From contig CAKJYB010000014.1 in the NCBI GenBank assembly GCA_918241715.1, positions 1 through 43,018 on the forward strand: a stretch of 43,018 nucleotides of DNA. The letters are read 5' to 3'. Shown here one piece after another: positions 1 through 43,018 of the stretch. The position numbers and the translations under genes were made by a program. Each line of letters starts with the position of its first letter. Position 1 is the first letter of the stretch. Source of the stretch: Clostridiales bacterium. GTDB lineage: Bacteria > Bacillota > Clostridia > Christensenellales > UBA1242. The notes beneath the pieces were generated by a model that saw only the letters and a list, made by a program, of their open reading frames with translations, was not told the origin of the DNA and did not search any database.

Positions 1-63
1 ATATTGATTTTTTAATTCCGTATTTAATTTTTTGTAATTTTTTTGCTTATTTTTCCAAAGATT

Positions 64-888
64 TTATCTTTCAAAGTTTGCCCATTTGGGAAGTTTCTTA
101 AATGTTTTTCCGTCCAATCCGTCAACGTCAACTTTTCCAAATTTCATCATAAAGCAAGCAAGTTTTTGCTTTCTTTCTTGAAATTTTTTGTTGTCAGAGT
201 TCTTTCCATACTTGCCATCTCCAATAATTGGATGCCCCAAATATGCCAGATGCGCCCTGATTTGATGGGTCTTTCCTGTCAAAAGTTCAATTTGAAGCAC
301 AGAGCTCTCTTTTCCACTCTTTATTGTCCTTACTATCATTTTTATTAAAACGGAATTTGGCACTTTGTTTTGAAAAATCTTTACATAAGAGTTTTCTGCA
401 TCTTTCAACAAATAGGCTTGAAACTCCTTGTCTTTTGCAATAAATTCTCCCACCACTTCAGTCAAATAAAACTTATGAACGTTTCCGTTTTTAAATCCGG
501 ATTCAATTTTCTTGGCATTTTCTTGGTTTTTTGCATAAACCATAACACCTTCCGTGTTTCTGTCAAGTCTGTGGACGGCAATTGCGTTTTTTAAAACGCT
601 TTCTATCCCCTTGTCTCCTTCAGACTCAATTCCTGCATTTTTGTAAATGACATAGACATCTTTGTTTTCAAACAAAATTTCATATTTCTTGTCCAACATG
701 TCGTCCGAATAGAAAAACACAATGTTGTCGCCTTCTTCAAGCCACACATTTTCTTTTGTCGCTTTGCCGTTTACTTTTACATCTTTGTTTCTAAGCATTT
801 TGCTTACATCGACAAAACTAAAACCAAAATCTTGCAGAAAATTTACGATTTTCTTTCTTTTTTCTACTATTATCTCTTTTTTATTCAT
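64..888 (-). CDS. RluA-family pseudouridine synthase with N-terminal S4-like segment
   Basis: ORF 64..927. Motifs HRLDRNTEG (catalytic Asp loop) and GKTHQIRAHL are typical of RluA-type pseudouridine synthases. Start placed at ATG 888 (MNKKEII...) because ATG 927 would overlap the divergent yabP start. Neither candidate has a clear SD. Confidence 0.8.
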   Translation of the reverse strand: MNKKEIIVEKRKKIVNFLQDFGFSFVDVSKMLRNKDVKVNGKATKENVWLEEGDNIVFFYSDDMLDKKYEILFENKDVYVIYKNAGIESEGDKGIESVLKNAIAVHRLDRNTEGVMVYAKNQENAKKIESGFKNGNVHKFYLTEVVGEFIAKDKEFQAYLLKDAENSYVKIFQNKVPNSVLIKMIVRTIKSGKESSVLQIELLTGKTHQIRAHLAYLGHPIIGDGKYGKNSDNKKFQERKQKLACFMMKFGKVDVDGLDGKTFKKLPKWANFER

Positions 889-917
889 AAAGTAATTATA
901 ACTTAAAGGAGAATAAT

Positions 918-1166
918 ATGCAATCAATCTATCTTGAAGACAGAAAAAAGCTTGTAATCACGGGCGCAACAAAAATAATCTCTTCAACAGAAACACAGGC
1001 TGTTGTAGAACTATCACAAGAAACTTTGATTGTTTCGGGAGCTGATTTGGAAATAACCAAACTCAACCTTGAAAACAACGAAGTAAGTTTTTCCGGAACT
1101 ATCAACAATATAAAGTTTTCTCAAAAAGCAGAAAAGAAGAGTCTTTTTAAAAGGATCTTCAAATGA
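918..1166 (+). CDS. yabP: Sporulation protein YabP
   Basis: 82 aa. The pattern LEDRKKLVITGATKI...LEITKLNLENNEVSFSGTI matches the YabP family as I recall it. SD AAAGGAG lies upstream. ATGA overlap with the next ORF, as in yabP-yabQ pairs. Confidence 0.75.
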   Translation: MQSIYLEDRKKLVITGATKIISSTETQAVVELSQETLIVSGADLEITKLNLENNEVSFSGTINNIKFSQKAEKKSLFKRIFK

Positions 1167-1516
1167 TATTGTATGAAACACAAACTCAGCCACAAGTCTC
1201 TTTGTTGTTTGTTCTTTTTGGCTTTTTGTGTGGCTTTGTTTTTGATTTAAAAAACATATTAACCATAAAAAATAAAGGCCCGTTTTTGTCCCATTTTTAC
1301 GAATTTGTGGCTTCTTTGTTTTTGTTTTTTACGTTTTATTTTTTAAATTTAAAAGCAAATTTTGGTTCCGTACGCAATTTTTCTTTTATCATGTTCTTTT
1401 TGTCGTTCTTTCTTCAGCGTTTTTTGATAACAAATTTTGTTGCAAAACCACTTTCAAAGTGCTACAATAAATTTAGGTCAAAAAGAGATGAAAAGAAAAT
1501 GGTGGAAAAATCTTAG
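1163..1516 (+). CDS. yabQ: YabQ-like small polytopic membrane protein (spore cortex biosynthesis family)
   Basis: 117 aa hydrophobic protein translationally coupled (ATGA) to yabP. The call rests on position and hydrophobicity, not on strong motifs. Confidence 0.5.
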   Translation: MILYETQTQPQVSLLFVLFGFLCGFVFDLKNILTIKNKGPFLSHFYEFVASLFLFFTFYFLNLKANFGSVRNFSFIMFFLSFFLQRFLITNFVAKPLSKCYNKFRSKRDEKKMVEKS

Positions 1517-1712
1517 TGCGTTTGAGCTTGTTGCTATTGTTTCAATAGTCTTTTTAACCATTGTGGTTGTAATCACAGCCATTGTTATTGCAAACAAAAA
1601 ACAAAAAATTGACGAAATGGAAGAAAAAAACAAAGAAGTTCAAATAGATTCTTCCCAAACATTTTCTCAGGAAGACAACTTCATATCTCAAATATATAAT
1701 CAGCTTCAATAA
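1488..1712 (+). CDS. Small bitopic membrane protein (occupies the divIC position after yabP-yabQ)
   Basis: Start set to the internal ATG (MKRKWWKNLS...). One TM helix followed by a charged helical tail (KKQKIDEMEEKNKE). Shorter than typical DivIC/FtsB. Assignment is positional only. Confidence 0.3.
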   Translation: MKRKWWKNLSAFELVAIVSIVFLTIVVVITAIVIANKKQKIDEMEEKNKEVQIDSSQTFSQEDNFISQIYNQLQ

Positions 1713-2371
1713 AACAGGCTGATTATTTTTGTTATATACTTATTATATAGTGTTGTAGAAATCTTGCCACTTTGAACAAAAGACTGCAAGCTTTCTGACA
1801 ATGTAAAATTTGCAATTGCAGTCAAGACGACAAACAACACAAAAAACATTACAACGCCTTTAAACAGCCCAAAAACACCACCCATAAATCTATTTTTTGT
1901 TGATATTCCAAGTTTTTTTATCAAAAAATTTGCAGTCCGGTTTAAAATTTTCAGAATCAGCGACGAAACAAAAAACAAAAATATAAAAGAAACCACCTTG
2001 AAAAACAAAATTGATAATGTTGGCGAAAGAATTGCCCCTGCAGTCAAACTTCCGTCAAACTCTATGTTTTTTAAAAGTCTCTCTATAACAACTCCAAACA
2101 ACTTTCCAAACTTTGTTGGAACGATTGCATCAAAAAGTTCCGTCATTGTGGAAAACTTCCCACTTACAACCCCATTTATCAAGTTTGTAAGAAATCTCTG
2201 TACCCCGGCACCAAACAGATTGTTTCCCACCTGTGCAAACCTTCCACAAAAGTAGTATGCAACAAAAAAGGATATTACCACGCCTGCCACAGAAAAAATC
2301 ATTGAAACAAAACCTTTTTTCATTCCAACAAAAAAATATATGACAACAAATCCAAGCAAAACATAGTCCAC
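1706..2371 (-). CDS. cvpA: CvpA-family membrane protein
   Basis: 221 aa polytopic protein. N-terminus MDYVLLGFVVIYFFVGMKKGFV and overall hydrophobic layout resemble the colicin V production protein family. Confidence 0.6.
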   Translation of the reverse strand: MDYVLLGFVVIYFFVGMKKGFVSMIFSVAGVVISFFVAYYFCGRFAQVGNNLFGAGVQRFLTNLINGVVSGKFSTMTELFDAIVPTKFGKLFGVVIERLLKNIEFDGSLTAGAILSPTLSILFFKVVSFIFLFFVSSLILKILNRTANFLIKKLGISTKNRFMGGVFGLFKGVVMFFVLFVVLTAIANFTLSESLQSFVQSGKISTTLYNKYITKIISLFY

Positions 2372-2405
2372 GCTTAAATTTTTGTCATATATCTATATAA
2401 TAATA

Positions 2406-2430
2406 CAAAAAAAACACTTGCGTGGCTTTT
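2406..2430 (-). terminator. Weak candidate terminator after the 7-gene operon
   Basis: Minus strand reads GCCAC-GCAA-GTG followed by a T8 run. The stem is only 3-4 bp, so support is weak. Confidence 0.25.
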
Positions 2431-5400
2431 TTATTTTAATGTAGGAAGTTTTGTAAGGTCGTTTTCATCTATGTCCCAAATCTTATTGTCAAAACCAAAA
2501 ATCAGTTTGTATCCATTGATATTTTTTTCGCAAGTATTTACGCTTACATAACCGTTTGTGTTGTCTATTCCAATTACTTCAATATCTTTTGTCGTATAGC
2601 AATTAAGCACATTTCCACGGGTTTCTCCAACAACTCCAGCCACAACAAAACCTTCTGTATCAGAAATTGAAACGTCAGAATAACAATGATTTATTCTTTT
2701 TTTTATTTCGCCATTCAAATACTCTCCAAACAGCCCAGAAAGAACTCCTTTCGTTTGTTTTGAAGTTTCGTTTGTTATATTTCCTTTTGAATAGTTGTTT
2801 TCAGCCCCGACAAACGCTTGTCCAATCATGGCACCAACAATAACTTCGTCTGCCGAACCATCTAAATTGAAATTTACAACAGATTGATTTCTTTCAATCG
2901 AAATTGAATCTCCATTTTCGGCAATTCCAACAAGTCCACCCATAACCAAGCTTGCATTGTTTGAAATTGAAACAAAATTTGTGTTGTTTGTTATGTTTTT
3001 TTCGATTTTTGATTTTTCTAAAGCTACGGCCACAGCACCACCAAAAGTGGTCTTGTTTTTTGAAATGTTTAATCTAAAGTCTGCAGCGCCGACATTCTTA
3101 ATCATTTCTCCTTCGTTTTTAGAAACAAATCCACCAATCAGTGCGTTTTGGTCGGTATTTATCTCAATATTTCCAGAAATGCTGCAATTTTCAATTCTTC
3201 CGGTGTTGTAAAGGGCAATTCCACCAAACATTTTTACGTTGTTGTACGTTGCGTCTTCCAAAAGAATGATAAGGTTTCTTATTATTCCTGAATTTGTTTT
3301 CAATAAAGAATATTCTCCCTTGTCTCCAACAAGTTTAACCCCAACAAGACAATGTCCGTTTCCGTTTAATGTTCCACCAAAATTGCTTAGTTTCCACTTT
3401 TTCCCTTCAAGGTCAATATCTTCTTCCAAAACAATCTCATAATAGTTTGAATTTTTCATGTAAGTCTGAAGATCTTTTGCTGAAGCAACCCCTATTTTTG
3501 TTTTAAGAAAATAGAAATCAACAACAAACATTGCCAAATTTACAACAGAAAGACACATCAAAACTATGCATGCGGCTTTCCATTTTCTTGTCATTTTTTT
3601 CTTTAAAACACAATACAAAATCAGGCTTATGATTCCAACCATAATGTTGTAGAGAAGAACGCCTAAAACAACTCTGTCAGAAAAATATTTCAAAACTAGT
3701 TTTGCGTTGACGCTGATAAACGTCAAAAAGACAATTCCCATCACACTTGGAACGATTTCCAAAAGCCAAAACAAAAGAGATCTCCAAAATCTCCAATGGC
3801 TTCTTTTTTCCATTCTGTCAATATATGTTTTTTCTTCTCTTTTCTTTTTTATTCTTCTGTCAACAGTGTCGCCCGAAACACCTTTAAGTCCACCACTTTT
3901 TTCCGTCAAAGCAATAACGCTTATTGAAGACTCCAAAGACAAGTCCAAAAGTTCAAGTCTTTCAAAAATCCTTACAAAAAGACTTTTATAGTCGTCAAAA
4001 GTTGAAATCGAATCTAAATTTTGAAGATAATTTTCAAAAGGTGCAAGTTGAAGTTTAAAGTAATTTATTCCCCTTAAATACGTCTTTTCGTCAGTTTTTT
4101 GCATATCAAGCAAAATTCTGTTGTTTCGATTTAAAAAGTCTGTAAGTTTTGTTTTGAGTTCCTTTTTGTCAATGGTCTCTGGTCTGATAGACACTTTTTC
4201 GCCAGAATAAAGGTGCGCTTTGCTTATGATAGCCGCATATTTTTCTGTCTGCTCTTCATTTGCAAGGTTTAAAAGCGTTCCCCATTCTGCCATTTGGGCA
4301 ACATCGACATTTGATGCAATAAGTTCGGCATCAGATTTACAATGAGCCTTTGCTTTGATAAGCATCCAATAAAGTTCGGCCTTTGCTTCCGTTTTTATTA
4401 TGGCAATTGAGATGTATTTTTCAGCAATTTTGAAAAATCCCATTTCTTCAAGTTTTTCAATGATAACTTTAAGAATTTCAACAAGTTTTTCTTTGTCTGT
4501 TATATAAGCCAGATAAAAATCAATTTGCTTTTGCACTTTTTCAGTGTCCATAAAGGCAAGTGGCAACGCCATGTTTACAACGGCATTTACAAACTGCACT
4601 CTTGTAGGTTCGTCCAAAAATTTTAAAGACTTTTCAACTTCTTCTCTGTCTCTATAGTTTAATTTGTCTTCATTTGTTTTGAAGTGGCTTAAAAGCATGG
4701 CAAAATTGCTTTGTTCATGCCCCATGTCAATCTCAAGAACTTTTTGATAGTATTCCTGATTTCCACTATACTGAGCAAGCATAAAATAGAATTCGGCAAA
4801 TCTGTCAACTTCGTCTTTTCTGAAACATCTTAAAACCTTGTCAATGAGTTCTTGGCTCTGTGTTTCTATTGCCTTGTCTTCGGCTTTTTTGATAAATTCG
4901 TCTCTCATAGGAGAAGTGTATTGAGCCAAATACAACAAAAACGCATTATAGTATTCTTCACTGTCAAGACTGATAATAAGTTTTTCCCAGTTGTCAATAA
5001 TCATTTCTGCCAAATCTTTTGAAGCGTATTTCAAAATCTTGTCAATTCTGTCTTTGTCAGAAAAGTTTCCAATGCTTTGGAAAAACTCTCCAGCAGTATG
5101 AACCTTTTTGTCGCACAACATATCTGCAAAGAGAAGTTCGGCGCTGTTTTCGTCTTTTGCAAGCTCTTCATTTATCACTTTTTTTGCTGTTTGAAAGTCA
5201 GAGTTTTTCAGACACAAGAAAATCCATCTAATTCTGTTTGCTTCACTAGTTTCCATGTTTTCAACTTCATAGTGCCCAAGCTCTACAGGATTTATGGCGT
5301 CGTCTATGTTGAAATATTCTTTCTTGTCTGGCGTAACTTTTTTGACATCAATTGTTTCAATCTTTGCCACTTCTTTTACGCCATCTTTGATTGTTTTGTC

Positions 5401-6246
5401 AACTTTTGATGTGATATCTTGCAAAAATGAAGTTGCGTTTAAATCAACAAAACTTTTGCAAAATTTCAAATCGTCTGGAAGATTGTTCTCCGTCAAATCG
5501 TTAAGCGCAATAATAAAACTTTTTGAATATTTTTTTCTTTGGTTTATGAAGTAAGAATATCTGTCAAAAACGTGCTTGTGTTCTGGATCAAAAAACTCTT
5601 TCTTGCTGTTTGAAATCAAAACAAGAGCATTTGACGTAGATAAAGCATGGAAAGTTGTCTCTTCTCTTTCTTTTACATCATTTACAAAATAGGTTTTATA
5701 TCCAAGGCTTTCAAGTTCGGCAATCGCCCTGTCAACCCTTTCGTCTTCGTTGTTTTTGCTGTATTCTGTTGCACACAAAACAACATCATATTTTTCTTTC
5801 TTGTCCAGATTTTTATAGTTTTCGCATATTTTTTCAATACGCTTTTCGATTTCGTTGTATTCAGCAAGAGTTTCTGGTGGAGAATTTTTCATTGCATACT
5901 GAAAGTCAGAATCGTCTTCCAGCGAACACACTTCGCCAAAAAATCTTGGATATTTTCTTGCTCCACGCTTGTTGTTGTAAACAATAATCTTATGTTTTGC
6001 CAGCGCCTTGCCAAAATGTGCTTCGTATGAAAGTGGATACAAAGTTAAAATTTTTTCAAACTCTTTTACTGCCGTTTCAAACTTGAAAGCACGGAGTTTT
6101 TCGTATGCTGCAACAATCAAAAAGTCTTCTTCTTTTGAAGATTGTTCGTCCACATAGAGAGTCCCACAAAACATGCATTTAACCATGTTTTGCCCAACAA
6201 CAGCATATCTCCTTCCACCACAATTTTTGCAAACGCGTTCTTTCAT
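2431..6246 (-). CDS. Multidomain membrane protein: N-terminal Zn-ribbon, TPR-like module, TIR-like flavodoxin-fold domain, long helical region, 3 TM helices, C-terminal GLUG-repeat domain
   Basis: 1271 aa. CKNCG...CMFCG at aa 6-28. YDVVLCAT...ALVLISNS beta-alpha-beta pattern at aa ~152-255. Three hydrophobic helices at aa ~820-913. Repeated GG(I/L/F)(A/V)..N.G.I.N motifs (FGGIALYNTGRIENC, IGGFVSKNEGEMIKN, MGGLVGIAENGDSI, VAGVVGETRGNVLNC) at aa ~955-1225 are typical of GLUG motif domains. Start is 2 nt after the upstream stop. Confidence 0.85.
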   Translation of the reverse strand: MKERVCKNCGGRRYAVVGQNMVKCMFCGTLYVDEQSSKEEDFLIVAAYEKLRAFKFETAVKEFEKILTLYPLSYEAHFGKALAKHKIIVYNNKRGARKYPRFFGEVCSLEDDSDFQYAMKNSPPETLAEYNEIEKRIEKICENYKNLDKKEKYDVVLCATEYSKNNEDERVDRAIAELESLGYKTYFVNDVKEREETTFHALSTSNALVLISNSKKEFFDPEHKHVFDRYSYFINQRKKYSKSFIIALNDLTENNLPDDLKFCKSFVDLNATSFLQDITSKVDKTIKDGVKEVAKIETIDVKKVTPDKKEYFNIDDAINPVELGHYEVENMETSEANRIRWIFLCLKNSDFQTAKKVINEELAKDENSAELLFADMLCDKKVHTAGEFFQSIGNFSDKDRIDKILKYASKDLAEMIIDNWEKLIISLDSEEYYNAFLLYLAQYTSPMRDEFIKKAEDKAIETQSQELIDKVLRCFRKDEVDRFAEFYFMLAQYSGNQEYYQKVLEIDMGHEQSNFAMLLSHFKTNEDKLNYRDREEVEKSLKFLDEPTRVQFVNAVVNMALPLAFMDTEKVQKQIDFYLAYITDKEKLVEILKVIIEKLEEMGFFKIAEKYISIAIIKTEAKAELYWMLIKAKAHCKSDAELIASNVDVAQMAEWGTLLNLANEEQTEKYAAIISKAHLYSGEKVSIRPETIDKKELKTKLTDFLNRNNRILLDMQKTDEKTYLRGINYFKLQLAPFENYLQNLDSISTFDDYKSLFVRIFERLELLDLSLESSISVIALTEKSGGLKGVSGDTVDRRIKKKREEKTYIDRMEKRSHWRFWRSLLFWLLEIVPSVMGIVFLTFISVNAKLVLKYFSDRVVLGVLLYNIMVGIISLILYCVLKKKMTRKWKAACIVLMCLSVVNLAMFVVDFYFLKTKIGVASAKDLQTYMKNSNYYEIVLEEDIDLEGKKWKLSNFGGTLNGNGHCLVGVKLVGDKGEYSLLKTNSGIIRNLIILLEDATYNNVKMFGGIALYNTGRIENCSISGNIEINTDQNALIGGFVSKNEGEMIKNVGAADFRLNISKNKTTFGGAVAVALEKSKIEKNITNNTNFVSISNNASLVMGGLVGIAENGDSISIERNQSVVNFNLDGSADEVIVGAMIGQAFVGAENNYSKGNITNETSKQTKGVLSGLFGEYLNGEIKKRINHCYSDVSISDTEGFVVAGVVGETRGNVLNCYTTKDIEVIGIDNTNGYVSVNTCEKNINGYKLIFGFDNKIWDIDENDLTKLPTLK

Positions 6247-6248
6247 TT

Positions 6249-7391
6249 CTATCCTTGTTTCTTTTTGTTTTGTTTTATTTGATTTCCAATTTCTTCGTTG
6301 TAAGCGTCAAAGCGTTCTATTTCTTTCTTTGTTACGCTTGGTGGCATAACAGCCAAAATATCGTCAAAATCTTTGTTTGTAACTTTTACAATTGTGTCTG
6401 TTGCAATTGCCTTTAAAAGTGGTTCGTCTTTTGCTCTATCGCAAAGTTCTTCAATGTCAGCACCACTATAATTTTCTGTTTTTTCAACCAAATCTTCAAT
6501 GCTAAAATCGTCTGCAACAGGAACACCTTTCATGTTTTTCCTAAGCATAAATTCTCTTGCAGGAGCATCTGGAAGTGGCAAATAAATTTTTTGAGAAAAT
6601 CTTCCAGAACGTGTTGCGGCAGAGTCAATATCCCAAGGTCTGTTTGTTGCTCCAAGAAGAAGCAAGTTTTGGTTTCTTCCAGCAAACCCGTCTATCTGTT
6701 GCAAAAATTCGTTGACACGCTTGTCGTTGTGCGTGTCAACTCCACGTGCACTCAAAAGGTTGTCCATTTCGTCAATAAAAATGATTGCTCTGTCTTGCTT
6801 GTTTGCTTCTGTAAACAAAGCATTTATATTCTTTTCACTATCCCCAACCCATTTGCTTACAATGTCAGAGCCCTTGACAGCATAAAACTTTGCACCAACT
6901 TCATTTGCAATTGCCTTTGCTATCATGGTCTTTCCTGTGCCCGGTGGGCCATACAAAAGAACACCACCACCAGATTTTTTGTTGTAAACTTTGTATTTGT
7001 CAGGATATTTGATTGGATTGATCATTCTGATTGTGATGGCTTTTTTGACGTCATCAAGTCCAGCAACATCAGCAAAGGTGATGTTTGGCACTTCTGCTGC
7101 TTGCCACTTTTTGAGATCTTCATCTTCTTCCTGATTTGCAGTTGTAGGTTTGTCTGTTTTTACTGGCTTTTTGTCAAGGTTTTCGGTCAATCTGACAAGT
7201 CTTCTTGCCCTTTCCATTCTTGCTTCTTTAAGTTTTCCGGTGCTCTGTTTTGCCATGAGCATCATTGTTTCACTTGCAAGAAGAAAATTTCTCCTTGCTA
7301 AAGCAGAATTACCCTTTTCTTGCGCCTGTTTTGCTTTTGCCATATAAAGGTCAAAAGTTTCGGACAAAACTGAAATACTTGGTTCTTTCAC
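6249..7391 (-). CDS. Vps4-like AAA+ ATPase with N-terminal MIT-like three-helix region
   Basis: 380 aa, GTG start. Walker A GPPGTGKT (6927..6950), Walker B IIFIDEMD. Pore-loop and flanking signature SKWVGDSEK resembles Vps4 SKWMGESEK. ATNRPWDIDSA...GRFSQKIYLPLPD and C-terminal DFDDIL..PPSV...ERF..Y..E.G resemble Vps4 and the meiotic-clade AAA proteins. The N-terminal 75 aa are helical and MIT-like. Confidence 0.8.
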   Translation of the reverse strand: MKEPSISVLSETFDLYMAKAKQAQEKGNSALARRNFLLASETMMLMAKQSTGKLKEARMERARRLVRLTENLDKKPVKTDKPTTANQEEDEDLKKWQAAEVPNITFADVAGLDDVKKAITIRMINPIKYPDKYKVYNKKSGGGVLLYGPPGTGKTMIAKAIANEVGAKFYAVKGSDIVSKWVGDSEKNINALFTEANKQDRAIIFIDEMDNLLSARGVDTHNDKRVNEFLQQIDGFAGRNQNLLLLGATNRPWDIDSAATRSGRFSQKIYLPLPDAPAREFMLRKNMKGVPVADDFSIEDLVEKTENYSGADIEELCDRAKDEPLLKAIATDTIVKVTNKDFDDILAVMPPSVTKKEIERFDAYNEEIGNQIKQNKKKQG

Positions 7392-7405
7392 TTATCTTCT
7401 CTCTT

Positions 7406-7999
7406 TTATTTTGCTTCTGATTCGATTTTCTTTTTCAATTCGTCAATTTCTTTTTCGATGTTTTCGTCTGAAAGTCCGTCCAAACTTGCTTGTTCTTCAA
7501 TAAACTTTTCAAACTCTTCGTCTGTCATCTTGCCGGTCTTGTCTTTTCCAGCATTATAGAATGTTTCTTGGCTCATTTCCATAAAGTTGTCAATTTGGTC
7601 TGTTTGTGTTTCTACGGCAGCCATTGCGTTTTCAAACTGAGCCTGAATTTTTGCAAACTCTTTTGCATCAGCAAGTTTTGTCATTTCTCTGCTTATATCA
7701 CTCATTCCCCTTAAGAATTCTGATGTCATCATTGTAACATCTCTCATTTGGGCTGTGATTTCAAAGTTTAAAAGCATTTCTTGTGCTCTTCTTTGTTGTT
7801 GAACGGTCATCTTATAACCACTGAGAGCAAGGTTGTATTGTGCTTCCAAATCTTTTTCTTTTGCTCTTTTGGCTGCATCAATAAACACCTGTTTTTGATC
7901 TTCCAAACGATTGATTTGTTTGTTCATTGTGTTGATTGTTCTTTTAATCAACATCTTCTTTTCCAATTCTTTTTGTTGTTTTGATTTAAAAAGTCCCAT
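7406..7999 (-). CDS. ESCRT-III superfamily (Snf7/CHMP/PspA-like) protein, paralogue 1
   Basis: 197 aa all-helical. N-terminus MGLFKSKQQKE resembles CHMP3/PspA N-terminal amphipathic motifs. Basic N-terminal half and acidic C-terminal half. Segment MRDVTMMTSEFLRGMSDISREMTKL...FAKIQAQFENAM parallels CHMP alpha3-alpha4 regions. SD GGAGG lies 9 nt upstream, inside the preceding gene end. Confidence 0.65.
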   Translation of the reverse strand: MGLFKSKQQKELEKKMLIKRTINTMNKQINRLEDQKQVFIDAAKRAKEKDLEAQYNLALSGYKMTVQQQRRAQEMLLNFEITAQMRDVTMMTSEFLRGMSDISREMTKLADAKEFAKIQAQFENAMAAVETQTDQIDNFMEMSQETFYNAGKDKTGKMTDEEFEKFIEEQASLDGLSDENIEKEIDELKKKIESEAK

Positions 8000-8003
8000 T
8001 TTT

Positions 8004-8618
8004 TTATTCCTCCATCTTCATTTTTTTCTTTTTTGGTGCTTCTTTTTCTGCCTCTTCAACACCTATATCGTTTTCGTCTGCAAGTTGGTTTTCTTTTTCA
8101 AACATCAAAAGCACATCTTCTTCTGTCTTCCCAACTCCATAAATTGGTTCGCTTACGTCATAAGCAGCTCTAACTTCGTTGAAAAGTTCGTCAGCATTTG
8201 TAAGCACATCTTCACTTGAAATTCTGGTTTCAAGAGCTTTGTTTAGAAATCTTGCCAAACCTTTTTGGTCTTTCAAAAGGTTGCTAAGTGGAACCTTTGT
8301 TTGCGTCTTGAAAAATGTGTTGCTGTCAAACGCATCTTTAAGTTTGTTCATAAGACGAATGTTGTAAAGCAAATACATTCCCCTTTCCATTGACGTTTGC
8401 TTTTCTTCATTTAAGTTTGCAATCTTTTTTGCATACAAAAGTTGAAGATCTTTGTTTCTCTCTTTCTTTCCCTTTTCCATAAGAGCATCAATTTCTTTTA
8501 TCTTTTGGTAAATCTCTGCTTCTATTGTTCTTTCTTGCCTTTCAAGTTCGCAAATAGAGTTTACCAAATCTTCTCTCTTAAGTCTTTTGTATTTGTTTCT
8601 TCTAAATGGCCACCACAT
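8004..8618 (-). CDS. ESCRT-III superfamily-like coiled-coil protein, paralogue 2
   Basis: Start set to ATG 8618 (MWWPFRRNKYK...) because SD AAGGAG lies 6 nt upstream. The TTG at 8636 in the ORF track is less likely. Basic aromatic N-terminus, long helical hairpin-like heptads, acidic C-terminal tail (EEDVLLMFEKENQLADENDIGVEEAEKE). Confidence 0.55.
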   Translation of the reverse strand: MWWPFRRNKYKRLKREDLVNSICELERQERTIEAEIYQKIKEIDALMEKGKKERNKDLQLLYAKKIANLNEEKQTSMERGMYLLYNIRLMNKLKDAFDSNTFFKTQTKVPLSNLLKDQKGLARFLNKALETRISSEDVLTNADELFNEVRAAYDVSEPIYGVGKTEEDVLLMFEKENQLADENDIGVEEAEKEAPKKKKMKMEE

Positions 8619-8629
8619 AATTTTCTCCT

Positions 8630-8992
8630 TTAACAATTTTCTCCTTGATTTACTGCATAGATGCGTTCAAGAAGTTCGTCATAATATTTTTTTTGCGTTT
8701 CTCCAGCAAACTCCATGGCATGTTGGTATTCATTCAAAAACACCACTTCTTTATACCTGATTGGGTTTGAATACAATTCACTTTCACTTCTTATCTGACA
8801 CTTCTCAAGCATCAATCCCCAATAGGCATCTGCACACTTGCTGTCATATTGCAACGCAAGCATAAAATTCAACTTTGCTTGTTCAAACAACTCTTCACTC
8901 AAATTTATATAACCAAGTTTAAGTTCCTTGATAACTTTCGTCCTTTCTTCTTCGTTTAAATCTTCGGACGCACAATAGACTCTCCCGTTCAC
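8630..8992 (-). CDS. Small TPR-like helical protein, paralogous to aa ~40-140 of the 1271-aa protein
   Basis: 120 aa, GTG start in a GTGA overlap with the upstream stop. Shares the pattern A(Y/H)(W/F)G..L.K..I ... (Y/F)Q(H/Y)AM(E/K)....T...Y.E...RI with the N-terminal module of ORF 2431..6246. Confidence 0.6.
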   Translation of the reverse strand: MNGRVYCASEDLNEEERTKVIKELKLGYINLSEELFEQAKLNFMLALQYDSKCADAYWGLMLEKCQIRSESELYSNPIRYKEVVFLNEYQHAMEFAGETQKKYYDELLERIYAVNQGENC

Positions 8993-9399
8993 TCTTCTAT
9001 CTCTTCCTTCTTTCTTTGCACGATATATGCTTCTACTTCTTCCAAAAGCCTAAGGCAAGTTTCTTGTGTGTTGTCTTTTGCTGTTGCAATTTTCAAGTCG
9101 TCAAGTCTTGCTGCAAGTTTTGTGTCAACTTCTTGTGCTCTTGAATTTGTTGTTGGATTGAAAAACTTTATGTTGTCTTTTACTTCAACAAGTCTGTTGC
9201 AAAGTTCGTCATTTCCGTTTGCGTAAACCAAAATGCTTTCTACATTTGCAACCATGTTTTCAATTGTCTTTTTGTTTTTTAAAACTCCACGACTTCCAAC
9301 ATCTTCGCCTTTTGCATGCTTTGGTCTATATTCTCTGTAAATGAAATAAACCGAAACGCCAAGTATTGCAAGTCCTACAAACAAATAAAAAATCCACAT
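8989..9399 (-). CDS. Bitopic membrane protein with cytoplasmic helical domain (unknown family)
   Basis: 136 aa. N-terminal TM helix MWIFYLFVGLAILGVSVYFIY, then a charged helical region. SD AAGGAG lies 8 nt upstream and overlaps the upstream stop. Confidence 0.6.
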   Translation of the reverse strand: MWIFYLFVGLAILGVSVYFIYREYRPKHAKGEDVGSRGVLKNKKTIENMVANVESILVYANGNDELCNRLVEVKDNIKFFNPTTNSRAQEVDTKLAARLDDLKIATAKDNTQETCLRLLEEVEAYIVQRKKEEIEE

Positions 9400-9411
9400 A
9401 ATAATTTCTCC

Positions 9412-10254
9412 TTACAATTTTGCTCCACAATTTAAGCAAAATTTTGATTCTTCAGAATTTTCCGTTCCACATTCTTTGCAAATGTTTTTCCTAGAAACTT
9501 TTGCTCCACAATTGTCGCAGAATCTTGAAGTTGGTTTTAAAACGTTTCCACATTCTCTGCACACAAATTGTTCTTCTTTTGTCTCTGTTTGTGCTATGTT
9601 TTTCTTCGCCTTTGAAAGTCTTGTAAAGTCGTTTTCGTCAATCACAACATTTGCAATATTGAAAGTGTAAACTGCAATTCCATAATCTCCCATAAGTCTT
9701 TGATTTATCTTGCTCAAAACTTTTGCAGAAATTTCTCTTTTCTTTGTTGTAAGTTGGTTGAACGGAATTTTGTTTTCCTGCGCATATTCAACAACTTCAT
9801 TTTCCAAAACAGAAACGACATTTATCACAAGTCTTGATTGGAGATCTTCGCTGGTCATGTTTTCGTTTGCACCAACAAGATACAAATAGCACTTTCTTGG
9901 GTCTCCAATTTGAACATCAAAGTTTCCACTCATTCCAACTTTATAGTTGTCGTCAAGTGTTGGGTCATAGACCATAAACATTTGAGATGTCCCCCAAAGA
10001 AGTTTAAGTTTTGCCGTCTTTGACATAAAAAGCACTTCAAGTTTTACGTCAAGCTCTGTCCTAAGGTCAACAAACCTGCTTATCAAATATCTTCCTGAAG
10101 AAAGCGTTTGAAGCATTTGCCCATCTTTAACAAGAATTGCGTTGTGCGTTTCTGGCACAATAAGCGTCAATTTTGGACTGATTGGATTTTCAAGTTTTCT
10201 TCTTGTAAAAAGCTGGTCGTTGTTCCCTTCAAATGTGATTACGTTTTGTTCCAT
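9412..10254 (-). CDS. SPFH/band-7-like protein of the YdjI type with two C-terminal Zn-ribbons
   Basis: 280 aa. N-terminal region (LTLIVPETHNAILVKDGQMLQTLSSGRYLI) resembles the YdjI-like stomatin/prohibitin-related family that carries C-terminal Zn-ribbons. C-terminus has CRECG...FCDNCG and CKECG...FCLNCG. Confidence 0.65.
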   Translation of the reverse strand: MEQNVITFEGNNDQLFTRRKLENPISPKLTLIVPETHNAILVKDGQMLQTLSSGRYLISRFVDLRTELDVKLEVLFMSKTAKLKLLWGTSQMFMVYDPTLDDNYKVGMSGNFDVQIGDPRKCYLYLVGANENMTSEDLQSRLVINVVSVLENEVVEYAQENKIPFNQLTTKKREISAKVLSKINQRLMGDYGIAVYTFNIANVVIDENDFTRLSKAKKNIAQTETKEEQFVCRECGNVLKPTSRFCDNCGAKVSRKNICKECGTENSEESKFCLNCGAKL

Positions 10255-10296
10255 TTGGCCAATAATATCTTTAAAAAGATATTCTCCTTCATAATG

Positions 10297-10326
10297 ATAT
10301 TAGCACACTCACTTTTCAAAAGTCAA
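10297..10326 (-). promoter_or_regulatory. Candidate sigma-A promoter of the 7-gene operon
   Basis: Minus strand: -35 TTGACT (10321..10326), 18-nt spacer ending in TGC, -10 TAATAT (10297..10302). Confidence 0.4.
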
Positions 10327-10459
10327 AGAAAGAACTTAAAACAAACAAATTTTTCTCTTTTATTTCTGCCAAATTTAACAATTTTTTGTGATTTTTAATA
10401 CATTGTTAATGTGTAGACCCCTTACACAAAAATATACATAAGATTTTTAGGAGGAACAA

Positions 10460-10651
10460 ATGAACTTTTTTGGAGGCTCAACTTTCGGAGAAATGGGCAA
10501 AGAAAATGGTGGAACAAACTGCTGCAGTTTAATTTTCTTGCTTCTTCTTTTGAAAAATTGTGGTTGTGGTTTTATGAAAGGTGGAATCAATGTAGATTGC
10601 TCAACAATCATGCTTTTGCTCTTACTTTCAAATTGTGGCTGCAACAACTAA
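10460..10651 (+). CDS. Cys-rich hydrophobic 63-aa peptide with internal duplication
   Basis: Strong SD AGGAGG upstream of the ATG and a rho-independent terminator directly downstream. Two repeats: CCSLIFLLLLLKNCGCG and DCSTIMLLLLLSNCGCNN. Confidence 0.6.
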   Translation: MNFFGGSTFGEMGKENGGTNCCSLIFLLLLLKNCGCGFMKGGINVDCSTIMLLLLLSNCGCNN

Positions 10652-10665
10652 GTCAAAAAAACAAT

Positions 10666-10696
10666 CAAAAAGCCTGCCAGACGGCAGGTTTTTTTG
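10666..10696 (+). terminator. Rho-independent terminator
   Basis: CCTGCC-AGAC-GGCAGG hairpin (10673..10688) followed by a T7 run. Confidence 0.8.
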
Positions 10697-10777
10697 TATT
10701 TTTTGCGTTTTTTCTGTTGTAAAATGTTTACTTTTGATAAAAAATAATGTAAAATGCTTCTATAAAGGTGGTTGGGT

Positions 10778-11164
10778 ATGAATATTCAAAAGAAATATGG
10801 TGCCGGAGCAGAACTTCTTTGGTCGGACAAAAAAAGACATATGGGCATGCCATTGTCCGTAACAAGATACAGACTTGTCAGAAAGCCAGGCGTTTGGTGC
10901 AAAGTCTTCTCTGATGTAGGTTTTTTAACTTCAACAATTGAAGAAGTAAATGTTTATAGAATTCGTGATGTTTCTTTCCGTCAAGGTTTGCTTGGAAAAA
11001 TTTTTAATACTGGAACGGTTACCCTTGTTTCAAACGACAGCTCTACAGACACTCTTGTTTTGGAAAATGTTAAAAACCCATATCAAGTTAGAGAGATGTT
11101 TGCTGACCTTATCGAAAAAGAAAGAGAACTCCATGGTGTAAAAGTTACCGAACACCAAAGATAA
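10778..11164 (+). CDS. Bacterial PH-domain (bPH_2/YdbT-like) protein
   Basis: Start set to ATG 10778, with SD AAAGGTGG 6-7 nt upstream. The pattern T.YRL....V......G.L......V.VYRIRDVSF.QGLLGKIFN.GTV resembles DUF304-type bacterial PH domains. No TM helices. Confidence 0.5.
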   Translation: MNIQKKYGAGAELLWSDKKRHMGMPLSVTRYRLVRKPGVWCKVFSDVGFLTSTIEEVNVYRIRDVSFRQGLLGKIFNTGTVTLVSNDSSTDTLVLENVKNPYQVREMFADLIEKERELHGVKVTEHQR

Positions 11165-11181
11165 TAAATTTAAAACAAATT

Positions 11182-11206
11182 GCCAAGTTTCTTCTTGGCT
11201 TTTTTA
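11182..11206 (+). terminator. Rho-independent terminator
   Basis: GCCAAG-TTTCTT-CTTGGC hairpin followed by a T run. Confidence 0.7.
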
Positions 11207-11232
11207 TTTTTTCATAAAATTTTTGTTTTTTC

Positions 11233-11261
11233 TTGACAACCAACCTTAAATATGCTATATT
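11233..11261 (+). promoter_or_regulatory. Promoter of tRNA-Ala
   Basis: -35 TTGACA (11233..11238), 17-nt spacer with TGn, -10 TATATT (11256..11261). The tRNA 5' end lies 13 nt downstream. Confidence 0.6.
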
Positions 11262-11273
11262 TTTAGAGCATAT

Positions 11274-11350
11274 GGGGGTGTGGCTCAGTTGGCTAGAGCA
11301 CCTGCCCTGCAAGCAGGGGGTCACCGGTTCGAATCCGGTCATCTCCACCA
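11274..11350 (+). tRNA. tRNA-Ala (anticodon UGC), CCA encoded
   Basis: Cloverleaf folded by hand: acceptor GGGGGTG/CATCTCC with a G3:U70 pair and A73. D stem GCTC/GAGC. Anticodon stem CCTGC/GCAGG with loop CCTGCAA. T arm ACCGG-TTCGAAT-CCGGT. 3' CCA present. Confidence 0.85.
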
Positions 11351-11394
11351 TAATCGACATTATACGGACAGAAATGTTCGTATATTTTTTGTTA

Positions 11395-11423
11395 TTGACA
11401 GACAATCTGCTCCATGATATAAT
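11395..11423 (+). promoter_or_regulatory. Consensus sigma-A promoter of the double-HEPN gene
   Basis: -35 TTGACA (11395..11400), exactly 17 nt spacer ending TGA, -10 TATAAT (11418..11423). SD AGGAG at 11432..11436. Confidence 0.65.
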
Positions 11424-11442
11424 TTTGTTATAGGAGAAAAAA

Positions 11443-12672
11443 ATGGCAAACAACATAAACGCAACAACCAGAATATTGCCAGAAGCGAGAGCTTTTATTG
11501 TTGGACATTTTATGCCCAACGAAAACCCTGTTGAAAAACATTGTTCAAACGATATGCCTTTACATTCTGCAATGTTGTGCCTTTATTCTGCCATGCTTTT
11601 GCTTCAAGTGCAAGAGATTTTTCCACAAGTACACGAATACTTTTCTGGCAGAAAAAACAAGGAATTTGATTGCAACCAAAGGGCAAGACAAATACGTTCT
11701 GACATATATAGAAAAAACCAAAATCTCAGCCAGCAAGAAATTGACCAATTGGCAGAAAAACAACTTGAAACAGAAATCAGAAATGCCTTTTCTCACGGGT
11801 GCTTTAAGTTTTCGTTTGACTCAAAATCTCAACCTGTTGTAGTCCTTTCAACAAACTATGCTGGAGCAAACCAAAATGCCTCAATCACAATTTCTTTTAA
11901 AGAGATTTTTACAACTCTTGGTGGACACATAAAACTGCAAGAATACAAAGTAAAAAAGATGTTAAAAGATTTAAACGAAAGCCTTGATTTACAGCATCTT
12001 GACAAGCAAACTTTTGCAAACTTAATCAAAGACGAAAGTCTTGATCAACAAAAAATTGAAGAAATAAAAAACTGCATTTTCAGAAATATTGCTCTTCCAA
12101 AAATGCTTCAACACATGACAAACTATTTTGTAAACAGAGACTATCAAATCCCAGAAGAAATTGACAAAAAGATAAGAAACCCTATTTATTCGACCTGTTT
12201 GGAAATCATCTTTATGACTTCGCTTATAGCATACAATCAAAATGAAGCCTACCAGACACTTTCTCCAGACTCTTTGCTCTTCAAAAAAATATCCATTCTC
12301 AGAAATTCTCTTATGCACGGACTGACAAACTTTTCAGATGGTGGCTTGAAAGTGTCCATATCTCATGGCAAACCAAAGTATGCTGGGATTTTGGACGAAG
12401 AGTTTGACTCTGTTCTTCTTGGAATGAAAATGGAGATGTGGAGTGCAGAAACCGAAATTGCAAAGATTGACAAAGCACTCAACTTTGACGACCTAAGTGA
12501 AGAAGAACAATACTATATGAAAGAAATTTTAAGGTCTTCTGGAATAACAAAAGAAAACTCCGAAGACTTGAAAGAAATAAAAGAATCTTTCCTTGAACAA
12601 ATGGGTAAAATTTATGAAGAGACCGAAAAAATCATAAACGAAAAAGCCGACCCAGATGGAGATGGAAAATAA
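11443..12672 (+). CDS. Protein with two HEPN-type RNxxxH motifs (predicted RNase, unknown family)
   Basis: 409 aa. RNAFSHG at aa 113-119 (11779..11799) and RNSLMHG at aa 287-293 (12301..12321). Each sits late in a ~150-aa helical segment, as in HEPN domains. Confidence 0.6.
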   Translation: MANNINATTRILPEARAFIVGHFMPNENPVEKHCSNDMPLHSAMLCLYSAMLLLQVQEIFPQVHEYFSGRKNKEFDCNQRARQIRSDIYRKNQNLSQQEIDQLAEKQLETEIRNAFSHGCFKFSFDSKSQPVVVLSTNYAGANQNASITISFKEIFTTLGGHIKLQEYKVKKMLKDLNESLDLQHLDKQTFANLIKDESLDQQKIEEIKNCIFRNIALPKMLQHMTNYFVNRDYQIPEEIDKKIRNPIYSTCLEIIFMTSLIAYNQNEAYQTLSPDSLLFKKISILRNSLMHGLTNFSDGGLKVSISHGKPKYAGILDEEFDSVLLGMKMEMWSAETEIAKIDKALNFDDLSEEEQYYMKEILRSSGITKENSEDLKEIKESFLEQMGKIYEETEKIINEKADPDGDGK

Positions 12673-12702
12673 AAAAAAGATGGTTTATTCACCATCTTTT
12701 TT
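12672..12702. terminator. Bidirectional terminator between convergent genes
   Basis: A8 run, GATGGT-TTATTC-ACCATC hairpin, T6 run. The hairpin overlaps the last codons of the minus-strand ORF. Confidence 0.6.
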
Positions 12703-12948
12703 GTTGTCTGTTTTTGAATCGTCAAACCACAAAATCTTTCCTTGAACAGCAATTGAAACAATGTCTACAATCCACATAAATGGAGCAAATAAGATCAAAA
12801 CAATTGCCAAAACAACTCCGATTGTATAGTTGTTTTTGATTGATTTGAAAAGTCTGTAAATTTGCCAAAGTATGTCCACAAATGGAAGTGCAAGCAGCAC
12901 TTTTCCCCATAGTGGAAATTCATCAAACGTCTTTATATATTCGTCCAT
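12685..12948 (-). CDS. Small two-TM membrane protein (paralogue of the partial ORF at the window end)
   Basis: Start set to the internal ATG (MDEYIKTF...), so it begins 1 nt after the mscL stop codon (12950..12952). Shares PF....W.....R...G......L....WIVD.V......KIL with ORF 42805..43018. Confidence 0.5.
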   Translation of the reverse strand: MDEYIKTFDEFPLWGKVLLALPFVDILWQIYRLFKSIKNNYTIGVVLAIVLILFAPFMWIVDIVSIAVQGKILWFDDSKTDNKKDGE

Positions 12949-12949
12949 T

Positions 12950-13609
12950 TTATTCTGCCTTCTTTTTTCTTGATTTCTTTTCTTTTGGTTCTTCTTTTGG
13001 CTCTTCGTGGCAGTGGCATTCTTCTCCACATTCACAAACCATTTCGTTTTGTTTTTTAAGTTCTGCCAAAATCTGTGTCAAAAGTTCTTCTTGTGTTGGT
13101 GCTACAGGTGCTGGTGCTGGAGCATTCTTTGCACGGAGTTCTGCTGTTGCAGCCAAAACTGCCTTGCGATCTCTCATGTTTACACCTTGTGCACGAAGTT
13201 CTTTCTTTTCTTCTTTTGTTGGTCTTTCGCTTGCTGCTTTTGTTGCATAACCCTTTGCACTCATAACAAGTTTTATGATTGTAAAGAGAACAAATGCAAT
13301 AATCAAGAAGTCAATGACTGCTGTGATAAATGCACCCCAATCTATGTAAATACTCTTTTCAAGGTCAATCACTTTTACGCCATCAACTGTTGTGTAAACT
13401 CTCTTCAAGAATGTGTAAACAGCTTCAAGTCCATCTCCCCCAACAATAAGTGCAAGCACCCAGTTGATTATTGGTCTTATGATGTGGTTTGTAAATGCTG
13501 TAACAATTGCACTAAACGCACCACCGATGATAACACCAACAGCCAAATCAAGAATGTTGCCACGGCTTATAAATGCCTTAAATTCTGCAAAAAATCCTTT
13601 CTTTTTCAT
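12950..13609 (-). CDS. mscL: Large-conductance mechanosensitive channel MscL with extended C-terminus
   Basis: FKAFISRGNILDLAVGVIIGGAF... is the MscL TM1 signature. Start set to MKKKGFF (13609). C-terminal helix EELLTQILAELKKQN is followed by an extra Cys/His-rich, Lys-rich tail. Confidence 0.85.
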   Translation of the reverse strand: MKKKGFFAEFKAFISRGNILDLAVGVIIGGAFSAIVTAFTNHIIRPIINWVLALIVGGDGLEAVYTFLKRVYTTVDGVKVIDLEKSIYIDWGAFITAVIDFLIIAFVLFTIIKLVMSAKGYATKAASERPTKEEKKELRAQGVNMRDRKAVLAATAELRAKNAPAPAPVAPTQEELLTQILAELKKQNEMVCECGEECHCHEEPKEEPKEKKSRKKKAE

Positions 13610-13671
13610 TTCTATCTCCTTTCCTTTATATTTTAAAACACTCACGTTTGTTTTTGCAAATGTTTTTTTAG

Positions 13672-14088
13672 TTATTTGACAATTTTTCTTTCACAAGTTT
13701 GTTCTACAAGGTCCTTAAGCGTAACATTTTCAAGATAGTTGTTTATCAACTTGTTTAATGTGTTCCACACTCCTATTGTGTCGCACTTGTCTGCAATAGG
13801 ACAAACATCGTTGTCAAGGCATGTCGAAATTTTGATGCTGTCATCTGTTGCATCAAGAATGTCTTTGACAGAAATCTCTTCTCTCTTTCTTGCAAGTTTG
13901 TATCCACCATTTGTTCCACGCATGCTTACAACAAGTTTTGCCTTTGAAAGCATACCGATAATTTTTTCAAGATATTTGATTGAAATTTGTTGTCTTTCTG
14001 CAATCTCACTTGTCGAAACAAACCCTTCATTTCTTGCTATGTCTGCCATAATCCTTACGGCATATCTTCCTTTTGTTGTAATTTCCAT
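13672..14088 (-). CDS. Rrf2-family transcriptional regulator (IscR/CymR-like)
   Basis: MEITTKGRYAVRIMADIA...GGYKLAR wHTH signature. Three Cys (CLDNDVCPIADKC) are in the position of the Fe-S ligands. Confidence 0.85.
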   Translation of the reverse strand: MEITTKGRYAVRIMADIARNEGFVSTSEIAERQQISIKYLEKIIGMLSKAKLVVSMRGTNGGYKLARKREEISVKDILDATDDSIKISTCLDNDVCPIADKCDTIGVWNTLNKLINNYLENVTLKDLVEQTCERKIVK

Positions 14089-14153
14089 AATTACTCCTTC
14101 CTTGATTATAACACAAAGTCAGCAAACAAAAAAATAAAACGCTTAAAAACGTC

Positions 14154-15251
14154 TTATTTCTTTATCTTTTCCCATGGAAATTCTTTTCTTCCAAAATGTC
14201 CAAAGCATGCCGTCTGTTTGTAAATTGGTTTCAAAAGCCCAAGTTCCTTGATTATGTTGTCTGGAGAAAAATCAAAATTTTCTGAAACATATTTGTCAAT
14301 TTCTTTCATTGGCTTTTTGTTTGTTCCAAAACATTCGACATACATGGAAACAGGGTCTTCCATGCCGATTGCATAACTCACTTGAATTTCGCACTTGTCA
14401 GCAAATCCGTGTGCAACAATATTTTTTGCAACATATCTTGCATAGTAAGCTGCGCTTCTGTCAACTTTTGTTGCATTTTTGCTTGAAAAACATCCACCAC
14501 CAACTCTGCCAACTCCACCATAGGTGTCAACAACAATCTTTCTTCCAACGCAACCACTATCTCCAAAACTGCCCCAGATTGTAAACTTTCCACTTGGGTT
14601 GATTATGTATTTTGTGTCTTTTGTGATGTAGTTTTTATATTCTTTCAAAACTGGCATCACAACATCTTCTTTGATTGTTTTTTGAATCTGTGCAAGTGTA
14701 AGTTTTGAGTCATGAGAAACGCTGATTAAAATCGTGTCAAAGCTTGTTGGTTTTTCGTCTTCATACACAACAGAGACTTGCCCCTTTGCGTCTGCAAAAT
14801 AAAGTTTGTGCTTTCTTCTGAAATCGTCATAACATTTCATAAGCTTGTGTGCAACCAAAATTGGAAGTGGCATAAACTCTTCTGTTTCATTTGTTGCATA
14901 ACCAAACACCATGCCTTGATCATTTGCACAAAGTTTTTGTTTTACAACTGCCTGATTGATGTCTGGGCTTTGTTCGCTGATTTCCTTTACAATGGAAAAT
15001 TCGTTTTTATACCCAACTTCTTTAAGCACTTTTCTTGCAATTTTGTCATAGTCAATTTTGGCCTTTGTTGTCGCTTCCCCATAAATGAAAAGTTTGTCAT
15101 TTTTTATTGCGCACTCAACTGCCATTTGGCTGTTTTTGTCTTGCTTTAGCGCTTCGTCCAAAATTGCGTCTGCAATAGTGTCGCAAGTTTTGTCTGGGTG
15201 GCCAATGTTTACGCTTTCACTTGTGATAATTTTTCTTTCTTTTGTCTTCAT
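14154..15251 (-). CDS. metK: S-adenosylmethionine synthetase
   Basis: SESVNIGHPDKTCD, GDSGCVGRKIVVDTYGG and FSSKNATKVDRSAAY match MetK signatures. SD AGGAGAG upstream. Lies downstream of a SAM riboswitch. Confidence 0.9.
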   Translation of the reverse strand: MKTKERKIITSESVNIGHPDKTCDTIADAILDEALKQDKNSQMAVECAIKNDKLFIYGEATTKAKIDYDKIARKVLKEVGYKNEFSIVKEISEQSPDINQAVVKQKLCANDQGMVFGYATNETEEFMPLPILVAHKLMKCYDDFRRKHKLYFADAKGQVSVVYEDEKPTSFDTILISVSHDSKLTLAQIQKTIKEDVVMPVLKEYKNYITKDTKYIINPSGKFTIWGSFGDSGCVGRKIVVDTYGGVGRVGGGCFSSKNATKVDRSAAYYARYVAKNIVAHGFADKCEIQVSYAIGMEDPVSMYVECFGTNKKPMKEIDKYVSENFDFSPDNIIKELGLLKPIYKQTACFGHFGRKEFPWEKIKK

Positions 15252-15260
15252 TCTTCTCTC

Positions 15261-15461
15261 CTACTTTTTAAATTTTGATAAATAAATCTTGCATTGTATT
15301 GAAGAAGCACTTTTAATAAGTTCGTCTATTTCTTCATTTGACATTCTCTTTAATGCTTCTTCTCTTTTTTCTCTTGTTTCATACTTCTCTTGGAAGTCGT
15401 AAATCAAATCTTTTTTCTTTTGCTCTTCTTCATAATCGTAGTTAAATTCTCTTTTATTCAT
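15261..15461 (-). CDS. Small charged 66-aa protein, first ORF after the SAM riboswitch
   Basis: ATG 15461 (MNKREFNYDYEEE...) with SD GGGGGAG 5 nt upstream. The N-terminal extension in the ORF track would run into the riboswitch terminator. Confidence 0.45.
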   Translation of the reverse strand: MNKREFNYDYEEEQKKKDLIYDFQEKYETREKREEALKRMSNEEIDELIKSASSIQCKIYLSKFKK

Positions 15462-15495
15462 AAATCTCCCCCTATATATCCACAAAGAGAGCATG

Positions 15496-15620
15496 AAAAA
15501 ACCCATCGTCTGATGGGTTTAAAAGATCTTTTATCCCATCGCTCAGCCTTTAGCACCTTGCAAATGCAGGTTGCTGTGTGGTCATCGGGGCTGTCCCTGG
15601 CACACTCTTTATGGTTCTGC
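15496..15620 (-). promoter_or_regulatory. SAM-I (S-box) clan riboswitch with intrinsic terminator
   Basis: Minus strand: CCATAAAGAGTGTGCCAGGGACAGCCCCGATGACCACACAGCAACCTGCATTTGCAAGGTGCTAAAGGCTGAGCGATGG contains the conserved S-box elements AAGAG, AGGGA, GATGA (kink-turn), GCAACC and GGTGCTAAA. Terminator AAACCCATC-AGAC-GATGGGTTT plus T run at 15496..15520. GATGGG occurs in both the P1 3' strand and the terminator 3' arm, giving the antiterminator alternative. Confidence 0.75.
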
Positions 15621-15624
15621 GTGT

Positions 15625-15653
15625 ATTATAGCATAACAATTTTAAAATAGCAA
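15625..15653 (-). promoter_or_regulatory. Candidate promoter of the S-box leader
   Basis: Minus strand: -35 TTGCTA (15648..15653), 17-nt spacer ending TGC, -10 TATAAT (15625..15630). Confidence 0.5.
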
Positions 15654-15659
15654 CACTTT

Positions 15660-17009
15660 TTATTTTAAATCATAAAATGCTTTGTATGCTCTGTAAGTTT
15701 CATAAACGTCAATCTTGCTTGTTATTTCCCATGGTGCATGCATGTTTAAAACTGGCACTCCGGCGTCAATAACGTCCATGCCATATTTTGCCATGATGTA
15801 AGCAATTGTTCCACCACCACCTTGGTCAACCTTTCCCATTTCGGTAGCCTGATAAGCAACTTTTGCAGTGTCAAGGCAGTTTCTTAAACGTGCAATAAAC
15901 TCTGGGTTTGCATCGTTTGCTCCACTCTTGCCACGGCTTCCGGTAAACTTGTTAAAACTGATTCCTTTTGCAAAGTGGGCATCTGTTTCAACATTAAATG
16001 CGTCTGCATAGTTTGGATCAACAGCAGCAGTGACATCACTTGACAACATTCTTGAATTTTTAAGTGCTCTTCTAAGTGCAAGTTCGCTGTATTGTCCACA
16101 CAAATTCATAATTTCTGCAATTGTATTTTCAAAGAATCTGCTCTCCATTCCTGTTGCACCAACGCTTCCAATTTCTTCTTTGTCAACAAGCAAATTCATA
16201 ACAGAATATTTTGGATTTTCTGTTTCCAAAATTGCCATCAATCCGGTGTAAGCACAAACCCTGTCGTCCTGTCCATATCCCAAAATCATGCTTCCGTCAA
16301 GCCCACAATCTCTTGCTCTTCCTGCTGGAACAACTTCCAACTCTGCAGAGAAAAAGTCTTCTTCTTCAACACCCTTTGCTTTGAGCAAGTTTAAAATGTA
16401 AGATTTAAACTTCTTTTCTTTTGCCTTCCCATCTGGCGTATTTCCAGCAATCAAGTTTAAGTCTTCTCCCTTGATTTCCTTTGTTCCGTTTCTGTCAAGG
16501 TGTGGCAAAAGGTCGCTTATGGAAAGCACAGGGCCGTCATTTTCTCCAAAAACAACGTCGATTTTCTTTCCATCTTTCTTTACAATAACCCCATGCACTG
16601 CAAGTGGTTGTGATGTCCATTGATATTTTTTGATTCCACCATAATAGTGTGTGTCAATCATACAAAATCCCTGACTTTCAAAAAATGGCTTTGCCTTAAA
16701 ATCAAGTCTTGGGCTGTCTACGTGTGCACCAACCATGTTTATACCATTTTCAAGTGGTTCTTTTCCCACAACAAAAGTCAACAAGTTTTTGCTCATATTT
16801 ACGGCATAAACCTTGTCGCCAGCTTTCAATTTTTTGCCAGTTTTCATAAGTTTTTCAAGGTTTTTAAATCCATGTTTCTCTGCTTGTTTTACGGCAAAAG
16901 AAACACACTCTCTTTCGGTTTTGCAATCACTCAAAAACACCTTATATCCCTTGCAAAACTCTTCAAGATTTTCTCTGTTTTGATAGTTCTCCCACAAATT
17001 TGTTTTCAT
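15660..17009 (-). CDS. M18-family aminopeptidase (aminopeptidase 1-like)
   Basis: 449 aa. VGAHVDSPRLDFK, HYYGGIKKYQW and C-terminal GGGGTIA...GVPVLNMHAP patterns resemble M18 aspartyl/aminopeptidase 1 proteins. SD AAAGGAGAG upstream. Confidence 0.7.
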   Translation of the reverse strand: MKTNLWENYQNRENLEEFCKGYKVFLSDCKTERECVSFAVKQAEKHGFKNLEKLMKTGKKLKAGDKVYAVNMSKNLLTFVVGKEPLENGINMVGAHVDSPRLDFKAKPFFESQGFCMIDTHYYGGIKKYQWTSQPLAVHGVIVKKDGKKIDVVFGENDGPVLSISDLLPHLDRNGTKEIKGEDLNLIAGNTPDGKAKEKKFKSYILNLLKAKGVEEEDFFSAELEVVPAGRARDCGLDGSMILGYGQDDRVCAYTGLMAILETENPKYSVMNLLVDKEEIGSVGATGMESRFFENTIAEIMNLCGQYSELALRRALKNSRMLSSDVTAAVDPNYADAFNVETDAHFAKGISFNKFTGSRGKSGANDANPEFIARLRNCLDTAKVAYQATEMGKVDQGGGGTIAYIMAKYGMDVIDAGVPVLNMHAPWEITSKIDVYETYRAYKAFYDLK

Positions 17010-17086
17010 TTATCTCTCCTTTAAAAACATTATACACAAAACATTTTTCAAAAAGAAAAGAATTCTTGGTCTTTTCCAAAAATTCT

Positions 17087-17620
17087 TTAATCTTGTTTTT
17101 CTTCTGTTTGCTGTTTCTGTTCTGCTTTTTTCTTCTTTGGTTTTTCTTTCTTTTGAGCAGTGTTTATGGAATTTCTGTAAACGACATATCTTGTCCACAA
17201 AAATTCTGTAATCAAATTTATGAACATTGTAAGTCCTAGCACGATATATTCGTTCCAGCCGACCTTTGTAAGGGCTTCTCCCCACCAAATTGAAAGTGGC
17301 GTAAACACACAATAAAATGCAAAGACTAAGAGCATGGCAATCGGAATATTGTTTGCACTTTTAAACGTAAACTTTCTGTTTATTGTAAAGTTCCACAAAA
17401 CTGAAAGGAAAAGAGAGATAAAATAAGACCAGCCGTATTCATGCCCTATGTCCTTGATAATCAATTCATTCAAAAGTGTAAAGGACAAAACCTGCACAGC
17501 CCCAGCGCTTATAGAAAAAAGAACAAACTTTACAAAATTCCATGCTTCTTGTTTTTTTGTAAGTTTTTGACTTTTTGGTTTTTCTTGTTCTACTTTTTCT
17601 TCTGTTTCTTTGTTTTCCAT
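17087..17620 (-). CDS. GtrA-family membrane protein
   Basis: Start set to MENKETEE (17620). Four TM helices with the WNFTINRKFTF motif typical of GtrA-like proteins. Lys-rich C-terminal tail. Confidence 0.65.
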   Translation of the reverse strand: MENKETEEKVEQEKPKSQKLTKKQEAWNFVKFVLFSISAGAVQVLSFTLLNELIIKDIGHEYGWSYFISLFLSVLWNFTINRKFTFKSANNIPIAMLLVFAFYCVFTPLSIWWGEALTKVGWNEYIVLGLTMFINLITEFLWTRYVVYRNSINTAQKKEKPKKKKAEQKQQTEEKQD

Positions 17621-17747
17621 AACAAAAATATACCACAAAACACTCAAAAAATAAAATTTTTTAACAAAAAAATCAAAAAATTGCTTCCGAATTCAATTTT
17701 TCAAATATGTTTGTTTGTTTTTTATCTCTTAAATATGCGTTTTTAAA

Positions 17748-17776
17748 TTGACAAAAATTTTATTTTAATTTAAAAT
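17748..17776 (+). promoter_or_regulatory. Candidate promoter of the acyltransferase gene
   Basis: -35 TTGACA (17748..17753), 17-nt spacer, -10 TAAAAT (17771..17776). SD AAAGGAG before ATG 17803. Confidence 0.45.
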
Positions 17777-17802
17777 AAAATGTCAAAACGGAAAGGAGAA
17801 AA

Positions 17803-18678
17803 ATGGATAGACCATATATTTCTTACAAAAGGGTTTGTCAACTTGTAGACGAAGAAAATCTTGACATCAACGAAACAAGCAAAAACGTTTCATTAAACCC
17901 TGAGATAATGAAAAACAAGGTAGACGAAAATTATAAGTTTGTTTTGAAGAATGTGTTTTTTAAAACATTCTCTTTTATCTTTTACATTTTTGTCTTTGTT
18001 GTGCTTGGTATGTTTTTGTGGTTCTATTATCTCCCAAAAGTAAAGGGCAGAAAGAATCTTAAGAAAATCAAAAATGCTGTTTTTGTTTCAAACCACGTCT
18101 TTGCCCTTGATTGTGCAATTTTGGACATTTATGCACTTCCATTTAAAAGACCATACATAGTTGCTGACAAAAATTCGTTTTCTTTGCCAATCGTAAAACC
18201 AATCATTCGTTCTCTTTTGGCTGTGCCTATTCCAGAAGAAATTGGGCCTTACAAAAACTTTGTGAAAAGTTTGGATAGAGAATTGCAACACGGCAAAAGT
18301 TTGCTTATATATCCAGAGGGTTCCTTGTGGCCATACTTCCCACAGGTCAGACCTTTCAAAAACGGCGCTTTCAGGTTTGCAGTAAAAAACAATCTTCCCG
18401 TTGTGCCTATTGTTTTGAGTTTTAGAAAACCAAACTGGTTTTATAGAATGTTGGGAAGAAGATCCCCACTTATCACAATCAACATTCTTCCAGCTGTTTA
18501 CATCGACAAGGACTGCAACGCAAGAGAAGAAGAGTGCAGAGTCAACGCCCTTGTAAACGAAAAAATGAAAGCCTGCATGAGAGAAAACAACAAATATGTT
18601 TTCATAAACCAAAAACAACTTAAAAAGGAACAAAAACTTTTCCCAAAAGAGCCAAAACCAGACTTGATTAAAGACTAA
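17803..18678 (+). CDS. Lysophospholipid (1-acyl-sn-glycerol-3-phosphate) acyltransferase family protein
   Basis: HX4D motif NHVFALD and YPEGS motif of PlsC/LPLAT acyltransferases. N-terminal TM helix. Confidence 0.75.
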   Translation: MDRPYISYKRVCQLVDEENLDINETSKNVSLNPEIMKNKVDENYKFVLKNVFFKTFSFIFYIFVFVVLGMFLWFYYLPKVKGRKNLKKIKNAVFVSNHVFALDCAILDIYALPFKRPYIVADKNSFSLPIVKPIIRSLLAVPIPEEIGPYKNFVKSLDRELQHGKSLLIYPEGSLWPYFPQVRPFKNGAFRFAVKNNLPVVPIVLSFRKPNWFYRMLGRRSPLITINILPAVYIDKDCNAREEECRVNALVNEKMKACMRENNKYVFINQKQLKKEQKLFPKEPKPDLIKD

Positions 18679-18707
18679 AAAAAGAGCTAAAAACCAGCTC
18701 TTTTTTC
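18677..18707. terminator. Bidirectional terminator
   Basis: A run, AGAGCT-AAAAACC-AGCTCT hairpin, T6 run, located between convergent genes. Confidence 0.7.
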
Positions 18708-18711
18708 TTCT

Positions 18712-19428
18712 CTACTTTTTTTCTCCTGTTATTTTTTTGATATATCTTTCTACAACATTAACAGATTCGTATATCGTATTGAATTTTCTCCCATCAATTT
18801 TTATTCCGCCAATATAATCAAATATAACTGGAAATATTATTTCTTCCTTTTTTTCTTTTATTTTGATTGAGAATAAAAGGGTTTTGCAAATGTTCGGTCC
18901 TGATGTTGATATTGGAATCGCTACGCCTGTTTCTGTAGGAACAAACAAACGTCTTTTTGTTGGTCTTATGTCCCCACTTAAACCACAAGAAGATATCTCT
19001 GAAAAGTCGCAAACATAAAGAACTAAATCTCCATAATCTGGAATAATAATTTTTTTGTTTTTTCTGTCCAATGCAATAAACAGATTGCCTTCTTTGTTAT
19101 CTAATGTGTGCACATCTTTTATATGTAAAACCAAATCATACTTTATTTGATTATTAGTTAAAATCTTTCTTGCTTTTTCGTTTATTGCTTTTTGTGTTGA
19201 TGTGTAATTTGAATTCTGAAAAGCTCTTATTATCGGTTCAATAATACACAAAAAGACTATTATTAAAACAAATGCAATAGCAAAAGCTATCCCCCACTTA
19301 TATATTGCAATCGCTATCAACAATGCTGAAACGCTTAGCATTGCAAAGATTATTACAACAATCAAAGCCCATTGGTCGCTTGTAAGATGCCATTTTGCAT
19401 CTTCTATATCTATTTTATGTTTTTCCAT
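18712..19428 (-). CDS. Membrane-anchored hypothetical protein
   Basis: Start set to ATG 19428 (MEKHKIDIED...) with an AAAGGA SD-like element. The ORF track start at 19461 is a TTG. Two TM helices followed by a ~150-aa soluble domain. No family recognised. Confidence 0.5.
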   Translation of the reverse strand: MEKHKIDIEDAKWHLTSDQWALIVVIIFAMLSVSALLIAIAIYKWGIAFAIAFVLIIVFLCIIEPIIRAFQNSNYTSTQKAINEKARKILTNNQIKYDLVLHIKDVHTLDNKEGNLFIALDRKNKKIIIPDYGDLVLYVCDFSEISSCGLSGDIRPTKRRLFVPTETGVAIPISTSGPNICKTLLFSIKIKEKKEEIIFPVIFDYIGGIKIDGRKFNTIYESVNVVERYIKKITGEKK

Positions 19429-19510
19429 ATCCGTCCTTTCAAAAAAATTATATTTCTTCAAAATTTCTGTGTCAAATGATAAAAAGAAAATCTTATCCTA
19501 AGACAAGGTC

Positions 19511-20197
19511 CTAATATCCCCTAAGCACAACTTCTTTTATGTTTGCTGAAAGGATTTTTGCAAATTCTTCAGCTTCTTCTTTTTTTACTTCATGCAGATT
19601 TTTGTTGAAAACTCCGTCGCTAAGTTTAAATTTTTGAAGATACAAAATTTTCTCTCCGTCCAAATCTTTTGCAAGTTTTTCAATGTTTTCTCTGTTGTGA
19701 TATTCGTCAATCAGTGTTGTACGGAGTTCGTAGTCAACGCCATATTCTTTTAAGAGTTTAATAGACTTTTTGATTCCGTCAACGTTTACGTTTTTTACAC
19801 CACAAATTGAATAATAGTCGTCAAAGTTGTTTTTTATATCAATGGCAACATAGTCTAAAAGTTTTTTGTCCAAAAGCTCTTTAAGTTTGTCAGGATTTGT
19901 TCCGTTTGTATCAAGTTTTACCAGGTATCCCATGTTTTTAAGTCTTTCGATAAACAAAGTCAAATCTCTCTGGAGTGTTGGTTCTCCACCACTAACAACA
20001 ACCCCGTCCAAAAGCTTTTTTCTGCTTTCAAGATATTCTATGATTTCGTTTTCGTTATAACTTTGATAAACTTTTTCCACAATTCCACTATTATGGCAAA
20101 ATGGACAACGAAAATTGCACCCACCTGTAAATAGGACGGCGCAAATTTTGTCTTTGTAGTCCACCATTGAAACTTTTTCTATTCCTAAGATTTCCAT
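19511..20197 (-). CDS. nrdG: Anaerobic ribonucleoside-triphosphate reductase activating protein (radical SAM)
   Basis: CNFRCPFCHN radical-SAM cluster motif and GGEPTLQ. Start set to MEILGIEK (20197), overlapping the trxB-like stop by 13 nt. Confidence 0.85.
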   Translation of the reverse strand: MEILGIEKVSMVDYKDKICAVLFTGGCNFRCPFCHNSGIVEKVYQSYNENEIIEYLESRKKLLDGVVVSGGEPTLQRDLTLFIERLKNMGYLVKLDTNGTNPDKLKELLDKKLLDYVAIDIKNNFDDYYSICGVKNVNVDGIKKSIKLLKEYGVDYELRTTLIDEYHNRENIEKLAKDLDGEKILYLQKFKLSDGVFNKNLHEVKKEEAEEFAKILSANIKEVVLRGY

Positions 20198-21111
20198 AAA
20201 TTCCCTGCATTCATGTCGATATACTTGCAAGCAAATGTTCCTGCAGTTGCCCCATCTCCAACAGCTGTTGCAACCTGTCTTACAGCTTTCTGTCTGCAAT
20301 CTCCTGCAGCAAAAACGCCTTCACAAGAGGTCTTGCAACAATCGTCAGCAACAATAAATCCACGTTCGTCAATTTCAACAAGATTTTTAAAAATTTTGTT
20401 GTTTGGAATTTGTCCAACAGCAACAAAAACGGCGTTTGTTTTGTGTTCGAATTCTGTGCCGTCTGTCTTTCTAAACGTTATACTCTCAAGAGAGTCTTTT
20501 CCGTTGAGTTTTGTTGACCTACAACCATAAAAGGCTTGTATGTTTTTTTTCTGCAAAATCTTCTCTTCAAGGGCTTTTTCTCCAGAAAACTTGTTTCCGG
20601 AAACAAAAATGTTGACTTTTGAACAATAATTTGCAAGCATAATTGCAAATTGCATTCCACTATTTCCACCACCAATCACAGAAACTTCTTTTCCTGCATA
20701 AAATGGTCCGTCGCAAATTGCACAATAATAGACCCCCTTTCCAACAAACCTGTCTTCGTTTTCAAGTCCAAGCGTTCTGTGTTTGAGTCCAGATGCAATA
20801 ATCACGGCTTTTGCTTCGTGTGAAGCATAGTCTGTTTTTACAACAAACCTGTCTCCAACCTTTTCAATTTTTTCCACATTTTCAACTTCAAACTCTGCTC
20901 CAAGTGCCGACATTTGTTCAAAAGTTTTGTCGGCAAGCTCATTCCCAGAAATTTGAGAAAAAGATGGGTAGTTTTGGACGTTTGGAGATTGTGTGATTTG
21001 TCCACCAATGGACTCTTTTTCAATCACCAAAACACTTTTTTTCTCTCTTAAAGCGTAAATGGCAGATGTCATACCTGCCATTCCACTTCCAATAACAATT
21101 ATGTCAAACAT
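20185..21111 (-). CDS. Thioredoxin-reductase-like flavoprotein lacking the NADPH HRRxxxR motif
   Basis: GSGMAG FAD motif, redox-active CAICDG and GGGNSG second dinucleotide motif. Where TrxB has VHLIHRRDxFRA, this protein has VNIFVSGNKFSG. Confidence 0.8.
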   Translation of the reverse strand: MFDIIVIGSGMAGMTSAIYALREKKSVLVIEKESIGGQITQSPNVQNYPSFSQISGNELADKTFEQMSALGAEFEVENVEKIEKVGDRFVVKTDYASHEAKAVIIASGLKHRTLGLENEDRFVGKGVYYCAICDGPFYAGKEVSVIGGGNSGMQFAIMLANYCSKVNIFVSGNKFSGEKALEEKILQKKNIQAFYGCRSTKLNGKDSLESITFRKTDGTEFEHKTNAVFVAVGQIPNNKIFKNLVEIDERGFIVADDCCKTSCEGVFAAGDCRQKAVRQVATAVGDGATAGTFACKYIDMNAGNLWKS

Positions 21112-21114
21112 TGA

Positions 21115-23478
21115 TTATTGTCTTCCTTCGATGTATTTTTTGATGTCAGAAACATTTTCAAGTCTTGTTTCTTTGCCCCTTACTTTAACAAACATTGTTG
21201 GAGCTTTTGTAACATTAAGTTTTTTTGCAAGTTCTGTGTTTTGTGTTGCATCAACAACTTCAAAGTCAACACCTGCTTTTTCTAAGAGCATTTTTGCCAT
21301 CTTGCAGTTTGGGCAAGTTGGAGTTGTGAAAAGAAGTGGTTTTTTGCAATCGCAAACTTCTTCTTTCTTTTCTTCTTTCTTTTCGCATCCGTGTCTGCAA
21401 AGATGTGAATGTTCAATATCATATTCTTTTCTTTCTTTAAATTCTTGAGCCTTTCCGTCGTTCCAGTTTTGAATTGGACGATAATATCCTGTAATTCTGC
21501 TGTAAACTTCAGTTTTTGCTCCACATTCTGGGCAGGTGTATTGTTCGCCTGTTATGTATCCATGAGTTGCACAAACAGAATATGTTGGGCTTATTGTATA
21601 ATATGGAAGACGATAGTTTTCTGCAATTTTTCTTACAAGATTCATTGTGGCTTTCCAGTCGTCAAGTTTTTGTCCCAAGAAAGCATGGAAAACCGTTCCT
21701 GAAGTGTAGAGTGTTTGCAGTTCGTCCTGAACGTCAAGAGCCTTGAAGATGTCTTCTGTGTAGCCAACAGGCAAATGGCTTGAGTTTGTATAATATGGAG
21801 CATCGTCGTTTCCTGTTGCTGTGATAATGTCTGGATAACGCTTTCTGTCATGTTTTGCAAGACGGAATGCTGTTGATTCTGCAGGAGTTGCTTCCAAGTT
21901 GTACAAATCGCCATACATTTCTTGATAGTCAGAAAGTTTTTCTCTCATAAAGTTTAAAACTTTCTTTGTAAATCTTTGTGCTTCTTCGTTTGTGAGATCT
22001 TTTCTAATCCAATTTGCATTTAAGCATGCTTCGTTCATTCCAACAAGACCAATTGTTGAGAAGTGGTTGTTGAATGTTCCCAAATAACGCTTTGTGTAAG
22101 GATAAAGCCCTGCTTCTAGAAGTTTTGTGATTGTATCACGTTTTACTTTCAAGCTTCTTGCAGCAACGTCCATCATGTGTGTAAGTCTTTCAAAAAATTC
22201 GTCTTCTGTCTTTGAAAGATATGCAATTCTTGGCATGTTTATTGTAACAACACCGACTGATCCTGTGCTTTCTCCAGAGCCGAAGAATCCACCAGATTTC
22301 TTTCTGAGTTCTCTAAGGTCCAAACGAAGTCTGCAACACATGCTTCTTACGTCGCTTGGCTCCATATCAGAATTTATGTAGTTTGAAAAATATGGTGTGC
22401 CGTATTTTGTTGTCATTTCAAACAAAAGTTTGTTGTTTTCTGTCTCTGACCAGTCAAAGTTTCTTGTGATTGAATATGTTGGAATTGGGTATTGGAATCC
22501 ACGTCCGTTTGCGTCCCCCTCAATCATGATTTCAATGAAAGCCTTGTTGATCATTGCCATTTCTTTTACACAATCTTTATATTTGAAATCCATTTCTCTT
22601 CCACCTACAATGCAGTTGAGTTCTGCAAGGTCAGCAGGAACAACCCAGTCAAGTGTAATGTTTGTAAATGGTGCTTGTGTTCCCCAACGTGATGGTGTGT
22701 TTACCCCATAAACAAATGATTGAATACATTGTTTTACTTGTTTGTAAGTCAAATTGTCAACTTTAACAAATGGAGCAAGATATGTATCAAAGGAAGAAAA
22801 TGCCTGTGCTCCAGCCCATTCGTTTTGCATAATCCCCAAAAAGTTTACCATTTGGTTGCAAAGTGTAGAAAGGTGATTTGCTGGAGAGCTTGTGATTTTT
22901 CCAGGAATTCCACCCAAACCTTCTTGAATAAGTTGTTTCAAAGACCAACCTGCACAATAACCTGTAAGCATTGAAAGGTCGTGAATGTGAATGTCTGCAT
23001 TCTTATGTGCATCACCAATTTCTTTGTCATAAACTTCGTTGAGCCAGTAGTTTGCTGTTATTGCCCCAGAGTTTGACAAAATAAGACCACCTACAGAATA
23101 TGTAACCGTTGAATTTTCTTTAACTCTCCAGTCAGAAAGTTTAAGGTATTTGTCAACCGTCTCTTTGTAATCTAAAAGAGTCTCTTTGATGTTTCTGATT
23201 TTTTCGTGCTCTCTTCTATAAAGAATGTATGCCTTTGCAACATCTTCATAGCCGTTTTTCATCAACACCTTTTCAACAATGTCTTGAACATCTTCAACTG
23301 ATGGAACTTGCTTATCAAATTTTTCTGTAAGATAAAGTTCTGTCAACTTTGCCATCTTTTTTACGTCTTTGATGTCTCCATAACCAAGCTCAAGCATTGC
23401 TTTTGTGATGGCATTTTCAATCTTTGTAATGTCATAATCCACCACTCTTCCGTCTCTTTTAATCACCGATTTAATCAT
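21115..23478 (-). CDS. nrdD: Class III (anaerobic) ribonucleotide reductase NrdD fused to a C-terminal glutaredoxin/NrdH-like domain
   Basis: N-terminal ATP-cone (VIKRDGRVVDYD). C-terminal Zn site CPECG and glycyl-radical motif SRITGYYRP. An additional ~97 aa carries TCPNCK in a thioredoxin-fold pattern (LLFTTPTCPNCKMAKMLLEKAGVDFEVVD...APTMFV). Confidence 0.9.
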   Translation of the reverse strand: MIKSVIKRDGRVVDYDITKIENAITKAMLELGYGDIKDVKKMAKLTELYLTEKFDKQVPSVEDVQDIVEKVLMKNGYEDVAKAYILYRREHEKIRNIKETLLDYKETVDKYLKLSDWRVKENSTVTYSVGGLILSNSGAITANYWLNEVYDKEIGDAHKNADIHIHDLSMLTGYCAGWSLKQLIQEGLGGIPGKITSSPANHLSTLCNQMVNFLGIMQNEWAGAQAFSSFDTYLAPFVKVDNLTYKQVKQCIQSFVYGVNTPSRWGTQAPFTNITLDWVVPADLAELNCIVGGREMDFKYKDCVKEMAMINKAFIEIMIEGDANGRGFQYPIPTYSITRNFDWSETENNKLLFEMTTKYGTPYFSNYINSDMEPSDVRSMCCRLRLDLRELRKKSGGFFGSGESTGSVGVVTINMPRIAYLSKTEDEFFERLTHMMDVAARSLKVKRDTITKLLEAGLYPYTKRYLGTFNNHFSTIGLVGMNEACLNANWIRKDLTNEEAQRFTKKVLNFMREKLSDYQEMYGDLYNLEATPAESTAFRLAKHDRKRYPDIITATGNDDAPYYTNSSHLPVGYTEDIFKALDVQDELQTLYTSGTVFHAFLGQKLDDWKATMNLVRKIAENYRLPYYTISPTYSVCATHGYITGEQYTCPECGAKTEVYSRITGYYRPIQNWNDGKAQEFKERKEYDIEHSHLCRHGCEKKEEKKEEVCDCKKPLLFTTPTCPNCKMAKMLLEKAGVDFEVVDATQNTELAKKLNVTKAPTMFVKVRGKETRLENVSDIKKYIEGRQ

Positions 23479-23508
23479 AAGTTTCTCCTTTGGTTGTTAT
23501 TCGCTTAA

Positions 23509-23558
23509 ACACAATATATAGTGTGAAGATGTTTTCTTTGACCCCACAACTTGTGTTC
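23509..23558 (-). promoter_or_regulatory. NrdR-box operators upstream of nrdD
   Basis: ACACAATATATAGTGT (23509..23524) fits the 16-bp NrdR palindrome acaCwAtATaTwGtgt. A second, weaker palindrome CACAACTTGTG is centred at 23550, about 33 bp away. Confidence 0.6.
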
Positions 23559-23567
23559 GCTACTCCT

Positions 23568-23597
23568 ATAATAAAACAATAAAAAACGTCTTGTCAA
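23568..23597 (-). promoter_or_regulatory. Candidate nrdD promoter
   Basis: Minus strand: -35 TTGACA (23592..23597), 18-nt spacer, -10 TATTAT (23568..23573). The NrdR boxes lie immediately downstream. Confidence 0.45.
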
Positions 23598-23796
23598 GAA
23601 AATTTTTGACAATTTTTTTGCAAAATTGACTATTGTTATTGAAACATAATCAACTGCCTTGGGATCCACCAAAAGAGCCACAAAAATTTTTGGGATTTTT
23701 TTCAATTTTTTGCTGAAATTTTCTCCAAATGTCTTTTTTTTGGTTTTTTGTTTCAATTGTTAATAAAAAAACAGAGAATACTTCCCTGTCTTTTTT

Positions 23797-23873
23797 TGGT
23801 GCTTTCGGCAGGATTTGAACCCGCAACTTCTTGGTTCGAAGCCAAGCACTCTATCCAGTTGAGTTACGAAAGC
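23797..23873 (-). tRNA. tRNA-Arg (anticodon UCG), CCA encoded
   Basis: Minus strand cloverleaf: acceptor GCTTTCG/CGAAAGC. Anticodon stem CTTGG/CCAAG with loop CTTCGAA. T arm GCGGG-TTCAAAT-CCTGC. A73 and CCA present. Confidence 0.85.
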
Positions 23874-23888
23874 GTCTTTTCTTTCTCA

Positions 23889-23918
23889 ATTCTAGCACCA
23901 ATTGTTTTTGTATGTCAA
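23889..23918 (-). promoter_or_regulatory. Promoter of tRNA-Arg
   Basis: Minus strand: -35 TTGACA (23913..23918), 18-nt spacer ending TGC, -10 TAGAAT (23889..23894), about 15 nt before the tRNA 5' end. Confidence 0.5.
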
Positions 23919-24023
23919 GGCTATAAGTATATAGATATAATATATAATTTTGATACAAAAAACATATTTAACTTGCTTTTTTTTTCTTTTGTGGTTAAAA
24001 TACCTTTATAAGGAGTTTAAAAA

Positions 24024-26033
24024 ATGGCAAAAAGCAAAGCAAAATCTTTTATCTTACGTCTAATTATTCTTGCCGTTGTAGGCTACGTTGTCGGAGCTGC
24101 CCTTGCTTACTTTGTTGACAATGAAGTAAAAGGTGATATTGTAAAATGTCTTACAATTGACTGGGCATACTTCGGTGCTGCTGCAGGTGCAGGACTTGCT
24201 CTTCTTTCTCTTTTCTTTAAAAAACCAAAGAAGAAAATGGGTGCAGAAACAACAGGTAAAACTTCTTCCGGTGAAGAAATGGATTTGTCCTACGATGCAA
24301 AATGGTTGCTCCCAGAAGACATTAAAGACCAATTTGGTTTGATTGCAACCACATGGTCCGGGCTTCCTTCTCTTAAAAACACTGGTATTGTGTTTAGAAG
24401 TTGCATGGAAGGTGGAAAATACCATATCGCAATGAAAGACGAATATCACTGCTTGGTTATTGGTACCACCGGTTCTGGTAAAACAAGTATCGTGTTTGTT
24501 CCAACAATCAGAATTTATGCACACTCTGGAGAAAAACCATGTATGGTTATCTCAGACCCTAAGGGCGAACTTTACACAAAGACAAGCAGAATTTTGGAAG
24601 ACGAAGGATACAGAGTTATAAAATTTGACTTGCGTGATCCATTCTCTTCAACAAGATGGAACCCTATGGAACACGCCTTTGAACTTTATCACAAAGGTAA
24701 AAACTGCAAACACAACGTAAAACGTTGCACAAACGGAGCAAGACCAGAAAGCGTTGGATACAAAACAATTCCTGGTGAAAGATATGGCGAAGAATGGTTT
24801 GGTTTTGAAGGCGTTGCTTACCCAACAGAAGACGCTGTAAGAGTTGCCGTTCTAAGTCAAGAACAAATCTATTGCGACTTGGCACAAAGCGAACTTAAAG
24901 AAATCTGCAACACGGTTGCACCAAAAACAAAAGGCTCCAACGACCCAACATGGGAAGAAGGTGCACAAGACTTCCTTTATGGTTGTGCCCTTGCCATGCT
25001 TGAAGATAGTATGGACCCAGAACTTGGAATGACAAAAGATAAATTCAACTTCTACAACCTTTACAAAATTGCAACATTCCGTGATCCAGATGCTGACGCA
25101 CCATTTGAAACGGTCAGAAAATATCTTCTTCAAGGACGTGACGAAGCAACAAGTGTTGTTCCAAACCTTACATCAGCTGTTATTAACAACGCACCAAATA
25201 CAACAAAATCATATATCGGTGTTTTGAATGGTAAAATTTCTTTCATGAATGATATTGGTATTTCTTACCTTACTTCAGAAAGCGACATAAACTTTGACAC
25301 CTTCACCGACAAACCTACAGCAATTTACCTTGTTATTCCAGATGATAGAGAAGAACGTTATACCCTTGCAACATTGTGCATCTCTCAACTTTACAAACGT
25401 CTTGTTGACAAAGCAAACTCTTATCATGGTGGAAAACTTCCAAAGCACGTTTACTTCATTTTGGACGAATTCGGAAACATGCCACCAATTCCAAAATTTG
25501 ACAGCATGATTACCGTTTCCCGTGGTAGAAACATTTTATATGAAGCCGTTGTTCAGTCTTACACGCAGATTGAAACAAAATATGGCGCAGATGCTGCAAA
25601 AACCATTATCGGAAACTTCAACTCTCAAATTTATCTTGGAACAGACGACCAAAAGACAAGAGACGACTTCTCCAAGATGTGTGGTGAAGTTCAGTTGATT
25701 CACGAAGAAAAGAGCACGTCCAAAAACGAAAAGGACGACAAAGACTCCAAGACAACAAACACAAGCGTTCAAAGAACAACCCGTGCCCTTATCACTTCTT
25801 ACGAACTTGGACAAATTCCATTCGGTACAATGGTTGTAAAACTCTTCAGATACAACCCAATGAAACTTAAAGGAACAAGAAATGACCAAGTTCCATTCTT
25901 CTATAAGAAAGAAGCAGAACAAACGATTGGCGCAATGAAGAGCCTTGATACAGCAAAGGTTTACTATGATATCAAAATGAGAAATAAAAAGGTTATAAAG
26001 CCTTCTTCTTCAGGGTTTGGAAGTTTCTTCTAG
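24024..26033 (+). CDS. VirD4/TraG-family type IV coupling protein-like ATPase
   Basis: 669 aa. Two N-terminal TM helices, Walker A GTTGSGKT, VISDPKGELY, Walker B-region YFILDEFGNMPPIP and SRGRNILYEAVVQSYTQIETKYG, all typical of T4CP (TraG/TraD/VirD4) proteins. SD AAGGAG upstream. Confidence 0.75.
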   Translation: MAKSKAKSFILRLIILAVVGYVVGAALAYFVDNEVKGDIVKCLTIDWAYFGAAAGAGLALLSLFFKKPKKKMGAETTGKTSSGEEMDLSYDAKWLLPEDIKDQFGLIATTWSGLPSLKNTGIVFRSCMEGGKYHIAMKDEYHCLVIGTTGSGKTSIVFVPTIRIYAHSGEKPCMVISDPKGELYTKTSRILEDEGYRVIKFDLRDPFSSTRWNPMEHAFELYHKGKNCKHNVKRCTNGARPESVGYKTIPGERYGEEWFGFEGVAYPTEDAVRVAVLSQEQIYCDLAQSELKEICNTVAPKTKGSNDPTWEEGAQDFLYGCALAMLEDSMDPELGMTKDKFNFYNLYKIATFRDPDADAPFETVRKYLLQGRDEATSVVPNLTSAVINNAPNTTKSYIGVLNGKISFMNDIGISYLTSESDINFDTFTDKPTAIYLVIPDDREERYTLATLCISQLYKRLVDKANSYHGGKLPKHVYFILDEFGNMPPIPKFDSMITVSRGRNILYEAVVQSYTQIETKYGADAAKTIIGNFNSQIYLGTDDQKTRDDFSKMCGEVQLIHEEKSTSKNEKDDKDSKTTNTSVQRTTRALITSYELGQIPFGTMVVKLFRYNPMKLKGTRNDQVPFFYKKEAEQTIGAMKSLDTAKVYYDIKMRNKKVIKPSSSGFGSFF

Positions 26034-26046
26034 AATTAAATTTAAA

Positions 26047-26080
26047 ACAAAAAAATCGGCAATTAAATGCCGATTTTTTC
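26047..26080. terminator. Bidirectional terminator between the T4CP-like gene and the giant gene
   Basis: A run, ATCGGCA-ATTAAA-TGCCGAT hairpin (7 bp), T6 run. Confidence 0.8.
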
Positions 26081-26095
26081 TTATTGTCTTTTTGC

Positions 26096-29000
26096 TTAAA
26101 TAACAGCCTTTGTGAATGTTACTTGAAGTTTGTATGCCTTGACAACTTGCACGTCTCCTTCGGTTGTTGTTACCTTGATGTAGTATTCTTGCACTACAGG
26201 ACTTGACAAGTCTGAAAGGTTTGTTTCTGTCCTATTTTCAAGAATTCCCAATTGTCTGTTGAGAACAAAGTATTCAACTCTTCCACCACCTTCTCCAAGG
26301 ATATCTTCGTCAAGACTTGAAAGTTGATATTGGTTGTTTTGTTGAACTTCCATATCAAGTGTTTTTACGCTTTCGTATACATATATAGTATATCTTACAA
26401 TTGCGTTTTTGTTTGTTTCAACGTTTGTCTTTCTGATAAAGAAGTCTTCTTCTATCATATCTGCAGTTATCTTTTCGGTGTTCTCAACTATTGTAAGTTT
26501 GTTGTTTTCGTCAATTCTATATACGTTGTAGTTTCCGATATTTGCAACATCAAAGTTTTCGTCGTAGAGACTTAAAATTGTCTTCTTTAAACTCTCTTCG
26601 CTTGTCGTTTGCTTTTGAATTATGTCATAAGCAAAACCTTTTGAACTGCCGTAAATGTAATATGTTACTCTATACAATATATAATAGTGTTGACTTTCTT
26701 TTGTGATATCTGCCAAATAGAACACTTCGTTTTCGTTGTCTGTTTCAGAGAACACATCTTCTTCTTGAGTTGTTCTTTCAAATGTTTGTGTTGGAGAATC
26801 TGCTCCTACACTGCCAACCTTATAGAAGTTTGAGATTTGTTCTTCATTTTCTTTGTCAAGTCTTCTCAATGCAAAGATTTCTGTTGCTTGCTTTTTATAG
26901 TAAAGTTCTCTGTCAGCCTTGTATACATAAATCATGTATTTCTTGTATGATGTTGTGTTTTGTGAATTGTCATATTTTACAACTTCATATTCAAAATATC
27001 CACTTTCGTTAAACGTTTTTGAGTCTATTTCGTTGTCTTCGCCTGCGTTTATTGTAAGCCCATCAAACTCAACTTCTTCACCTTCTTCAATAACGTAAGT
27101 AAGCTCTGATCCTTCTGCTGAATTATAGCAATAGAATGTTGCTGTAAATCTGAATCCGTTGTTTGTTGCTGTGGCCCCATTCAATGTTACTGCTGTTGCA
27201 TAAATTGTAAGGTCATGCTTTCCAAGACTTGTAAACTTCCATGTGTCAAGATTGTCAATATGATATACATTTGAATTGTCTTTAATCACATGATAATGAA
27301 TGTTTGTTGCGTTTGCAAAGTGATCTTTTACATACTCTTCAAAGATATCACTCAATTCAAACTCTTCATTGATTTCTTTATAATTGTTTTCATCAAAGGT
27401 GTCAGATGTGCTTACAACGCTTCCAATCATTGCCTCTGAAGAGTCTTTGTAATAAGTTCCATTTTCAAGGAAGTAAATTGTGTTTCCTGCCTGTCTTATT
27501 TCTCCACTTTCTGCCGATATTGTCTGTGAGTTTGAAAGTGTTGTTTGAACAAGATACATTCTCACTTGACCAATTCTGTTGGAAGTTGTCGTTTCAAATG
27601 TTCCGTCTGCTGTGGAAATCTTTACATCAATATTGATGGTGATTGTCCCAGATGCAATATCAAATGTTTCATGTGTGTAAATGTTTCCGTTTTCGTCAAT
27701 GAATGCAGCACCTGCACCACCAGATATGTCATCATTGATTTCAAACTTAAGCATATGAGTTGAAATGGTTGAAAGCAAATCTTCTCCAGAAATGCTTATA
27801 AGTTTTATGCGCTGTGCCCACATTGTGTAAGGAATTACATAGTATGGTCTTCTTCCGTCTGCTGTATACTTATAATATGTTTGAACAGGAATTCTGATGT
27901 TTCCTTGTGTATCCATATGTTCTGCAGAAACAGGCTCTGTTGCATAATATGCAGGATATACTGAGAATTCTTGTGTGCATTGATACAACCTTTCTACTCC
28001 AACATCATATTTATACTTATATACAAAGTAAAGTCTTCTCTTTGCACAAGATGTTGCCGTTATCACTGCTGGAAGTTCGTTTGAATCAAATATCTTAAGT
28101 TTAATTGCATTTGCACTATAGGTTTTGTATTGGAATTTCCTTGCGCTTACTTCGCCCGATTGAGCAACTTCAGCTCCATTATATCTAAATTTTACGTTGC
28201 TGTTTGGTTGTTCAACGTTCAAGCAAAGGTAACTTGAGTTTGCTGTAAGGTTTGTTGTCAACCCCTTTAAGTTTCTTGTTATTCCAACATATTCTGTTAC
28301 TTTATAGTTCTTTGTATTTGAAATAACAACTTTGTTTCCGTCTAATCCAACAACGCTGTCTCCTTCAACTCTTTGCAAACTGAAAGTTATTGATGCGCCA
28401 GGCTCAAGGTCAACTTCAAGAGTATCGTTGTTTACTTGCGTTATCTGATCATTTTCGGTAAGTTCAACAACGCCGCCATCTCTAAGGTCTGTGGATTGGA
28501 AGATGTTTGTTACTCCAATAGTATTCTTTTCAAATGTAACTTCTCTTTCTATTGTTCCGACGTTTGTTCCATCGGTAAGAGTTATCACCATTTTTATTCC
28601 AGAAACTCTTGTTCCTGTTCCATACAAGAATCCGTCAAGTCTTGGGATTGTTATTGAGTGGTTGTCTTTGTTGTAATCTTGTCCTTGTGCAAGTGTGTTG
28701 TCTGTTTTGCAATAGTATACTTCACTGGACGTAAACATTCCCGTTCCACCGGTTTCTGCCACTTTTGTTTCTCCATAGTAGAATTCAACTTTGGATATTG
28801 TAAACTCTGTTATTCTTGATTTTAATACAGATTGTTCACTTAAACTTACCCATCTCTTCTTGTATCCGTTTGCAGAAATTCCAGAGATCACTGCAAGTCT
28901 TGTTGTTCCGGCTTCTTCACCTTTTATTTCTGGTTGTTCAAATGAAACTGGTGTGTATATTGGTGCCAAAGAATAACTATTATCCCCTTCGGTCCAAACA

Positions 29001-32000
29001 ATATCTTCAACAACCATACCTGCCGTTCCTGTCTCCATTAAAAACTTGAATGGAATTGCCGTTGTGTCAGACTTGTGTGCAAGAGTAAATTCTACACCAG
29101 TGCTTCCGGCATAAACAGTTTTTGGAGCTTGACTAAGAGTCAACCATCCTGTTGACGAAGAGGTAAGTGTCGTTGATGGTGAAACGCTAAAGAATATATC
29201 TCCATTGTATACATTGTATCCTGTGTCAGCATCATTTCTTACATATGCGCCTGTAACATTTATAGAAACAGCGCCATCATGTGAGAAACTGCTGCTTTTT
29301 GTTTTGTCAATCTCCATAGTTTTTATTGTTCCGTGTTCGTTGTAAGCTCTTGTAATAACTTGAAGATCTCTACCATTAACATCTATTGTTTGTGGAGCAA
29401 TAACGCTGTAGCTTGCACCAAATCCTAAAGTTTCTCCTTCTGAAAGCGTGCTTCCACCATTTATAGAAAGTGTTGGGTTTTCGTTTCCTGTAAGTTTAAT
29501 GTAAACTCTAATTCTGTATTTGTAATTGTTTATAAGGTCAACATAATAATACTTTTCACCGATTGCAAGGTTTGGAAGAACAATTCCTACATAAGAAGAT
29601 TCTTCTGCCATTCTTGAAATGCCTGTCAAATAGTCATTAAACACATTGCCGTTTATTGTTTCTTGATAGTTTGCGTCTGGCAAATCAAAGCTAAATGTGT
29701 TTGCGTTGTTTCCACTTACTCCAGTGTTTCCATACATATATGCAACAAGAGCATTGTCGTCCGAACTTACATTCATTCTGTCTTTTGCATACAATTTTAC
29801 GGCATTCCCATCTGTTCCTTGATTGTCTGTTACGTTTATTATCGTCTCCATGGTGTTTGCTTCAATCGTAATAGAGTTGTCTTCGTCATCGTATGTTTCA
29901 CCAGCAAACTTTCTTATGTGAAGAATGTTGTCTTCGTCAACATAAGGTATTGTCTCTTCTGTTGCACCATAACGTGTTCCACTATAATATACAGCCGAAT
30001 TTGGAAGAACTTTAAACAAGATGTTGTGTGGAACGCCCACAACTTGATTATCTCCAAATGTAACGCTATATTTGATTTGCATCATAATATAGTTTCCGTC
30101 ATTTTTTGCACCATTTGCAAGAATGCTAAAGTCTGTAGCTTTTCCAGAACCAGTTTCTGACAATGTGATATAGTTGTATCCAGCTTCGTCAGTGTCAATT
30201 GTTGCACCGGCTCTTGGATTTATTGTGTATCTTCTGTGATATTCTTCAAGGACTTCATCTCCACCAATTCTATAATCTGCAAATCCGTAAATATGCAATT
30301 CGATGTTTCCTTGAGATGCTTCCATCATCTGTCTGCTATATGCTGTTTGTGTGCGCTTATTTACCATTCCAAAGGCAACGCCTTCTTCAAACAAACTTAC
30401 TTCTGTTCCGGCATACAATTCTTGAATTGCTGGATCTGATTTTACAGAATCGCAGTTTCCTGCAATGGTAAACTCATATGTCAAATACAATGCATACGTC
30501 TTAGAACTTTCATATTCATTTTCTCCAACAACAAGTGTCAAACTTGCCACAACTGGAGTCTCTGTTTCAAAATGCTCTTGTTTAAGTGCTGTAAATTCAA
30601 CCCCACCAACAACAGCTTTTGTTGTTGCACCAACAACACTCTTTCCGTTTCTATAGGTAAACACAACTCTGCTTGTTGTTTCTGTAGGTGCTGTTTCAAA
30701 TACGTCCAACAAAGCCGATGTCTTTGTCTGTGCTGCTTCTGCAGAACCATAAACGCCTTCGTAAGTATATCCAACAAGTGAAAGCCCGATATCCATTGTC
30801 TTGTTGATTCCGACTTCTTTGTCATTTATCACAACAACACTAAACATGGAATCTTTTTCCATTCTTACGTAGTAGTTTGTGTTTGTTGTAGCGTTTGAAG
30901 AAAGTTTGTATTTCAAAATTCTTCCTTCTTCAAACAGGTTTTGATTCTCTGCACCATAAGTTGACAAATCTTCTGCATAAATCGTTTCTGCCTGAACTCC
31001 GGTGTTTCCGATTGTCGAATAGTTTGTTGCATTTATGTTTGTTTCAAATACGTCTTCTTTGGTTATGATAAACGTATAGTCTCTTTCAACCTTGTTTACA
31101 GAAACTTTGAATGTTACGCTTCCGTCCATTGAAGTATTTACAAGGCTAAGAACAACTTTGGCCACACCAGATGTATAATAATCTCCAACATTTGAGATGT
31201 CTCTTGATGTTCCGTCTTTTACAATTATTCTTGCATTGTTTACGCTTGAAACGACAACTTTCCAATTTTTGGTAATTTCGTCTCCGTTGTTGTCGTCAAC
31301 TGCCAATTCGTTGTCTTCAACTTTTATTCTGTTTTCGTCTGCAAAAATTGCCTTTTCTGCAAAACAAATTTCTTCGTTGTCAGAAAGACCCAAATTGTCT
31401 TTATAATACTCTGTCTCTGTTGTGCCTGTCTTGTCTGGGTCTGGATAATTTACATACAAGAATACGTTTTGTCTTACGTTGTATCTGTATGTAAAGTTGA
31501 ACGTGCTGATTTCTTTTTCATTAAACTGGTAAGCAATTGTGTATTGTGTGTCAAAAGTCTTTACTTCATTGTTTCCAGATGTTTCAAATTCTTCAGGAGT
31601 AAATCTTACTTGTGTAAGTCTTGTGTTTCCATTTACAAACAAATATTCATCATCATCGCCATGATTTACAAACAAACCAAGGCTGTCAAGATAATCAGAT
31701 GTTAATGTATATTCTACATCACTATAATATCTTGCTGTCGAATCCGTCTTGATCATTGATGCTGGCAAGTTGTAAACGTTTGCACTTTCAACTCCAAGAT
31801 TAAATTCAAATGAGAAGTCGTCTATTTGAATCTTTACGTTTGCAACAATGTCCGTTTCGATAAATGCAAACCTTATATACTTGTCTCCGTTCTTTTCATA
31901 TACCACAAACAAATCGTTGTATTTTATGTCTCCTTCTTCTTTGTATGTTGTATTTCCGTTGACAAGTGTAAGTGTCGTGTTGTTTGTTTTGTCAACATTG

Positions 32001-35000
32001 TTGATATAGAAGTTCAACATAACTTCGTTTGTTACAACTTCGTGGTCTTCCCCATAATAGTATGTCTCAACACCTTCAACAGCTTGTGTTGTTTCAACAA
32101 AGTTGTTTCCAGAATCTTTGTAGTAGAACACTACCACATTATAGTTTTCACCTTCCAAAACATAATACGTCTTTGTCCAGTCGTGTTCTGCACTTGTGTT
32201 TTCAACAAATCTTGAGTCTTCCACTCTGAATATGTCTTTAAACTTGTATTCTGTTCCAGAAACAATTGGTTCGTCTACTTTAAGAACATTGTATTGATAG
32301 AAACTTTCTACATTTACAATAATTCTAAATGCAATAAGAGAAATGTCTTTTTTGTTAAACCCTTCTCCGTTGTATGCTGCTTCGTAGAAACCAATCTCAA
32401 AACTTCCATTTTGTGTGATTGTTCCTTTTGGAGTAAATGTGATCTTGTGCGTTGTTGGATTGTATGCAAAATCTTCTACATATTCTGTTTCACCAAGAAC
32501 ATAAGCGTTGTATTCTCTTACCAAAGACTCTGTTCCATTTGATTTTATTGCAAGTTTTGTTTCCAACGTTACTTGTTCTCTTCCTGCAACAACGTTTGTT
32601 GTAAATTTCCCGTCTCTAGCAATAAGTTTTTCGCCTGTTGTGTCTTCCCCATCTTTTCTTGTTACTTCATAAACATACTTTGGAGAATCGTTTATTTTGA
32701 TATTGTATTGGATTGCACTTCCAAACATTATGTTTTCGCCGTTGTAGTATTTTCTTTCAAGGGTGATGCTGTAAACAGCGTTTACATTTTTAAGGTAAAT
32801 TACCATTCCATCTTCATCAATTCCGATTACAAGGTAATTTCCGTAAGCATAATATGTTTGGTTTTCGTAAGTTATTTCTCTTGCAGAAACAAGCACTCCA
32901 TTTGCACGAAGTTCTTTTACTTCTGTTCTTGCCAACGCTGGCCCTTCATAATTGAAACGCTTGTATCCTTCCGCCAAAGAGTCTTTTCCAAACACTTCGT
33001 CAAAACTTATTTCATAATATTTGTCAAGGTAAGCTCCTGTTGCATCTTCAATTCCTTCTCCTGCAGGTGCAACATGGTAGTATTTTGATGTTGTTTCAAG
33101 ATATTCTGTGTTTGTTGCATATGGATATACAACTTCTCCCTTGTCGAAGTTTCCGATAACTTTTATTCTATAATACCAACTAAACGAAACTTTTTCTTGC
33201 AAGTCGCTTACTTTCAATTTTAATACAACATAAACTTCTTGCCCTTTAACAAGGTCTTTTAATGTAAGTTTTGTTTGTCCGTCTGTTGTTGCAAGGCCAG
33301 AAATGTATCCTTCTGCTCCTTCTACAACTTCAAGTTTTATAATGTTGTCTCCTGCTTGATTGAAGATTGTTGAATCAATATAGAATCCATGACGTGTTTG
33401 ATAAATCATTCCAACACTTGTGTCATAAACATCTACATAAGTGTCGTTATCTTCGTCATATACATAATATGTGTCAGCATTTACAACTTCTTCGCTTTGA
33501 TAATTTTCTGATGTTATTGCAACGTAAACATCATTGTCTCCATCATAGTAGAAGAATTCGGCAACTTCATAAGACTCATCTTCTTTTTGGATATAATAAG
33601 TCTTTGTGAAATCAATTGCTCCGTCCAAAGGAATCAAATCGTAAAGAATGTTTGCGCCGTCATTTACAATTGTATATTCTTGTCCTGCAAGAAGTTCTTG
33701 ATAAATGTCTTTGTCTTGAAGTGTTGCGTATTCCCCAAGAAGATTTGCATAGTCAAGATAATCTTCAGAGATTTCTTCTCCATATTCAACAAAGTCGTCG
33801 CCAAGTTTTGTTGCTATTGCGTCAAGTCTTATCCTTATTGTAAGGTTTCCACTGACAACGGCTTCTACAATCACATATTGTCCGTCAGCAAAATATTTGT
33901 CTACATCTGACAAAAGAATTCTGTTTCTAGAAATTCCATCGCCATATTGAATATAACTCATTTCGTTTACGCCAACAATCAAGAATTGTGGTGTTCTGCA
34001 CAACTGATATGTCGTTCCTTGAACAAGCAAAAGTGTATATTTTCCGTCATACAAAACAACTTTTGCTCCTTCAACAATCTTTTGAATCATCTCAACTGCA
34101 TTGTCGCTGAAATAACCTATACTAAATCCAAACTGCGTCTTTCCTTTCTTTGAAACGATAGGGTTGGATTTATCATTTTCCATTACAACGGCATCAACAT
34201 AAATCTTTGTTCCGTCGTTTTTCGTCAATGCAAGTTCTTGTGTATAAAGATTTCCAATTTCATATTCAAGTGTTTCTGGTCTTGTTGTTGCAGTAATCAC
34301 ACCATTTGCGTCAACAGAGATGTATTTGTTTGTTGTGATGTTTTCATAAGAGAATCCGTTTATTTCTGTTGTTCTGTTTAATGAAACGAAATCTGTCAAT
34401 TTTACAATCTTATAGAAGTTTGAAACTTTTGTTGATGCATTTATTGCACTTATGTCAATAAATGGTCTTGCTTCTTTTACAATTGCAATATTAGGAACAA
34501 CATACAACGTGCATGTTTTTGAGAAGGCGTAAGTTGAAATTTCTTGATAGTGCAACGTGAATGTTACGATTGTTGCTTGATATACATCTTCTTTAATTAC
34601 AAGGTTTGCGCCAGAAAGGCTTACAATTCCTGTTCCCTGTGCTTCCGTAAGAGTTACTTCTGCTGTTGACCAATTGTATTTTTTTACCCCGTTGACTTCG
34701 TCAAACTCAAGATATGTGTCAAGAACGTATGTTTCTCCTGCAAACACGCTTATTGCATTTGTGTTGTCTTCACTTGTTTGCAAATAATCTCTGTAGCTTT
34801 CGTAATAAGTGTTAAATCTGTTTTCACAAGAAATGTTTGAGAACAACCAAAGATTCAATGTTATTTTGTAAATTCCGTGTTCCTTTTCCGTGATGTTGAA
34901 CACAATCTTCGTCCTTTCTCCAAATGCAGCCGTCATTCCAATGCTTGTAATTTCGGTGTTTGCATACTTAGACATCTTGTCTCCAATTTCAGATGCTTCA

Positions 35001-38000
35001 CCATTAAATATAAGCATTTTTACAAGGTTTTCAGATTCGCCGTCAGAAAGCCCTGAAAGATAGGTGTTGTCAAGTTTAACTTCATAAGACGATTCGTCAA
35101 CCTTTTCGTCTTCACCCGTGTAAACTTCAAACAGATTTGACAAAGTGATTGTGTCATTTTTGTTTACAAGTTTTTCAACAACAATTTCACTTGTTCCGTC
35201 CAATCTTTCCAATTCGTTTTCGTTTACGTCTGTGCTTACGTCACCTTTTACGTATGACAAACCTTCACTTTTTACTCTAAACGTCAAAATGTCTGGAAGA
35301 ACAGCAACGTCTTGGTTGTCCTTGTCTTTTATTGAAACTTTAAGTCTTGTCGTCTCATAGTCTTGTGATGATGTTGAGTTGAAGTTGAGAATTTTTGTTG
35401 AGTCATTGTTGAAACTCAATATTCCGTTTGCAGAAACAACATCTCCTTGTTGATTTATTTCTGCAAAGTAAATTCTGTAAACTCCATCTTCTGGGTCAAT
35501 GTCGTTTGTCTTTTGGTCTTTCATTCCGTATGAAAGAAGTTCTGCAAGCCCTTCGATGTCTCCAATATCCTGTTCTCCCCAAGAAATGCTTATTCCGTCT
35601 GATGCAGAAATATCAACTTGAATTGAGTTTTCATTTAAGAAGCCCTCTTCCACGTAGGCCGCATTCATTGTTGTTGGATTTTGGTAGTAAATATAGAAGT
35701 GATCTTTTTGTTGGAGATCGTCTTCTGTTTCATAAATTGTTTCAGAATAGAAGTCTCCCCTTTGGTCTGTAAATTGAAGTTGAAGTCCAACATAAATGCC
35801 TTCAAATTTTTTTCCATTTCCTTCAACTGCATCTTTGTTTATTGAAAACTCTCCAACAAATGTTGCTGTGTTTTCTGTTCTGTCTTCCGTTTTTTCGGAA
35901 AGGCTTTGAAGTGTGATGTATTGAAAATCACTTTCGCTTCTTGTAGCATCTAAACACACAACTTTAAGTTTGCCTGAGTTGTAAGCCAAAACAACCTTGT
36001 CGGCATCTGATTCTATATCGTCTGATCTCAATGTGAAATCAAGATAAATCATTGTCTTTTCAGCAAGGCCGTTCATTCTTGTTGATGGAATATAATATTG
36101 TCCGTCTTCGCCAAGAACAATAAGTTCATCTTCCGTGTCAACTCTGTAAGAAGCCGTCATCATTGTTATAGACAACGTTCCTTCAACAACAACTTCTTTT
36201 CCACGCCCAGCAGAAATAATCTGGTATTTTCCTTCTGTTGTATATGGAATTCTGTTTACGTCAGTTCTTACTATTGCCGCTATAACCTTAACTGCCCCAG
36301 TATAACTTTTAAGTGCTGTCAAAATTGAGCTTTCAAGCTCATAGAGTTTATAAGAATCCCTTGTCGAAACACCTTCGATTGTGATTTTTTCATCTTTGTA
36401 ATTTCTTGAGTATTCAACAGCAGGCAAGCAACTAAACACTTCTGTCAAGTCAACATCTTCTGTTGTGTCTGCATAAAGGAAGTATTTTATTGTTTTGTAA
36501 ATGTTTGAAGAATTTATCGCATCAAGATATTGAGCCAAATCAACAGAGCTTGGAATTGCTTTTCCATCTTCGCCGTATCCTATTTGAATCCTCAATGCGT
36601 TTTGGCTGTCTTTCCATGCTGCAGATTGATTTGAACTGAATGCGAAACTTACGGAAATTGATTTTTCGCTTCCACTTTCAAAGAACATATTTATTTGATT
36701 TTCTTTTTCATAGAAGAAGTTTATCAAAAGTTGAACGTTGCTGAGTGTGTTTGAAGCAGAAATCTTCCAGAAATAATCTCCCGTTTCAGCAGGTCTTGTG
36801 TTTGGAAGCAAATAATACGATGTTCCTTCTGGAGCACTTGAATAGTCTGTGCTTGGATTGTAATCTTCAAAAACAATTCTATCTTCAGTAACCTTTGCAA
36901 TTCTTCCACCAGAAATTGTAAAGCCTTCAACACCTTGTGGAATTTTTATTCCAACTTTTCCGTAAAGTGAAGAAAGGGAATTTCCGTTTTTATCTAAAAT
37001 TGATACGCCAAGGTTTTTGTCCCCTTTCGTTGAGTTTGCTGTAAGAGTGTATTCTTTGTCAACATAGACAGAATAGCTTTGTCCGTTTTGAGCAACGTCA
37101 ACTGAATCAACATCAACAGCTTCAACTTTAATGTTGATTGTTGCAGAAAGAACTCTTGGGTCTTTGTTTTCGGCAAGAGTGTCCAAAACTGAGATAAACT
37201 GGCTATATTCTGTCAAGTCTTGATTTTCTTGGTAAAATTTGTATTGATAATATGATTTTGAAAAGGTGTAGCCTTTGATTGTTGTCGTTCCAACTTCGTT
37301 TGCTACAAACTTTTTCGTGCTGTTATCAAAAGAAACAGATCTTCCTGAAACAACAGAATAGAATGTGTCTTTCAATTCTGTTGATCTCATAAACATATAC
37401 TTGCTTCCTTCTGGTTTAAAAATTTCGTTTATGCTAAACTCTGCTCCAACAACAGCCGTTTGTTCTCCACCAACGACATCGTCGTCTTCAATTGAAAGCC
37501 CAAATCCTGTTTCATAAACAGACGGAACGTCAACAACAATCTTTGCTGTTTGAATTGTAAGTTGTATGTTTTCTGACTTTGCTGTCAACACGGAAAATCC
37601 GTCAAGTTCACTTCCCTTAATCCAAGTTTCGTGCAATTCTTCATAGTAGTCGGGTTCAAGAATAACATCAAAAGGAACATTCATTTTTACTTTTTCAGGA
37701 ACTTTAATAACTCCATCGCTTACATAACCATTTACTGCAGGTTTGTTTCCAAAAGAAAGGATTACTTCATCTTCTGTCACATCTTTGGTTGAAGAAACAA
37801 TTGTCAACTTGCAGTCGCTTGAAAGTTTGAAAGTTCCATCTTCAGCATCATAATATCCCTCTCCCACTACATTGTGTGAAAATGACATATCGGCAGGTTC
37901 GACAACTTTTTCTTTGAGAGAACCAGAAAGATAAAGCCCAAGAGCTGTTGCCCCTGAAACTCCAACTGCGCTGGCAATCACAATCAATATTACTTTCCAA

Positions 38001-38020
38001 AGACTAAGGACCTTTCTCAT
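26096..38020 (-). CDS. Giant (3974 aa) N-terminally anchored surface protein, unknown family
   Basis: Uninterrupted 11.9-kb ORF. N-terminal signal-anchor MRKVLSLWKVILIVIASAVGVSGATALGLYL. T/Y/V/N/E-rich, Cys-poor, beta-type composition. No LPXTG or C-terminal TM. SD GGAG upstream of the ATG. Confidence 0.9.
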   Translation of the reverse strand: MRKVLSLWKVILIVIASAVGVSGATALGLYLSGSLKEKVVEPADMSFSHNVVGEGYYDAEDGTFKLSSDCKLTIVSSTKDVTEDEVILSFGNKPAVNGYVSDGVIKVPEKVKMNVPFDVILEPDYYEELHETWIKGSELDGFSVLTAKSENIQLTIQTAKIVVDVPSVYETGFGLSIEDDDVVGGEQTAVVGAEFSINEIFKPEGSKYMFMRSTELKDTFYSVVSGRSVSFDNSTKKFVANEVGTTTIKGYTFSKSYYQYKFYQENQDLTEYSQFISVLDTLAENKDPRVLSATINIKVEAVDVDSVDVAQNGQSYSVYVDKEYTLTANSTKGDKNLGVSILDKNGNSLSSLYGKVGIKIPQGVEGFTISGGRIAKVTEDRIVFEDYNPSTDYSSAPEGTSYYLLPNTRPAETGDYFWKISASNTLSNVQLLINFFYEKENQINMFFESGSEKSISVSFAFSSNQSAAWKDSQNALRIQIGYGEDGKAIPSSVDLAQYLDAINSSNIYKTIKYFLYADTTEDVDLTEVFSCLPAVEYSRNYKDEKITIEGVSTRDSYKLYELESSILTALKSYTGAVKVIAAIVRTDVNRIPYTTEGKYQIISAGRGKEVVVEGTLSITMMTASYRVDTEDELIVLGEDGQYYIPSTRMNGLAEKTMIYLDFTLRSDDIESDADKVVLAYNSGKLKVVCLDATRSESDFQYITLQSLSEKTEDRTENTATFVGEFSINKDAVEGNGKKFEGIYVGLQLQFTDQRGDFYSETIYETEDDLQQKDHFYIYYQNPTTMNAAYVEEGFLNENSIQVDISASDGISISWGEQDIGDIEGLAELLSYGMKDQKTNDIDPEDGVYRIYFAEINQQGDVVSANGILSFNNDSTKILNFNSTSSQDYETTRLKVSIKDKDNQDVAVLPDILTFRVKSEGLSYVKGDVSTDVNENELERLDGTSEIVVEKLVNKNDTITLSNLFEVYTGEDEKVDESSYEVKLDNTYLSGLSDGESENLVKMLIFNGEASEIGDKMSKYANTEITSIGMTAAFGERTKIVFNITEKEHGIYKITLNLWLFSNISCENRFNTYYESYRDYLQTSEDNTNAISVFAGETYVLDTYLEFDEVNGVKKYNWSTAEVTLTEAQGTGIVSLSGANLVIKEDVYQATIVTFTLHYQEISTYAFSKTCTLYVVPNIAIVKEARPFIDISAINASTKVSNFYKIVKLTDFVSLNRTTEINGFSYENITTNKYISVDANGVITATTRPETLEYEIGNLYTQELALTKNDGTKIYVDAVVMENDKSNPIVSKKGKTQFGFSIGYFSDNAVEMIQKIVEGAKVVLYDGKYTLLLVQGTTYQLCRTPQFLIVGVNEMSYIQYGDGISRNRILLSDVDKYFADGQYVIVEAVVSGNLTIRIRLDAIATKLGDDFVEYGEEISEDYLDYANLLGEYATLQDKDIYQELLAGQEYTIVNDGANILYDLIPLDGAIDFTKTYYIQKEDESYEVAEFFYYDGDNDVYVAITSENYQSEEVVNADTYYVYDEDNDTYVDVYDTSVGMIYQTRHGFYIDSTIFNQAGDNIIKLEVVEGAEGYISGLATTDGQTKLTLKDLVKGQEVYVVLKLKVSDLQEKVSFSWYYRIKVIGNFDKGEVVYPYATNTEYLETTSKYYHVAPAGEGIEDATGAYLDKYYEISFDEVFGKDSLAEGYKRFNYEGPALARTEVKELRANGVLVSAREITYENQTYYAYGNYLVIGIDEDGMVIYLKNVNAVYSITLERKYYNGENIMFGSAIQYNIKINDSPKYVYEVTRKDGEDTTGEKLIARDGKFTTNVVAGREQVTLETKLAIKSNGTESLVREYNAYVLGETEYVEDFAYNPTTHKITFTPKGTITQNGSFEIGFYEAAYNGEGFNKKDISLIAFRIIVNVESFYQYNVLKVDEPIVSGTEYKFKDIFRVEDSRFVENTSAEHDWTKTYYVLEGENYNVVVFYYKDSGNNFVETTQAVEGVETYYYGEDHEVVTNEVMLNFYINNVDKTNNTTLTLVNGNTTYKEEGDIKYNDLFVVYEKNGDKYIRFAFIETDIVANVKIQIDDFSFEFNLGVESANVYNLPASMIKTDSTARYYSDVEYTLTSDYLDSLGLFVNHGDDDEYLFVNGNTRLTQVRFTPEEFETSGNNEVKTFDTQYTIAYQFNEKEISTFNFTYRYNVRQNVFLYVNYPDPDKTGTTETEYYKDNLGLSDNEEICFAEKAIFADENRIKVEDNELAVDDNNGDEITKNWKVVVSSVNNARIIVKDGTSRDISNVGDYYTSGVAKVVLSLVNTSMDGSVTFKVSVNKVERDYTFIITKEDVFETNINATNYSTIGNTGVQAETIYAEDLSTYGAENQNLFEEGRILKYKLSSNATTNTNYYVRMEKDSMFSVVVINDKEVGINKTMDIGLSLVGYTYEGVYGSAEAAQTKTSALLDVFETAPTETTSRVVFTYRNGKSVVGATTKAVVGGVEFTALKQEHFETETPVVASLTLVVGENEYESSKTYALYLTYEFTIAGNCDSVKSDPAIQELYAGTEVSLFEEGVAFGMVNKRTQTAYSRQMMEASQGNIELHIYGFADYRIGGDEVLEEYHRRYTINPRAGATIDTDEAGYNYITLSETGSGKATDFSILANGAKNDGNYIMMQIKYSVTFGDNQVVGVPHNILFKVLPNSAVYYSGTRYGATEETIPYVDEDNILHIRKFAGETYDDEDNSITIEANTMETIINVTDNQGTDGNAVKLYAKDRMNVSSDDNALVAYMYGNTGVSGNNANTFSFDLPDANYQETINGNVFNDYLTGISRMAEESSYVGIVLPNLAIGEKYYYVDLINNYKYRIRVYIKLTGNENPTLSINGGSTLSEGETLGFGASYSVIAPQTIDVNGRDLQVITRAYNEHGTIKTMEIDKTKSSSFSHDGAVSINVTGAYVRNDADTGYNVYNGDIFFSVSPSTTLTSSSTGWLTLSQAPKTVYAGSTGVEFTLAHKSDTTAIPFKFLMETGTAGMVVEDIVWTEGDNSYSLAPIYTPVSFEQPEIKGEEAGTTRLAVISGISANGYKKRWVSLSEQSVLKSRITEFTISKVEFYYGETKVAETGGTGMFTSSEVYYCKTDNTLAQGQDYNKDNHSITIPRLDGFLYGTGTRVSGIKMVITLTDGTNVGTIEREVTFEKNTIGVTNIFQSTDLRDGGVVELTENDQITQVNNDTLEVDLEPGASITFSLQRVEGDSVVGLDGNKVVISNTKNYKVTEYVGITRNLKGLTTNLTANSSYLCLNVEQPNSNVKFRYNGAEVAQSGEVSARKFQYKTYSANAIKLKIFDSNELPAVITATSCAKRRLYFVYKYKYDVGVERLYQCTQEFSVYPAYYATEPVSAEHMDTQGNIRIPVQTYYKYTADGRRPYYVIPYTMWAQRIKLISISGEDLLSTISTHMLKFEINDDISGGAGAAFIDENGNIYTHETFDIASGTITINIDVKISTADGTFETTTSNRIGQVRMYLVQTTLSNSQTISAESGEIRQAGNTIYFLENGTYYKDSSEAMIGSVVSTSDTFDENNYKEINEEFELSDIFEEYVKDHFANATNIHYHVIKDNSNVYHIDNLDTWKFTSLGKHDLTIYATAVTLNGATATNNGFRFTATFYCYNSAEGSELTYVIEEGEEVEFDGLTINAGEDNEIDSKTFNESGYFEYEVVKYDNSQNTTSYKKYMIYVYKADRELYYKKQATEIFALRRLDKENEEQISNFYKVGSVGADSPTQTFERTTQEEDVFSETDNENEVFYLADITKESQHYYILYRVTYYIYGSSKGFAYDIIQKQTTSEESLKKTILSLYDENFDVANIGNYNVYRIDENNKLTIVENTEKITADMIEEDFFIRKTNVETNKNAIVRYTIYVYESVKTLDMEVQQNNQYQLSSLDEDILGEGGGRVEYFVLNRQLGILENRTETNLSDLSSPVVQEYYIKVTTTEGDVQVVKAYKLQVTFTKAVI

Positions 38021-38099
38021 AAAAACTCCGATTTAAAAAAATAAAAATAAATTCCCTAAAAATGTCTTAAAAATATTGTTTACATTTTTCGACAATTTA

Positions 38100-38128
38100 A
38101 TTATACATTTTTTAATTATTTTTAGCAA
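38100..38128 (-). promoter_or_regulatory. Candidate promoter of the giant gene
   Basis: Minus strand: -35 TTGCTA (38123..38128), 17-nt spacer, -10 TATAAT (38100..38105), within a very AT-rich 212-nt intergenic region. Confidence 0.35.
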
Positions 38129-38197
38129 ATTATTTATAATAAATAATTTTAATTATCTTTAATTATTTTTTTTATTTATTTCTGTTTCTTCTTTAAG

Positions 38198-38226
38198 TTG
38201 ACACAAAGACAAAAATCGTTTATAAT
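38198..38226 (+). promoter_or_regulatory. Consensus promoter positioned for a leaderless transcript
   Basis: -35 TTGACA (38198..38203), 17-nt spacer, -10 TATAAT (38221..38226). The ATG of the next ORF begins at 38233, 7 nt after the -10 element. Confidence 0.55.
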
Positions 38227-38232
38227 TTCAAT

Positions 38233-38952
38233 ATGAGCACATATAACGAAATTTACAACTACCTAAACTTGGTAGACAAAAGATTGGGAAATCTTTACAA
38301 AAAGACGGGGTTTAATCCTTTGCCTGCAGATTTCAAATTTGACAAAGAAACAATCAAAGAAAGATTGTATCTAAATCAAATGGCATCTGCATTGTCTTTT
38401 CCAGAATTTTTGTATGAAGAGAAAAATCAACTTAAAAAGCGCTTCAATCAAACGTTGAAACTTATCAAAACCATTCTTAAAGAAGAAAAATACACGCAAT
38501 ACATGTCTCCAGAGTTTGCAAGAAAGTTTGAAGTGTATATGGTTATGCGCAGAGAAATCACTTCTCTTGTTTTGAAAGATTTTTCAAAAGAATCTTTTGA
38601 CGAATGTTCTGCTTACATGGAAATTTGTTCTATCAACACAATTTTCTTTGATCTTTTAGATGGGTTTTTTGAAGACGGATTCAATTTTTTGGAAGTTTTG
38701 CCTACACTTGAAAACAACTACAACATTTATTACAACGAAAGATTGAAACTTATTGAAAAGAAAAATAACGAAAAATTAGAAAAAAATACCATTGAAAATT
38801 CATTATTTATTGCAAAAAATAATGAAAAAATAAATAAAAATAATTTAAAAATGCAAAAAAATAATTTAAAAATCGAAAAACAGCAACAAAAAATAGAAAA
38901 AGAAAGAGAAATTTTGAAATTTAAATCAAAAATTGAAAACAGAAGCAAATAA
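38233..38952 (+). CDS. Hypothetical helical protein with Lys/Asn-rich low-complexity C-terminus
   Basis: 239 aa. No SD upstream. C-terminal KNNLKMQKNNLKIEKQQQKIEKE repeats. No family recognised. Confidence 0.5.
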   Translation: MSTYNEIYNYLNLVDKRLGNLYKKTGFNPLPADFKFDKETIKERLYLNQMASALSFPEFLYEEKNQLKKRFNQTLKLIKTILKEEKYTQYMSPEFARKFEVYMVMRREITSLVLKDFSKESFDECSAYMEICSINTIFFDLLDGFFEDGFNFLEVLPTLENNYNIYYNERLKLIEKKNNEKLEKNTIENSLFIAKNNEKINKNNLKMQKNNLKIEKQQQKIEKEREILKFKSKIENRSK

Positions 38953-38961
38953 GGAGTAAAA

Positions 38962-40542
38962 ATGATACAGGCTGTCAACGTTTCCTTGGCGTTTGGTGGA
39001 AGAAAACTTTACAAAGATGTAAATTTAAAGTTTACAAAAGGAAACTGCTACGGAATAATCGGTGCAAATGGAGCAGGAAAGTCTACATTTTTGAAGATTT
39101 TGACCGGAGAGATAGAACCAAACACTGGGGAAATTTTAATCTCACCCGGAGAGAGAATGTCTGTTTTGGAACAAAACCAAAACAAATATGACAACGAAAG
39201 CGTTTTAAATACCGTTCTTTTGGGACACAAAAGACTTATGGAAGTCCAAAAGGAAAAGGATTTGCTTTACGCAAAGCCAGACTTTTCTGAAGAAGATGGA
39301 TTGAAAGCTGCCGAACTTGAAACAGAATTTGCAGAACTTGGTGGTTGGGAAGCAGAAAGTGAAGCCCAAACAATTTTGCAAAATATGGGTGTCGGAACAG
39401 AACTTCACTACGAACTTATGTCAAACCTTGACTCAAAGATAAAAGTCAAAGTTTTGCTTGCGCAAGCACTTTTTGGCAATCCTGACATTCTTGTCTTGGA
39501 CGAACCAACAAACAACCTTGACTTCAAGACAATACGTTGGCTTGAAAACTTTTTGCTTGATTTTGAAAATATTGTTATTATCGTCTCCCACAACAGACAC
39601 TTTTTAAATAAGGTCTGCACGCACATCTGTGATGTTGACTTTGGCGAAATAAACATGTATCTTGGAAACTACGACTTCTGGTATGAAACAAGTCAACTTC
39701 TTGCAAGACAGGCAAAGGAGCAAAACAAAAAAGCAGAACAACGTGCAAAAGAACTTAAAGACTTTATTGCAAGGTTTAGTGCAAACGCTTCAAAATCAAA
39801 ACAAGCAACAAGCAGAAAGAAAGAACTTGAAAAACTTACACTTGAAGACTTTAAACCATCTTCAAGAAAATACCCTTATGTCGACTTCAGATATGAGCAA
39901 GAAATCGGAAAGGAGATTTTGAAGGTTGAAAACCTTTGCAAAAAAGGAATGTTTAAAAACCTTTCCTTTACAATAGAAAAAGACCAAAAGGTTGCGTTTT
40001 TGTCTTCAAACAGCTTAGTTTTGACCACCCTTTTCAATATCTTGGCTGGCAAAGAAGAAGCTGATTCTGGAACGTTCCGTTTTGGAAAGACAATCAAATT
40101 TTCTTATCTTCCACAAGACAACAGAGAATTTTTTGAAAACTGCCACCTAAGCGTTGTTGATTGGCTTAGACAATACTCCAAAGATCAATCAGAAACATAC
40201 ATAAGAAGCTGGCTTGGAAGAATGTTGTTCTCCGGAGAAGAAAGTTTGAAAGAGGTGTCCGTTCTTTCCGGTGGTGAAAGAGTGAGATGTATGCTTGCAA
40301 AAATTATGCTTGAATCTGGAAACTTTTTGATTTTGGACGAACCAATCAACCACTTGGATTTGGAAAGCATAACTTCTTTAAACAAAGGAATGATAAACTT
40401 TAAAGGTTGCATGTTGTTTGCAACTGGAGACCAAGAAATCATTGAGACAACTGCAAACAGAATTATTGATATTGTTGACGAAAACACCATAATTGACAAA
40501 CAGATGTCTTATGAAGAATATATGGAAAAATTTAAAGCGTAA
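38962..40542 (+). CDS. ABC-F family ATPase (YbiT-like) with degenerate second nucleotide-binding site
   Basis: 526 aa with two ABC domains joined by a charged linker (QAKEQNKKAEQRAKELKDFIARFSANASKSKQATSRKK). NBD1 Walker A GANGAGKST. NBD2 signature LSGGE and Walker B LILDEP. NBD2 Walker A position reads SSNSLVLTT. SD AAGGAG upstream. Confidence 0.85.
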   Translation: MIQAVNVSLAFGGRKLYKDVNLKFTKGNCYGIIGANGAGKSTFLKILTGEIEPNTGEILISPGERMSVLEQNQNKYDNESVLNTVLLGHKRLMEVQKEKDLLYAKPDFSEEDGLKAAELETEFAELGGWEAESEAQTILQNMGVGTELHYELMSNLDSKIKVKVLLAQALFGNPDILVLDEPTNNLDFKTIRWLENFLLDFENIVIIVSHNRHFLNKVCTHICDVDFGEINMYLGNYDFWYETSQLLARQAKEQNKKAEQRAKELKDFIARFSANASKSKQATSRKKELEKLTLEDFKPSSRKYPYVDFRYEQEIGKEILKVENLCKKGMFKNLSFTIEKDQKVAFLSSNSLVLTTLFNILAGKEEADSGTFRFGKTIKFSYLPQDNREFFENCHLSVVDWLRQYSKDQSETYIRSWLGRMLFSGEESLKEVSVLSGGERVRCMLAKIMLESGNFLILDEPINHLDLESITSLNKGMINFKGCMLFATGDQEIIETTANRIIDIVDENTIIDKQMSYEEYMEKFKA

Positions 40543-40553
40543 ACAATTTTTGT

Positions 40554-40583
40554 TTGACTTTTTTCAAAGGCTTGGTTTATACT
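40554..40583 (+). promoter_or_regulatory. Promoter of the glyQS T-box leader
   Basis: -35 TTGACT (40554..40559), 18-nt spacer, -10 TATACT (40578..40583). Confidence 0.55.
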
Positions 40584-40589
40584 AAATAT

Positions 40590-40727
40590 AGCTATGACGG
40601 AATTGGCAACTCCTGAGCAAACGCTTGTCGGCGTAAAGACGATAATGAAGGCAAGAAACTCTTGTGAAATAGGGTGGAACAGCGAACGACATTCGCCCCT
40701 ATGCATTATAAGTGCATGGGGCTTTTT
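40590..40727 (+). promoter_or_regulatory. T-box riboswitch leader (Gly specifier) with terminator/antiterminator
   Basis: T-box sequence AAATAGGGTGGAACAGCG (40667..40684). Antiterminator AGGG-TGGAACA-GCGAA-CGACA-TTCGC-CCCT with UGGA bulge complementary to the UCCA end of tRNA-Gly. Terminator GCCCCTATGCA-TTATAAG-TGCATGGGGC plus T6 (40695..40727). Candidate specifier GGC at 40650..40652 in GAAGGCA. Confidence 0.85.
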
Positions 40728-40755
40728 TATTATCCATGCAAAAAGGAGAAGAAAA

Positions 40756-42141
40756 ATGAAAGAAACAAAAGTTACAATGGAAAAAATTTTAAATCTGTGC
40801 AAAGGCCGTGGATTTGTCTTCCCAGGAAGTGATATCTATGGTGGTTTTGCAAACACTTGGGATTTTGGTCCTGTCGGTGTAGAACTTAAAAACAACGTAA
40901 AAAAGGCATGGTGGAAAAGATTTGTCCAAGAAAACCCAAATGCCTATGGTCTTGATGCCGCAATTTTAATGAATCCACGTGTTTGGGACGCAAGTGGACA
41001 CACTGCAAGTTTTAGTGATCCAAAAATGGATTGCAGAGAGTGTAAAACAAGAGAAAGAGCAGACAATTTGATTGAAGATTATGCAAAAAAACACAATCTC
41101 AATGTTGTTCCGGACAATATGACAAACGAAGAAATGCAAAACTTTATTGACGAACACAAAATAAACTGCCCAAAATGTGGAAAACACAACTGGACACCAA
41201 TCAGACAATTTAATCTTATGTTTGAAACAAGCCGTGGTGTAACTGAAGAAGGAACAAACAAGGTTTATCTTCGTCCAGAAACTGCTCAAGGTGAATACGT
41301 AAACTTCTTGAATGTTCAACGTACCACCAGAGCAAAACTTCCTTTTGCAATTGCACAAATAGGAAAATCATTTAGAAATGAAATCACTCCGGGAAATTTC
41401 CTTTTCAGAACGGTTGAATTCGAACAAATGGAACTTCAAAACTTCTGCAAAGACGAAAACGCCCTTGACCTTTACAAAGAATTTAAGGAAAGAGCCTTGA
41501 AGTTTGTTGAAGATTTGGGACTTGACGGAGAAAAACTTAGATTCCATGACCACGACAAACTTGCTCACTATGCAAAAGCAGCCTGCGATATTCAATATTA
41601 TTTCCCAATAGGCTGGCAAGAATTAAACGGAATTCATCACAGAAGCACTTGGGATTTGTCAAGACATCAAGAATATAGTGGAAAGAGCATGCTTTACACA
41701 GACCCAGTTACAAATGAAAAAGTTTTGCCTACGATAATTGAATATTCTATTGGTGCTGACAGACTTGTTTTGGCTCTTCTTTGCGAAGCGTATGACGAAG
41801 AAACTCTTGAAGGTGGAGAAACAAGAATTGTTATGCATTTCCACCCAGCAATTGCACCATACAAAGTTGCAGTTTTGCCACTTCAAAAAAATCTTTCCGA
41901 AAAGGCAAAAGAAGTTTATTCTCTTCTTGCAAAAGATTTTATGTGTGATTATGACGAATCTGGATCAATCGGAAAGCGTTATCGCCGTGAAGACGAAATC
42001 GGAACACCATTCTGTGTTACAATTGACTTTGACACACTTGAAAACAATTCTGTAACAATTCGTGATAGAGACACAATGGAGCAAATAAGACTTCCAATAA
42101 ATGAAGTTTCTGCTTATGTTTCACAAAAAATAAAGTTTTAA
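40756..42141 (+). CDS. glyQS: Glycine--tRNA ligase (dimeric GlyQS type)
   Basis: Start set to ATG 40756 (MKETKVTMEKILNLCKGRGFVFPGSDIYGG...) with SD AAAGGAG. The ORF-track N-terminal extension overlaps the T-box leader. Class II motifs such as FRNEITPGNFLFRTVEFEQME are present. Confidence 0.9.
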   Translation: MKETKVTMEKILNLCKGRGFVFPGSDIYGGFANTWDFGPVGVELKNNVKKAWWKRFVQENPNAYGLDAAILMNPRVWDASGHTASFSDPKMDCRECKTRERADNLIEDYAKKHNLNVVPDNMTNEEMQNFIDEHKINCPKCGKHNWTPIRQFNLMFETSRGVTEEGTNKVYLRPETAQGEYVNFLNVQRTTRAKLPFAIAQIGKSFRNEITPGNFLFRTVEFEQMELQNFCKDENALDLYKEFKERALKFVEDLGLDGEKLRFHDHDKLAHYAKAACDIQYYFPIGWQELNGIHHRSTWDLSRHQEYSGKSMLYTDPVTNEKVLPTIIEYSIGADRLVLALLCEAYDEETLEGGETRIVMHFHPAIAPYKVAVLPLQKNLSEKAKEVYSLLAKDFMCDYDESGSIGKRYRREDEIGTPFCVTIDFDTLENNSVTIRDRDTMEQIRLPINEVSAYVSQKIKF

Positions 42142-42152
42142 AATAAATATCT

Positions 42153-42181
42153 AAAAAGAGAGAAACGTTCTCTCTTTTTTG
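42153..42181 (+). terminator. Rho-independent terminator after glyQS
   Basis: AGAGAGAA-ACG-TTCTCTCT hairpin followed by a T run. Confidence 0.75.
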
Positions 42182-42232
42182 TTTGACTATATTTTCTAAA
42201 AGGTTTAAAATAGTCTTTGAAAGGAGGGAAAC

Positions 42233-42715
42233 ATGAAAAAGTTTTTAGGCGCAATTTGTGCAATGGCAACAGGTGCATTGGCTTTTGTGTTCTTGAGCAT
42301 TTCGACACTCTTTATGAAATACTCTATGGGTGGATTCTCTGAATCAGATAGTTCAAATGCTTGGGATATTATCACAGGTGGGCCTGCAAATGACGCAAGT
42401 GGTGATTTGCTTAGAGTCTCATTGATTGTTATTCTTGTTGTTGCATGTTTGTTGGTTTTGTGGGGACTTTTGGTATTGTTTAAAAATCTTGGAATTTTGA
42501 AGATCAAAGCAAACCTTAGCCTTGTAACAAACCTTTTGCTTACATTGTTCACTTTGTTTGTTGTTCTTGCTTTGATCGGTGCTCTTGTATATTGCAGCAA
42601 AGTTACTGTTCCAGGACGTACATCAACAGCTGGCGTTGGCATTTATCTCAACTTGGTTGTTGGTCTTGCAGCATGTGTTCTTTGCTGGATTTTTGCAAGA
42701 AAAGACGTAAAATAA
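42233..42715 (+). CDS. Polytopic membrane protein, unknown family
   Basis: 160 aa with four predicted TM helices. SD AAAGGAGGG upstream. Confidence 0.6.
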   Translation: MKKFLGAICAMATGALAFVFLSISTLFMKYSMGGFSESDSSNAWDIITGGPANDASGDLLRVSLIVILVVACLLVLWGLLVLFKNLGILKIKANLSLVTNLLLTLFTLFVVLALIGALVYCSKVTVPGRTSTAGVGIYLNLVVGLAACVLCWIFARKDVK

Positions 42716-42733
42716 GAAAACAAAAAAAAGAAA

Positions 42734-42762
42734 AGACGGACGTTTGTGTCTGTCTTTTTTTT
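42734..42762 (+). terminator. Rho-independent terminator
   Basis: AGACGGAC-GTTTGT-GTCTGTCT hairpin (one G:U pair) followed by a T8 run. Confidence 0.7.
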
Positions 42763-42763
42763 A

Positions 42764-42796
42764 ATAAAAAAAGCAGCCGAAACTGCTTTTTCTTTT
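42764..42796 (-). terminator. Terminator serving the minus-strand gene at the window end
   Basis: AGCAG-CCGAAA-CTGCT hairpin flanked by A and T runs. On the minus strand it is followed by TTTTTTATT. Confidence 0.6.
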
Positions 42797-42804
42797 TGAA
42801 CTGA

Positions 42805-43018
42805 TTAAACGTTCAAAACTCTCAAAATGTGTTTTTGTGTAATCATCAATACAAGGTCTACAATCCACAAAATCAATCCACCGAACAACAAACGAATGAT
42901 TCCTGCAACGATGTGTCCGTCCATAATTCTTGTGATTCCACCACAAATCCAAGCTGTGAATGGAATGATTGCAAGAATAAGGCTTACAACACTACTAAGA
43001 CCAAAATAATCTGATTTC
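42805..43018 (-). CDS. Partial (5'-truncated by window edge) small membrane protein, TM2-like WIVD motif
   Basis: Hand translation of the minus strand from 43017: KSDYFGLSSVVSLILAIIPFTAWICGGITRIMDGHIVAGIIRLLFGGLILWIVDLVLMITQKHILRVLNV*. It is absent from the ORF track because the start lies outside the window. Homologous to ORF 12685..12948. Confidence 0.55.
   Translation of the reverse strand, partial: KSDYFGLSSVVSLILAIIPFTAWICGGITRIMDGHIVAGIIRLLFGGLILWIVDLVLMITQKHILRVLNV

Follow-up and report, generated by a model that had tools for sequence, protein, structure and literature searches.

Within the window, i.e. the whole analyzed stretch of 43,018 nucleotides from a Clostridiales bacterium, seven open reading frames were found packed on the minus strand between positions 2431 and 10254 (Table 1), just as the earlier note had listed them. 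The distances at the junctions, from gene 1 to gene 7 in order, are 12, -4 (a GTGA overlap), 11, 4, 14 and 2 nt. Purine-rich, SD-like stretches do lie in the ends of the preceding genes as had been claimed, although some of them straddle the end. By employing a consensus scan, a candidate promoter was identified approximately 40 nt upstream of gene 1, with 9 out of 12 matches and an extended -10 TG. That this is the only promoter, as had also been proposed, is not demonstrable, since the same scan gave further promoter-like matches within the block (e.g. at 7581-7553, with 10 out of 12 matches), and since the total for the region, 37 against 25.6 +/- 4.5 in shuffles, is only a modest excess. 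The absence of internal terminators was borne out by a terminator scan, which found no minus-strand site inside the seven-gene block. A hairpin followed by T8 downstream of gene 7, possibly a weak terminator judging from its letters, falls below the criteria of that scan.

Table 1. Features of the seven-gene block and its borders (positions in the window).
Feature	Position	Strand	Basis
Candidate promoter: TTGACT, 18 nt spacer, TG, TAATAT	10297..10326	-	Consensus scan
Gene 1: SPFH protein with two C-terminal zinc ribbons, YdjI/COG4260-type, 280 aa	9412..10254	-	Pfam
Gene 2: 136 aa, one N-terminal membrane helix (residues 1-22), helical cytoplasmic part	8989..9399	-	Hydropathy
Gene 3: 120 aa, soluble, helical, 'AYWGL' TPR-like hairpin	8630..8992	-	GTGA overlap with gene 2
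Gene 4: putative divergent ESCRT-III-like protein, 204 aa	8004..8618	-	Fold ranking, position, weak profile link
Gene 5: Snf7-family ESCRT-III protein, 197 aa	7406..7999	-	Family profile, Pfam in relatives, AF2/Foldseek
Gene 5, C-terminal helix with MIM1-like motif (E..IEKEIDELKKKI)	7412..7468	-	Relaxed MIM1 pattern
Gene 6: MIT-like domain, single classic-clade AAA domain and C-terminal helix, 380 aa	6249..7391	-	Pfam, NCBIfam, motifs
Gene 6, MIT-like three-helix N-domain (residues 8-72)	7176..7370	-	Profile, Pfam, hhalign, alignment
Gene 7: membrane giant, 1271 aa	2431..6246	-	Hydropathy
Gene 7, zinc ribbon (residues 6-29), TPR-like hairpin, TIR-homologous domain (residues ~153-270)	5437..6231	-	Alignment with TIR_2 protein
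Hairpin CAC-GCAA-GTG + T8, just past the gene 7 stop	2407..2426	-	Read directly from sequence

Single-sequence searches with gene 4 or gene 5 matched no family, and the family assignment of both is consequently transitive. For gene 5, the family profile matched CHMP2A over the whole core (6.1e-6), CHMP1B (0.005) and CHMP3 (0.025) in the PDB, together with Vps24 and CdvB. The Pfam Snf7 domain was identified in 15 out of 86 relatives (best 1.4e-9), and PspA_IM30 in none of the 86. The N-terminus, MGLFKSK, which is similar to the MGLFGK type of eukaryotic ESCRT-III, is followed by helices at residues 7-48, 52-106, 112-152, 160-175 and 178-196. The AF2 model (pLDDT 86.9) has the ESCRT-III five-helix layout, and ESCRT-III proteins dominate its ten best Foldseek matches, at E-values of 0.1-1. 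Furthermore, gene 5 is directly similar to a 188-aa protein, itself matching Snf7, that is encoded in the ESCRT locus of a Thermococcus peptonophilus plasmid (E=3e-8 in the database search and 3e-15 in the pairwise comparison). Within their last 35 residues, 21 of the 86 family members carry a relaxed MIM1 pattern, against a mean of 0.6 and a maximum of 3 in 200 shuffles of the tails (a 35-fold enrichment), while none of 31 members of the gene 4 family does. Already called ESCRT-III-like in the earlier note, gene 5 is on this evidence a genuine Snf7-family ESCRT-III protein.

The call of a second ESCRT-III-like protein, gene 4, was upheld in part. The five best Foldseek matches of its AF2 model (pLDDT 72.5) are archaeal CdvB2 filament chains (probability at most 0.99, TM 0.45, E about 0.1), and the equivalent position in the distant locus L091 is occupied by a clear gene 5 paralogue, but none of 23 members of the gene 4 family matched Pfam. 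Only by this fold ranking and position, then, would the protein be considered ESCRT-III-like. Its start is the ATG of MWWPF..., as in the orthologues, rather than an upstream TTG (8636). This N-terminal motif precedes a long helical hairpin (residues 15-52/56-98), and there is no MIM. The gene 4 and gene 5 families could be aligned colinearly by hhalign (P=0.0036), and a 201-aa ESCRT-III-like protein from the Thermococcus locus is weakly similar to gene 4 (53 aa at 38% identity).

Gene 6 matches the Pfam domains AAA (1.1e-41), AAA_lid_3 and Vps4_C (20-22 bits). Among NCBIfam profiles CDC48 ranks first with 221 bits, while CdvC reaches 209 bits over model positions 6-367 of 370, and in distant members of the AAA family the ranking is CDC48, PAN and CdvC. 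A Vps4-like pore loop (SKWVGDSEK) and NRPW are found together with a Cdc48-like arginine-finger region (RSGRF, as opposed to RRRF in Vps4). In a multiple alignment with Vps4 the beta-domain is absent, and hence also a Vta1-binding site. The N-domain aligns with the MIT domains of Vps4, and by hhalign with an uncurated CdvC MIT sequence (P=1.8e-4). In the PDB, its profile is matched best by 2MPK, the MIT domain of a chitin synthase (E=0.35), and Pfam MIT was identified in two out of 13 orthologues (0.005) and in the L084 homologue (0.0014), every MIT signal in the family lying below curated thresholds. In a phylogeny of the kind that the earlier note had proposed, all Snf7-linked bacterial AAAs form one clade (100% bootstrap), whereas the grouping of the gene 6 family with Vps4 received 38%, in a very small tree with two uncurated reference sequences. 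The earlier call of a Vps4-like MIT-AAA protein consequently holds for the MIT-like N-domain, the SKW pore loop and the C-terminal helix, but less so for membership of the Vps4 clade and not for the arginine-finger region. As far as sequence can tell, gene 6 encodes a soluble single-AAA ATPase with a Vps4-like architecture.

Over 221 core columns, gene 6 has 43% identity to yeast Vps4 and 41% to p97 D2, which speaks for the Vps4-like reading. In bit scores, the AAA core is as close to p97/Cdc48 D2 (202 bits) as to Vps4 (184 bits). Together with the top CDC48 profile and the arginine-finger region, these scores would also fit a system for membrane-protein quality control, in which a Cdc48-like unfoldase cooperates with an SPFH cage, and in which the helical proteins serve as adaptors or substrates instead of forming a remodeling polymer. 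The partnership of SPFH and AAA proteins is established for HflK/C-FtsH, an analogy that counts for such a system. We nevertheless regard it as very improbable here, as the ATPase has no membrane helix, protease domain or Cdc48 N-domain but an MIT-like one, as gene 5, with its MIM-like tail, belongs specifically to the Snf7 family, and as the Snf7-like/AAA pair persists without any SPFH gene in two distant loci (L089 and L091).

The first gene proved to be of the YdjI-type SPFH kind, as had been noted, with a Band_7_1 domain at residues 20-208 (E=7.8e-17) and zinc ribbons at residues 230-252 and 259-280 (Zn_Ribbon_1 1.7e-14, DZR 2.6e-9). It heads the block in 76 out of 83 loci and is also present in the distant L087 and L092. 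Gene 2 belongs to no known family, with no match in Pfam, NCBIfam or PADLOC, and has a median identity of 68% within the genus group and 24-32% outside it. Gene 3, detectable in the genus group only, has a hairpin similar to residues 45-137 of gene 7, and it matches the N-module shared by the giant and the TIR proteins weakly at best (E=0.014 and 0.26).

By hydropathy, gene 7 is predicted to be cytoplasmic at residues 1-815, to span the membrane with three helices at ~820-915 and to be extracellular at 916-1271. Its N-module is colinear with the TIR_2 protein P0480 (database E=2.4e-16, pairwise 4e-22), in which TIR_2 covers residues 158-280. The latter is one of a set of Clostridia proteins (P0480-P0489) with a zinc ribbon, TPR, TIR_2 and RCC1/LRR, colinear with the first 290 residues of gene 7. 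In place of RCC1/LRR, gene 7 has a long helical region, the three membrane helices and a GLUG-like ectodomain. It differs also in the catalytic WxxxE motif, in place of which all orthologues of gene 7 have (Y/H)KxxFDRY, with loss of the canonical catalytic Glu. The earlier description of a zinc-ribbon/TIR-like/GLUG membrane giant is in this way supported for the zinc-ribbon/TPR/TIR_2 homology and the membrane helices, while the catalytic Glu is lost and GLUG, like TPR_14, is borderline in Pfam, although some orthologues match PF07581 or PF13428.

As the earlier note had anticipated, the neighborhood is conserved in relatives. The block recurs in approximately 80 species-level Clostridia genomes, namely Caccovivens, Coproplasma and Christensenellaceae-labelled MAGs, and its gene order is kept in 83 loci. 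The flanks, on the other hand, change from adh_short and ABC transporters in L001-L003 to a small Cys-rich ORF, a tRNA-Ala and CvpA in the window, which shows, independently of promoters and terminators, that the block is a unit. Median identities are 76-84% for genes 4-6, 42% for the giant and 26-44% for the neighboring CvpA, and the sequences indicate that genes 4-6 are under strong purifying selection. Such high, lineage-wide conservation could also be expected of a fission device for cell division or sporulation, with ESCRT-like scission as in crenarchaeal Cdv instead of a role in stress or repair, and archaeal relatives of the module do function in division (PMC10936438, PMC10017037). By eye, yabP-, yabQ- and divIC-like ORFs were seen just past the adjoining CvpA gene, a proximity that is specific to this window since the flanks are not conserved. 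With varying flanks, no CdvA-like gene or winged-helix domain seen, and a published view that ESCRT-III works elsewhere where FtsZ is present (PMC7619361), which would apply here if the genome encodes FtsZ, we find a fission device improbable.

Rather, the operon probably encodes the bacterial equivalent of the ESCRT-III/Vps4 machine by which archaea and eukaryotes remodel membranes, here linked with an SPFH scaffold and with a sensor that spans the membrane. The component calls of the earlier note all survived, at differing strength, and none of the three outcomes it held to contradict such a machine (generic coiled coils without profile match, an ordinary bacterial AAA without an MIT-like N-terminus, an unconserved neighborhood) was encountered. 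Like YdjI, which in Bacillus subtilis does so for PspA, the SPFH protein would mark or cage a membrane patch and recruit the polymer, and genes 4 and 5 would insert their hydrophobic N-termini (MWWPF, MGLFKSK) and co-polymerize on the inner leaflet. A gene 6 hexamer, docked by its MIT-like domain on the gene 5 tail, could then thread subunits through its pore and in so doing turn over or constrict the polymer. The giant may report the envelope state from outside and nucleate or anchor the assembly inside, with genes 2 and 3 as putative adaptors. Physiologically, the machine would most likely seal damaged membrane or shed it. A phage- or toxin-triggered variant is possible, since the giant is of TIR ancestry.

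An MIT-like AAA gene adjoins a gene 5 homologue also in the distant loci L084, L087, L088, L089, L091 and L092, a coupling outside this lineage that speaks for such a machine. The distant bacterial contig L092 shows the entire six-part architecture again, with a zinc-ribbon SPFH gene, a small gene, a 201-aa protein, a Snf7-like gene, an AAA and a TIR giant with intact catalytic WxxxE. In L084 and L088, TIR_2 genes lie on the flanks of the pair. A Macro domain and a proteasome-family gene are found in L088 as well, and in L087 the AAA is followed by a trypsin-like gene. Fusions of gene 5 family domains are furthermore known here with FtsK-type ATPases, and with a RuvB-like AAA and a NERD nuclease. 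In the distant relatives, such partners suggest conflict systems more than housekeeping repair. For the operon itself, an anti-phage or other conflict system, in which the TIR-family giant senses or acts as effector while the AAA ATPase and the Snf7-like polymer form its regulated assembly platform or a membrane-disrupting or -sealing effector arm, would overlap with the remodeling machine in mechanism and differ in purpose. The homology of the giant's N-module to TIR_2 proteins and its much faster evolution than the core speak for this. We still consider it rather unlikely, as the TIR-like domain has lost its catalytic Glu in all orthologues and as a presence in one lineage with well-conserved genes 4-6 is unlike patchy, fast-turnover defence islands. 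The surrounding genes in the window are housekeeping genes, with no defence island. Different also from TIR-based defence, the seven proteins matched no PADLOC model beyond a generic AAA similarity to IetA. The ATPase was far from the NCBIfam IteA cut-off, and no homologues were found in 50,697 phage records.

In recent reviews, the pairing of ESCRT-III and Vps4 is limited to archaea and eukaryotes, and no published bacterial precedent for an operon of this kind was found in the literature. Here, an operon of gut Clostridia pairs a Snf7-type gene with a Vps4-like ATPase. The earlier view of a PspA-operon-like hybrid is justified insofar as the pspA-ydjGHI operon of B. subtilis, likewise a Firmicute, encodes PspA and the SPFH/zinc-ribbon protein YdjI (PMC11237479; cited in PMC10936438), i.e. 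an ESCRT-III superfamily protein beside a Band_7_1 SPFH protein that ends in zinc ribbons, and insofar as both operons also include a membrane-segment protein with a zinc ribbon, namely YdjG in B. subtilis and gene 7 in the window. However, the polymer protein is here of the Snf7 type instead of PspA_IM30 and comes as a pair of paralogues, the operon has its own MIT-AAA ATPase, which the ydj operon lacks, and there is no equivalent of the TPM-domain protein YdjH; the closest whole-system relatives are instead euryarchaeal ESCRT loci. Bacterial 'MIT+Vps4-AAA -> TPR+TM(s)' gene pairs, e.g. Opitutus ACB74714.1, are described from Cyanobacteria, Bacteroidetes, Verrucomicrobia, Nitrospirae as well as Planctomycetes, Firmicutes not being among them, with snf7 displaced or absent (Ravi et al. 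2024, PMC11237479 and supplement). Their arrangement of an MIT-AAA gene directly followed by a large TPR membrane protein corresponds to genes 6 and 7, but in the window the ATPase gene comes after an SPFH gene and a pair of ESCRT-III-like genes. With eukaryotic ESCRT-III/Vps4 the operon shares the best profile match of the gene 5 family (CHMP2A), the MIM1-like C-terminal motif, and the SKW pore loop and C-terminal helix of the ATPase, whereas ESCRT-0, -I and -II components are missing, the arginine-finger region differs, and SPFH and TIR-like partners are present.

Lastly, euryarchaeal ESCRT loci resemble the operon in that multiple ESCRT-III paralogues adjoin an MIT-AAA ATPase. They differ in that the host here is bacterial, a TIR-family membrane giant is a partner, components with a winged helix (ESCRT-II-like) or an adaptin appendage were not seen and neither was CdvA, and the ATPase lacks a beta-domain and is of the Cdc48 type in its arginine-finger region. 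The 'Meth_adaptin' clade includes an SPFH + coiled-coil + zinc-ribbon protein, comparable to gene 1 as an SPFH partner with zinc ribbons, and a zinc-ribbon membrane-linked protein (PMC10936438). In the 'Main' clade, Vps4 and ESCRT-III are combined with PP2C and a Ser/Thr kinase (Makarova et al. 2024, PMC10936438). The Thermococcus plasmid locus (NZ_CP014751.1) represents this clade, its ESCRT-III-like proteins numbering three, and even the bacterial locus L087 has an FHA-kinase and PP2C upstream.

The earlier note had described seven tightly packed minus-strand genes, and all seven ORFs are present exactly as delimited there, with junctions of 12, -4 (a GTGA overlap), 11, 4, 14 and 2 nt. Purine-rich SD-like stretches were found within or straddling the ends of the preceding genes, as had been proposed, and a scan returned zero minus-strand terminator-like sites inside the block; a short hairpin followed by T8 lies directly after the last stop of gene 7. 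The promoter-like site expected upstream of the operon was also recovered. However, further promoter-like matches occur within the block and their total in the region only modestly exceeds that of shuffles, so the proposed use of one promoter is not demonstrable. All coordinates are collected in the table.

The neighborhood itself proved to be conserved. In a relative at approximately 82% identity the seven genes are found in unchanged order, there flanked by an adh_short gene and ABC transporters, as opposed to the tRNA-Ala, small ORF and CvpA gene that flank the operon in the window. Scanning one genome per species with a close 16-sequence gene 5 alignment gave 140 matches, the best 80 of which were all in Clostridia MAGs, assigned to Caccovivens, Coproplasma, Christensenella or Christensenellaceae or lacking a genus label, and more than 80 related loci were identified altogether. 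The seven proteins were then mapped onto all loci, 55 at genus level and 28 more distant. In the latter the order SPFH, gene 4, gene 5, AAA is retained, and either the giant protein of gene 7 is unrecognizable or a large gene is situated between gene 5 and the ATPase. The median identities, together with the 26-44% identity of the CvpA neighbor in those related loci where it is present, indicate that genes 4-6 are under unusually strong constraint and that the giant is fast-evolving.

Coordinates of features in the window, with median protein identities in related loci
Feature	Position	Strand	Median identity, 55 genus-level loci	Median identity, 28 distant loci	Remark
Three small ORFs	918-1712	+			YabP-, YabQ- and DivIC/FtsB-like by eye
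CvpA-like gene	1706-2371				downstream of operon
Gene 7 (giant)	2431-6246	-	42%	undetected at >60% coverage	1271 aa
Gene 6 (AAA)	6249-7391	-	76%	64%	
Gene 5	7406-7999	-	84%	60%	
Gene 4	8004-8618	-	78%	50%	
Gene 3	8630-8992	-	52%	undetected	
Gene 2	8989-9399	-	68%	28% (detected in 7 loci)	
Gene 1 (SPFH)	9412-10254	-	56%	35%	
Promoter-like site	10326-10297	-			extended -10; upstream of operon; consensus scan
63-aa Cys-rich ORF	10460-10651	+			two internal repeats C..(I/L)LLLLL.NCGC; strong AGGAGG SD
Terminator-like site	10667-10694				of the 63-aa ORF
tRNA-Ala	11274-11350				
Consensus promoter	11395-11423				of the 409-aa ORF; TTGACA, 17 nt spacer, TATAAT, TG
409-aa ORF	11443-12672	+			after tRNA-Ala
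metK-like ORF	14154-15251				
SAM riboswitch	15533-15617	-			48.6 bits; upstream of metK-like ORF
tRNA-Arg	23797-23873	-			adjoins 669-aa ORF
669-aa ORF	24024-26033	+			TraG/VirD4-type coupling protein by eye; Walker A GTTGSGKT
3974-aa ORF	26096-38020	-			N-terminal membrane or signal helix

As single sequences, genes 2-5 gave no useful match in Pfam, NCBIfam or PDB, and gene 5 was consequently assigned by means of family profiles. Its family comprises 354 clusters at 50% identity in an exhaustive profile search. Pfam Snf7 (PF03357) was matched by 15 out of 86 full-length relatives (best 1.4e-9), and two relatives reached or exceeded the 27.3-bit cut-off. When the family profile was compared to PDB, human CHMP2A was matched at E=6.1e-6 over profile positions 8-143, i.e. 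the entire core, with weaker matches to CHMP1B, CHMP3, Vps24 and CdvB. The AF2 model is confident (pLDDT 86.9): helices 7-48 and 52-106 form a long hairpin, 112-152 is another long helix, and the C-terminus holds two short ones (160-175 and 178-196). Eight of the ten top Foldseek structures are ESCRT-III superfamily members at E 0.1-0.5, with CHMP1B, CdvB, Vipp1 and CHMP2A among the leading ones. The N-terminus MGLFKSK is conserved, and the tail reads 'sDeEIdkLI' followed by 'D..I(D/E)KEL.ELKKKI'. A relaxed MIM1 pattern was present in 21 of the 86 family tails, compared to 0.6 expected from shuffled tails, and was missing from all 31 gene 4 relatives; the C-terminal motif thus appears MIM1-like and is putatively MIT-interacting. 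By its family profiles and predicted fold, gene 5 is a Snf7-family ESCRT-III protein, in agreement with the earlier note.

Two other explanations of these coiled-coil proteins were considered. Generic coiled coils were rejected for gene 5 because of the full-length colinear matches to CHMP2A and Snf7 and the conserved terminal motifs. A PspA-type system was rejected because the PspA_IM30 (PF04012) signal is absent throughout, i.e. from genes 4 and 5 and from all of their 86+23 relatives; PspA structures were also placed low in the Foldseek lists of both models.

Gene 4 is a more divergent case. The claim of two ESCRT-III-like proteins, secured for gene 5 by its Snf7 family profile, draws for gene 4 on indirect signs such as the fold ranking and the position in the locus, and not on sequence profiles: Snf7 and PspA profiles matched none of 23 family members, and neither gene 4 nor its relatives had any match in the profile libraries or among PDB sequences. 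In the homologue search the family appeared restricted to the lineage of the window. A comparison of the gene 4 and gene 5 families with hhalign was colinear over 163 columns (probability 9%, P=0.0036). The AF2 model (pLDDT 72.5) contains a hairpin of 38+43 residues followed by shorter helices, and its top five Foldseek structures are all chains of archaeal CdvB2 filaments (probability 0.54-0.99, TM 0.31-0.47, E 0.1-0.3), with CdvB, Asgard ESCRT-IIIB, Vipp1, CHMP2A and Ist1 at lower ranks. Gene 4 is also 38% identical over 53 aa (pairwise E=1e-4) to Tp_201, an MGLL-type protein of Thermococcus. Among distant loci of gene 5 relatives, L091 has a clear gene 5 paralogue in the position preceding the gene 5 homologue, and L087 and L092 have proteins of approximately 200 residues in the gene 4 position, the one in L087 with a similarly basic-aromatic N-terminus. 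Taken together, these signs make gene 4 a likely second, divergent ESCRT-III-like protein. For the 201-aa protein that occupies the gene 4 position in L092 (8381-8986), a weak match to Mod_r (Vps37 family, ESCRT-I; E=0.0036 and 17.7 bits, with the cut-off at 30.1) is probably coiled-coil noise.

Gene 6 had been called a Vps4-like MIT-AAA ATPase, a description that held for its single AAA domain, SKW pore loop and ESCRT-III neighbors, but not for the arginine-finger region and beta-domain. Pfam recognizes a single AAA domain and an AAA lid in it, and Vps4_C matches weakly (20.3 bits for the full protein and 22.4 bits for the C-terminal fragment, cut-off 21.3), a similar helix being found in p97 D2. 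NCBIfam CdvC covers it at model positions 6-367 out of 370 with 209 bits (cut-off 650), and CDC48 scored 221 bits on the ATPase part only. The N-terminal 75 residues are conserved among orthologues, and their best PDB profile match is the MIT domain of chitin synthase (E=0.35). Among 13 orthologues, two matched Pfam MIT, as did a distant homologue, at 0.001-0.005 and under the 30-bit cut-off. With hhalign, the N-domain aligned to the MIT domain of CdvC at P=1.8e-4 (reference sequence possibly approximate) and weakly to that of human VPS4B at P=0.042 (reference likewise possibly approximate). In a multiple alignment it lines up with Vps4 MIT domains, and 'NRPW' corresponds to 'NIPW' of Vps4. 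Pore loop 1 reads SKWVGDSEK, as compared to SKW(M/L)GESEK in Vps4 and TMWFGESEA in p97 D2.

In its second region of homology, gene 6 reads TRSGRF and not RRRF, the form lacking a Pro-Gly pair that marks the Vps4 type. The ATPases of L087 and L088 have LRPGRF, like LRPGRL of p97, and those of L089 and the Thermococcus Vps4 have a short LS-RF form. In the alignment, the beta-domain insertion in the lid is absent from gene 6, L087 and L088 and partial in L089 and Thermococcus. Judged by its motif, the arginine-finger region of gene 6 is of the Cdc48 type. Overall scores were 202 bits for p97 D2 and 184 bits for yeast Vps4 (possibly approximate sequence), and on 221 common columns the identity was 43% to Vps4 and 41% to p97 D2. 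In a neighbor-joining tree of these columns, all bacterial ATPases linked to Snf7 formed one clade (100% support), which joined Vps4 and not p97 D2 at only 38% support; the sample is tiny and two of its references are possibly approximate. The PDB ranking was uninformative, since two-domain p97 entries occupy the top 60. ATPases of the gene 6 type are found beside ESCRT-III genes in the window, in the more than 80 related loci and in six distant ones. From its sequence and setting, gene 6 most likely works like Vps4; it has the Vps4 architecture as far as its domains and motifs tell, but is not filed here as a member of the Vps4 clade.

The first gene was confirmed as an SPFH protein of the same type as Bacillus subtilis YdjI, the partner of PspA, with Band_7_1 (62 bits, cut-off 24) followed by two zinc ribbons (Zn_Ribbon_1, 53.5 bits, and DZR, 37.5 bits). 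Gene 2 has a single N-terminal membrane helix. Gene 3 is a small helical protein with an 'AYWGL' hairpin that weakly resembles the N-module of the giant; its matches to the TPR module of the giant and to TIR proteins (E=0.014 and 0.26) make it at most a tentative paralogue of that module.

Gene 7 has three membrane helices at approximately 820-915, which would place the first 815 residues in the cytoplasm and the last 355, with a GLUG-like region, outside. Of the zinc-ribbon, TIR-like and GLUG features ascribed to it, the zinc ribbon and TIR_2 homology were upheld, while GLUG (PF07581) fell just short at the C-terminus with 20.2 bits against a cut-off of 20.5; a precomputed PF07581 match exists in six orthologues. 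Pfam TIR gave no direct match, and the TIR link comes from the homologue search only. Beyond orthologues, this returned solely TIR domain-containing proteins of Ruminococcus/Oscillospiraceae (E down to 2e-16), colinear with residues 6-286 through a zinc ribbon, a TPR hairpin and the TIR_2 domain. The latter scores 41-46 bits with TIR_2 (PF13676) at 158-282 in the reference proteins, equivalent to approximately 153-270 in gene 7. In place of the catalytic W-x-x-x-E, gene 7 and all 16 orthologues examined have (Y/H)-K-x-x-F-D-R-Y, and the TIR-homologous domain is probably a non-catalytic scaffold.

Snf7-like genes paired with AAA genes were also found in the six distant loci, whose ATPases all have the MIT-like N-domain. 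The whole architecture of the window is repeated in L092 (GC 37%), consisting of an SPFH protein with zinc ribbons, proteins of 104 and 201 aa, a Snf7-like protein, an MIT-like AAA and a 1090-aa giant, the last of which carries a genuine TIR_2 domain, retains the catalytic W-x-x-x-E as WIYNEW and has membrane helices at its C-terminus. L087, from a Bacillota MAG, has SPFH, 97-aa, 203-aa, Snf7-like, AAA and trypsin-like genes, with an FHA-kinase and a PP2C upstream of the module. Two Snf7-like genes and an AAA make up L091; L084 has a TIR_2 protein, a Snf7-like protein and an MIT-like AAA. In L089 (GC 69%) an ESCRT-III-like gene, a Vps4-type AAA with 40% identity to the Thermococcus Vps4, a Snf7-like gene and a second MIT-like gene occur together. 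L088 (5382-14343), bacterial as indicated by a GreA gene on the contig, resembles a conflict-system variant of the module: a proteasome-family gene, a 72-aa protein, Snf7-like, MIT-like AAA, a weak SPFH, a CSD protein, TIR_2, two further genes and Macro. Compared by BLAST, the gene 7 giant and the TIR_2 proteins encoded in L084 and L088 matched at noise level only (E=0.03 to 0.9). Domains of the gene 5 type are furthermore fused to FtsK/SpoIIIE ATPases (P0178, P0179, P0184 and P0195, the fusion in locus L086 adjoining a Sel1+trypsin gene) and to RuvB-like AAA, in some cases together with a NERD nuclease (P0183, P0190, P0200, P0256 and P0257); no description of either kind of fusion was found in the literature consulted. 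Across the sampled distant contexts, the pairing of Snf7-like protein and MIT-like AAA emerges as a recurrent bacterial module, with SPFH and TIR proteins as frequent partners.

These partners suggest the main rival reading, a role in conflict or defence, which differs in purpose and not in mechanism. The TIR ancestry of the giant speaks for it, as do the protease, Macro and nuclease partners in other loci. In the present lineage, however, the block is kept lineage-wide with a very conserved core in a housekeeping-gene neighborhood, and the catalytic Glu of the giant is lost. No defence system was matched with PADLOC 2.0, where a scan of the components gave only generic AAA similarity, namely IetA (132 bits) and TRIP13. 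NCBIfam IteA likewise scored 112 bits against a cut-off of 510, and no gene 5 homologues were found in a phage collection.

When plasmids were searched with gene 5 by tblastn, the single match was to the Thermococcus peptonophilus plasmid NZ_CP014751.1, to a 188-aa protein that is 26% identical to gene 5 across 149 aa (pairwise E=3e-15) and itself matches Snf7 at 4e-4. The locus (L090, 17914-23455 of the 49-kb plasmid) is a complete ESCRT locus and contains three ESCRT-III-like genes, i.e. two for 200-aa MGxL-type proteins and the gene 5 match, together with a Ser/Thr kinase, an MIT-AAA Vps4 and PP2C. In its annotation the ESCRT-III genes are all 'hypothetical protein' and the Vps4 is 'ATP-binding protein'. 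It corresponds to the 'Main' type of euryarchaeal ESCRT locus (Makarova et al. 2024, PMC10936438), and one component of the archaeal Meth_adaptin loci in the same study is an SPFH protein that has a coiled coil and a zinc ribbon, comparable to gene 1. In bacteria, Ravi et al. 2024 (PMC11237479) described 'MIT+Vps4-AAA -> TPR+TM' pairs in five other phyla with snf7 displaced, as well as a double-AAA protein accompanying TM-anchored Snf7 or PspA. PspA and Vipp1 were placed in the ESCRT-III superfamily by Liu et al. 2021 (PMC8281802), who left an equivalent ATPase open, and according to a 2025 review an ATPase like Vps4 'appears absent in bacteria' (PMC7619361). Full-text searches found no bacterial locus in the literature that combines Snf7-type proteins, MIT-AAA, SPFH and a TIR-family protein. 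What the operon adds is an MIT-like AAA directly preceded by a Snf7-type protein whose tail is MIM-like, a pair present in a whole lineage of gut Clostridia and scattered over other bacteria.

An ESCRT-III/Vps4-style machine is the best-supported mechanism for the operon. The SPFH protein would define a membrane patch or recruit the other components to one, and genes 4 and 5 would polymerize there on the inner leaflet. The ATPase may dock on the tail of gene 5 via its MIT-like domain and extract subunits through the SKW pore, with the giant connecting events outside the membrane to the assembly inside. Beyond the Snf7-like gene 5, the MIT-like AAA of gene 6 and their genetic coupling, we infer this mechanism throughout. 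An SPFH-unfoldase quality-control module and a fission device for division or sporulation both appear less likely than the ESCRT-type machine. Whether the operon represents a genuine, vertically maintained bacterial ESCRT, with Snf7 paralogues and an MIT-AAA disassembly motor, related to euryarchaeal ESCRT and from its ancestry on connected to an SPFH scaffold and to a transmembrane sensor bearing a TIR domain, we regard as evenly balanced. If so, it would settle whether any bacterial ESCRT-III has a Vps4-equivalent ATPase and would show that membrane repair of the ESCRT type and TIR-based immunity have long been connected. Real coupling would furthermore offer a bacterial system for reconstituting ATP-driven ESCRT-III turnover, tie SPFH scaffolds and TIR domains to prokaryotic ESCRT function, and bear on the question of whether ESCRT-III and Vps4 were already partners before the archaeal-bacterial split or the partnership was transferred. 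Gut Christensenellaceae live alongside methanogens.

The remainder of the window (GC approximately 35%) carries ordinary chromosomal genes, e.g. MscL, metK, nrdD/nrdG, thioredoxin reductase and glycyl-tRNA synthetase. The labels of near-identical proteins indicate Candidatus Caccovivens, a Clostridia genus represented by gut MAGs. The 63-aa Cys-rich ORF, divergent from the operon promoter and with its own terminator-like site, is shared by 18 or more related loci at 67-76% identity and in most cases lies 1-4 kb upstream of the operon. A perfect consensus promoter precedes the 409-aa ORF. The 3974-aa ORF presumably encodes a giant surface protein, and the isolated 669-aa ORF by the tRNA-Arg may be a remnant of a conjugative element. 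Lastly, just past the CvpA-like gene downstream of the operon, the three small YabP-, YabQ- and DivIC/FtsB-like ORFs suggest a spore-forming lineage.

Follow-up and report, generated by a model that had tools for sequence, protein, structure and literature searches.

Does this locus encode a bacterial counterpart of the ESCRT-III/Vps4 systems of archaea and eukaryotes, or just another classical AAA+ unfoldase? The question was raised by a gene located at 6249..7391 (minus strand) of the window (i.e. the whole stretch of 43,018 nucleotides analysed here), whose product had originally been predicted to be an AAA+ ATPase with Vps4/meiotic-clade signatures and an MIT-like N-terminus. We consider it likely that this product is a single-ring AAA+ unfoldase built like Vps4 and CdvC, and co-transcribed with a probable ESCRT-III substrate bearing a MIM1-like tail. 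The ATPase would work like Vps4 without being a strict Vps4, and the locus would represent a bacterial form of the ESCRT-III/Vps4 system.

The gene encodes 380 aa with Vps4-like architecture. It displays a GTG start with a Shine-Dalgarno-like purine-rich run (AAGAGAGAAG) ~5-14 nt 5' of it, and homologues share the same starting residues (MKEPSI...). The motifs on which the original prediction was built were all present in the translation: the Walker-type motif GPPGTGKT at aa 148-155, SKWVGDSEK at aa 179-187, IIFIDEMD at aa 203-210, ATNRPWDIDSA..GRFSQKIYLPLPD at aa 248-276 and, at the C-terminus, DFDDILAVMPPSVTKKEIERFDAYNEEIG. Pfam matches to AAA (E 1.1e-41) and AAA_lid_3 (E 1.8e-9) were far beyond chance. 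With clustering at 90%, 7120 proteins matched the ATPase at E<=1e-20, a total that takes in other AAA+ families; the best 120 of these 7120 were full-length, displayed 77-92% identity and originated from gut metagenomes and Clostridia MAGs. The nearest single-domain outgroup was not found in the protein-representative search, where the ranking was crowded by Cdc48-like multi-domain proteins with scores summed over domains.

The AAA+ module and its lid (6402..7094, minus strand) were delineated by Pfam, invariant columns and motif comparison with reference AAA+ proteins. Its catalytic motifs were intact, with Walker A at G148-T155, Walker B at D207/E208, sensor-1 at N250 and arginine fingers at R261 and R264 (within R-S-G-R-F), while pore loop 1 corresponds to K180-W181-V182-G183. 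The proposal of a Vps4-like module was upheld by the AAA profile but only borderline for Vps4_C. Indeed, the C-terminal helix (aa 336-369; 6285..6386, minus strand) aligned with Vps4_C positions 28-61 of 61 with a score of 20.3 bits when the full sequence was scanned, just under the cut-off of 21.3, and of 22.6 bits when the C-terminus was scanned by itself; a precomputed PF09336 match was recorded in about half of the homologues among the matches listed. This Vps4_C-like helix also resembles the end of p97 D2, aligning with p97 residues 710-739. The NCBIfam CdvC model (NF041006) aligned end to end (aa 8-367 with model positions 6-367 of 370), but the score of 208.8 bits failed the equivalog threshold, set at a curated cut-off of 650, against 692 bits for a genuine CdvC (from locus L068). 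The Cdc48 model scored slightly above CdvC (221.5) and the best PDB sequence match was p97 D2, with ~200 bits.

These last matches favour another reading, in which the ATPase is a generic Cdc48-like single-domain unfoldase acting in quality control or membrane-protein extraction (e.g. on the large protein encoded downstream), with no specific tie to the upstream helical protein, and where the likeness to Vps4 reflects shared classical AAA+ ancestry. Raw similarity of the module was highest to the D2 domains of Cdc48/p97/VAT. Among the motifs that had been regarded as Vps4-specific, the pore loop SKW[VL]GE[SA]E and N-x-P-W were common to the bacterial family and CdvC/Vps4 and differed in p97, PAN and FtsH (Cdc48 displays M-W-F-G and N-R-P-D versus K-W-V-G and N-R-P-W here), but IYxPLPD and the C-terminal PSV...I..Y helix also occur in Cdc48/p97 D2, which had not been considered earlier. 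A Vps4/meiotic signature was not found at the arginine fingers, where motif alignment revealed the spacing of Cdc48 (R-x-G-R-[FL]), PAN and FtsH. All aligned bacterial relatives displayed R-[SP]-G-R, whereas adjacent R-R was observed in every aligned CdvC (L063, L065 and L068), Vps4, katanin, spastin and ATAD1. Likewise, the second region of homology is two residues shorter in the R-R type than in Cdc48, PAN and FtsH, and the ATPase does not carry that deletion. The eukaryotic, PAN and FtsH references used in these comparisons were checked against PDB chains, which they matched over their full length with near identity, at ~2 bits per residue.

Yet, the layout of Cdc48 was not encountered: Cdc48 combines a double-psi-barrel N domain with a tandem pair of AAA domains, whereas the 380 aa comprise one AAA domain and an MIT bundle. 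The pore loop and N-x-P-W also argue against a generic Cdc48-like unfoldase, as do an ESCRT-III gene directly upstream in both Bacillota and Planctomycetota and neighbour-joining (NJ) trees that set the family outside the sampled Cdc48 D1 and D2 (see below). We regard this reading as unlikely.

The N-terminus was the second major component of the original prediction. The segment AKAKQAQEKGNSALARRNF... is followed by the acidic linker NQEEDEDLKK, and its structure, when predicted with AF2, was a confident three-helix MIT-like bundle (aa 6-70; 7182..7376, minus strand) made of helices H6-25, H29-49 and H52-70, with pLDDT >94 over aa 11-70 and 10-residue block means of 89-98 over aa 1-70. With this bundle, Foldseek placed the CdvC/Vps4 MIT structures 2w2u and 2v6y at ranks 1, 2 and 4, and the VPS4A MIT structure 1yxr superimposed with a TM of 0.72 and an rmsd of 2.1. 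In hhalign, the N-terminus matched MIT at 96.4% (E 1.1e-9), with a score of 18 for the reversed control and <=13 for shuffles. On the other hand, a Pfam scan of aa 1-111 returned no family at E<=10, MIT (PF04212) included. The MIT claim was thus supported by predicted fold, Foldseek and hhalign but not by the Pfam profile. Judged from profile comparison and structural model, the N-terminus is a true MIT domain, homologous to MIT and not to the N domain of Cdc48. The acidic linker expected after it was also recovered (aa 71-99, ...NQEEDEDLKK...; 7095..7181, minus strand); it is partly acidic, predicted to be disordered (pLDDT <50 at aa 78-90) and variable in sequence and length between homologues.

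The gene located 14 nt upstream of the ATPase gene (7406..7999, minus strand) encodes a 197-aa protein (N-terminus MGLFKSK...), which gave no Pfam match when scanned singly. When compared as a family of 20 sequences, it matched ESCRT-III in hhalign at 94.7-95.9% (E 6e-8 to 6e-9), in alignments that were collinear over ~119-142 columns, spanning helices alpha1-alpha4, and with reversed or shuffled controls scoring <=21.5. Within the same set-up, eukaryotic A-type against B-type ESCRT-III (score 46) and PspA against ESCRT-III (score 34.5) were both weaker. This significance arose only once divergent homologues from metagenome loci joined the alignment; with shallow alignments (>80% identity), the 197-aa protein reached 10% and the 210-aa protein 6%, neither of which was significant. 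Family members also displayed Pfam Snf7 matches (E 0.0085 in L024, precomputed PF03357 in others), and the 197-aa protein was closer to A-type profiles (Vps2/Vps24/CHMP1/CHMP3). An HMM of the family yielded chance-level matches only against PDB sequences. The AF2 model was all-helical (H7-48, H52-109, H112-151, H160-171 and H178-196), a succession compatible with the long alpha1/alpha2 hairpin plus alpha3-alpha5 of ESCRT-III, but of low confidence (mean pLDDT 58); with this input, the Foldseek top list was mostly composed of ESCRT-III structures, every E-value being >0.1. Assignment to PspA/Vipp1 was rejected (0.6% in profile comparison). From these profile comparisons, the 197-aa family is regarded as a Snf7-type ESCRT-III that had previously escaped annotation.

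Its last helix (aa 178-196, DENIEKEIDELKKKIE; 7412..7468, minus strand; H178-196 in the AF2 model) is amphipathic and MIM1-like. The tail pattern [DE]xxIxx x[LMI]xx[LIV][RK]K was retained in Clostridia and Planctomycetota homologues. Compared with MIM1, (D/E)xxLxxRLxxL(K/R), as illustrated by Vps2 (DDDLQARLNTLKK, a sequence that was checked), the central Arg is replaced by Glu in the 197-aa family. We infer from this resemblance that the MIT domain may dock on the MIM1-like tail of the 197-aa protein.

Both genes belong to an operon of seven genes, extending from an SPFH gene to a large membrane protein gene (order g9-g8-(g7)-g6-g5-AAA-g3). A terminator-like hairpin (10688-10673) precedes a candidate sigma-70-type promoter, TTGACT-18-TAATAT with TG (10297..10326, minus strand), a weak assignment from a consensus scan alone. 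The first gene (9412..10254, minus strand) encodes a 280-aa SPFH protein of the Band_7_1, YdjI/SamI-type with a C-terminal double zinc ribbon (Pfam: Band_7_1 7.8e-17, Zn_Ribbon_1 1.7e-14, DZR 2.6e-9). It is followed by a small membrane protein of 136 aa (8989..9399, minus strand), kept in 15/15 related loci, for which hydropathy suggested an N-terminal TM segment (aa 2-20) and a cytoplasmic helical tail. Next comes a small helical, TPR-like protein of 120 aa (8630..8992, minus strand) with a faint TPR_8 match, which jackhmmer connected with the N-terminal part of the large membrane protein. It was present in L001-L011 and L018, with related matches in L022 and L025, and was not detected in L012-L015, whether by tblastn or among the blastp-derived family.

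Between this gene and the 197-aa one, 8004..8618 (minus strand) encodes a protein of ~204 aa from MWWPFRRNK (the listed ORF starts at 8636). Its hhalign match to ESCRT-III was weak (31-49%, P 2e-4 to 5e-4; controls <=19), and we tentatively consider it, on this comparison, as a second ESCRT-III-like protein. Its L022 homologue starts with MGLFKRN and, in L041, a related ORF lies immediately upstream of the ATPase gene. Paralogy between the 197-aa and 210-aa proteins was unsupported, BLASTP giving no alignment and profile-profile comparison 1.5%. Provisional CHMP6 and Vps20 references entered only the comparisons of the 204-aa protein, of upstream ORFs and of some Planctomycetota proteins. Finally, the gene downstream of the ATPase (2431..6246, minus strand) encodes a large membrane protein of 1271 aa, with an N-terminal zinc ribbon (CxxC pairs at aa 6 and 24), a helical, TPR-like cytoplasmic region, three TM helices (aa ~828-909) and an extracytoplasmic GLUG-repeat domain with GG[FL]VG repeats; its TPR_14 and GLUG matches in Pfam were faint, and the gene was collinear in L001-L011 and L022. 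The operon neighbours are the housekeeping genes metK, nrdD, proS and mscL.

The operon order was collinear in 15 Clostridia MAG loci, where ATPase identity decreased from 81% to 56%, and was seen again in an estuarine locus (L022) at 39% identity. An ESCRT-III gene immediately upstream of the ATPase gene was also found in Planctomycetota MAGs, whereas no ESCRT-III signal was detected in the upstream ORFs of L019, L025, L036 and L047. Upstream of the operon, metK and mscL recurred in L001, L004-L006, L008 and L009, and mscL also in L011. According to Makarova et al. 2024, Vps4 is recognized by an N-terminal MIT domain and an ESCRT-III gene in the neighbourhood; the window displays both, the former by fold and profile, the latter as the adjoining Snf7-type gene.

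Gene context also bears on a role in anti-phage defence, where the ATPase, as part of an Iet-like or new type of system, would sense or trigger an abortive response. PADLOC IetA models gave 132, 105 and 102 bits and the NCBIfam model IteA_antiphage 112 bits, and in one related locus (L025) a RES-domain gene lies upstream of the ATPase gene. However, the IetA scores were well below those of Cdc48, CdvC, FtsH and PAN and therefore reflect general AAA+ similarity. A PADLOC identity was rejected, the matches corresponding to generic IetA/TRIP13 AAA similarity. Moreover, no IetS-type protease was found, 0/6 of the other operon proteins matched any PADLOC model, and the surroundings are of the housekeeping type, metK and mscL recurring in many related loci. 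A defence function is very unlikely in our view.

The position of the ATPase among its relatives was evaluated with our own NJ trees (Kimura-corrected distances, 270-273 columns, 300 bootstraps), for which archaeal Vps4 was sampled outside the euryarchaeal clades. The ATPase fell into a separate bacterial clade (bootstrap 65-79%), which grouped with CdvC, Vps4 and the meiotic ATPases to the exclusion of Cdc48 D1/D2, PAN and FtsH (46-65%) and remained outside all 16 Cdc48 D2 and 16 D1 sequences sampled. Placement within the Vps4/meiotic clade, as first proposed, was not recovered. With moderate support, these trees suggest a clade that is sister to CdvC/Vps4/katanin/spastin and not nested in that group. 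It spans gut Clostridia-like MAGs, Planctomycetota and other environmental lineages, although a few members may be non-bacterial (NCBIfam on the flanks of L025, L030, L036 and L041 was uninformative).

A further explanation for the gene pair would be its recent horizontal gain by gut Clostridia from an archaeal cdvB-cdvC pair, e.g. from co-resident methanogens. The ESCRT-III gene is followed by the ATPase gene in L063, L065 and L068, as in cdvB-cdvC, and the archaeal 'Meth_adaptin' ESCRT loci also hold an SPFH/zinc-ribbon protein (PMC11188069). Ravi et al. 2024 (mSystems, PMC11237479) have described bacterial VPS4-like AAA+ ATPases, e.g. ACB74714.1, which they read as transfers from archaea, snf7 being 'displaced' in these loci. 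Yet, the ATPase was only 31-32% identical to true CdvC (L068, L063) versus 36-41% to Planctomycetota-type proteins, its bacterial clade is large and separate, and it is devoid of the two-residue deletion of all sampled CdvC/Vps4. GC content and context are native as well. Such a recent gain is very unlikely; an ancient transfer may have taken place, with a stem archaeal lineage, or one outside the sample, as the donor. The ATPases of Ravi et al. and that of the window, compared by description only, probably belong to the same broad family, the difference being that a conserved Snf7-type gene, unseen by Pfam, lies here directly upstream. In comparison with these loci, the 1271-aa downstream protein displays TPR-like repeats and three TM helices.

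As a Vps4-like machine with its own ESCRT-III partner, which is the reading we prefer, the locus can be set against three known systems. Archaeal CdvC, which with CdvB belongs to the Cdv/ESCRT system of Thermoproteota and Nitrososphaeria, shares the succession of MIT, linker, single AAA domain and C-terminal helix within ~370-400 aa, without a large beta-domain, as well as the SKW-x-GE-x-E pore loop, N-x-P-W and a position just downstream of a Snf7-family gene. It differs from the ATPase in overall sequence and in the fingers (R-R-F there, R-S-G-R-F here). Also in contrast to archaeal Cdv, the present locus displays neither CdvA nor a winged-helix domain on the ESCRT-III protein, its host is bacterial and its partners are the SPFH/zinc-ribbon and large TPR/TM/GLUG proteins. 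Eukaryotic Vps4 (yeast Vps4, human VPS4A/B) has a comparable architecture and acidic linker, with SKW[ML]GESEK instead of SKWVGDSEK, and the ESCRT-III partner, A-type-like in the present locus, ends in a MIM1-like helix as in eukaryotic CHMP/Snf7 proteins; the ATPase, however, has no beta-domain for Vta1 binding, differs in arginine-finger spacing, lies outside the Vps4/katanin/spastin clade and has an N-terminus missed by Pfam MIT. The third is the membrane-stress operon PspA-YdjGHI (SamGHI) of B. subtilis, which (PMC11188069; bioRxiv 10.64898/2026.02.06.704340) associates an ESCRT-III-superfamily protein with SPFH (Band_7_1), zinc-ribbon and small membrane proteins, as here. In that system PspA forms the polymer and an ATPase is not encoded, whereas the present locus combines a Snf7-type protein with an MIT-AAA ATPase.

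How such a machine might operate can be proposed by analogy. The ESCRT-III protein would form a polymer on the cytoplasmic membrane, in which the second helical protein of ~200 aa probably takes part, and the SPFH/zinc-ribbon, single-pass and large zinc-ribbon/TPR/3-TM/GLUG proteins may position or regulate the polymer. MIT domains would then dock onto the exposed C-terminal helices of ESCRT-III, and the ATPase, as a hexamer, would thread ESCRT-III subunits through its pore, extracting them and remodelling or recycling the polymer. This remodelling might drive membrane repair, vesiculation or scission. Both hexameric threading and the cellular process are what we infer from the systems compared above.

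According to one review, 'a Vps4-like ATPase ... appears absent in bacteria' (PMC7619361). Because reviews hold this view, bacterial ESCRT-III biology has been framed around PspA/Vipp1. To our knowledge, these function without a dedicated disassembly motor. What is new here is a Snf7-class ESCRT-III encoded with an MIT-bearing AAA+ ATPase in bacteria and conserved across at least two distant phyla. It is quite possible, though somewhat short of probable, that this is a genuine bacterial ESCRT-III/Vps4-type machine, abundant in gut Clostridia (Christensenellaceae-/Caccovivens-like MAGs) and Planctomycetota, whose ATPase, with its ancestral Cdc48-type finger spacing, branches deeply as the sister of all Vps4/meiotic ATPases from archaea and eukaryotes. 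If the deep-sister reading is true, the partnership between MIT-AAA and ESCRT-III was not invented within Archaea; it would either predate their split from bacteria or have been exchanged before the diagnostic deletion of the Vps4 lineage, and the textbook absence of Vps4-like ATPases and ESCRT systems in bacteria would be contradicted. If the proposed mechanism is true, a function could be assigned to protein clusters numbering in the hundreds (528 matches in one search and 1111 in another), which mostly go unrecognized by Pfam and in which every named member is a 'hypothetical protein'. In that case, ATP-driven remodelling of ESCRT-III could also be studied in a tractable bacterial model, an outgroup-like lineage would help to date the origins of Vps4 and MIT-MIM binding, and the abundant gut Clostridia of humans and animals would be shown to carry a new system for remodelling membranes.

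The AAA+ gene at 6249..7391 on the minus strand is a 380-aa ORF with a GTG start, 5' of which lies a purine-rich, ribosome-binding-like stretch; homologues share its initial residues. The motifs quoted in the original prediction were all found in the translation, which confirms that observation: Walker A GPPGTGKT (aa 148-155), pore loop SKWVGDSEK (aa 179-187), Walker B IIFIDEMD (aa 203-210), the segment ATNRPWDIDSAATRSGRFSQKIYLPLPD (aa 248-276) and the C-terminal helix DF..IL....PSV......F..Y...IG. The first 70 residues are rich in Ala, Leu and Lys and are followed by an acidic linker. Pfam returned the expected AAA match (1.1e-41) together with AAA_lid_3 (1.8e-9). Among many matches in the protein collection, the closest 120 were full length and 77-92% identical, and the few named ones came from 'Clostridia bacterium' and 'Candidatus Caccovivens' MAGs. 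A 62%-identical homologue (P0248, on a 140 kb contig) is deposited under the beetle Holotrichia oblita (KAI4453595.1), probably as gut-bacterial contamination of that genome assembly. Many relatives (loci L012-L015; P0247, P0251, P0253, P0254 and others; alignment A3) carried an extra, apparently beta-rich C-terminal domain of ~100-130 aa, mostly ending in G-[IL]-[EID]-[EDT]-x-[DNS]-[LFM]-G-[IVLF] (one variant ends otherwise); alignment showed this domain to be absent from the window ATPase.

On the minus strand the gene is part of a compact cluster whose intergenic gaps range from -4 to 14 nt. Upstream of it lie, in order, an SPFH Band_7_1 protein with a double zinc ribbon (9412..10254), a 136-aa protein with one N-terminal TM helix (8989..9399), a 120-aa TPR-like protein (8630..8992), a ~204-210-aa protein (8004..8636) and a 197-aa protein (7406..7999). 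Downstream is a 1271-aa protein (2431..6246) in which three TM helices accompany a zinc ribbon, a stretch that is helical/TPR-like and an ectodomain of GLUG repeats. This order was collinear in 11 related MAG loci (ATPase identity 75-81%), and its core was retained in four more (56-59%). A defence system is disfavoured as an explanation of the cluster, since the similarity to IetA is generic AAA+ similarity and no operon partner matches PADLOC.

The surrounding DNA is ordinary, low-GC (~35%) chromosome with metK, nrdD, proS, mscL and tRNA genes (Rfam: 11274..11347, plus; 23800..23873, minus). An ordinary SAM (S-box) riboswitch (RF00162, 48.6 bits; 15533..15617, minus) precedes metK (14154..15251, minus). 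The operon is flanked by an MscL channel with a ~85-aa C-terminal extension (12950..13645, minus) and, 60 nt 3' of its last gene, by a CvpA (colicin V production) family membrane protein (1706..2371, minus); both recurred nearby in several related loci. Farther away, a giant 3974-aa ORF (26096..38020, minus) without any Pfam family at E<=1e-4 adjoins a TraG/VirD4-type type IV secretion coupling protein (PF02534, 1.3e-49; 24024..26033, plus), and this region may be a conjugative-element or surface-protein locus.

The MIT-like N-terminus that had been proposed was supported by predicted structure and by profile comparison, although a Pfam scan of aa 1-111 returned no MIT match at a threshold as loose as E<=10. 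With 20 homologues aligned, AlphaFold2 modelled aa 1-90 confidently, placing helices at 6-25, 29-49 and 52-70 (10-residue block means of pLDDT 89-98 over aa 1-70) ahead of a disordered acidic tail. In a fold search against 350,542 PDB chains, ranks 1 and 2 were the MIT domain of S. acidocaldarius CdvC bound to CdvB (2w2u) and rank 4 was S. solfataricus Vps4 MIT (2v6y), followed by MIT domains of spartin, VPS4A (TM 0.72, rmsd 2.1 Å), VPS4B and yeast Vps4. E-values were weak (0.02-0.8), as expected for a bundle of 70 residues. An alignment of 40 bacterial N-termini matched a reference of eight archaeal CdvC-like N-termini from metagenome loci, yeast Vps4 and human VPS4B over 73 columns, i.e. the whole domain, with 96.4% probability, E 1.1e-9 and score 50 (reversed reference, 18; 30 column shuffles, at most 13). 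It is on modelled fold and sequence profile together that the N-terminus is assigned as an MIT domain.

The AAA+ module displayed a mosaic of characters. The NCBIfam CdvC model aligned end to end (aa 8-367 with 6-367 of 370) at 208.8 bits against a cut-off of 650 bits; Cdc48 reached 221.5 (D2 part), FtsH 189 and PAN 188, and the best PDB sequence match was p97 D2 (~200 bits). Two features, the SKW-x-GE-x-E pore loop and the segment N-x-P-W, are common to the family, CdvC, Vps4 and katanin, in contrast to p97, PAN and FtsH. Conversely, the arginine fingers lie in R-S-G-R-F (R-[SP]-G-R throughout the aligned relatives), the state of Cdc48, PAN and FtsH, whereas an adjacent R-R, two residues shorter, was seen in each of the CdvC, Vps4, spastin, katanin and ATAD1 sequences compared. 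The 'IYxPLPD' motif and C-terminal helix, previously read as Vps4-specific, also occur in p97 D2. Vps4_C was borderline, with the whole protein (20.3 bits) below and the C-terminus alone (22.6 bits) above the cut-off of 21.3. By these sequence characters, the module is Vps4-like without being a strict Vps4.

Phylogeny pointed the same way. For the AAA module, trees were built by neighbour-joining rather than maximum likelihood (Kimura distances over 270-273 columns; 300 bootstrap replicates) from a sampling without euryarchaeal Vps4; references were authentic loci (e.g. L068, a metagenome locus with 692 bits on the CdvC model), p97 D1 and D2 from PDB alignments and, for the remainder, sequences verified against PDB chains. 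Bootstraps in the first tree and in a second one with 16 extra Cdc48 D1 and D2 sequences were 96% and 98% for the Clostridial core, 79% and 65% for a wider bacterial/environmental clade (a few environmental members of which may not be bacterial), and 46% and 65% for the grouping of this clade with CdvC/Vps4/meiotic sequences to the exclusion of all Cdc48 D1/D2, PAN and FtsH. In neither tree was the family nested in Vps4/meiotic or in Cdc48 D2, so that strict Vps4/meiotic-clade membership was not borne out. A recent acquisition of a genuine archaeal cdvBC pair is less likely, given that identity to CdvC is low, the clade is separate and the SRH deletion is missing; an ancient exchange with an archaeal lineage outside the sampling may have occurred.

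The 197-aa protein had no Pfam match, and its 528 close relatives are all 'hypothetical' where named. It starts with MGLFKSK, like CHMP3 (MGLFGK), and its predicted helices (7-48, 52-109, 112-151, 160-171, 178-196) follow the ESCRT-III plan in a low-confidence model (pLDDT 58). A large share of the top fold matches were ESCRT-III-type structures (CHMP1B, Asgard ESCRT-IIIB, CHMP2A/3, CdvB, Vipp1, Snf7), all E-values exceeding 0.1. Shallow profiles of the family found nothing among ESCRT-III. Scanning metagenome contigs with the ATPase alignment, then running jackhmmer over the recovered loci, yielded divergent homologues encoded immediately 5' of ATPases that share 36-41% identity with the window ATPase (L022, L024, L032, L035, L043 and others). 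The resulting 20-sequence family matched seven PDB-verified eukaryotic ESCRT-III proteins collinearly from alpha1 to alpha4 (94.7%, E 6.4e-8, score 56), rising to 95.9% (E 6.4e-9) once archaeal CdvB was added. Reversed references scored 16 and column shuffles at most 21.5; for comparison, A-type against B-type ESCRT-III of eukaryotes reached 46 under identical settings, and PspA/Vipp1 against ESCRT-III 34.5. The best profile match was A-type ESCRT-III (90%). PspA/Vipp1 gave no match (0.6%).

Single members also matched Pfam Snf7 (L024 homologue, E 0.0085; L030 neighbour, 6.5e-6), and a search with environmental members retrieved 1111 proteins, many with precomputed PF03357, the named ones from Planctomycetota, Phycisphaerae and Brocadiae MAGs. 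Two Planctomycetota MAGs from NCBI each had a Snf7-like gene with, immediately after it, a gene for an AAA protein of 392-402 aa that shares the N-terminal pattern. Family members have a conserved C-terminal helix (window protein, DENIEKEIDELKKKIE; relatives, DIDAELEKLRKELE and AIDEGLAAVRKELG); it matches the spacing of MIM1, (D/E)xxLxxRLxxL(K/R), e.g. Vps2 DDDLQARLNTLKK, the sole difference being Glu for the central Arg. Judged by its profiles, the 197-aa protein is a predicted Snf7-type ESCRT-III. A generic Cdc48-like unfoldase is disfavoured by both the MIT homology and this ESCRT-III linkage across phyla.

In the Planctomycetota loci L098 (8841..11842) and L100 (4421..8451), the pair precedes two large proteins (284-756 aa) without Pfam match; helical proteins of 205-292 aa before the pair in L098 had no detectable ESCRT-III similarity. 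In the environmental locus L025, the ATPase is preceded not by an ESCRT-III gene but by a protein with a RES domain (PF08808, 3e-11) and a >2383-aa relative of the 1271-aa membrane protein (7155..7973; 3..7151). As a second ESCRT-III, the 204-210-aa protein is no more than probable: hhalign gave 31-49% (P 2e-4 to 5e-4; controls at most 19), its L022 homologue starts with MGLFKRN, and in L041 an ORF related to it immediately precedes the ATPase.

According to a 2025 review, a Vps4-like ATPase appears absent from bacteria (PMC7619361), while Ravi et al. noted bacterial VPS4-like AAA+ ATPases, which they interpret as transfers from archaea, in loci where snf7 is by their account displaced, and separately mention Snf7 homologues of some bacteria that go with another type of AAA+ having two domains (PMC11237479). 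The window family probably corresponds to their VPS4-like ATPases, except that here a conserved, cryptic gene of Snf7 type accompanies the ATPase; full-text search found no description of a bacterial Snf7 and MIT-AAA operon. The Vps4-like interpretation was partly supported, in architecture, MIT domain and function by analogy, but not as strict clade membership.

The ATPase motifs are intact (Walker A and B, sensor-1, arginine fingers, aromatic pore loop), and by analogy the operon anatomy, flexible linker and C-terminal helix included, appears to match the Vps4 paradigm piece for piece. On that basis we propose that the ATPase uses ATP to pull ESCRT-III subunits out of filaments bound to the membrane: a polymer-forming subunit would expose its MIM-like tail, the MIT domain would bind it, and the ATPase would thread it as a hexamer. 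An SPFH component is shared with archaeal Meth_adaptin loci (PMC11188069) and with B. subtilis, where YdjI/SamI is described as a platform or recruiter for PspA (PMC11188069; bioRxiv 10.64898/2026.02.06.704340). The SPFH/zinc-ribbon and single-pass proteins may likewise act as membrane platform or recruiter, and the large TPR/TM/GLUG protein would connect the machinery with the envelope.

Follow-up and report, generated by a model that had tools for sequence, protein, structure and literature searches.

We propose that two neighboring genes in the genome of a gut Clostridia bacterium, here termed E3a and E3b, encode what are probably two different subunits of a bacterial membrane-remodeling machine of the ESCRT-III/Vps4 type. 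They lie in a seven-gene operon within a window of 43,018 nucleotides, the whole stretch of DNA that was analyzed. E3a (7406..7999, minus strand) encodes a protein of 197 aa with the N-terminus MGLFKSKQQKE, which we assign to the A type of the ESCRT-III/Snf7 family (CHMP2/Vps2/Did2-like, archaeal counterpart arCOG07402). E3b (8004..8618, minus strand) encodes a protein of 204 aa with the N-terminus MWWPFRRNKYKRLKR, which we regard as a divergent ESCRT-III-like subunit with archaeal counterpart arCOG09749/09747. The host is bacterial, in that the window also encodes MscL, ABC-F and a VirD4-like protein, and in more distant contigs that carry the system a bacterial ribosomal-protein operon (L074) or RibE and MtaB (L073) adjoin it. 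The lineage is that of gut Clostridia including 'Candidatus Caccovivens'.

The preliminary description of this DNA had placed two adjacent genes at positions 7406-8618, and two tightly packed open reading frames are indeed present there on the minus strand. The E3b frame extends over 8004..8636 if it starts at a TTG and over 8004..8618 if it starts at an ATG. Because a ribosome-binding site (AAAGGAG) lies 7 nt 5' of the ATG at 8618, and because the homologs of E3b have MW(W)PF as their N-terminal start, this ATG is the true start; a GGAGGA site also precedes the ATG of E3a. At E ≤ 1e-3 the databases hold 528 clusters related to E3a and 265 related to E3b, and across the 63 species-level genomes recovered the pair is syntenic, with identities of 59-90% for E3a and 45-84% for E3b, the latter being absent on two short contigs only. 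These clusters and this synteny show that both are real genes and not chance reading frames. The proteins had also been described as fully helical with basic N-terminal and acidic C-terminal halves, and both features hold. AlphaFold2 predicts all-helical structures for the two, and the net charge by thirds is +7/-2/-11 in E3a and +6/+4/-11 in E3b, each protein carrying +5 over its first 20 residues.

Judged from its family, E3a is a genuine A-type member of the Snf7/ESCRT-III proteins. The classification relies on family profiles; E3a alone gives no above-threshold match in Pfam, NCBIfam or the PDB, whether in single-sequence or in narrow-profile searches. The deep family profile (A3) matches the CHMP2A chain 7zcg_B in the PDB with an E value of 2.4e-6, as well as chains of CHMP1B, CHMP3 and Vps24, and Pfam Snf7 (PF03357) is matched by 42 of the 96 family members, the best at 1.4e-9. 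In hhalign the family reaches probabilities of 95.9-96.2% against Snf7-family references, with 96.2% and an E value of 2.2e-9 for the Pfam-validated A-type references CHMP2A, CHMP3 and CHMP1B, and the family HMM scores CHMP2A at 38 bits (shuffle maximum 7.4). E3a thus groups with CHMP2/CHMP1/CHMP3. BLASTP pairs it, at an E value of 3e-16, with Thermococcus WP_062390961, a member of arCOG07402 ('ESCRT-III/Snf7 family') that is encoded in the same Thermococcus locus as Vps4. The predicted helices (7-48, 52-109, 112-151, 160-171 and 178-196) fit the alpha1-alpha5 layout at a mean pLDDT of 59.5, and 13 of the 16 top Foldseek matches are chains of the ESCRT-III superfamily, none of them individually significant (E ≥ 0.1). 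The alternative that the best remote matches might be unrelated coiled-coil families is therefore not borne out, since those matches are CHMP2A, CHMP1B, CHMP3 and Vps24.

Both ends of E3a carry conserved motifs. The basic and aromatic motif MGLFKSK (7979..7999, minus strand) is a putative membrane-binding helix alpha0. Of the 96 family members, 12 begin with exactly this motif, more than with any other, and 49 have a hydrophobic residue near the start followed by basic residues; the N-terminus of the Thermococcus homolog reads MVRLWKSKEEKEIERK. This segment may bind the membrane. At the other end, residues ~176-190 (7430..7474, minus strand; DENIEKEIDELKKKI) would form a MIM1-like C-terminal helix. 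Within their final 40 residues, 52 of the 96 family members contain the pattern [DE]xx-Phi-xxx-Phi-xx-Phi, whereas in either of two control windows taken inside the proteins 3 of 96 do. The consensus of MIM1 is (D/E)xxLxxRLxxL(K/R), and the tail pattern, which resembles it, is a putative MIT-interacting motif.

The place of E3b in the superfamily is less directly supported, and we regard it as a member of another, highly divergent subfamily, the archaeal proteins of which have been curated as Snf7. E3b has no significant Pfam, NCBIfam or PDB match of its own in single-sequence and profile searches, neither it nor 26 members of its family match the Snf7 or PspA models, and HMM scores between E3b and Snf7 references stay at the level of shuffled sequences. 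The connection is made through a distant, second bacterial subfamily, which, used as the query of a word-indexed protein search, returned 14 proteins. This subfamily aligns with that of E3b at an hhalign probability of 91.4% (94.5% when the Thermococcus proteins are added), and its HMM matches Thermococcus WP_062390966 at 41.1 bits and WP_062390968 at 35.0 bits. The families of these two proteins, arCOG09749/09747, were named 'Snf7 family protein' by the arCOG curators (Tables S1/S2, PMC10936438), and it is by this chain of subfamilies that E3b is homologous to a curated Snf7 family.

Comparison of the E3b family with that of E3a gave an hhalign score of 33.5 (probability 47%, 141 colinear columns), and all 122 shuffled or reversed controls scored lower, at a maximum of 23.8. 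Against six Snf7 references the score was 30.0, the controls reaching at most 21.4. Both alignments run colinearly, starting at the N-terminal motif and continuing across the hairpin. Three-sequence reference sets of the A type and of the B type both gave noise, so that no A/B assignment of E3b is possible. The two proteins had been called paralogues, for which there is this weak colinear profile-profile signal but no BLASTP similarity; the term overstates their resemblance, and two subfamilies separated anciently, both of which also occur in euryarchaeal ESCRT loci, would be the better description.

The predicted structure of E3b is consistent with this placement. AlphaFold2 gives helices at residues 15-52, 56-98, 111-133, 141-152 and 166-192, of which the first two form a predicted alpha1-alpha2 hairpin (residues 15-98; 8325..8576, minus strand) with its tip at an EKGKKE motif and a pLDDT of 84-92, the whole model averaging 67.6. 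Residue G50 is nearly invariant in the family, and hhalign aligns the tip of the hairpin with that of CHMP4B. CdvB, CdvB2, Asgard ESCRT-IIIB and Vipp1 recur among the top Foldseek and PDB matches, all non-significant, CdvB appearing in the PDB profile search at an E value of 0.13 with a colinear N-terminal alignment. The models of both E3a and E3b are modest in confidence because they were built on shallow alignments of close relatives (76-93% identity, Neff 1.3). The ESCRT-III reading first offered for E3b is supported, less directly than for E3a, by the subfamily chain to curated Snf7 and by the predicted hairpin, but not by any significant direct match to Snf7.

Immediately downstream of E3a lies the gene for a AAA ATPase of 380 aa (6249..7391, minus strand) with a Vps4-like layout: its N-terminal domain is helical and MIT-like, a single classic AAA domain follows, and a Vps4_C helix lies at the C-terminus. 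Pfam recognizes AAA (1.1e-41) and AAA_lid_3, and Vps4_C scores 20.3 bits in the window protein (cut-off 21.3) and passes in the orthologs of L056 and L074 at 24.0 and 26.8 bits. The N-terminal helical domain, of about 75 aa, is conserved; it has no match to Pfam MIT, and the best natural-protein PDB match of its profile is the MIT domain of Sulfolobus Vps4 (2w2u), a weak one with an E value of 0.12. The ATPase aligns over its full length (residues 8-367) with the NCBIfam CdvC model at 208.8 bits, below the cut-off of 650, and scores 221.5 bits against the CDC48 model. Its AAA core gives 200.8 bits with p97 D2 versus 157 bits with Thermococcus Vps4, and the second region of homology reads RSGRF, which is Cdc48-like, the corresponding sequence being SRFxKRI in Thermococcus Vps4 and in the Vps4 type of L066/L073. 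On these scores, archaeal Vps4 is not a closer match to the AAA core than Cdc48 D2 is. The early identification of a Vps4-like neighbor therefore stands as regards its architecture and its linkage, which is conserved in nearly all loci, but the equivalog cut-off of CdvC is missed and p97 D2 scores higher.

The operon runs in the order SPFH and zinc-ribbon protein, small membrane protein, small helical protein, E3b, E3a, ATPase and 1271-aa membrane protein. The first gene (9412..10254, minus strand) encodes an SPFH protein of 280 aa (Band_7_1, E 7.8e-17) with two C-terminal zinc ribbons (Zn_Ribbon_1, DZR), and it lies ahead of E3b at 60 of the 63 loci and also in L074/L075. It is followed by a 136-aa protein (8989..9399, minus strand) that is retained at 59 of the 63 loci; its N-terminus carries a single transmembrane helix, the hydropathy peak lying at residues 2-20, and it has no family match in Pfam or NCBIfam. 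The third gene (8630..8992, minus strand; 55 of 63 loci), which begins within the last 4 nt of the 136-aa gene, encodes a soluble helical protein of 120 aa that is possibly TPR-like, its one TPR_8 match being sub-threshold. The ATPase gene is followed, at 59 of the 63 loci and with 23-46% identity, by that of the 1271-aa protein (2431..6246, minus strand), with an N-terminal zinc ribbon, a TPR/helical region, three transmembrane helices (residues 828-909 by hydropathy) and C-terminal GLUG repeats, the Pfam TPR_14 and Glug matches being sub-threshold. The idea of a TPR-like module that the 1271-aa protein would share, at its N-terminus, with the 120-aa protein is not supported (BLASTP E 1.0). 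Two overlapping sigma-70-like consensus matches (10291..10326, minus strand) form promoter-like sites upstream of the SPFH gene, no terminator-like site was found on the minus strand from 10254 to 2431, and the intergenic gaps are -4 to 14 nt.

The genes stand in this order throughout the 63 species-level Clostridia genomes, which were recovered by a genome scan with the close-relative alignment A1 and represent a Caccovivens-related clade. All seven genes are present in more than 50 of these genomes, and the operon is incomplete only on short or most distant contigs. The order is also kept in the more distant bacterial contigs L064, L073 and L074. Elsewhere the same ESCRT-III-like domain was found fused to FtsK-type or RuvB-type ATPases, and such fusions suggest that bacteria have coupled an ESCRT-III-like polymer to several different motors.

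The evidence must be weighed against other readings of the locus. One of these, which we consider unlikely, is that the genes form a PspA/Vipp1-like module, in which a stress-induced coat stabilizes the membrane and the ATPase is a general chaperone or regulator, as PspF is for PspA. The known bacterial proteins of the ESCRT-III superfamily do serve membrane maintenance (PMC7619361), PspA operons with SPFH/Band-7 partners are on record (PMC11237479), and the core of the ATPase is like Cdc48 and not clearly of the Vps4 clade. Yet no family member matches PspA_IM30 while 42 of 96 match Snf7, E3a groups with CHMP2/CHMP1/CHMP3, PspF is a sigma-54 activator unlike the ATPase found here, and two distinct subunits with a MIM1-like tail and a Vps4_C ATPase make up an ESCRT-III/Vps4 arrangement. 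Membership of E3a or E3b in the PspA/Vipp1 family itself is rejected, there being no PF04012 match in either protein or in the 96 and 26 members of their families; Vipp1 chains do occur among the Foldseek matches, at non-significant values. It is also rather improbable that only E3a is an ESCRT-III protein and that E3b is an unrelated coiled-coil adaptor or regulator, with a CdvA-like or IST1-unrelated role, the likeness of which to ESCRT-III would be limited to length, helicity and charge pattern. Such a role would accord with the missing Pfam and PDB matches of E3b and its families, the missing BLASTP similarity to E3a, an hhalign probability of only 47% with the E3a family and the noise obtained with three-sequence references. 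It is opposed by the colinear hhalign alignments to the E3a family and the Snf7 references, which score above every control, by the homology to the curated family arCOG09749/09747, and by the long hairpin, which is confidently predicted, together with the colinear N-terminal alignment of CdvB at an E value of 0.13.

We give very little credence to a third reading, an anti-phage or conflict system with the ESCRT-III-like proteins and the ATPase as effector or sensor and the large zinc-ribbon/TPR protein as signaling hub. The ATPase gives generic matches to the IetA/IteA defense ATPases, a sub-threshold TIR_2 match is seen in the L074 protein that is the positional ortholog of the 1271-aa protein, and the 1271-aa protein itself evolves fast (23-46% identity). 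On the other hand, an IetS-type partner is lacking, PADLOC finds no match for the other operon proteins, none of 50,697 phage records matches E3a, and the system holds a fixed chromosomal position in all 63 genomes recovered with 70-90% identity of its core in most. This conserved position and presence fit a vertically inherited housekeeping function and not a patchy defense island. Assignment to a known defense system was rejected, PADLOC yielding generic AAA matches only, and so was an origin from a phage or plasmid, there being no phage match and a sole plasmid match, which is the ESCRT locus of Thermococcus.

For the proposed ESCRT-III/Vps4-type machine we put forward the following hypothetical mechanism. 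The basic N-terminal halves of E3a and E3b would attach to the cytoplasmic face of the membrane, where the alpha1-alpha2 hairpins would co-polymerize into a composite filament. The acidic C-terminal tails would autoinhibit the monomers and would also expose a motif that the ATPase could bind through its MIT-like domain. A hexamer of the ATPase would then pull subunits through its pore loop (SKWVGDSEK), and their extraction would lead to turnover of the filament and to deformation or scission of the membrane, at a site of action that the SPFH and transmembrane proteins may set. The process served could be abscission at the division site, vesicle release or membrane repair. A further-reaching proposal, that gut Clostridia and the bacteria of L064/L073/L074 have a complete and functional archaeal-type ESCRT-III/Vps4 machine, of euryarchaeal or older origin, that carries out ATP-driven scission, seems to us slightly favored. 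Such a machine would consist of two Snf7-family subunits and a MIT-AAA ATPase wired to bacterial membrane partners, and would perform a scission such as the final division cut or vesicle release in a walled bacterium.

Among known systems, that of the euryarchaeal 'Main clade' (Makarova et al., 2024; PMC10936438) combines in one locus both of these ESCRT-III subfamilies and an ATPase with a single AAA domain and Vps4_C. An example is the Thermococcus peptonophilus plasmid locus NZ_CP014751, with arCOG09747, arCOG09749, Vps4 (arCOG01307) and arCOG07402. E3a and its arCOG07402 match share an N-terminal xxLWKSKEEKEIERK motif, and the family of E3b matches arCOG09749/09747. In contrast, the host of the window operon is bacterial, the core of its ATPase is Cdc48 D2-like and so differs in type from the 'Main clade' Vps4, and the 'Main clade' accessories are missing, namely the wH protein arCOG09748, the Cas2/TBP protein arCOG08177, a Ser/Thr kinase and a PP2C phosphatase. 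Pfam and NCBIfam searches found no kinase, PP2C or wH match among the other five proteins of the operon, and in place of these accessories there are the SPFH and zinc-ribbon, small membrane, small helical TPR-like and 1271-aa GLUG-repeat membrane proteins. An SPFH-family zinc-ribbon protein does accompany Vps4 and ESCRT-III in the archaeal 'Meth_adaptin' system (PMC10936438), and the window operon opens with an SPFH protein with a double zinc ribbon. That system, likened here to the operon by its published description, may be set apart by its adaptin-appendage, GOLD and ProX components.

The crenarchaeal Cdv system (CdvA/CdvB/CdvC) and the Asgard and eukaryotic systems (ESCRT-IIIA/B and Vps4) likewise have several ESCRT-III paralogues adjoining a MIT-AAA ATPase, and E3a is of the A type like Vps2/CHMP2/Did2, with a MIM1-like C-terminus. 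Unlike them, the window has no CdvA, no ESCRT-III wH domain and no ESCRT-I/II, and its ATPase falls below the CdvC equivalog cut-off. Bacterial PspA/Vipp1 (IM30) belongs to the same superfamily and shares the helical-hairpin design, the bacterial host and, in some PspA operons, the SPFH/Band-7 partners. It differs in that the E3a family matches Snf7 and not PspA_IM30 and in that a Vps4-like ATPase is linked here, none being known for PspA according to reviews (PMC7619361). Bacterial operons with a Vps4-like ATPase have been described, e.g., that of Opitutus ACB74714.1, in which the ATPase adjoins a large protein with TPR and transmembrane regions (PMC11237479). The 1271-aa protein of the window is comparable in layout, with a TPR-like region and three transmembrane helices, but snf7 is said to be displaced in those operons whereas two Snf7-family genes are present here.

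According to current syntheses, only archaea and eukaryotes have Snf7-type ESCRT-III together with Vps4 (PMC10936438). A 2025 review states that a Vps4-like ATPase 'appears absent in bacteria' (PMC7619361), and bacterial Vps4-like genes have been reported only where snf7 is displaced (PMC11237479). A description of this Clostridia operon was not found in the literature searched. The presence in bacteria of an ATPase of Vps4 layout together with two Snf7-family proteins, one of the A type and the second archaeal-type, would therefore be a counter-example to the view that the partnership is exclusive to archaea and eukaryotes. The operon is inherited across dozens of gut Clostridia species, related operons are present on other bacterial contigs, and it may make it possible to study in a bacterium how ESCRT-III polymers are controlled by an ATPase. 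The finding raises the question of what role such a machine would have behind a peptidoglycan wall, and it bears on whether the partnership of ESCRT-III and Vps4 had a single archaeal origin or has moved between domains.

The genes for E3b (204 aa, 8004-8618, minus strand) and E3a (197 aa, 7406-7999, minus strand) lie within a row of seven minus-strand genes separated by gaps of -4 to 14 nt. The row begins with an SPFH/Band_7_1 protein with two zinc ribbons (280 aa, 9412-10254), a protein with a single N-terminal transmembrane helix (136 aa, 8989-9399) and a 120-aa protein (8630-8992), and beyond E3b and E3a it continues with an AAA ATPase (380 aa, 6249-7391) and a 1271-aa protein (2431-6246) in which GLUG repeats and three transmembrane helices accompany a zinc ribbon and a TPR-like region. 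The ATG codons of E3b (8618) and E3a (7999) each have a strong ribosome-binding site ahead of them. A site search gave promoter-like sites before the SPFH gene and, within the row, no terminator-like sites on the minus strand. As the preliminary description had stated, E3a and E3b are all-helical by prediction, and the basic N-termini (+5 in the first 20 residues of each) and basic-to-acidic asymmetry that it described are borne out by net charges by thirds of +7/-2/-11 for E3a and +6/+4/-11 for E3b.

Beyond the operon, what remains of the window has the ordinary content of a bacterial chromosome, with genes for MscL, MetK, NrdD, thioredoxin reductase, GlyRS, an ABC-F protein and a VirD4-like protein as well as two tRNAs, and named homologues belong to 'Candidatus Caccovivens' and further Clostridia MAGs. 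The VirD4-like conjugal coupling protein (CD1115 family, 24024-26033, plus strand; 291 bits, over its cut-off) lies directly behind tRNA-Arg (23797-23873), in the sole stretch of the window where GC is raised (0.39) and the AT skew is reversed, and this region may be the remnant of an integrated conjugative element. The largest ORF of the window is a single frame of 3974 aa (26096-38020, minus strand). A 124-aa ORF (11145-11519, minus strand) overlapping tRNA-Ala(TGC) (11274-11350, plus strand) has a translation resembling a tRNA artefact and is probably not a gene.

With the single E3a sequence and a shallow alignment, no Pfam, NCBIfam or PDB match was found. An exhaustive profile search over 1.84 billion cluster representatives yielded 358 related clusters, 96 of which were aligned as A3 (mean identity 23%). 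The A3 profile matched human CHMP2A (7zcg_B, residues 8-150) at E 2.4e-6, followed by CHMP1B, CHMP3 and Vps24 with marginal E-values, and 42 of the 96 members individually matched Pfam Snf7 (best 1.4e-9) while none matched PspA_IM30. Six canonical ESCRT-III reference sequences were validated as full-length PF03357 members; the A3 HMM gave 38 bits to CHMP2A, 17 to CHMP1B and 14.5 to CHMP3, against at most 7.4 for 300 shuffled sequences. In hhalign, the E3a family aligned with the A-type (CHMP2/Vps2/Did2-like) set at 96.2% (E 2.2e-9, 161 columns) and with the B-type set at 53%. The low-confidence AF2 model of E3a returned ESCRT-III-superfamily chains (CHMP1B, CdvB, CHMP2A, Asgard ESCRT-IIIB, CHMP3 and Vipp1) in 13 of the 16 top Foldseek matches, but all with E ≥ 0.1. 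The family keeps the N-terminal MGLFKSK-type motif, and a C-terminal [DE]xx-Phi-xxx-Phi-xx-Phi motif, which resembles the MIM1 consensus, occurs in 52/96 tails versus 3/96 internal control windows. The assignment of E3a as a Snf7-family ESCRT-III protein is solid.

The ESCRT-III identity proposed for both proteins is probable for E3b, which gave no significant direct match to Pfam or PDB at any alignment depth and no BLASTP similarity to E3a. Distant relatives, gathered from the neighbors of distant E3a homologues and one further database search, split into subfamilies g1 (window type, including those of contig L064 and protein P0404) and g2 (the type of contigs L066 and L073). The two are homologous, aligning in hhalign at 91.4% over 160 colinear columns (E 8.9e-7; block-shuffled controls ≤ 29.1), with reciprocal HMM matches of up to 32 bits. 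The g2 HMM scored 41.1 and 35.0 bits against the two 'Snf7 family' proteins of the Thermococcus locus described below, and the g1-g2 value rises to 94.5% once these join g2. The E3b family aligned with the E3a family with a score of 33.5 (47%, 141 colinear columns), above all of 2 reversed and 120 shuffled controls (maximum 23.8), and with the six Snf7 references with a score of 30.0 (controls ≤ 21.4), placing its WPF motif opposite the LFG motif and its EKGKKE hairpin tip opposite the CHMP4B tip. AF2 confidently predicts the E3b hairpin (residues 15-52 and 56-98, pLDDT 84-92), and non-significant structural and sequence matches repeatedly include CdvB2, Asgard ESCRT-IIIB, Vipp1 and CdvB. The E3b tail (8004-8050, minus strand) carries a terminal KKKK-x-KMEE motif, kept in the Caccovivens-type clade and missing from more distant relatives, and just upstream a more widely conserved IYG...E(D/E)xLxxFE motif; no counterpart is known for these motifs, and each may represent another type of motif for binding the ATPase.

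The alignment of the neighboring ATPase with NCBIfam CdvC spans its whole length (residues 8-367) but scores 208.8 bits, far under the equivalog cut-off of 650, and the ATPase scored slightly higher to CDC48. Its Vps4_C helix reached 20.3 bits versus a cut-off of 21.3, which orthologues passed (24.0 and 26.8 bits). Its conserved N-terminal helical domain had no Pfam MIT match and weakly matched the Sulfolobus Vps4 MIT structure 2w2u (E 0.12). The same domain heads a SpoVK-type AAA ATPase beside an E3a homologue on contig L067, which argues that it is what couples the ATPases to E3a-type proteins. By motif comparison there are two ATPase types: in the window type the pore loop reads SKWVGDSEK and the SRH reads RSGRF (Cdc48-like), and in the other, represented by L066, L073_404 and Thermococcus Vps4, they read SKYFGESSK and SRFxKRI. 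Both types are encoded on contig L073, which appears bacterial from its RibE, MtaB and NrnA genes. Given these scores and motif types, the identification is architectural: the "Vps4-like" neighbor of the preliminary description stands for layout and genomic linkage and does not extend to orthology with archaeal Vps4.

Scanning a single genome for each species recovered 63 loci, all in Clostridia MAGs. The complete seven-gene order is kept in more than 50 and the E3b-E3a-ATPase trio in nearly all, the exceptions being a few contigs that are short or distant. Identity to the window is 59-90% for E3a, 60-81% for the ATPase and 45-84% for E3b, and only 23-46% for the 1271-aa protein. In a more distant Clostridia lineage (L074/L075), operons adjoining the SecE-NusG-L11-L1-L10-L7/L12 cluster encode an SPFH+Zn protein, a 110-aa protein, E3b, E3a, a two-AAA ATPase with Vps4_C and an 1147-aa TPR protein. 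Here (L074:9212-14889, also L075) the ATPase consists of a SpoVK-type module with AAA_lid_6 followed by a classic AAA with Vps4_C, and the large downstream TPR protein has a sub-threshold TIR_2 match (25.3 bits, cut-off 28). Related operons also occur on the more distant bacterial contigs L064 and L073. The latter (1151-7450) has three E3b-like genes, one E3a-like gene and two 224-aa proteins without assignment; its ATPases are one of window type and an archaeal-type Vps4 that scores 261 bits against Thermococcus Vps4, and its MtaB is of the bacterial TIGR01579 type. On L067 (92-6406) the E3a homologue is followed by the SpoVK-type ATPase (AAA_lid_6) and proteins without assignment, along with two double-zinc-ribbon proteins and a 496-aa membrane-anchored protein. 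The operon matches none of the known defense systems, and E3a had no match in 50,697 phage records. E3a-type domains are also fused N-terminally in longer proteins, to FtsK_alpha+FtsK_SpoIIIE (P0296, P0299, P0303, P0306 and others) or to RuvB_N+RuvB_C, sometimes followed by a NERD nuclease-related domain (P0300, P0305, P0313, P0319, P0375). From these fusions, the putative polymer-forming domain appears to have been paired with more than one kind of motor.

An archaeal counterpart emerged from a plasmid tblastn with E3a, whose sole match was a plasmid of Thermococcus peptonophilus (E 3e-8). The matched protein, WP_062390961 (BLASTP 3e-16), has the N-terminal motif LWKSKEEKEIERK in common with E3a. 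Its locus is a 'Main clade' ESCRT system whose genes include arCOG08177, arCOG09748, a Ser/Thr kinase, Vps4 (arCOG01307) and a phosphatase, together with arCOG09747 and arCOG09749, each labelled 'Snf7 family protein', and the E3a match itself, arCOG07402, labelled 'ESCRT-III/Snf7 family' (Makarova et al. 2024, PMC10936438). A Vps4-like ATPase appears to be absent in bacteria according to one report (PMC7619361); another describes how Vps4-like ATPases were transferred to several bacterial phyla, where a single TPR-plus-6TM protein takes the place of snf7, and it also notes certain bacterial Snf7 homologues accompanied by AAA+ ATPases, but not the Clostridia system (PMC11237479). No description of this system was found in the literature searched, and the phrase 'bacterial Vps4' was absent from the top-ranked papers; since coverage was incomplete a prior description elsewhere is possible.

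The observation is confirmed and its interpretation supported: the operon shares its core with the euryarchaeal ESCRT-III/Vps4 module but is in bacteria, with other accessory proteins and another ATPase subtype. Going beyond homology and gene linkage, we infer that, most likely, E3a and E3b would assemble at the membrane's cytoplasmic face into a composite ESCRT-III polymer, which the MIT-like AAA ATPase would turn over and the SPFH and transmembrane partners would position.
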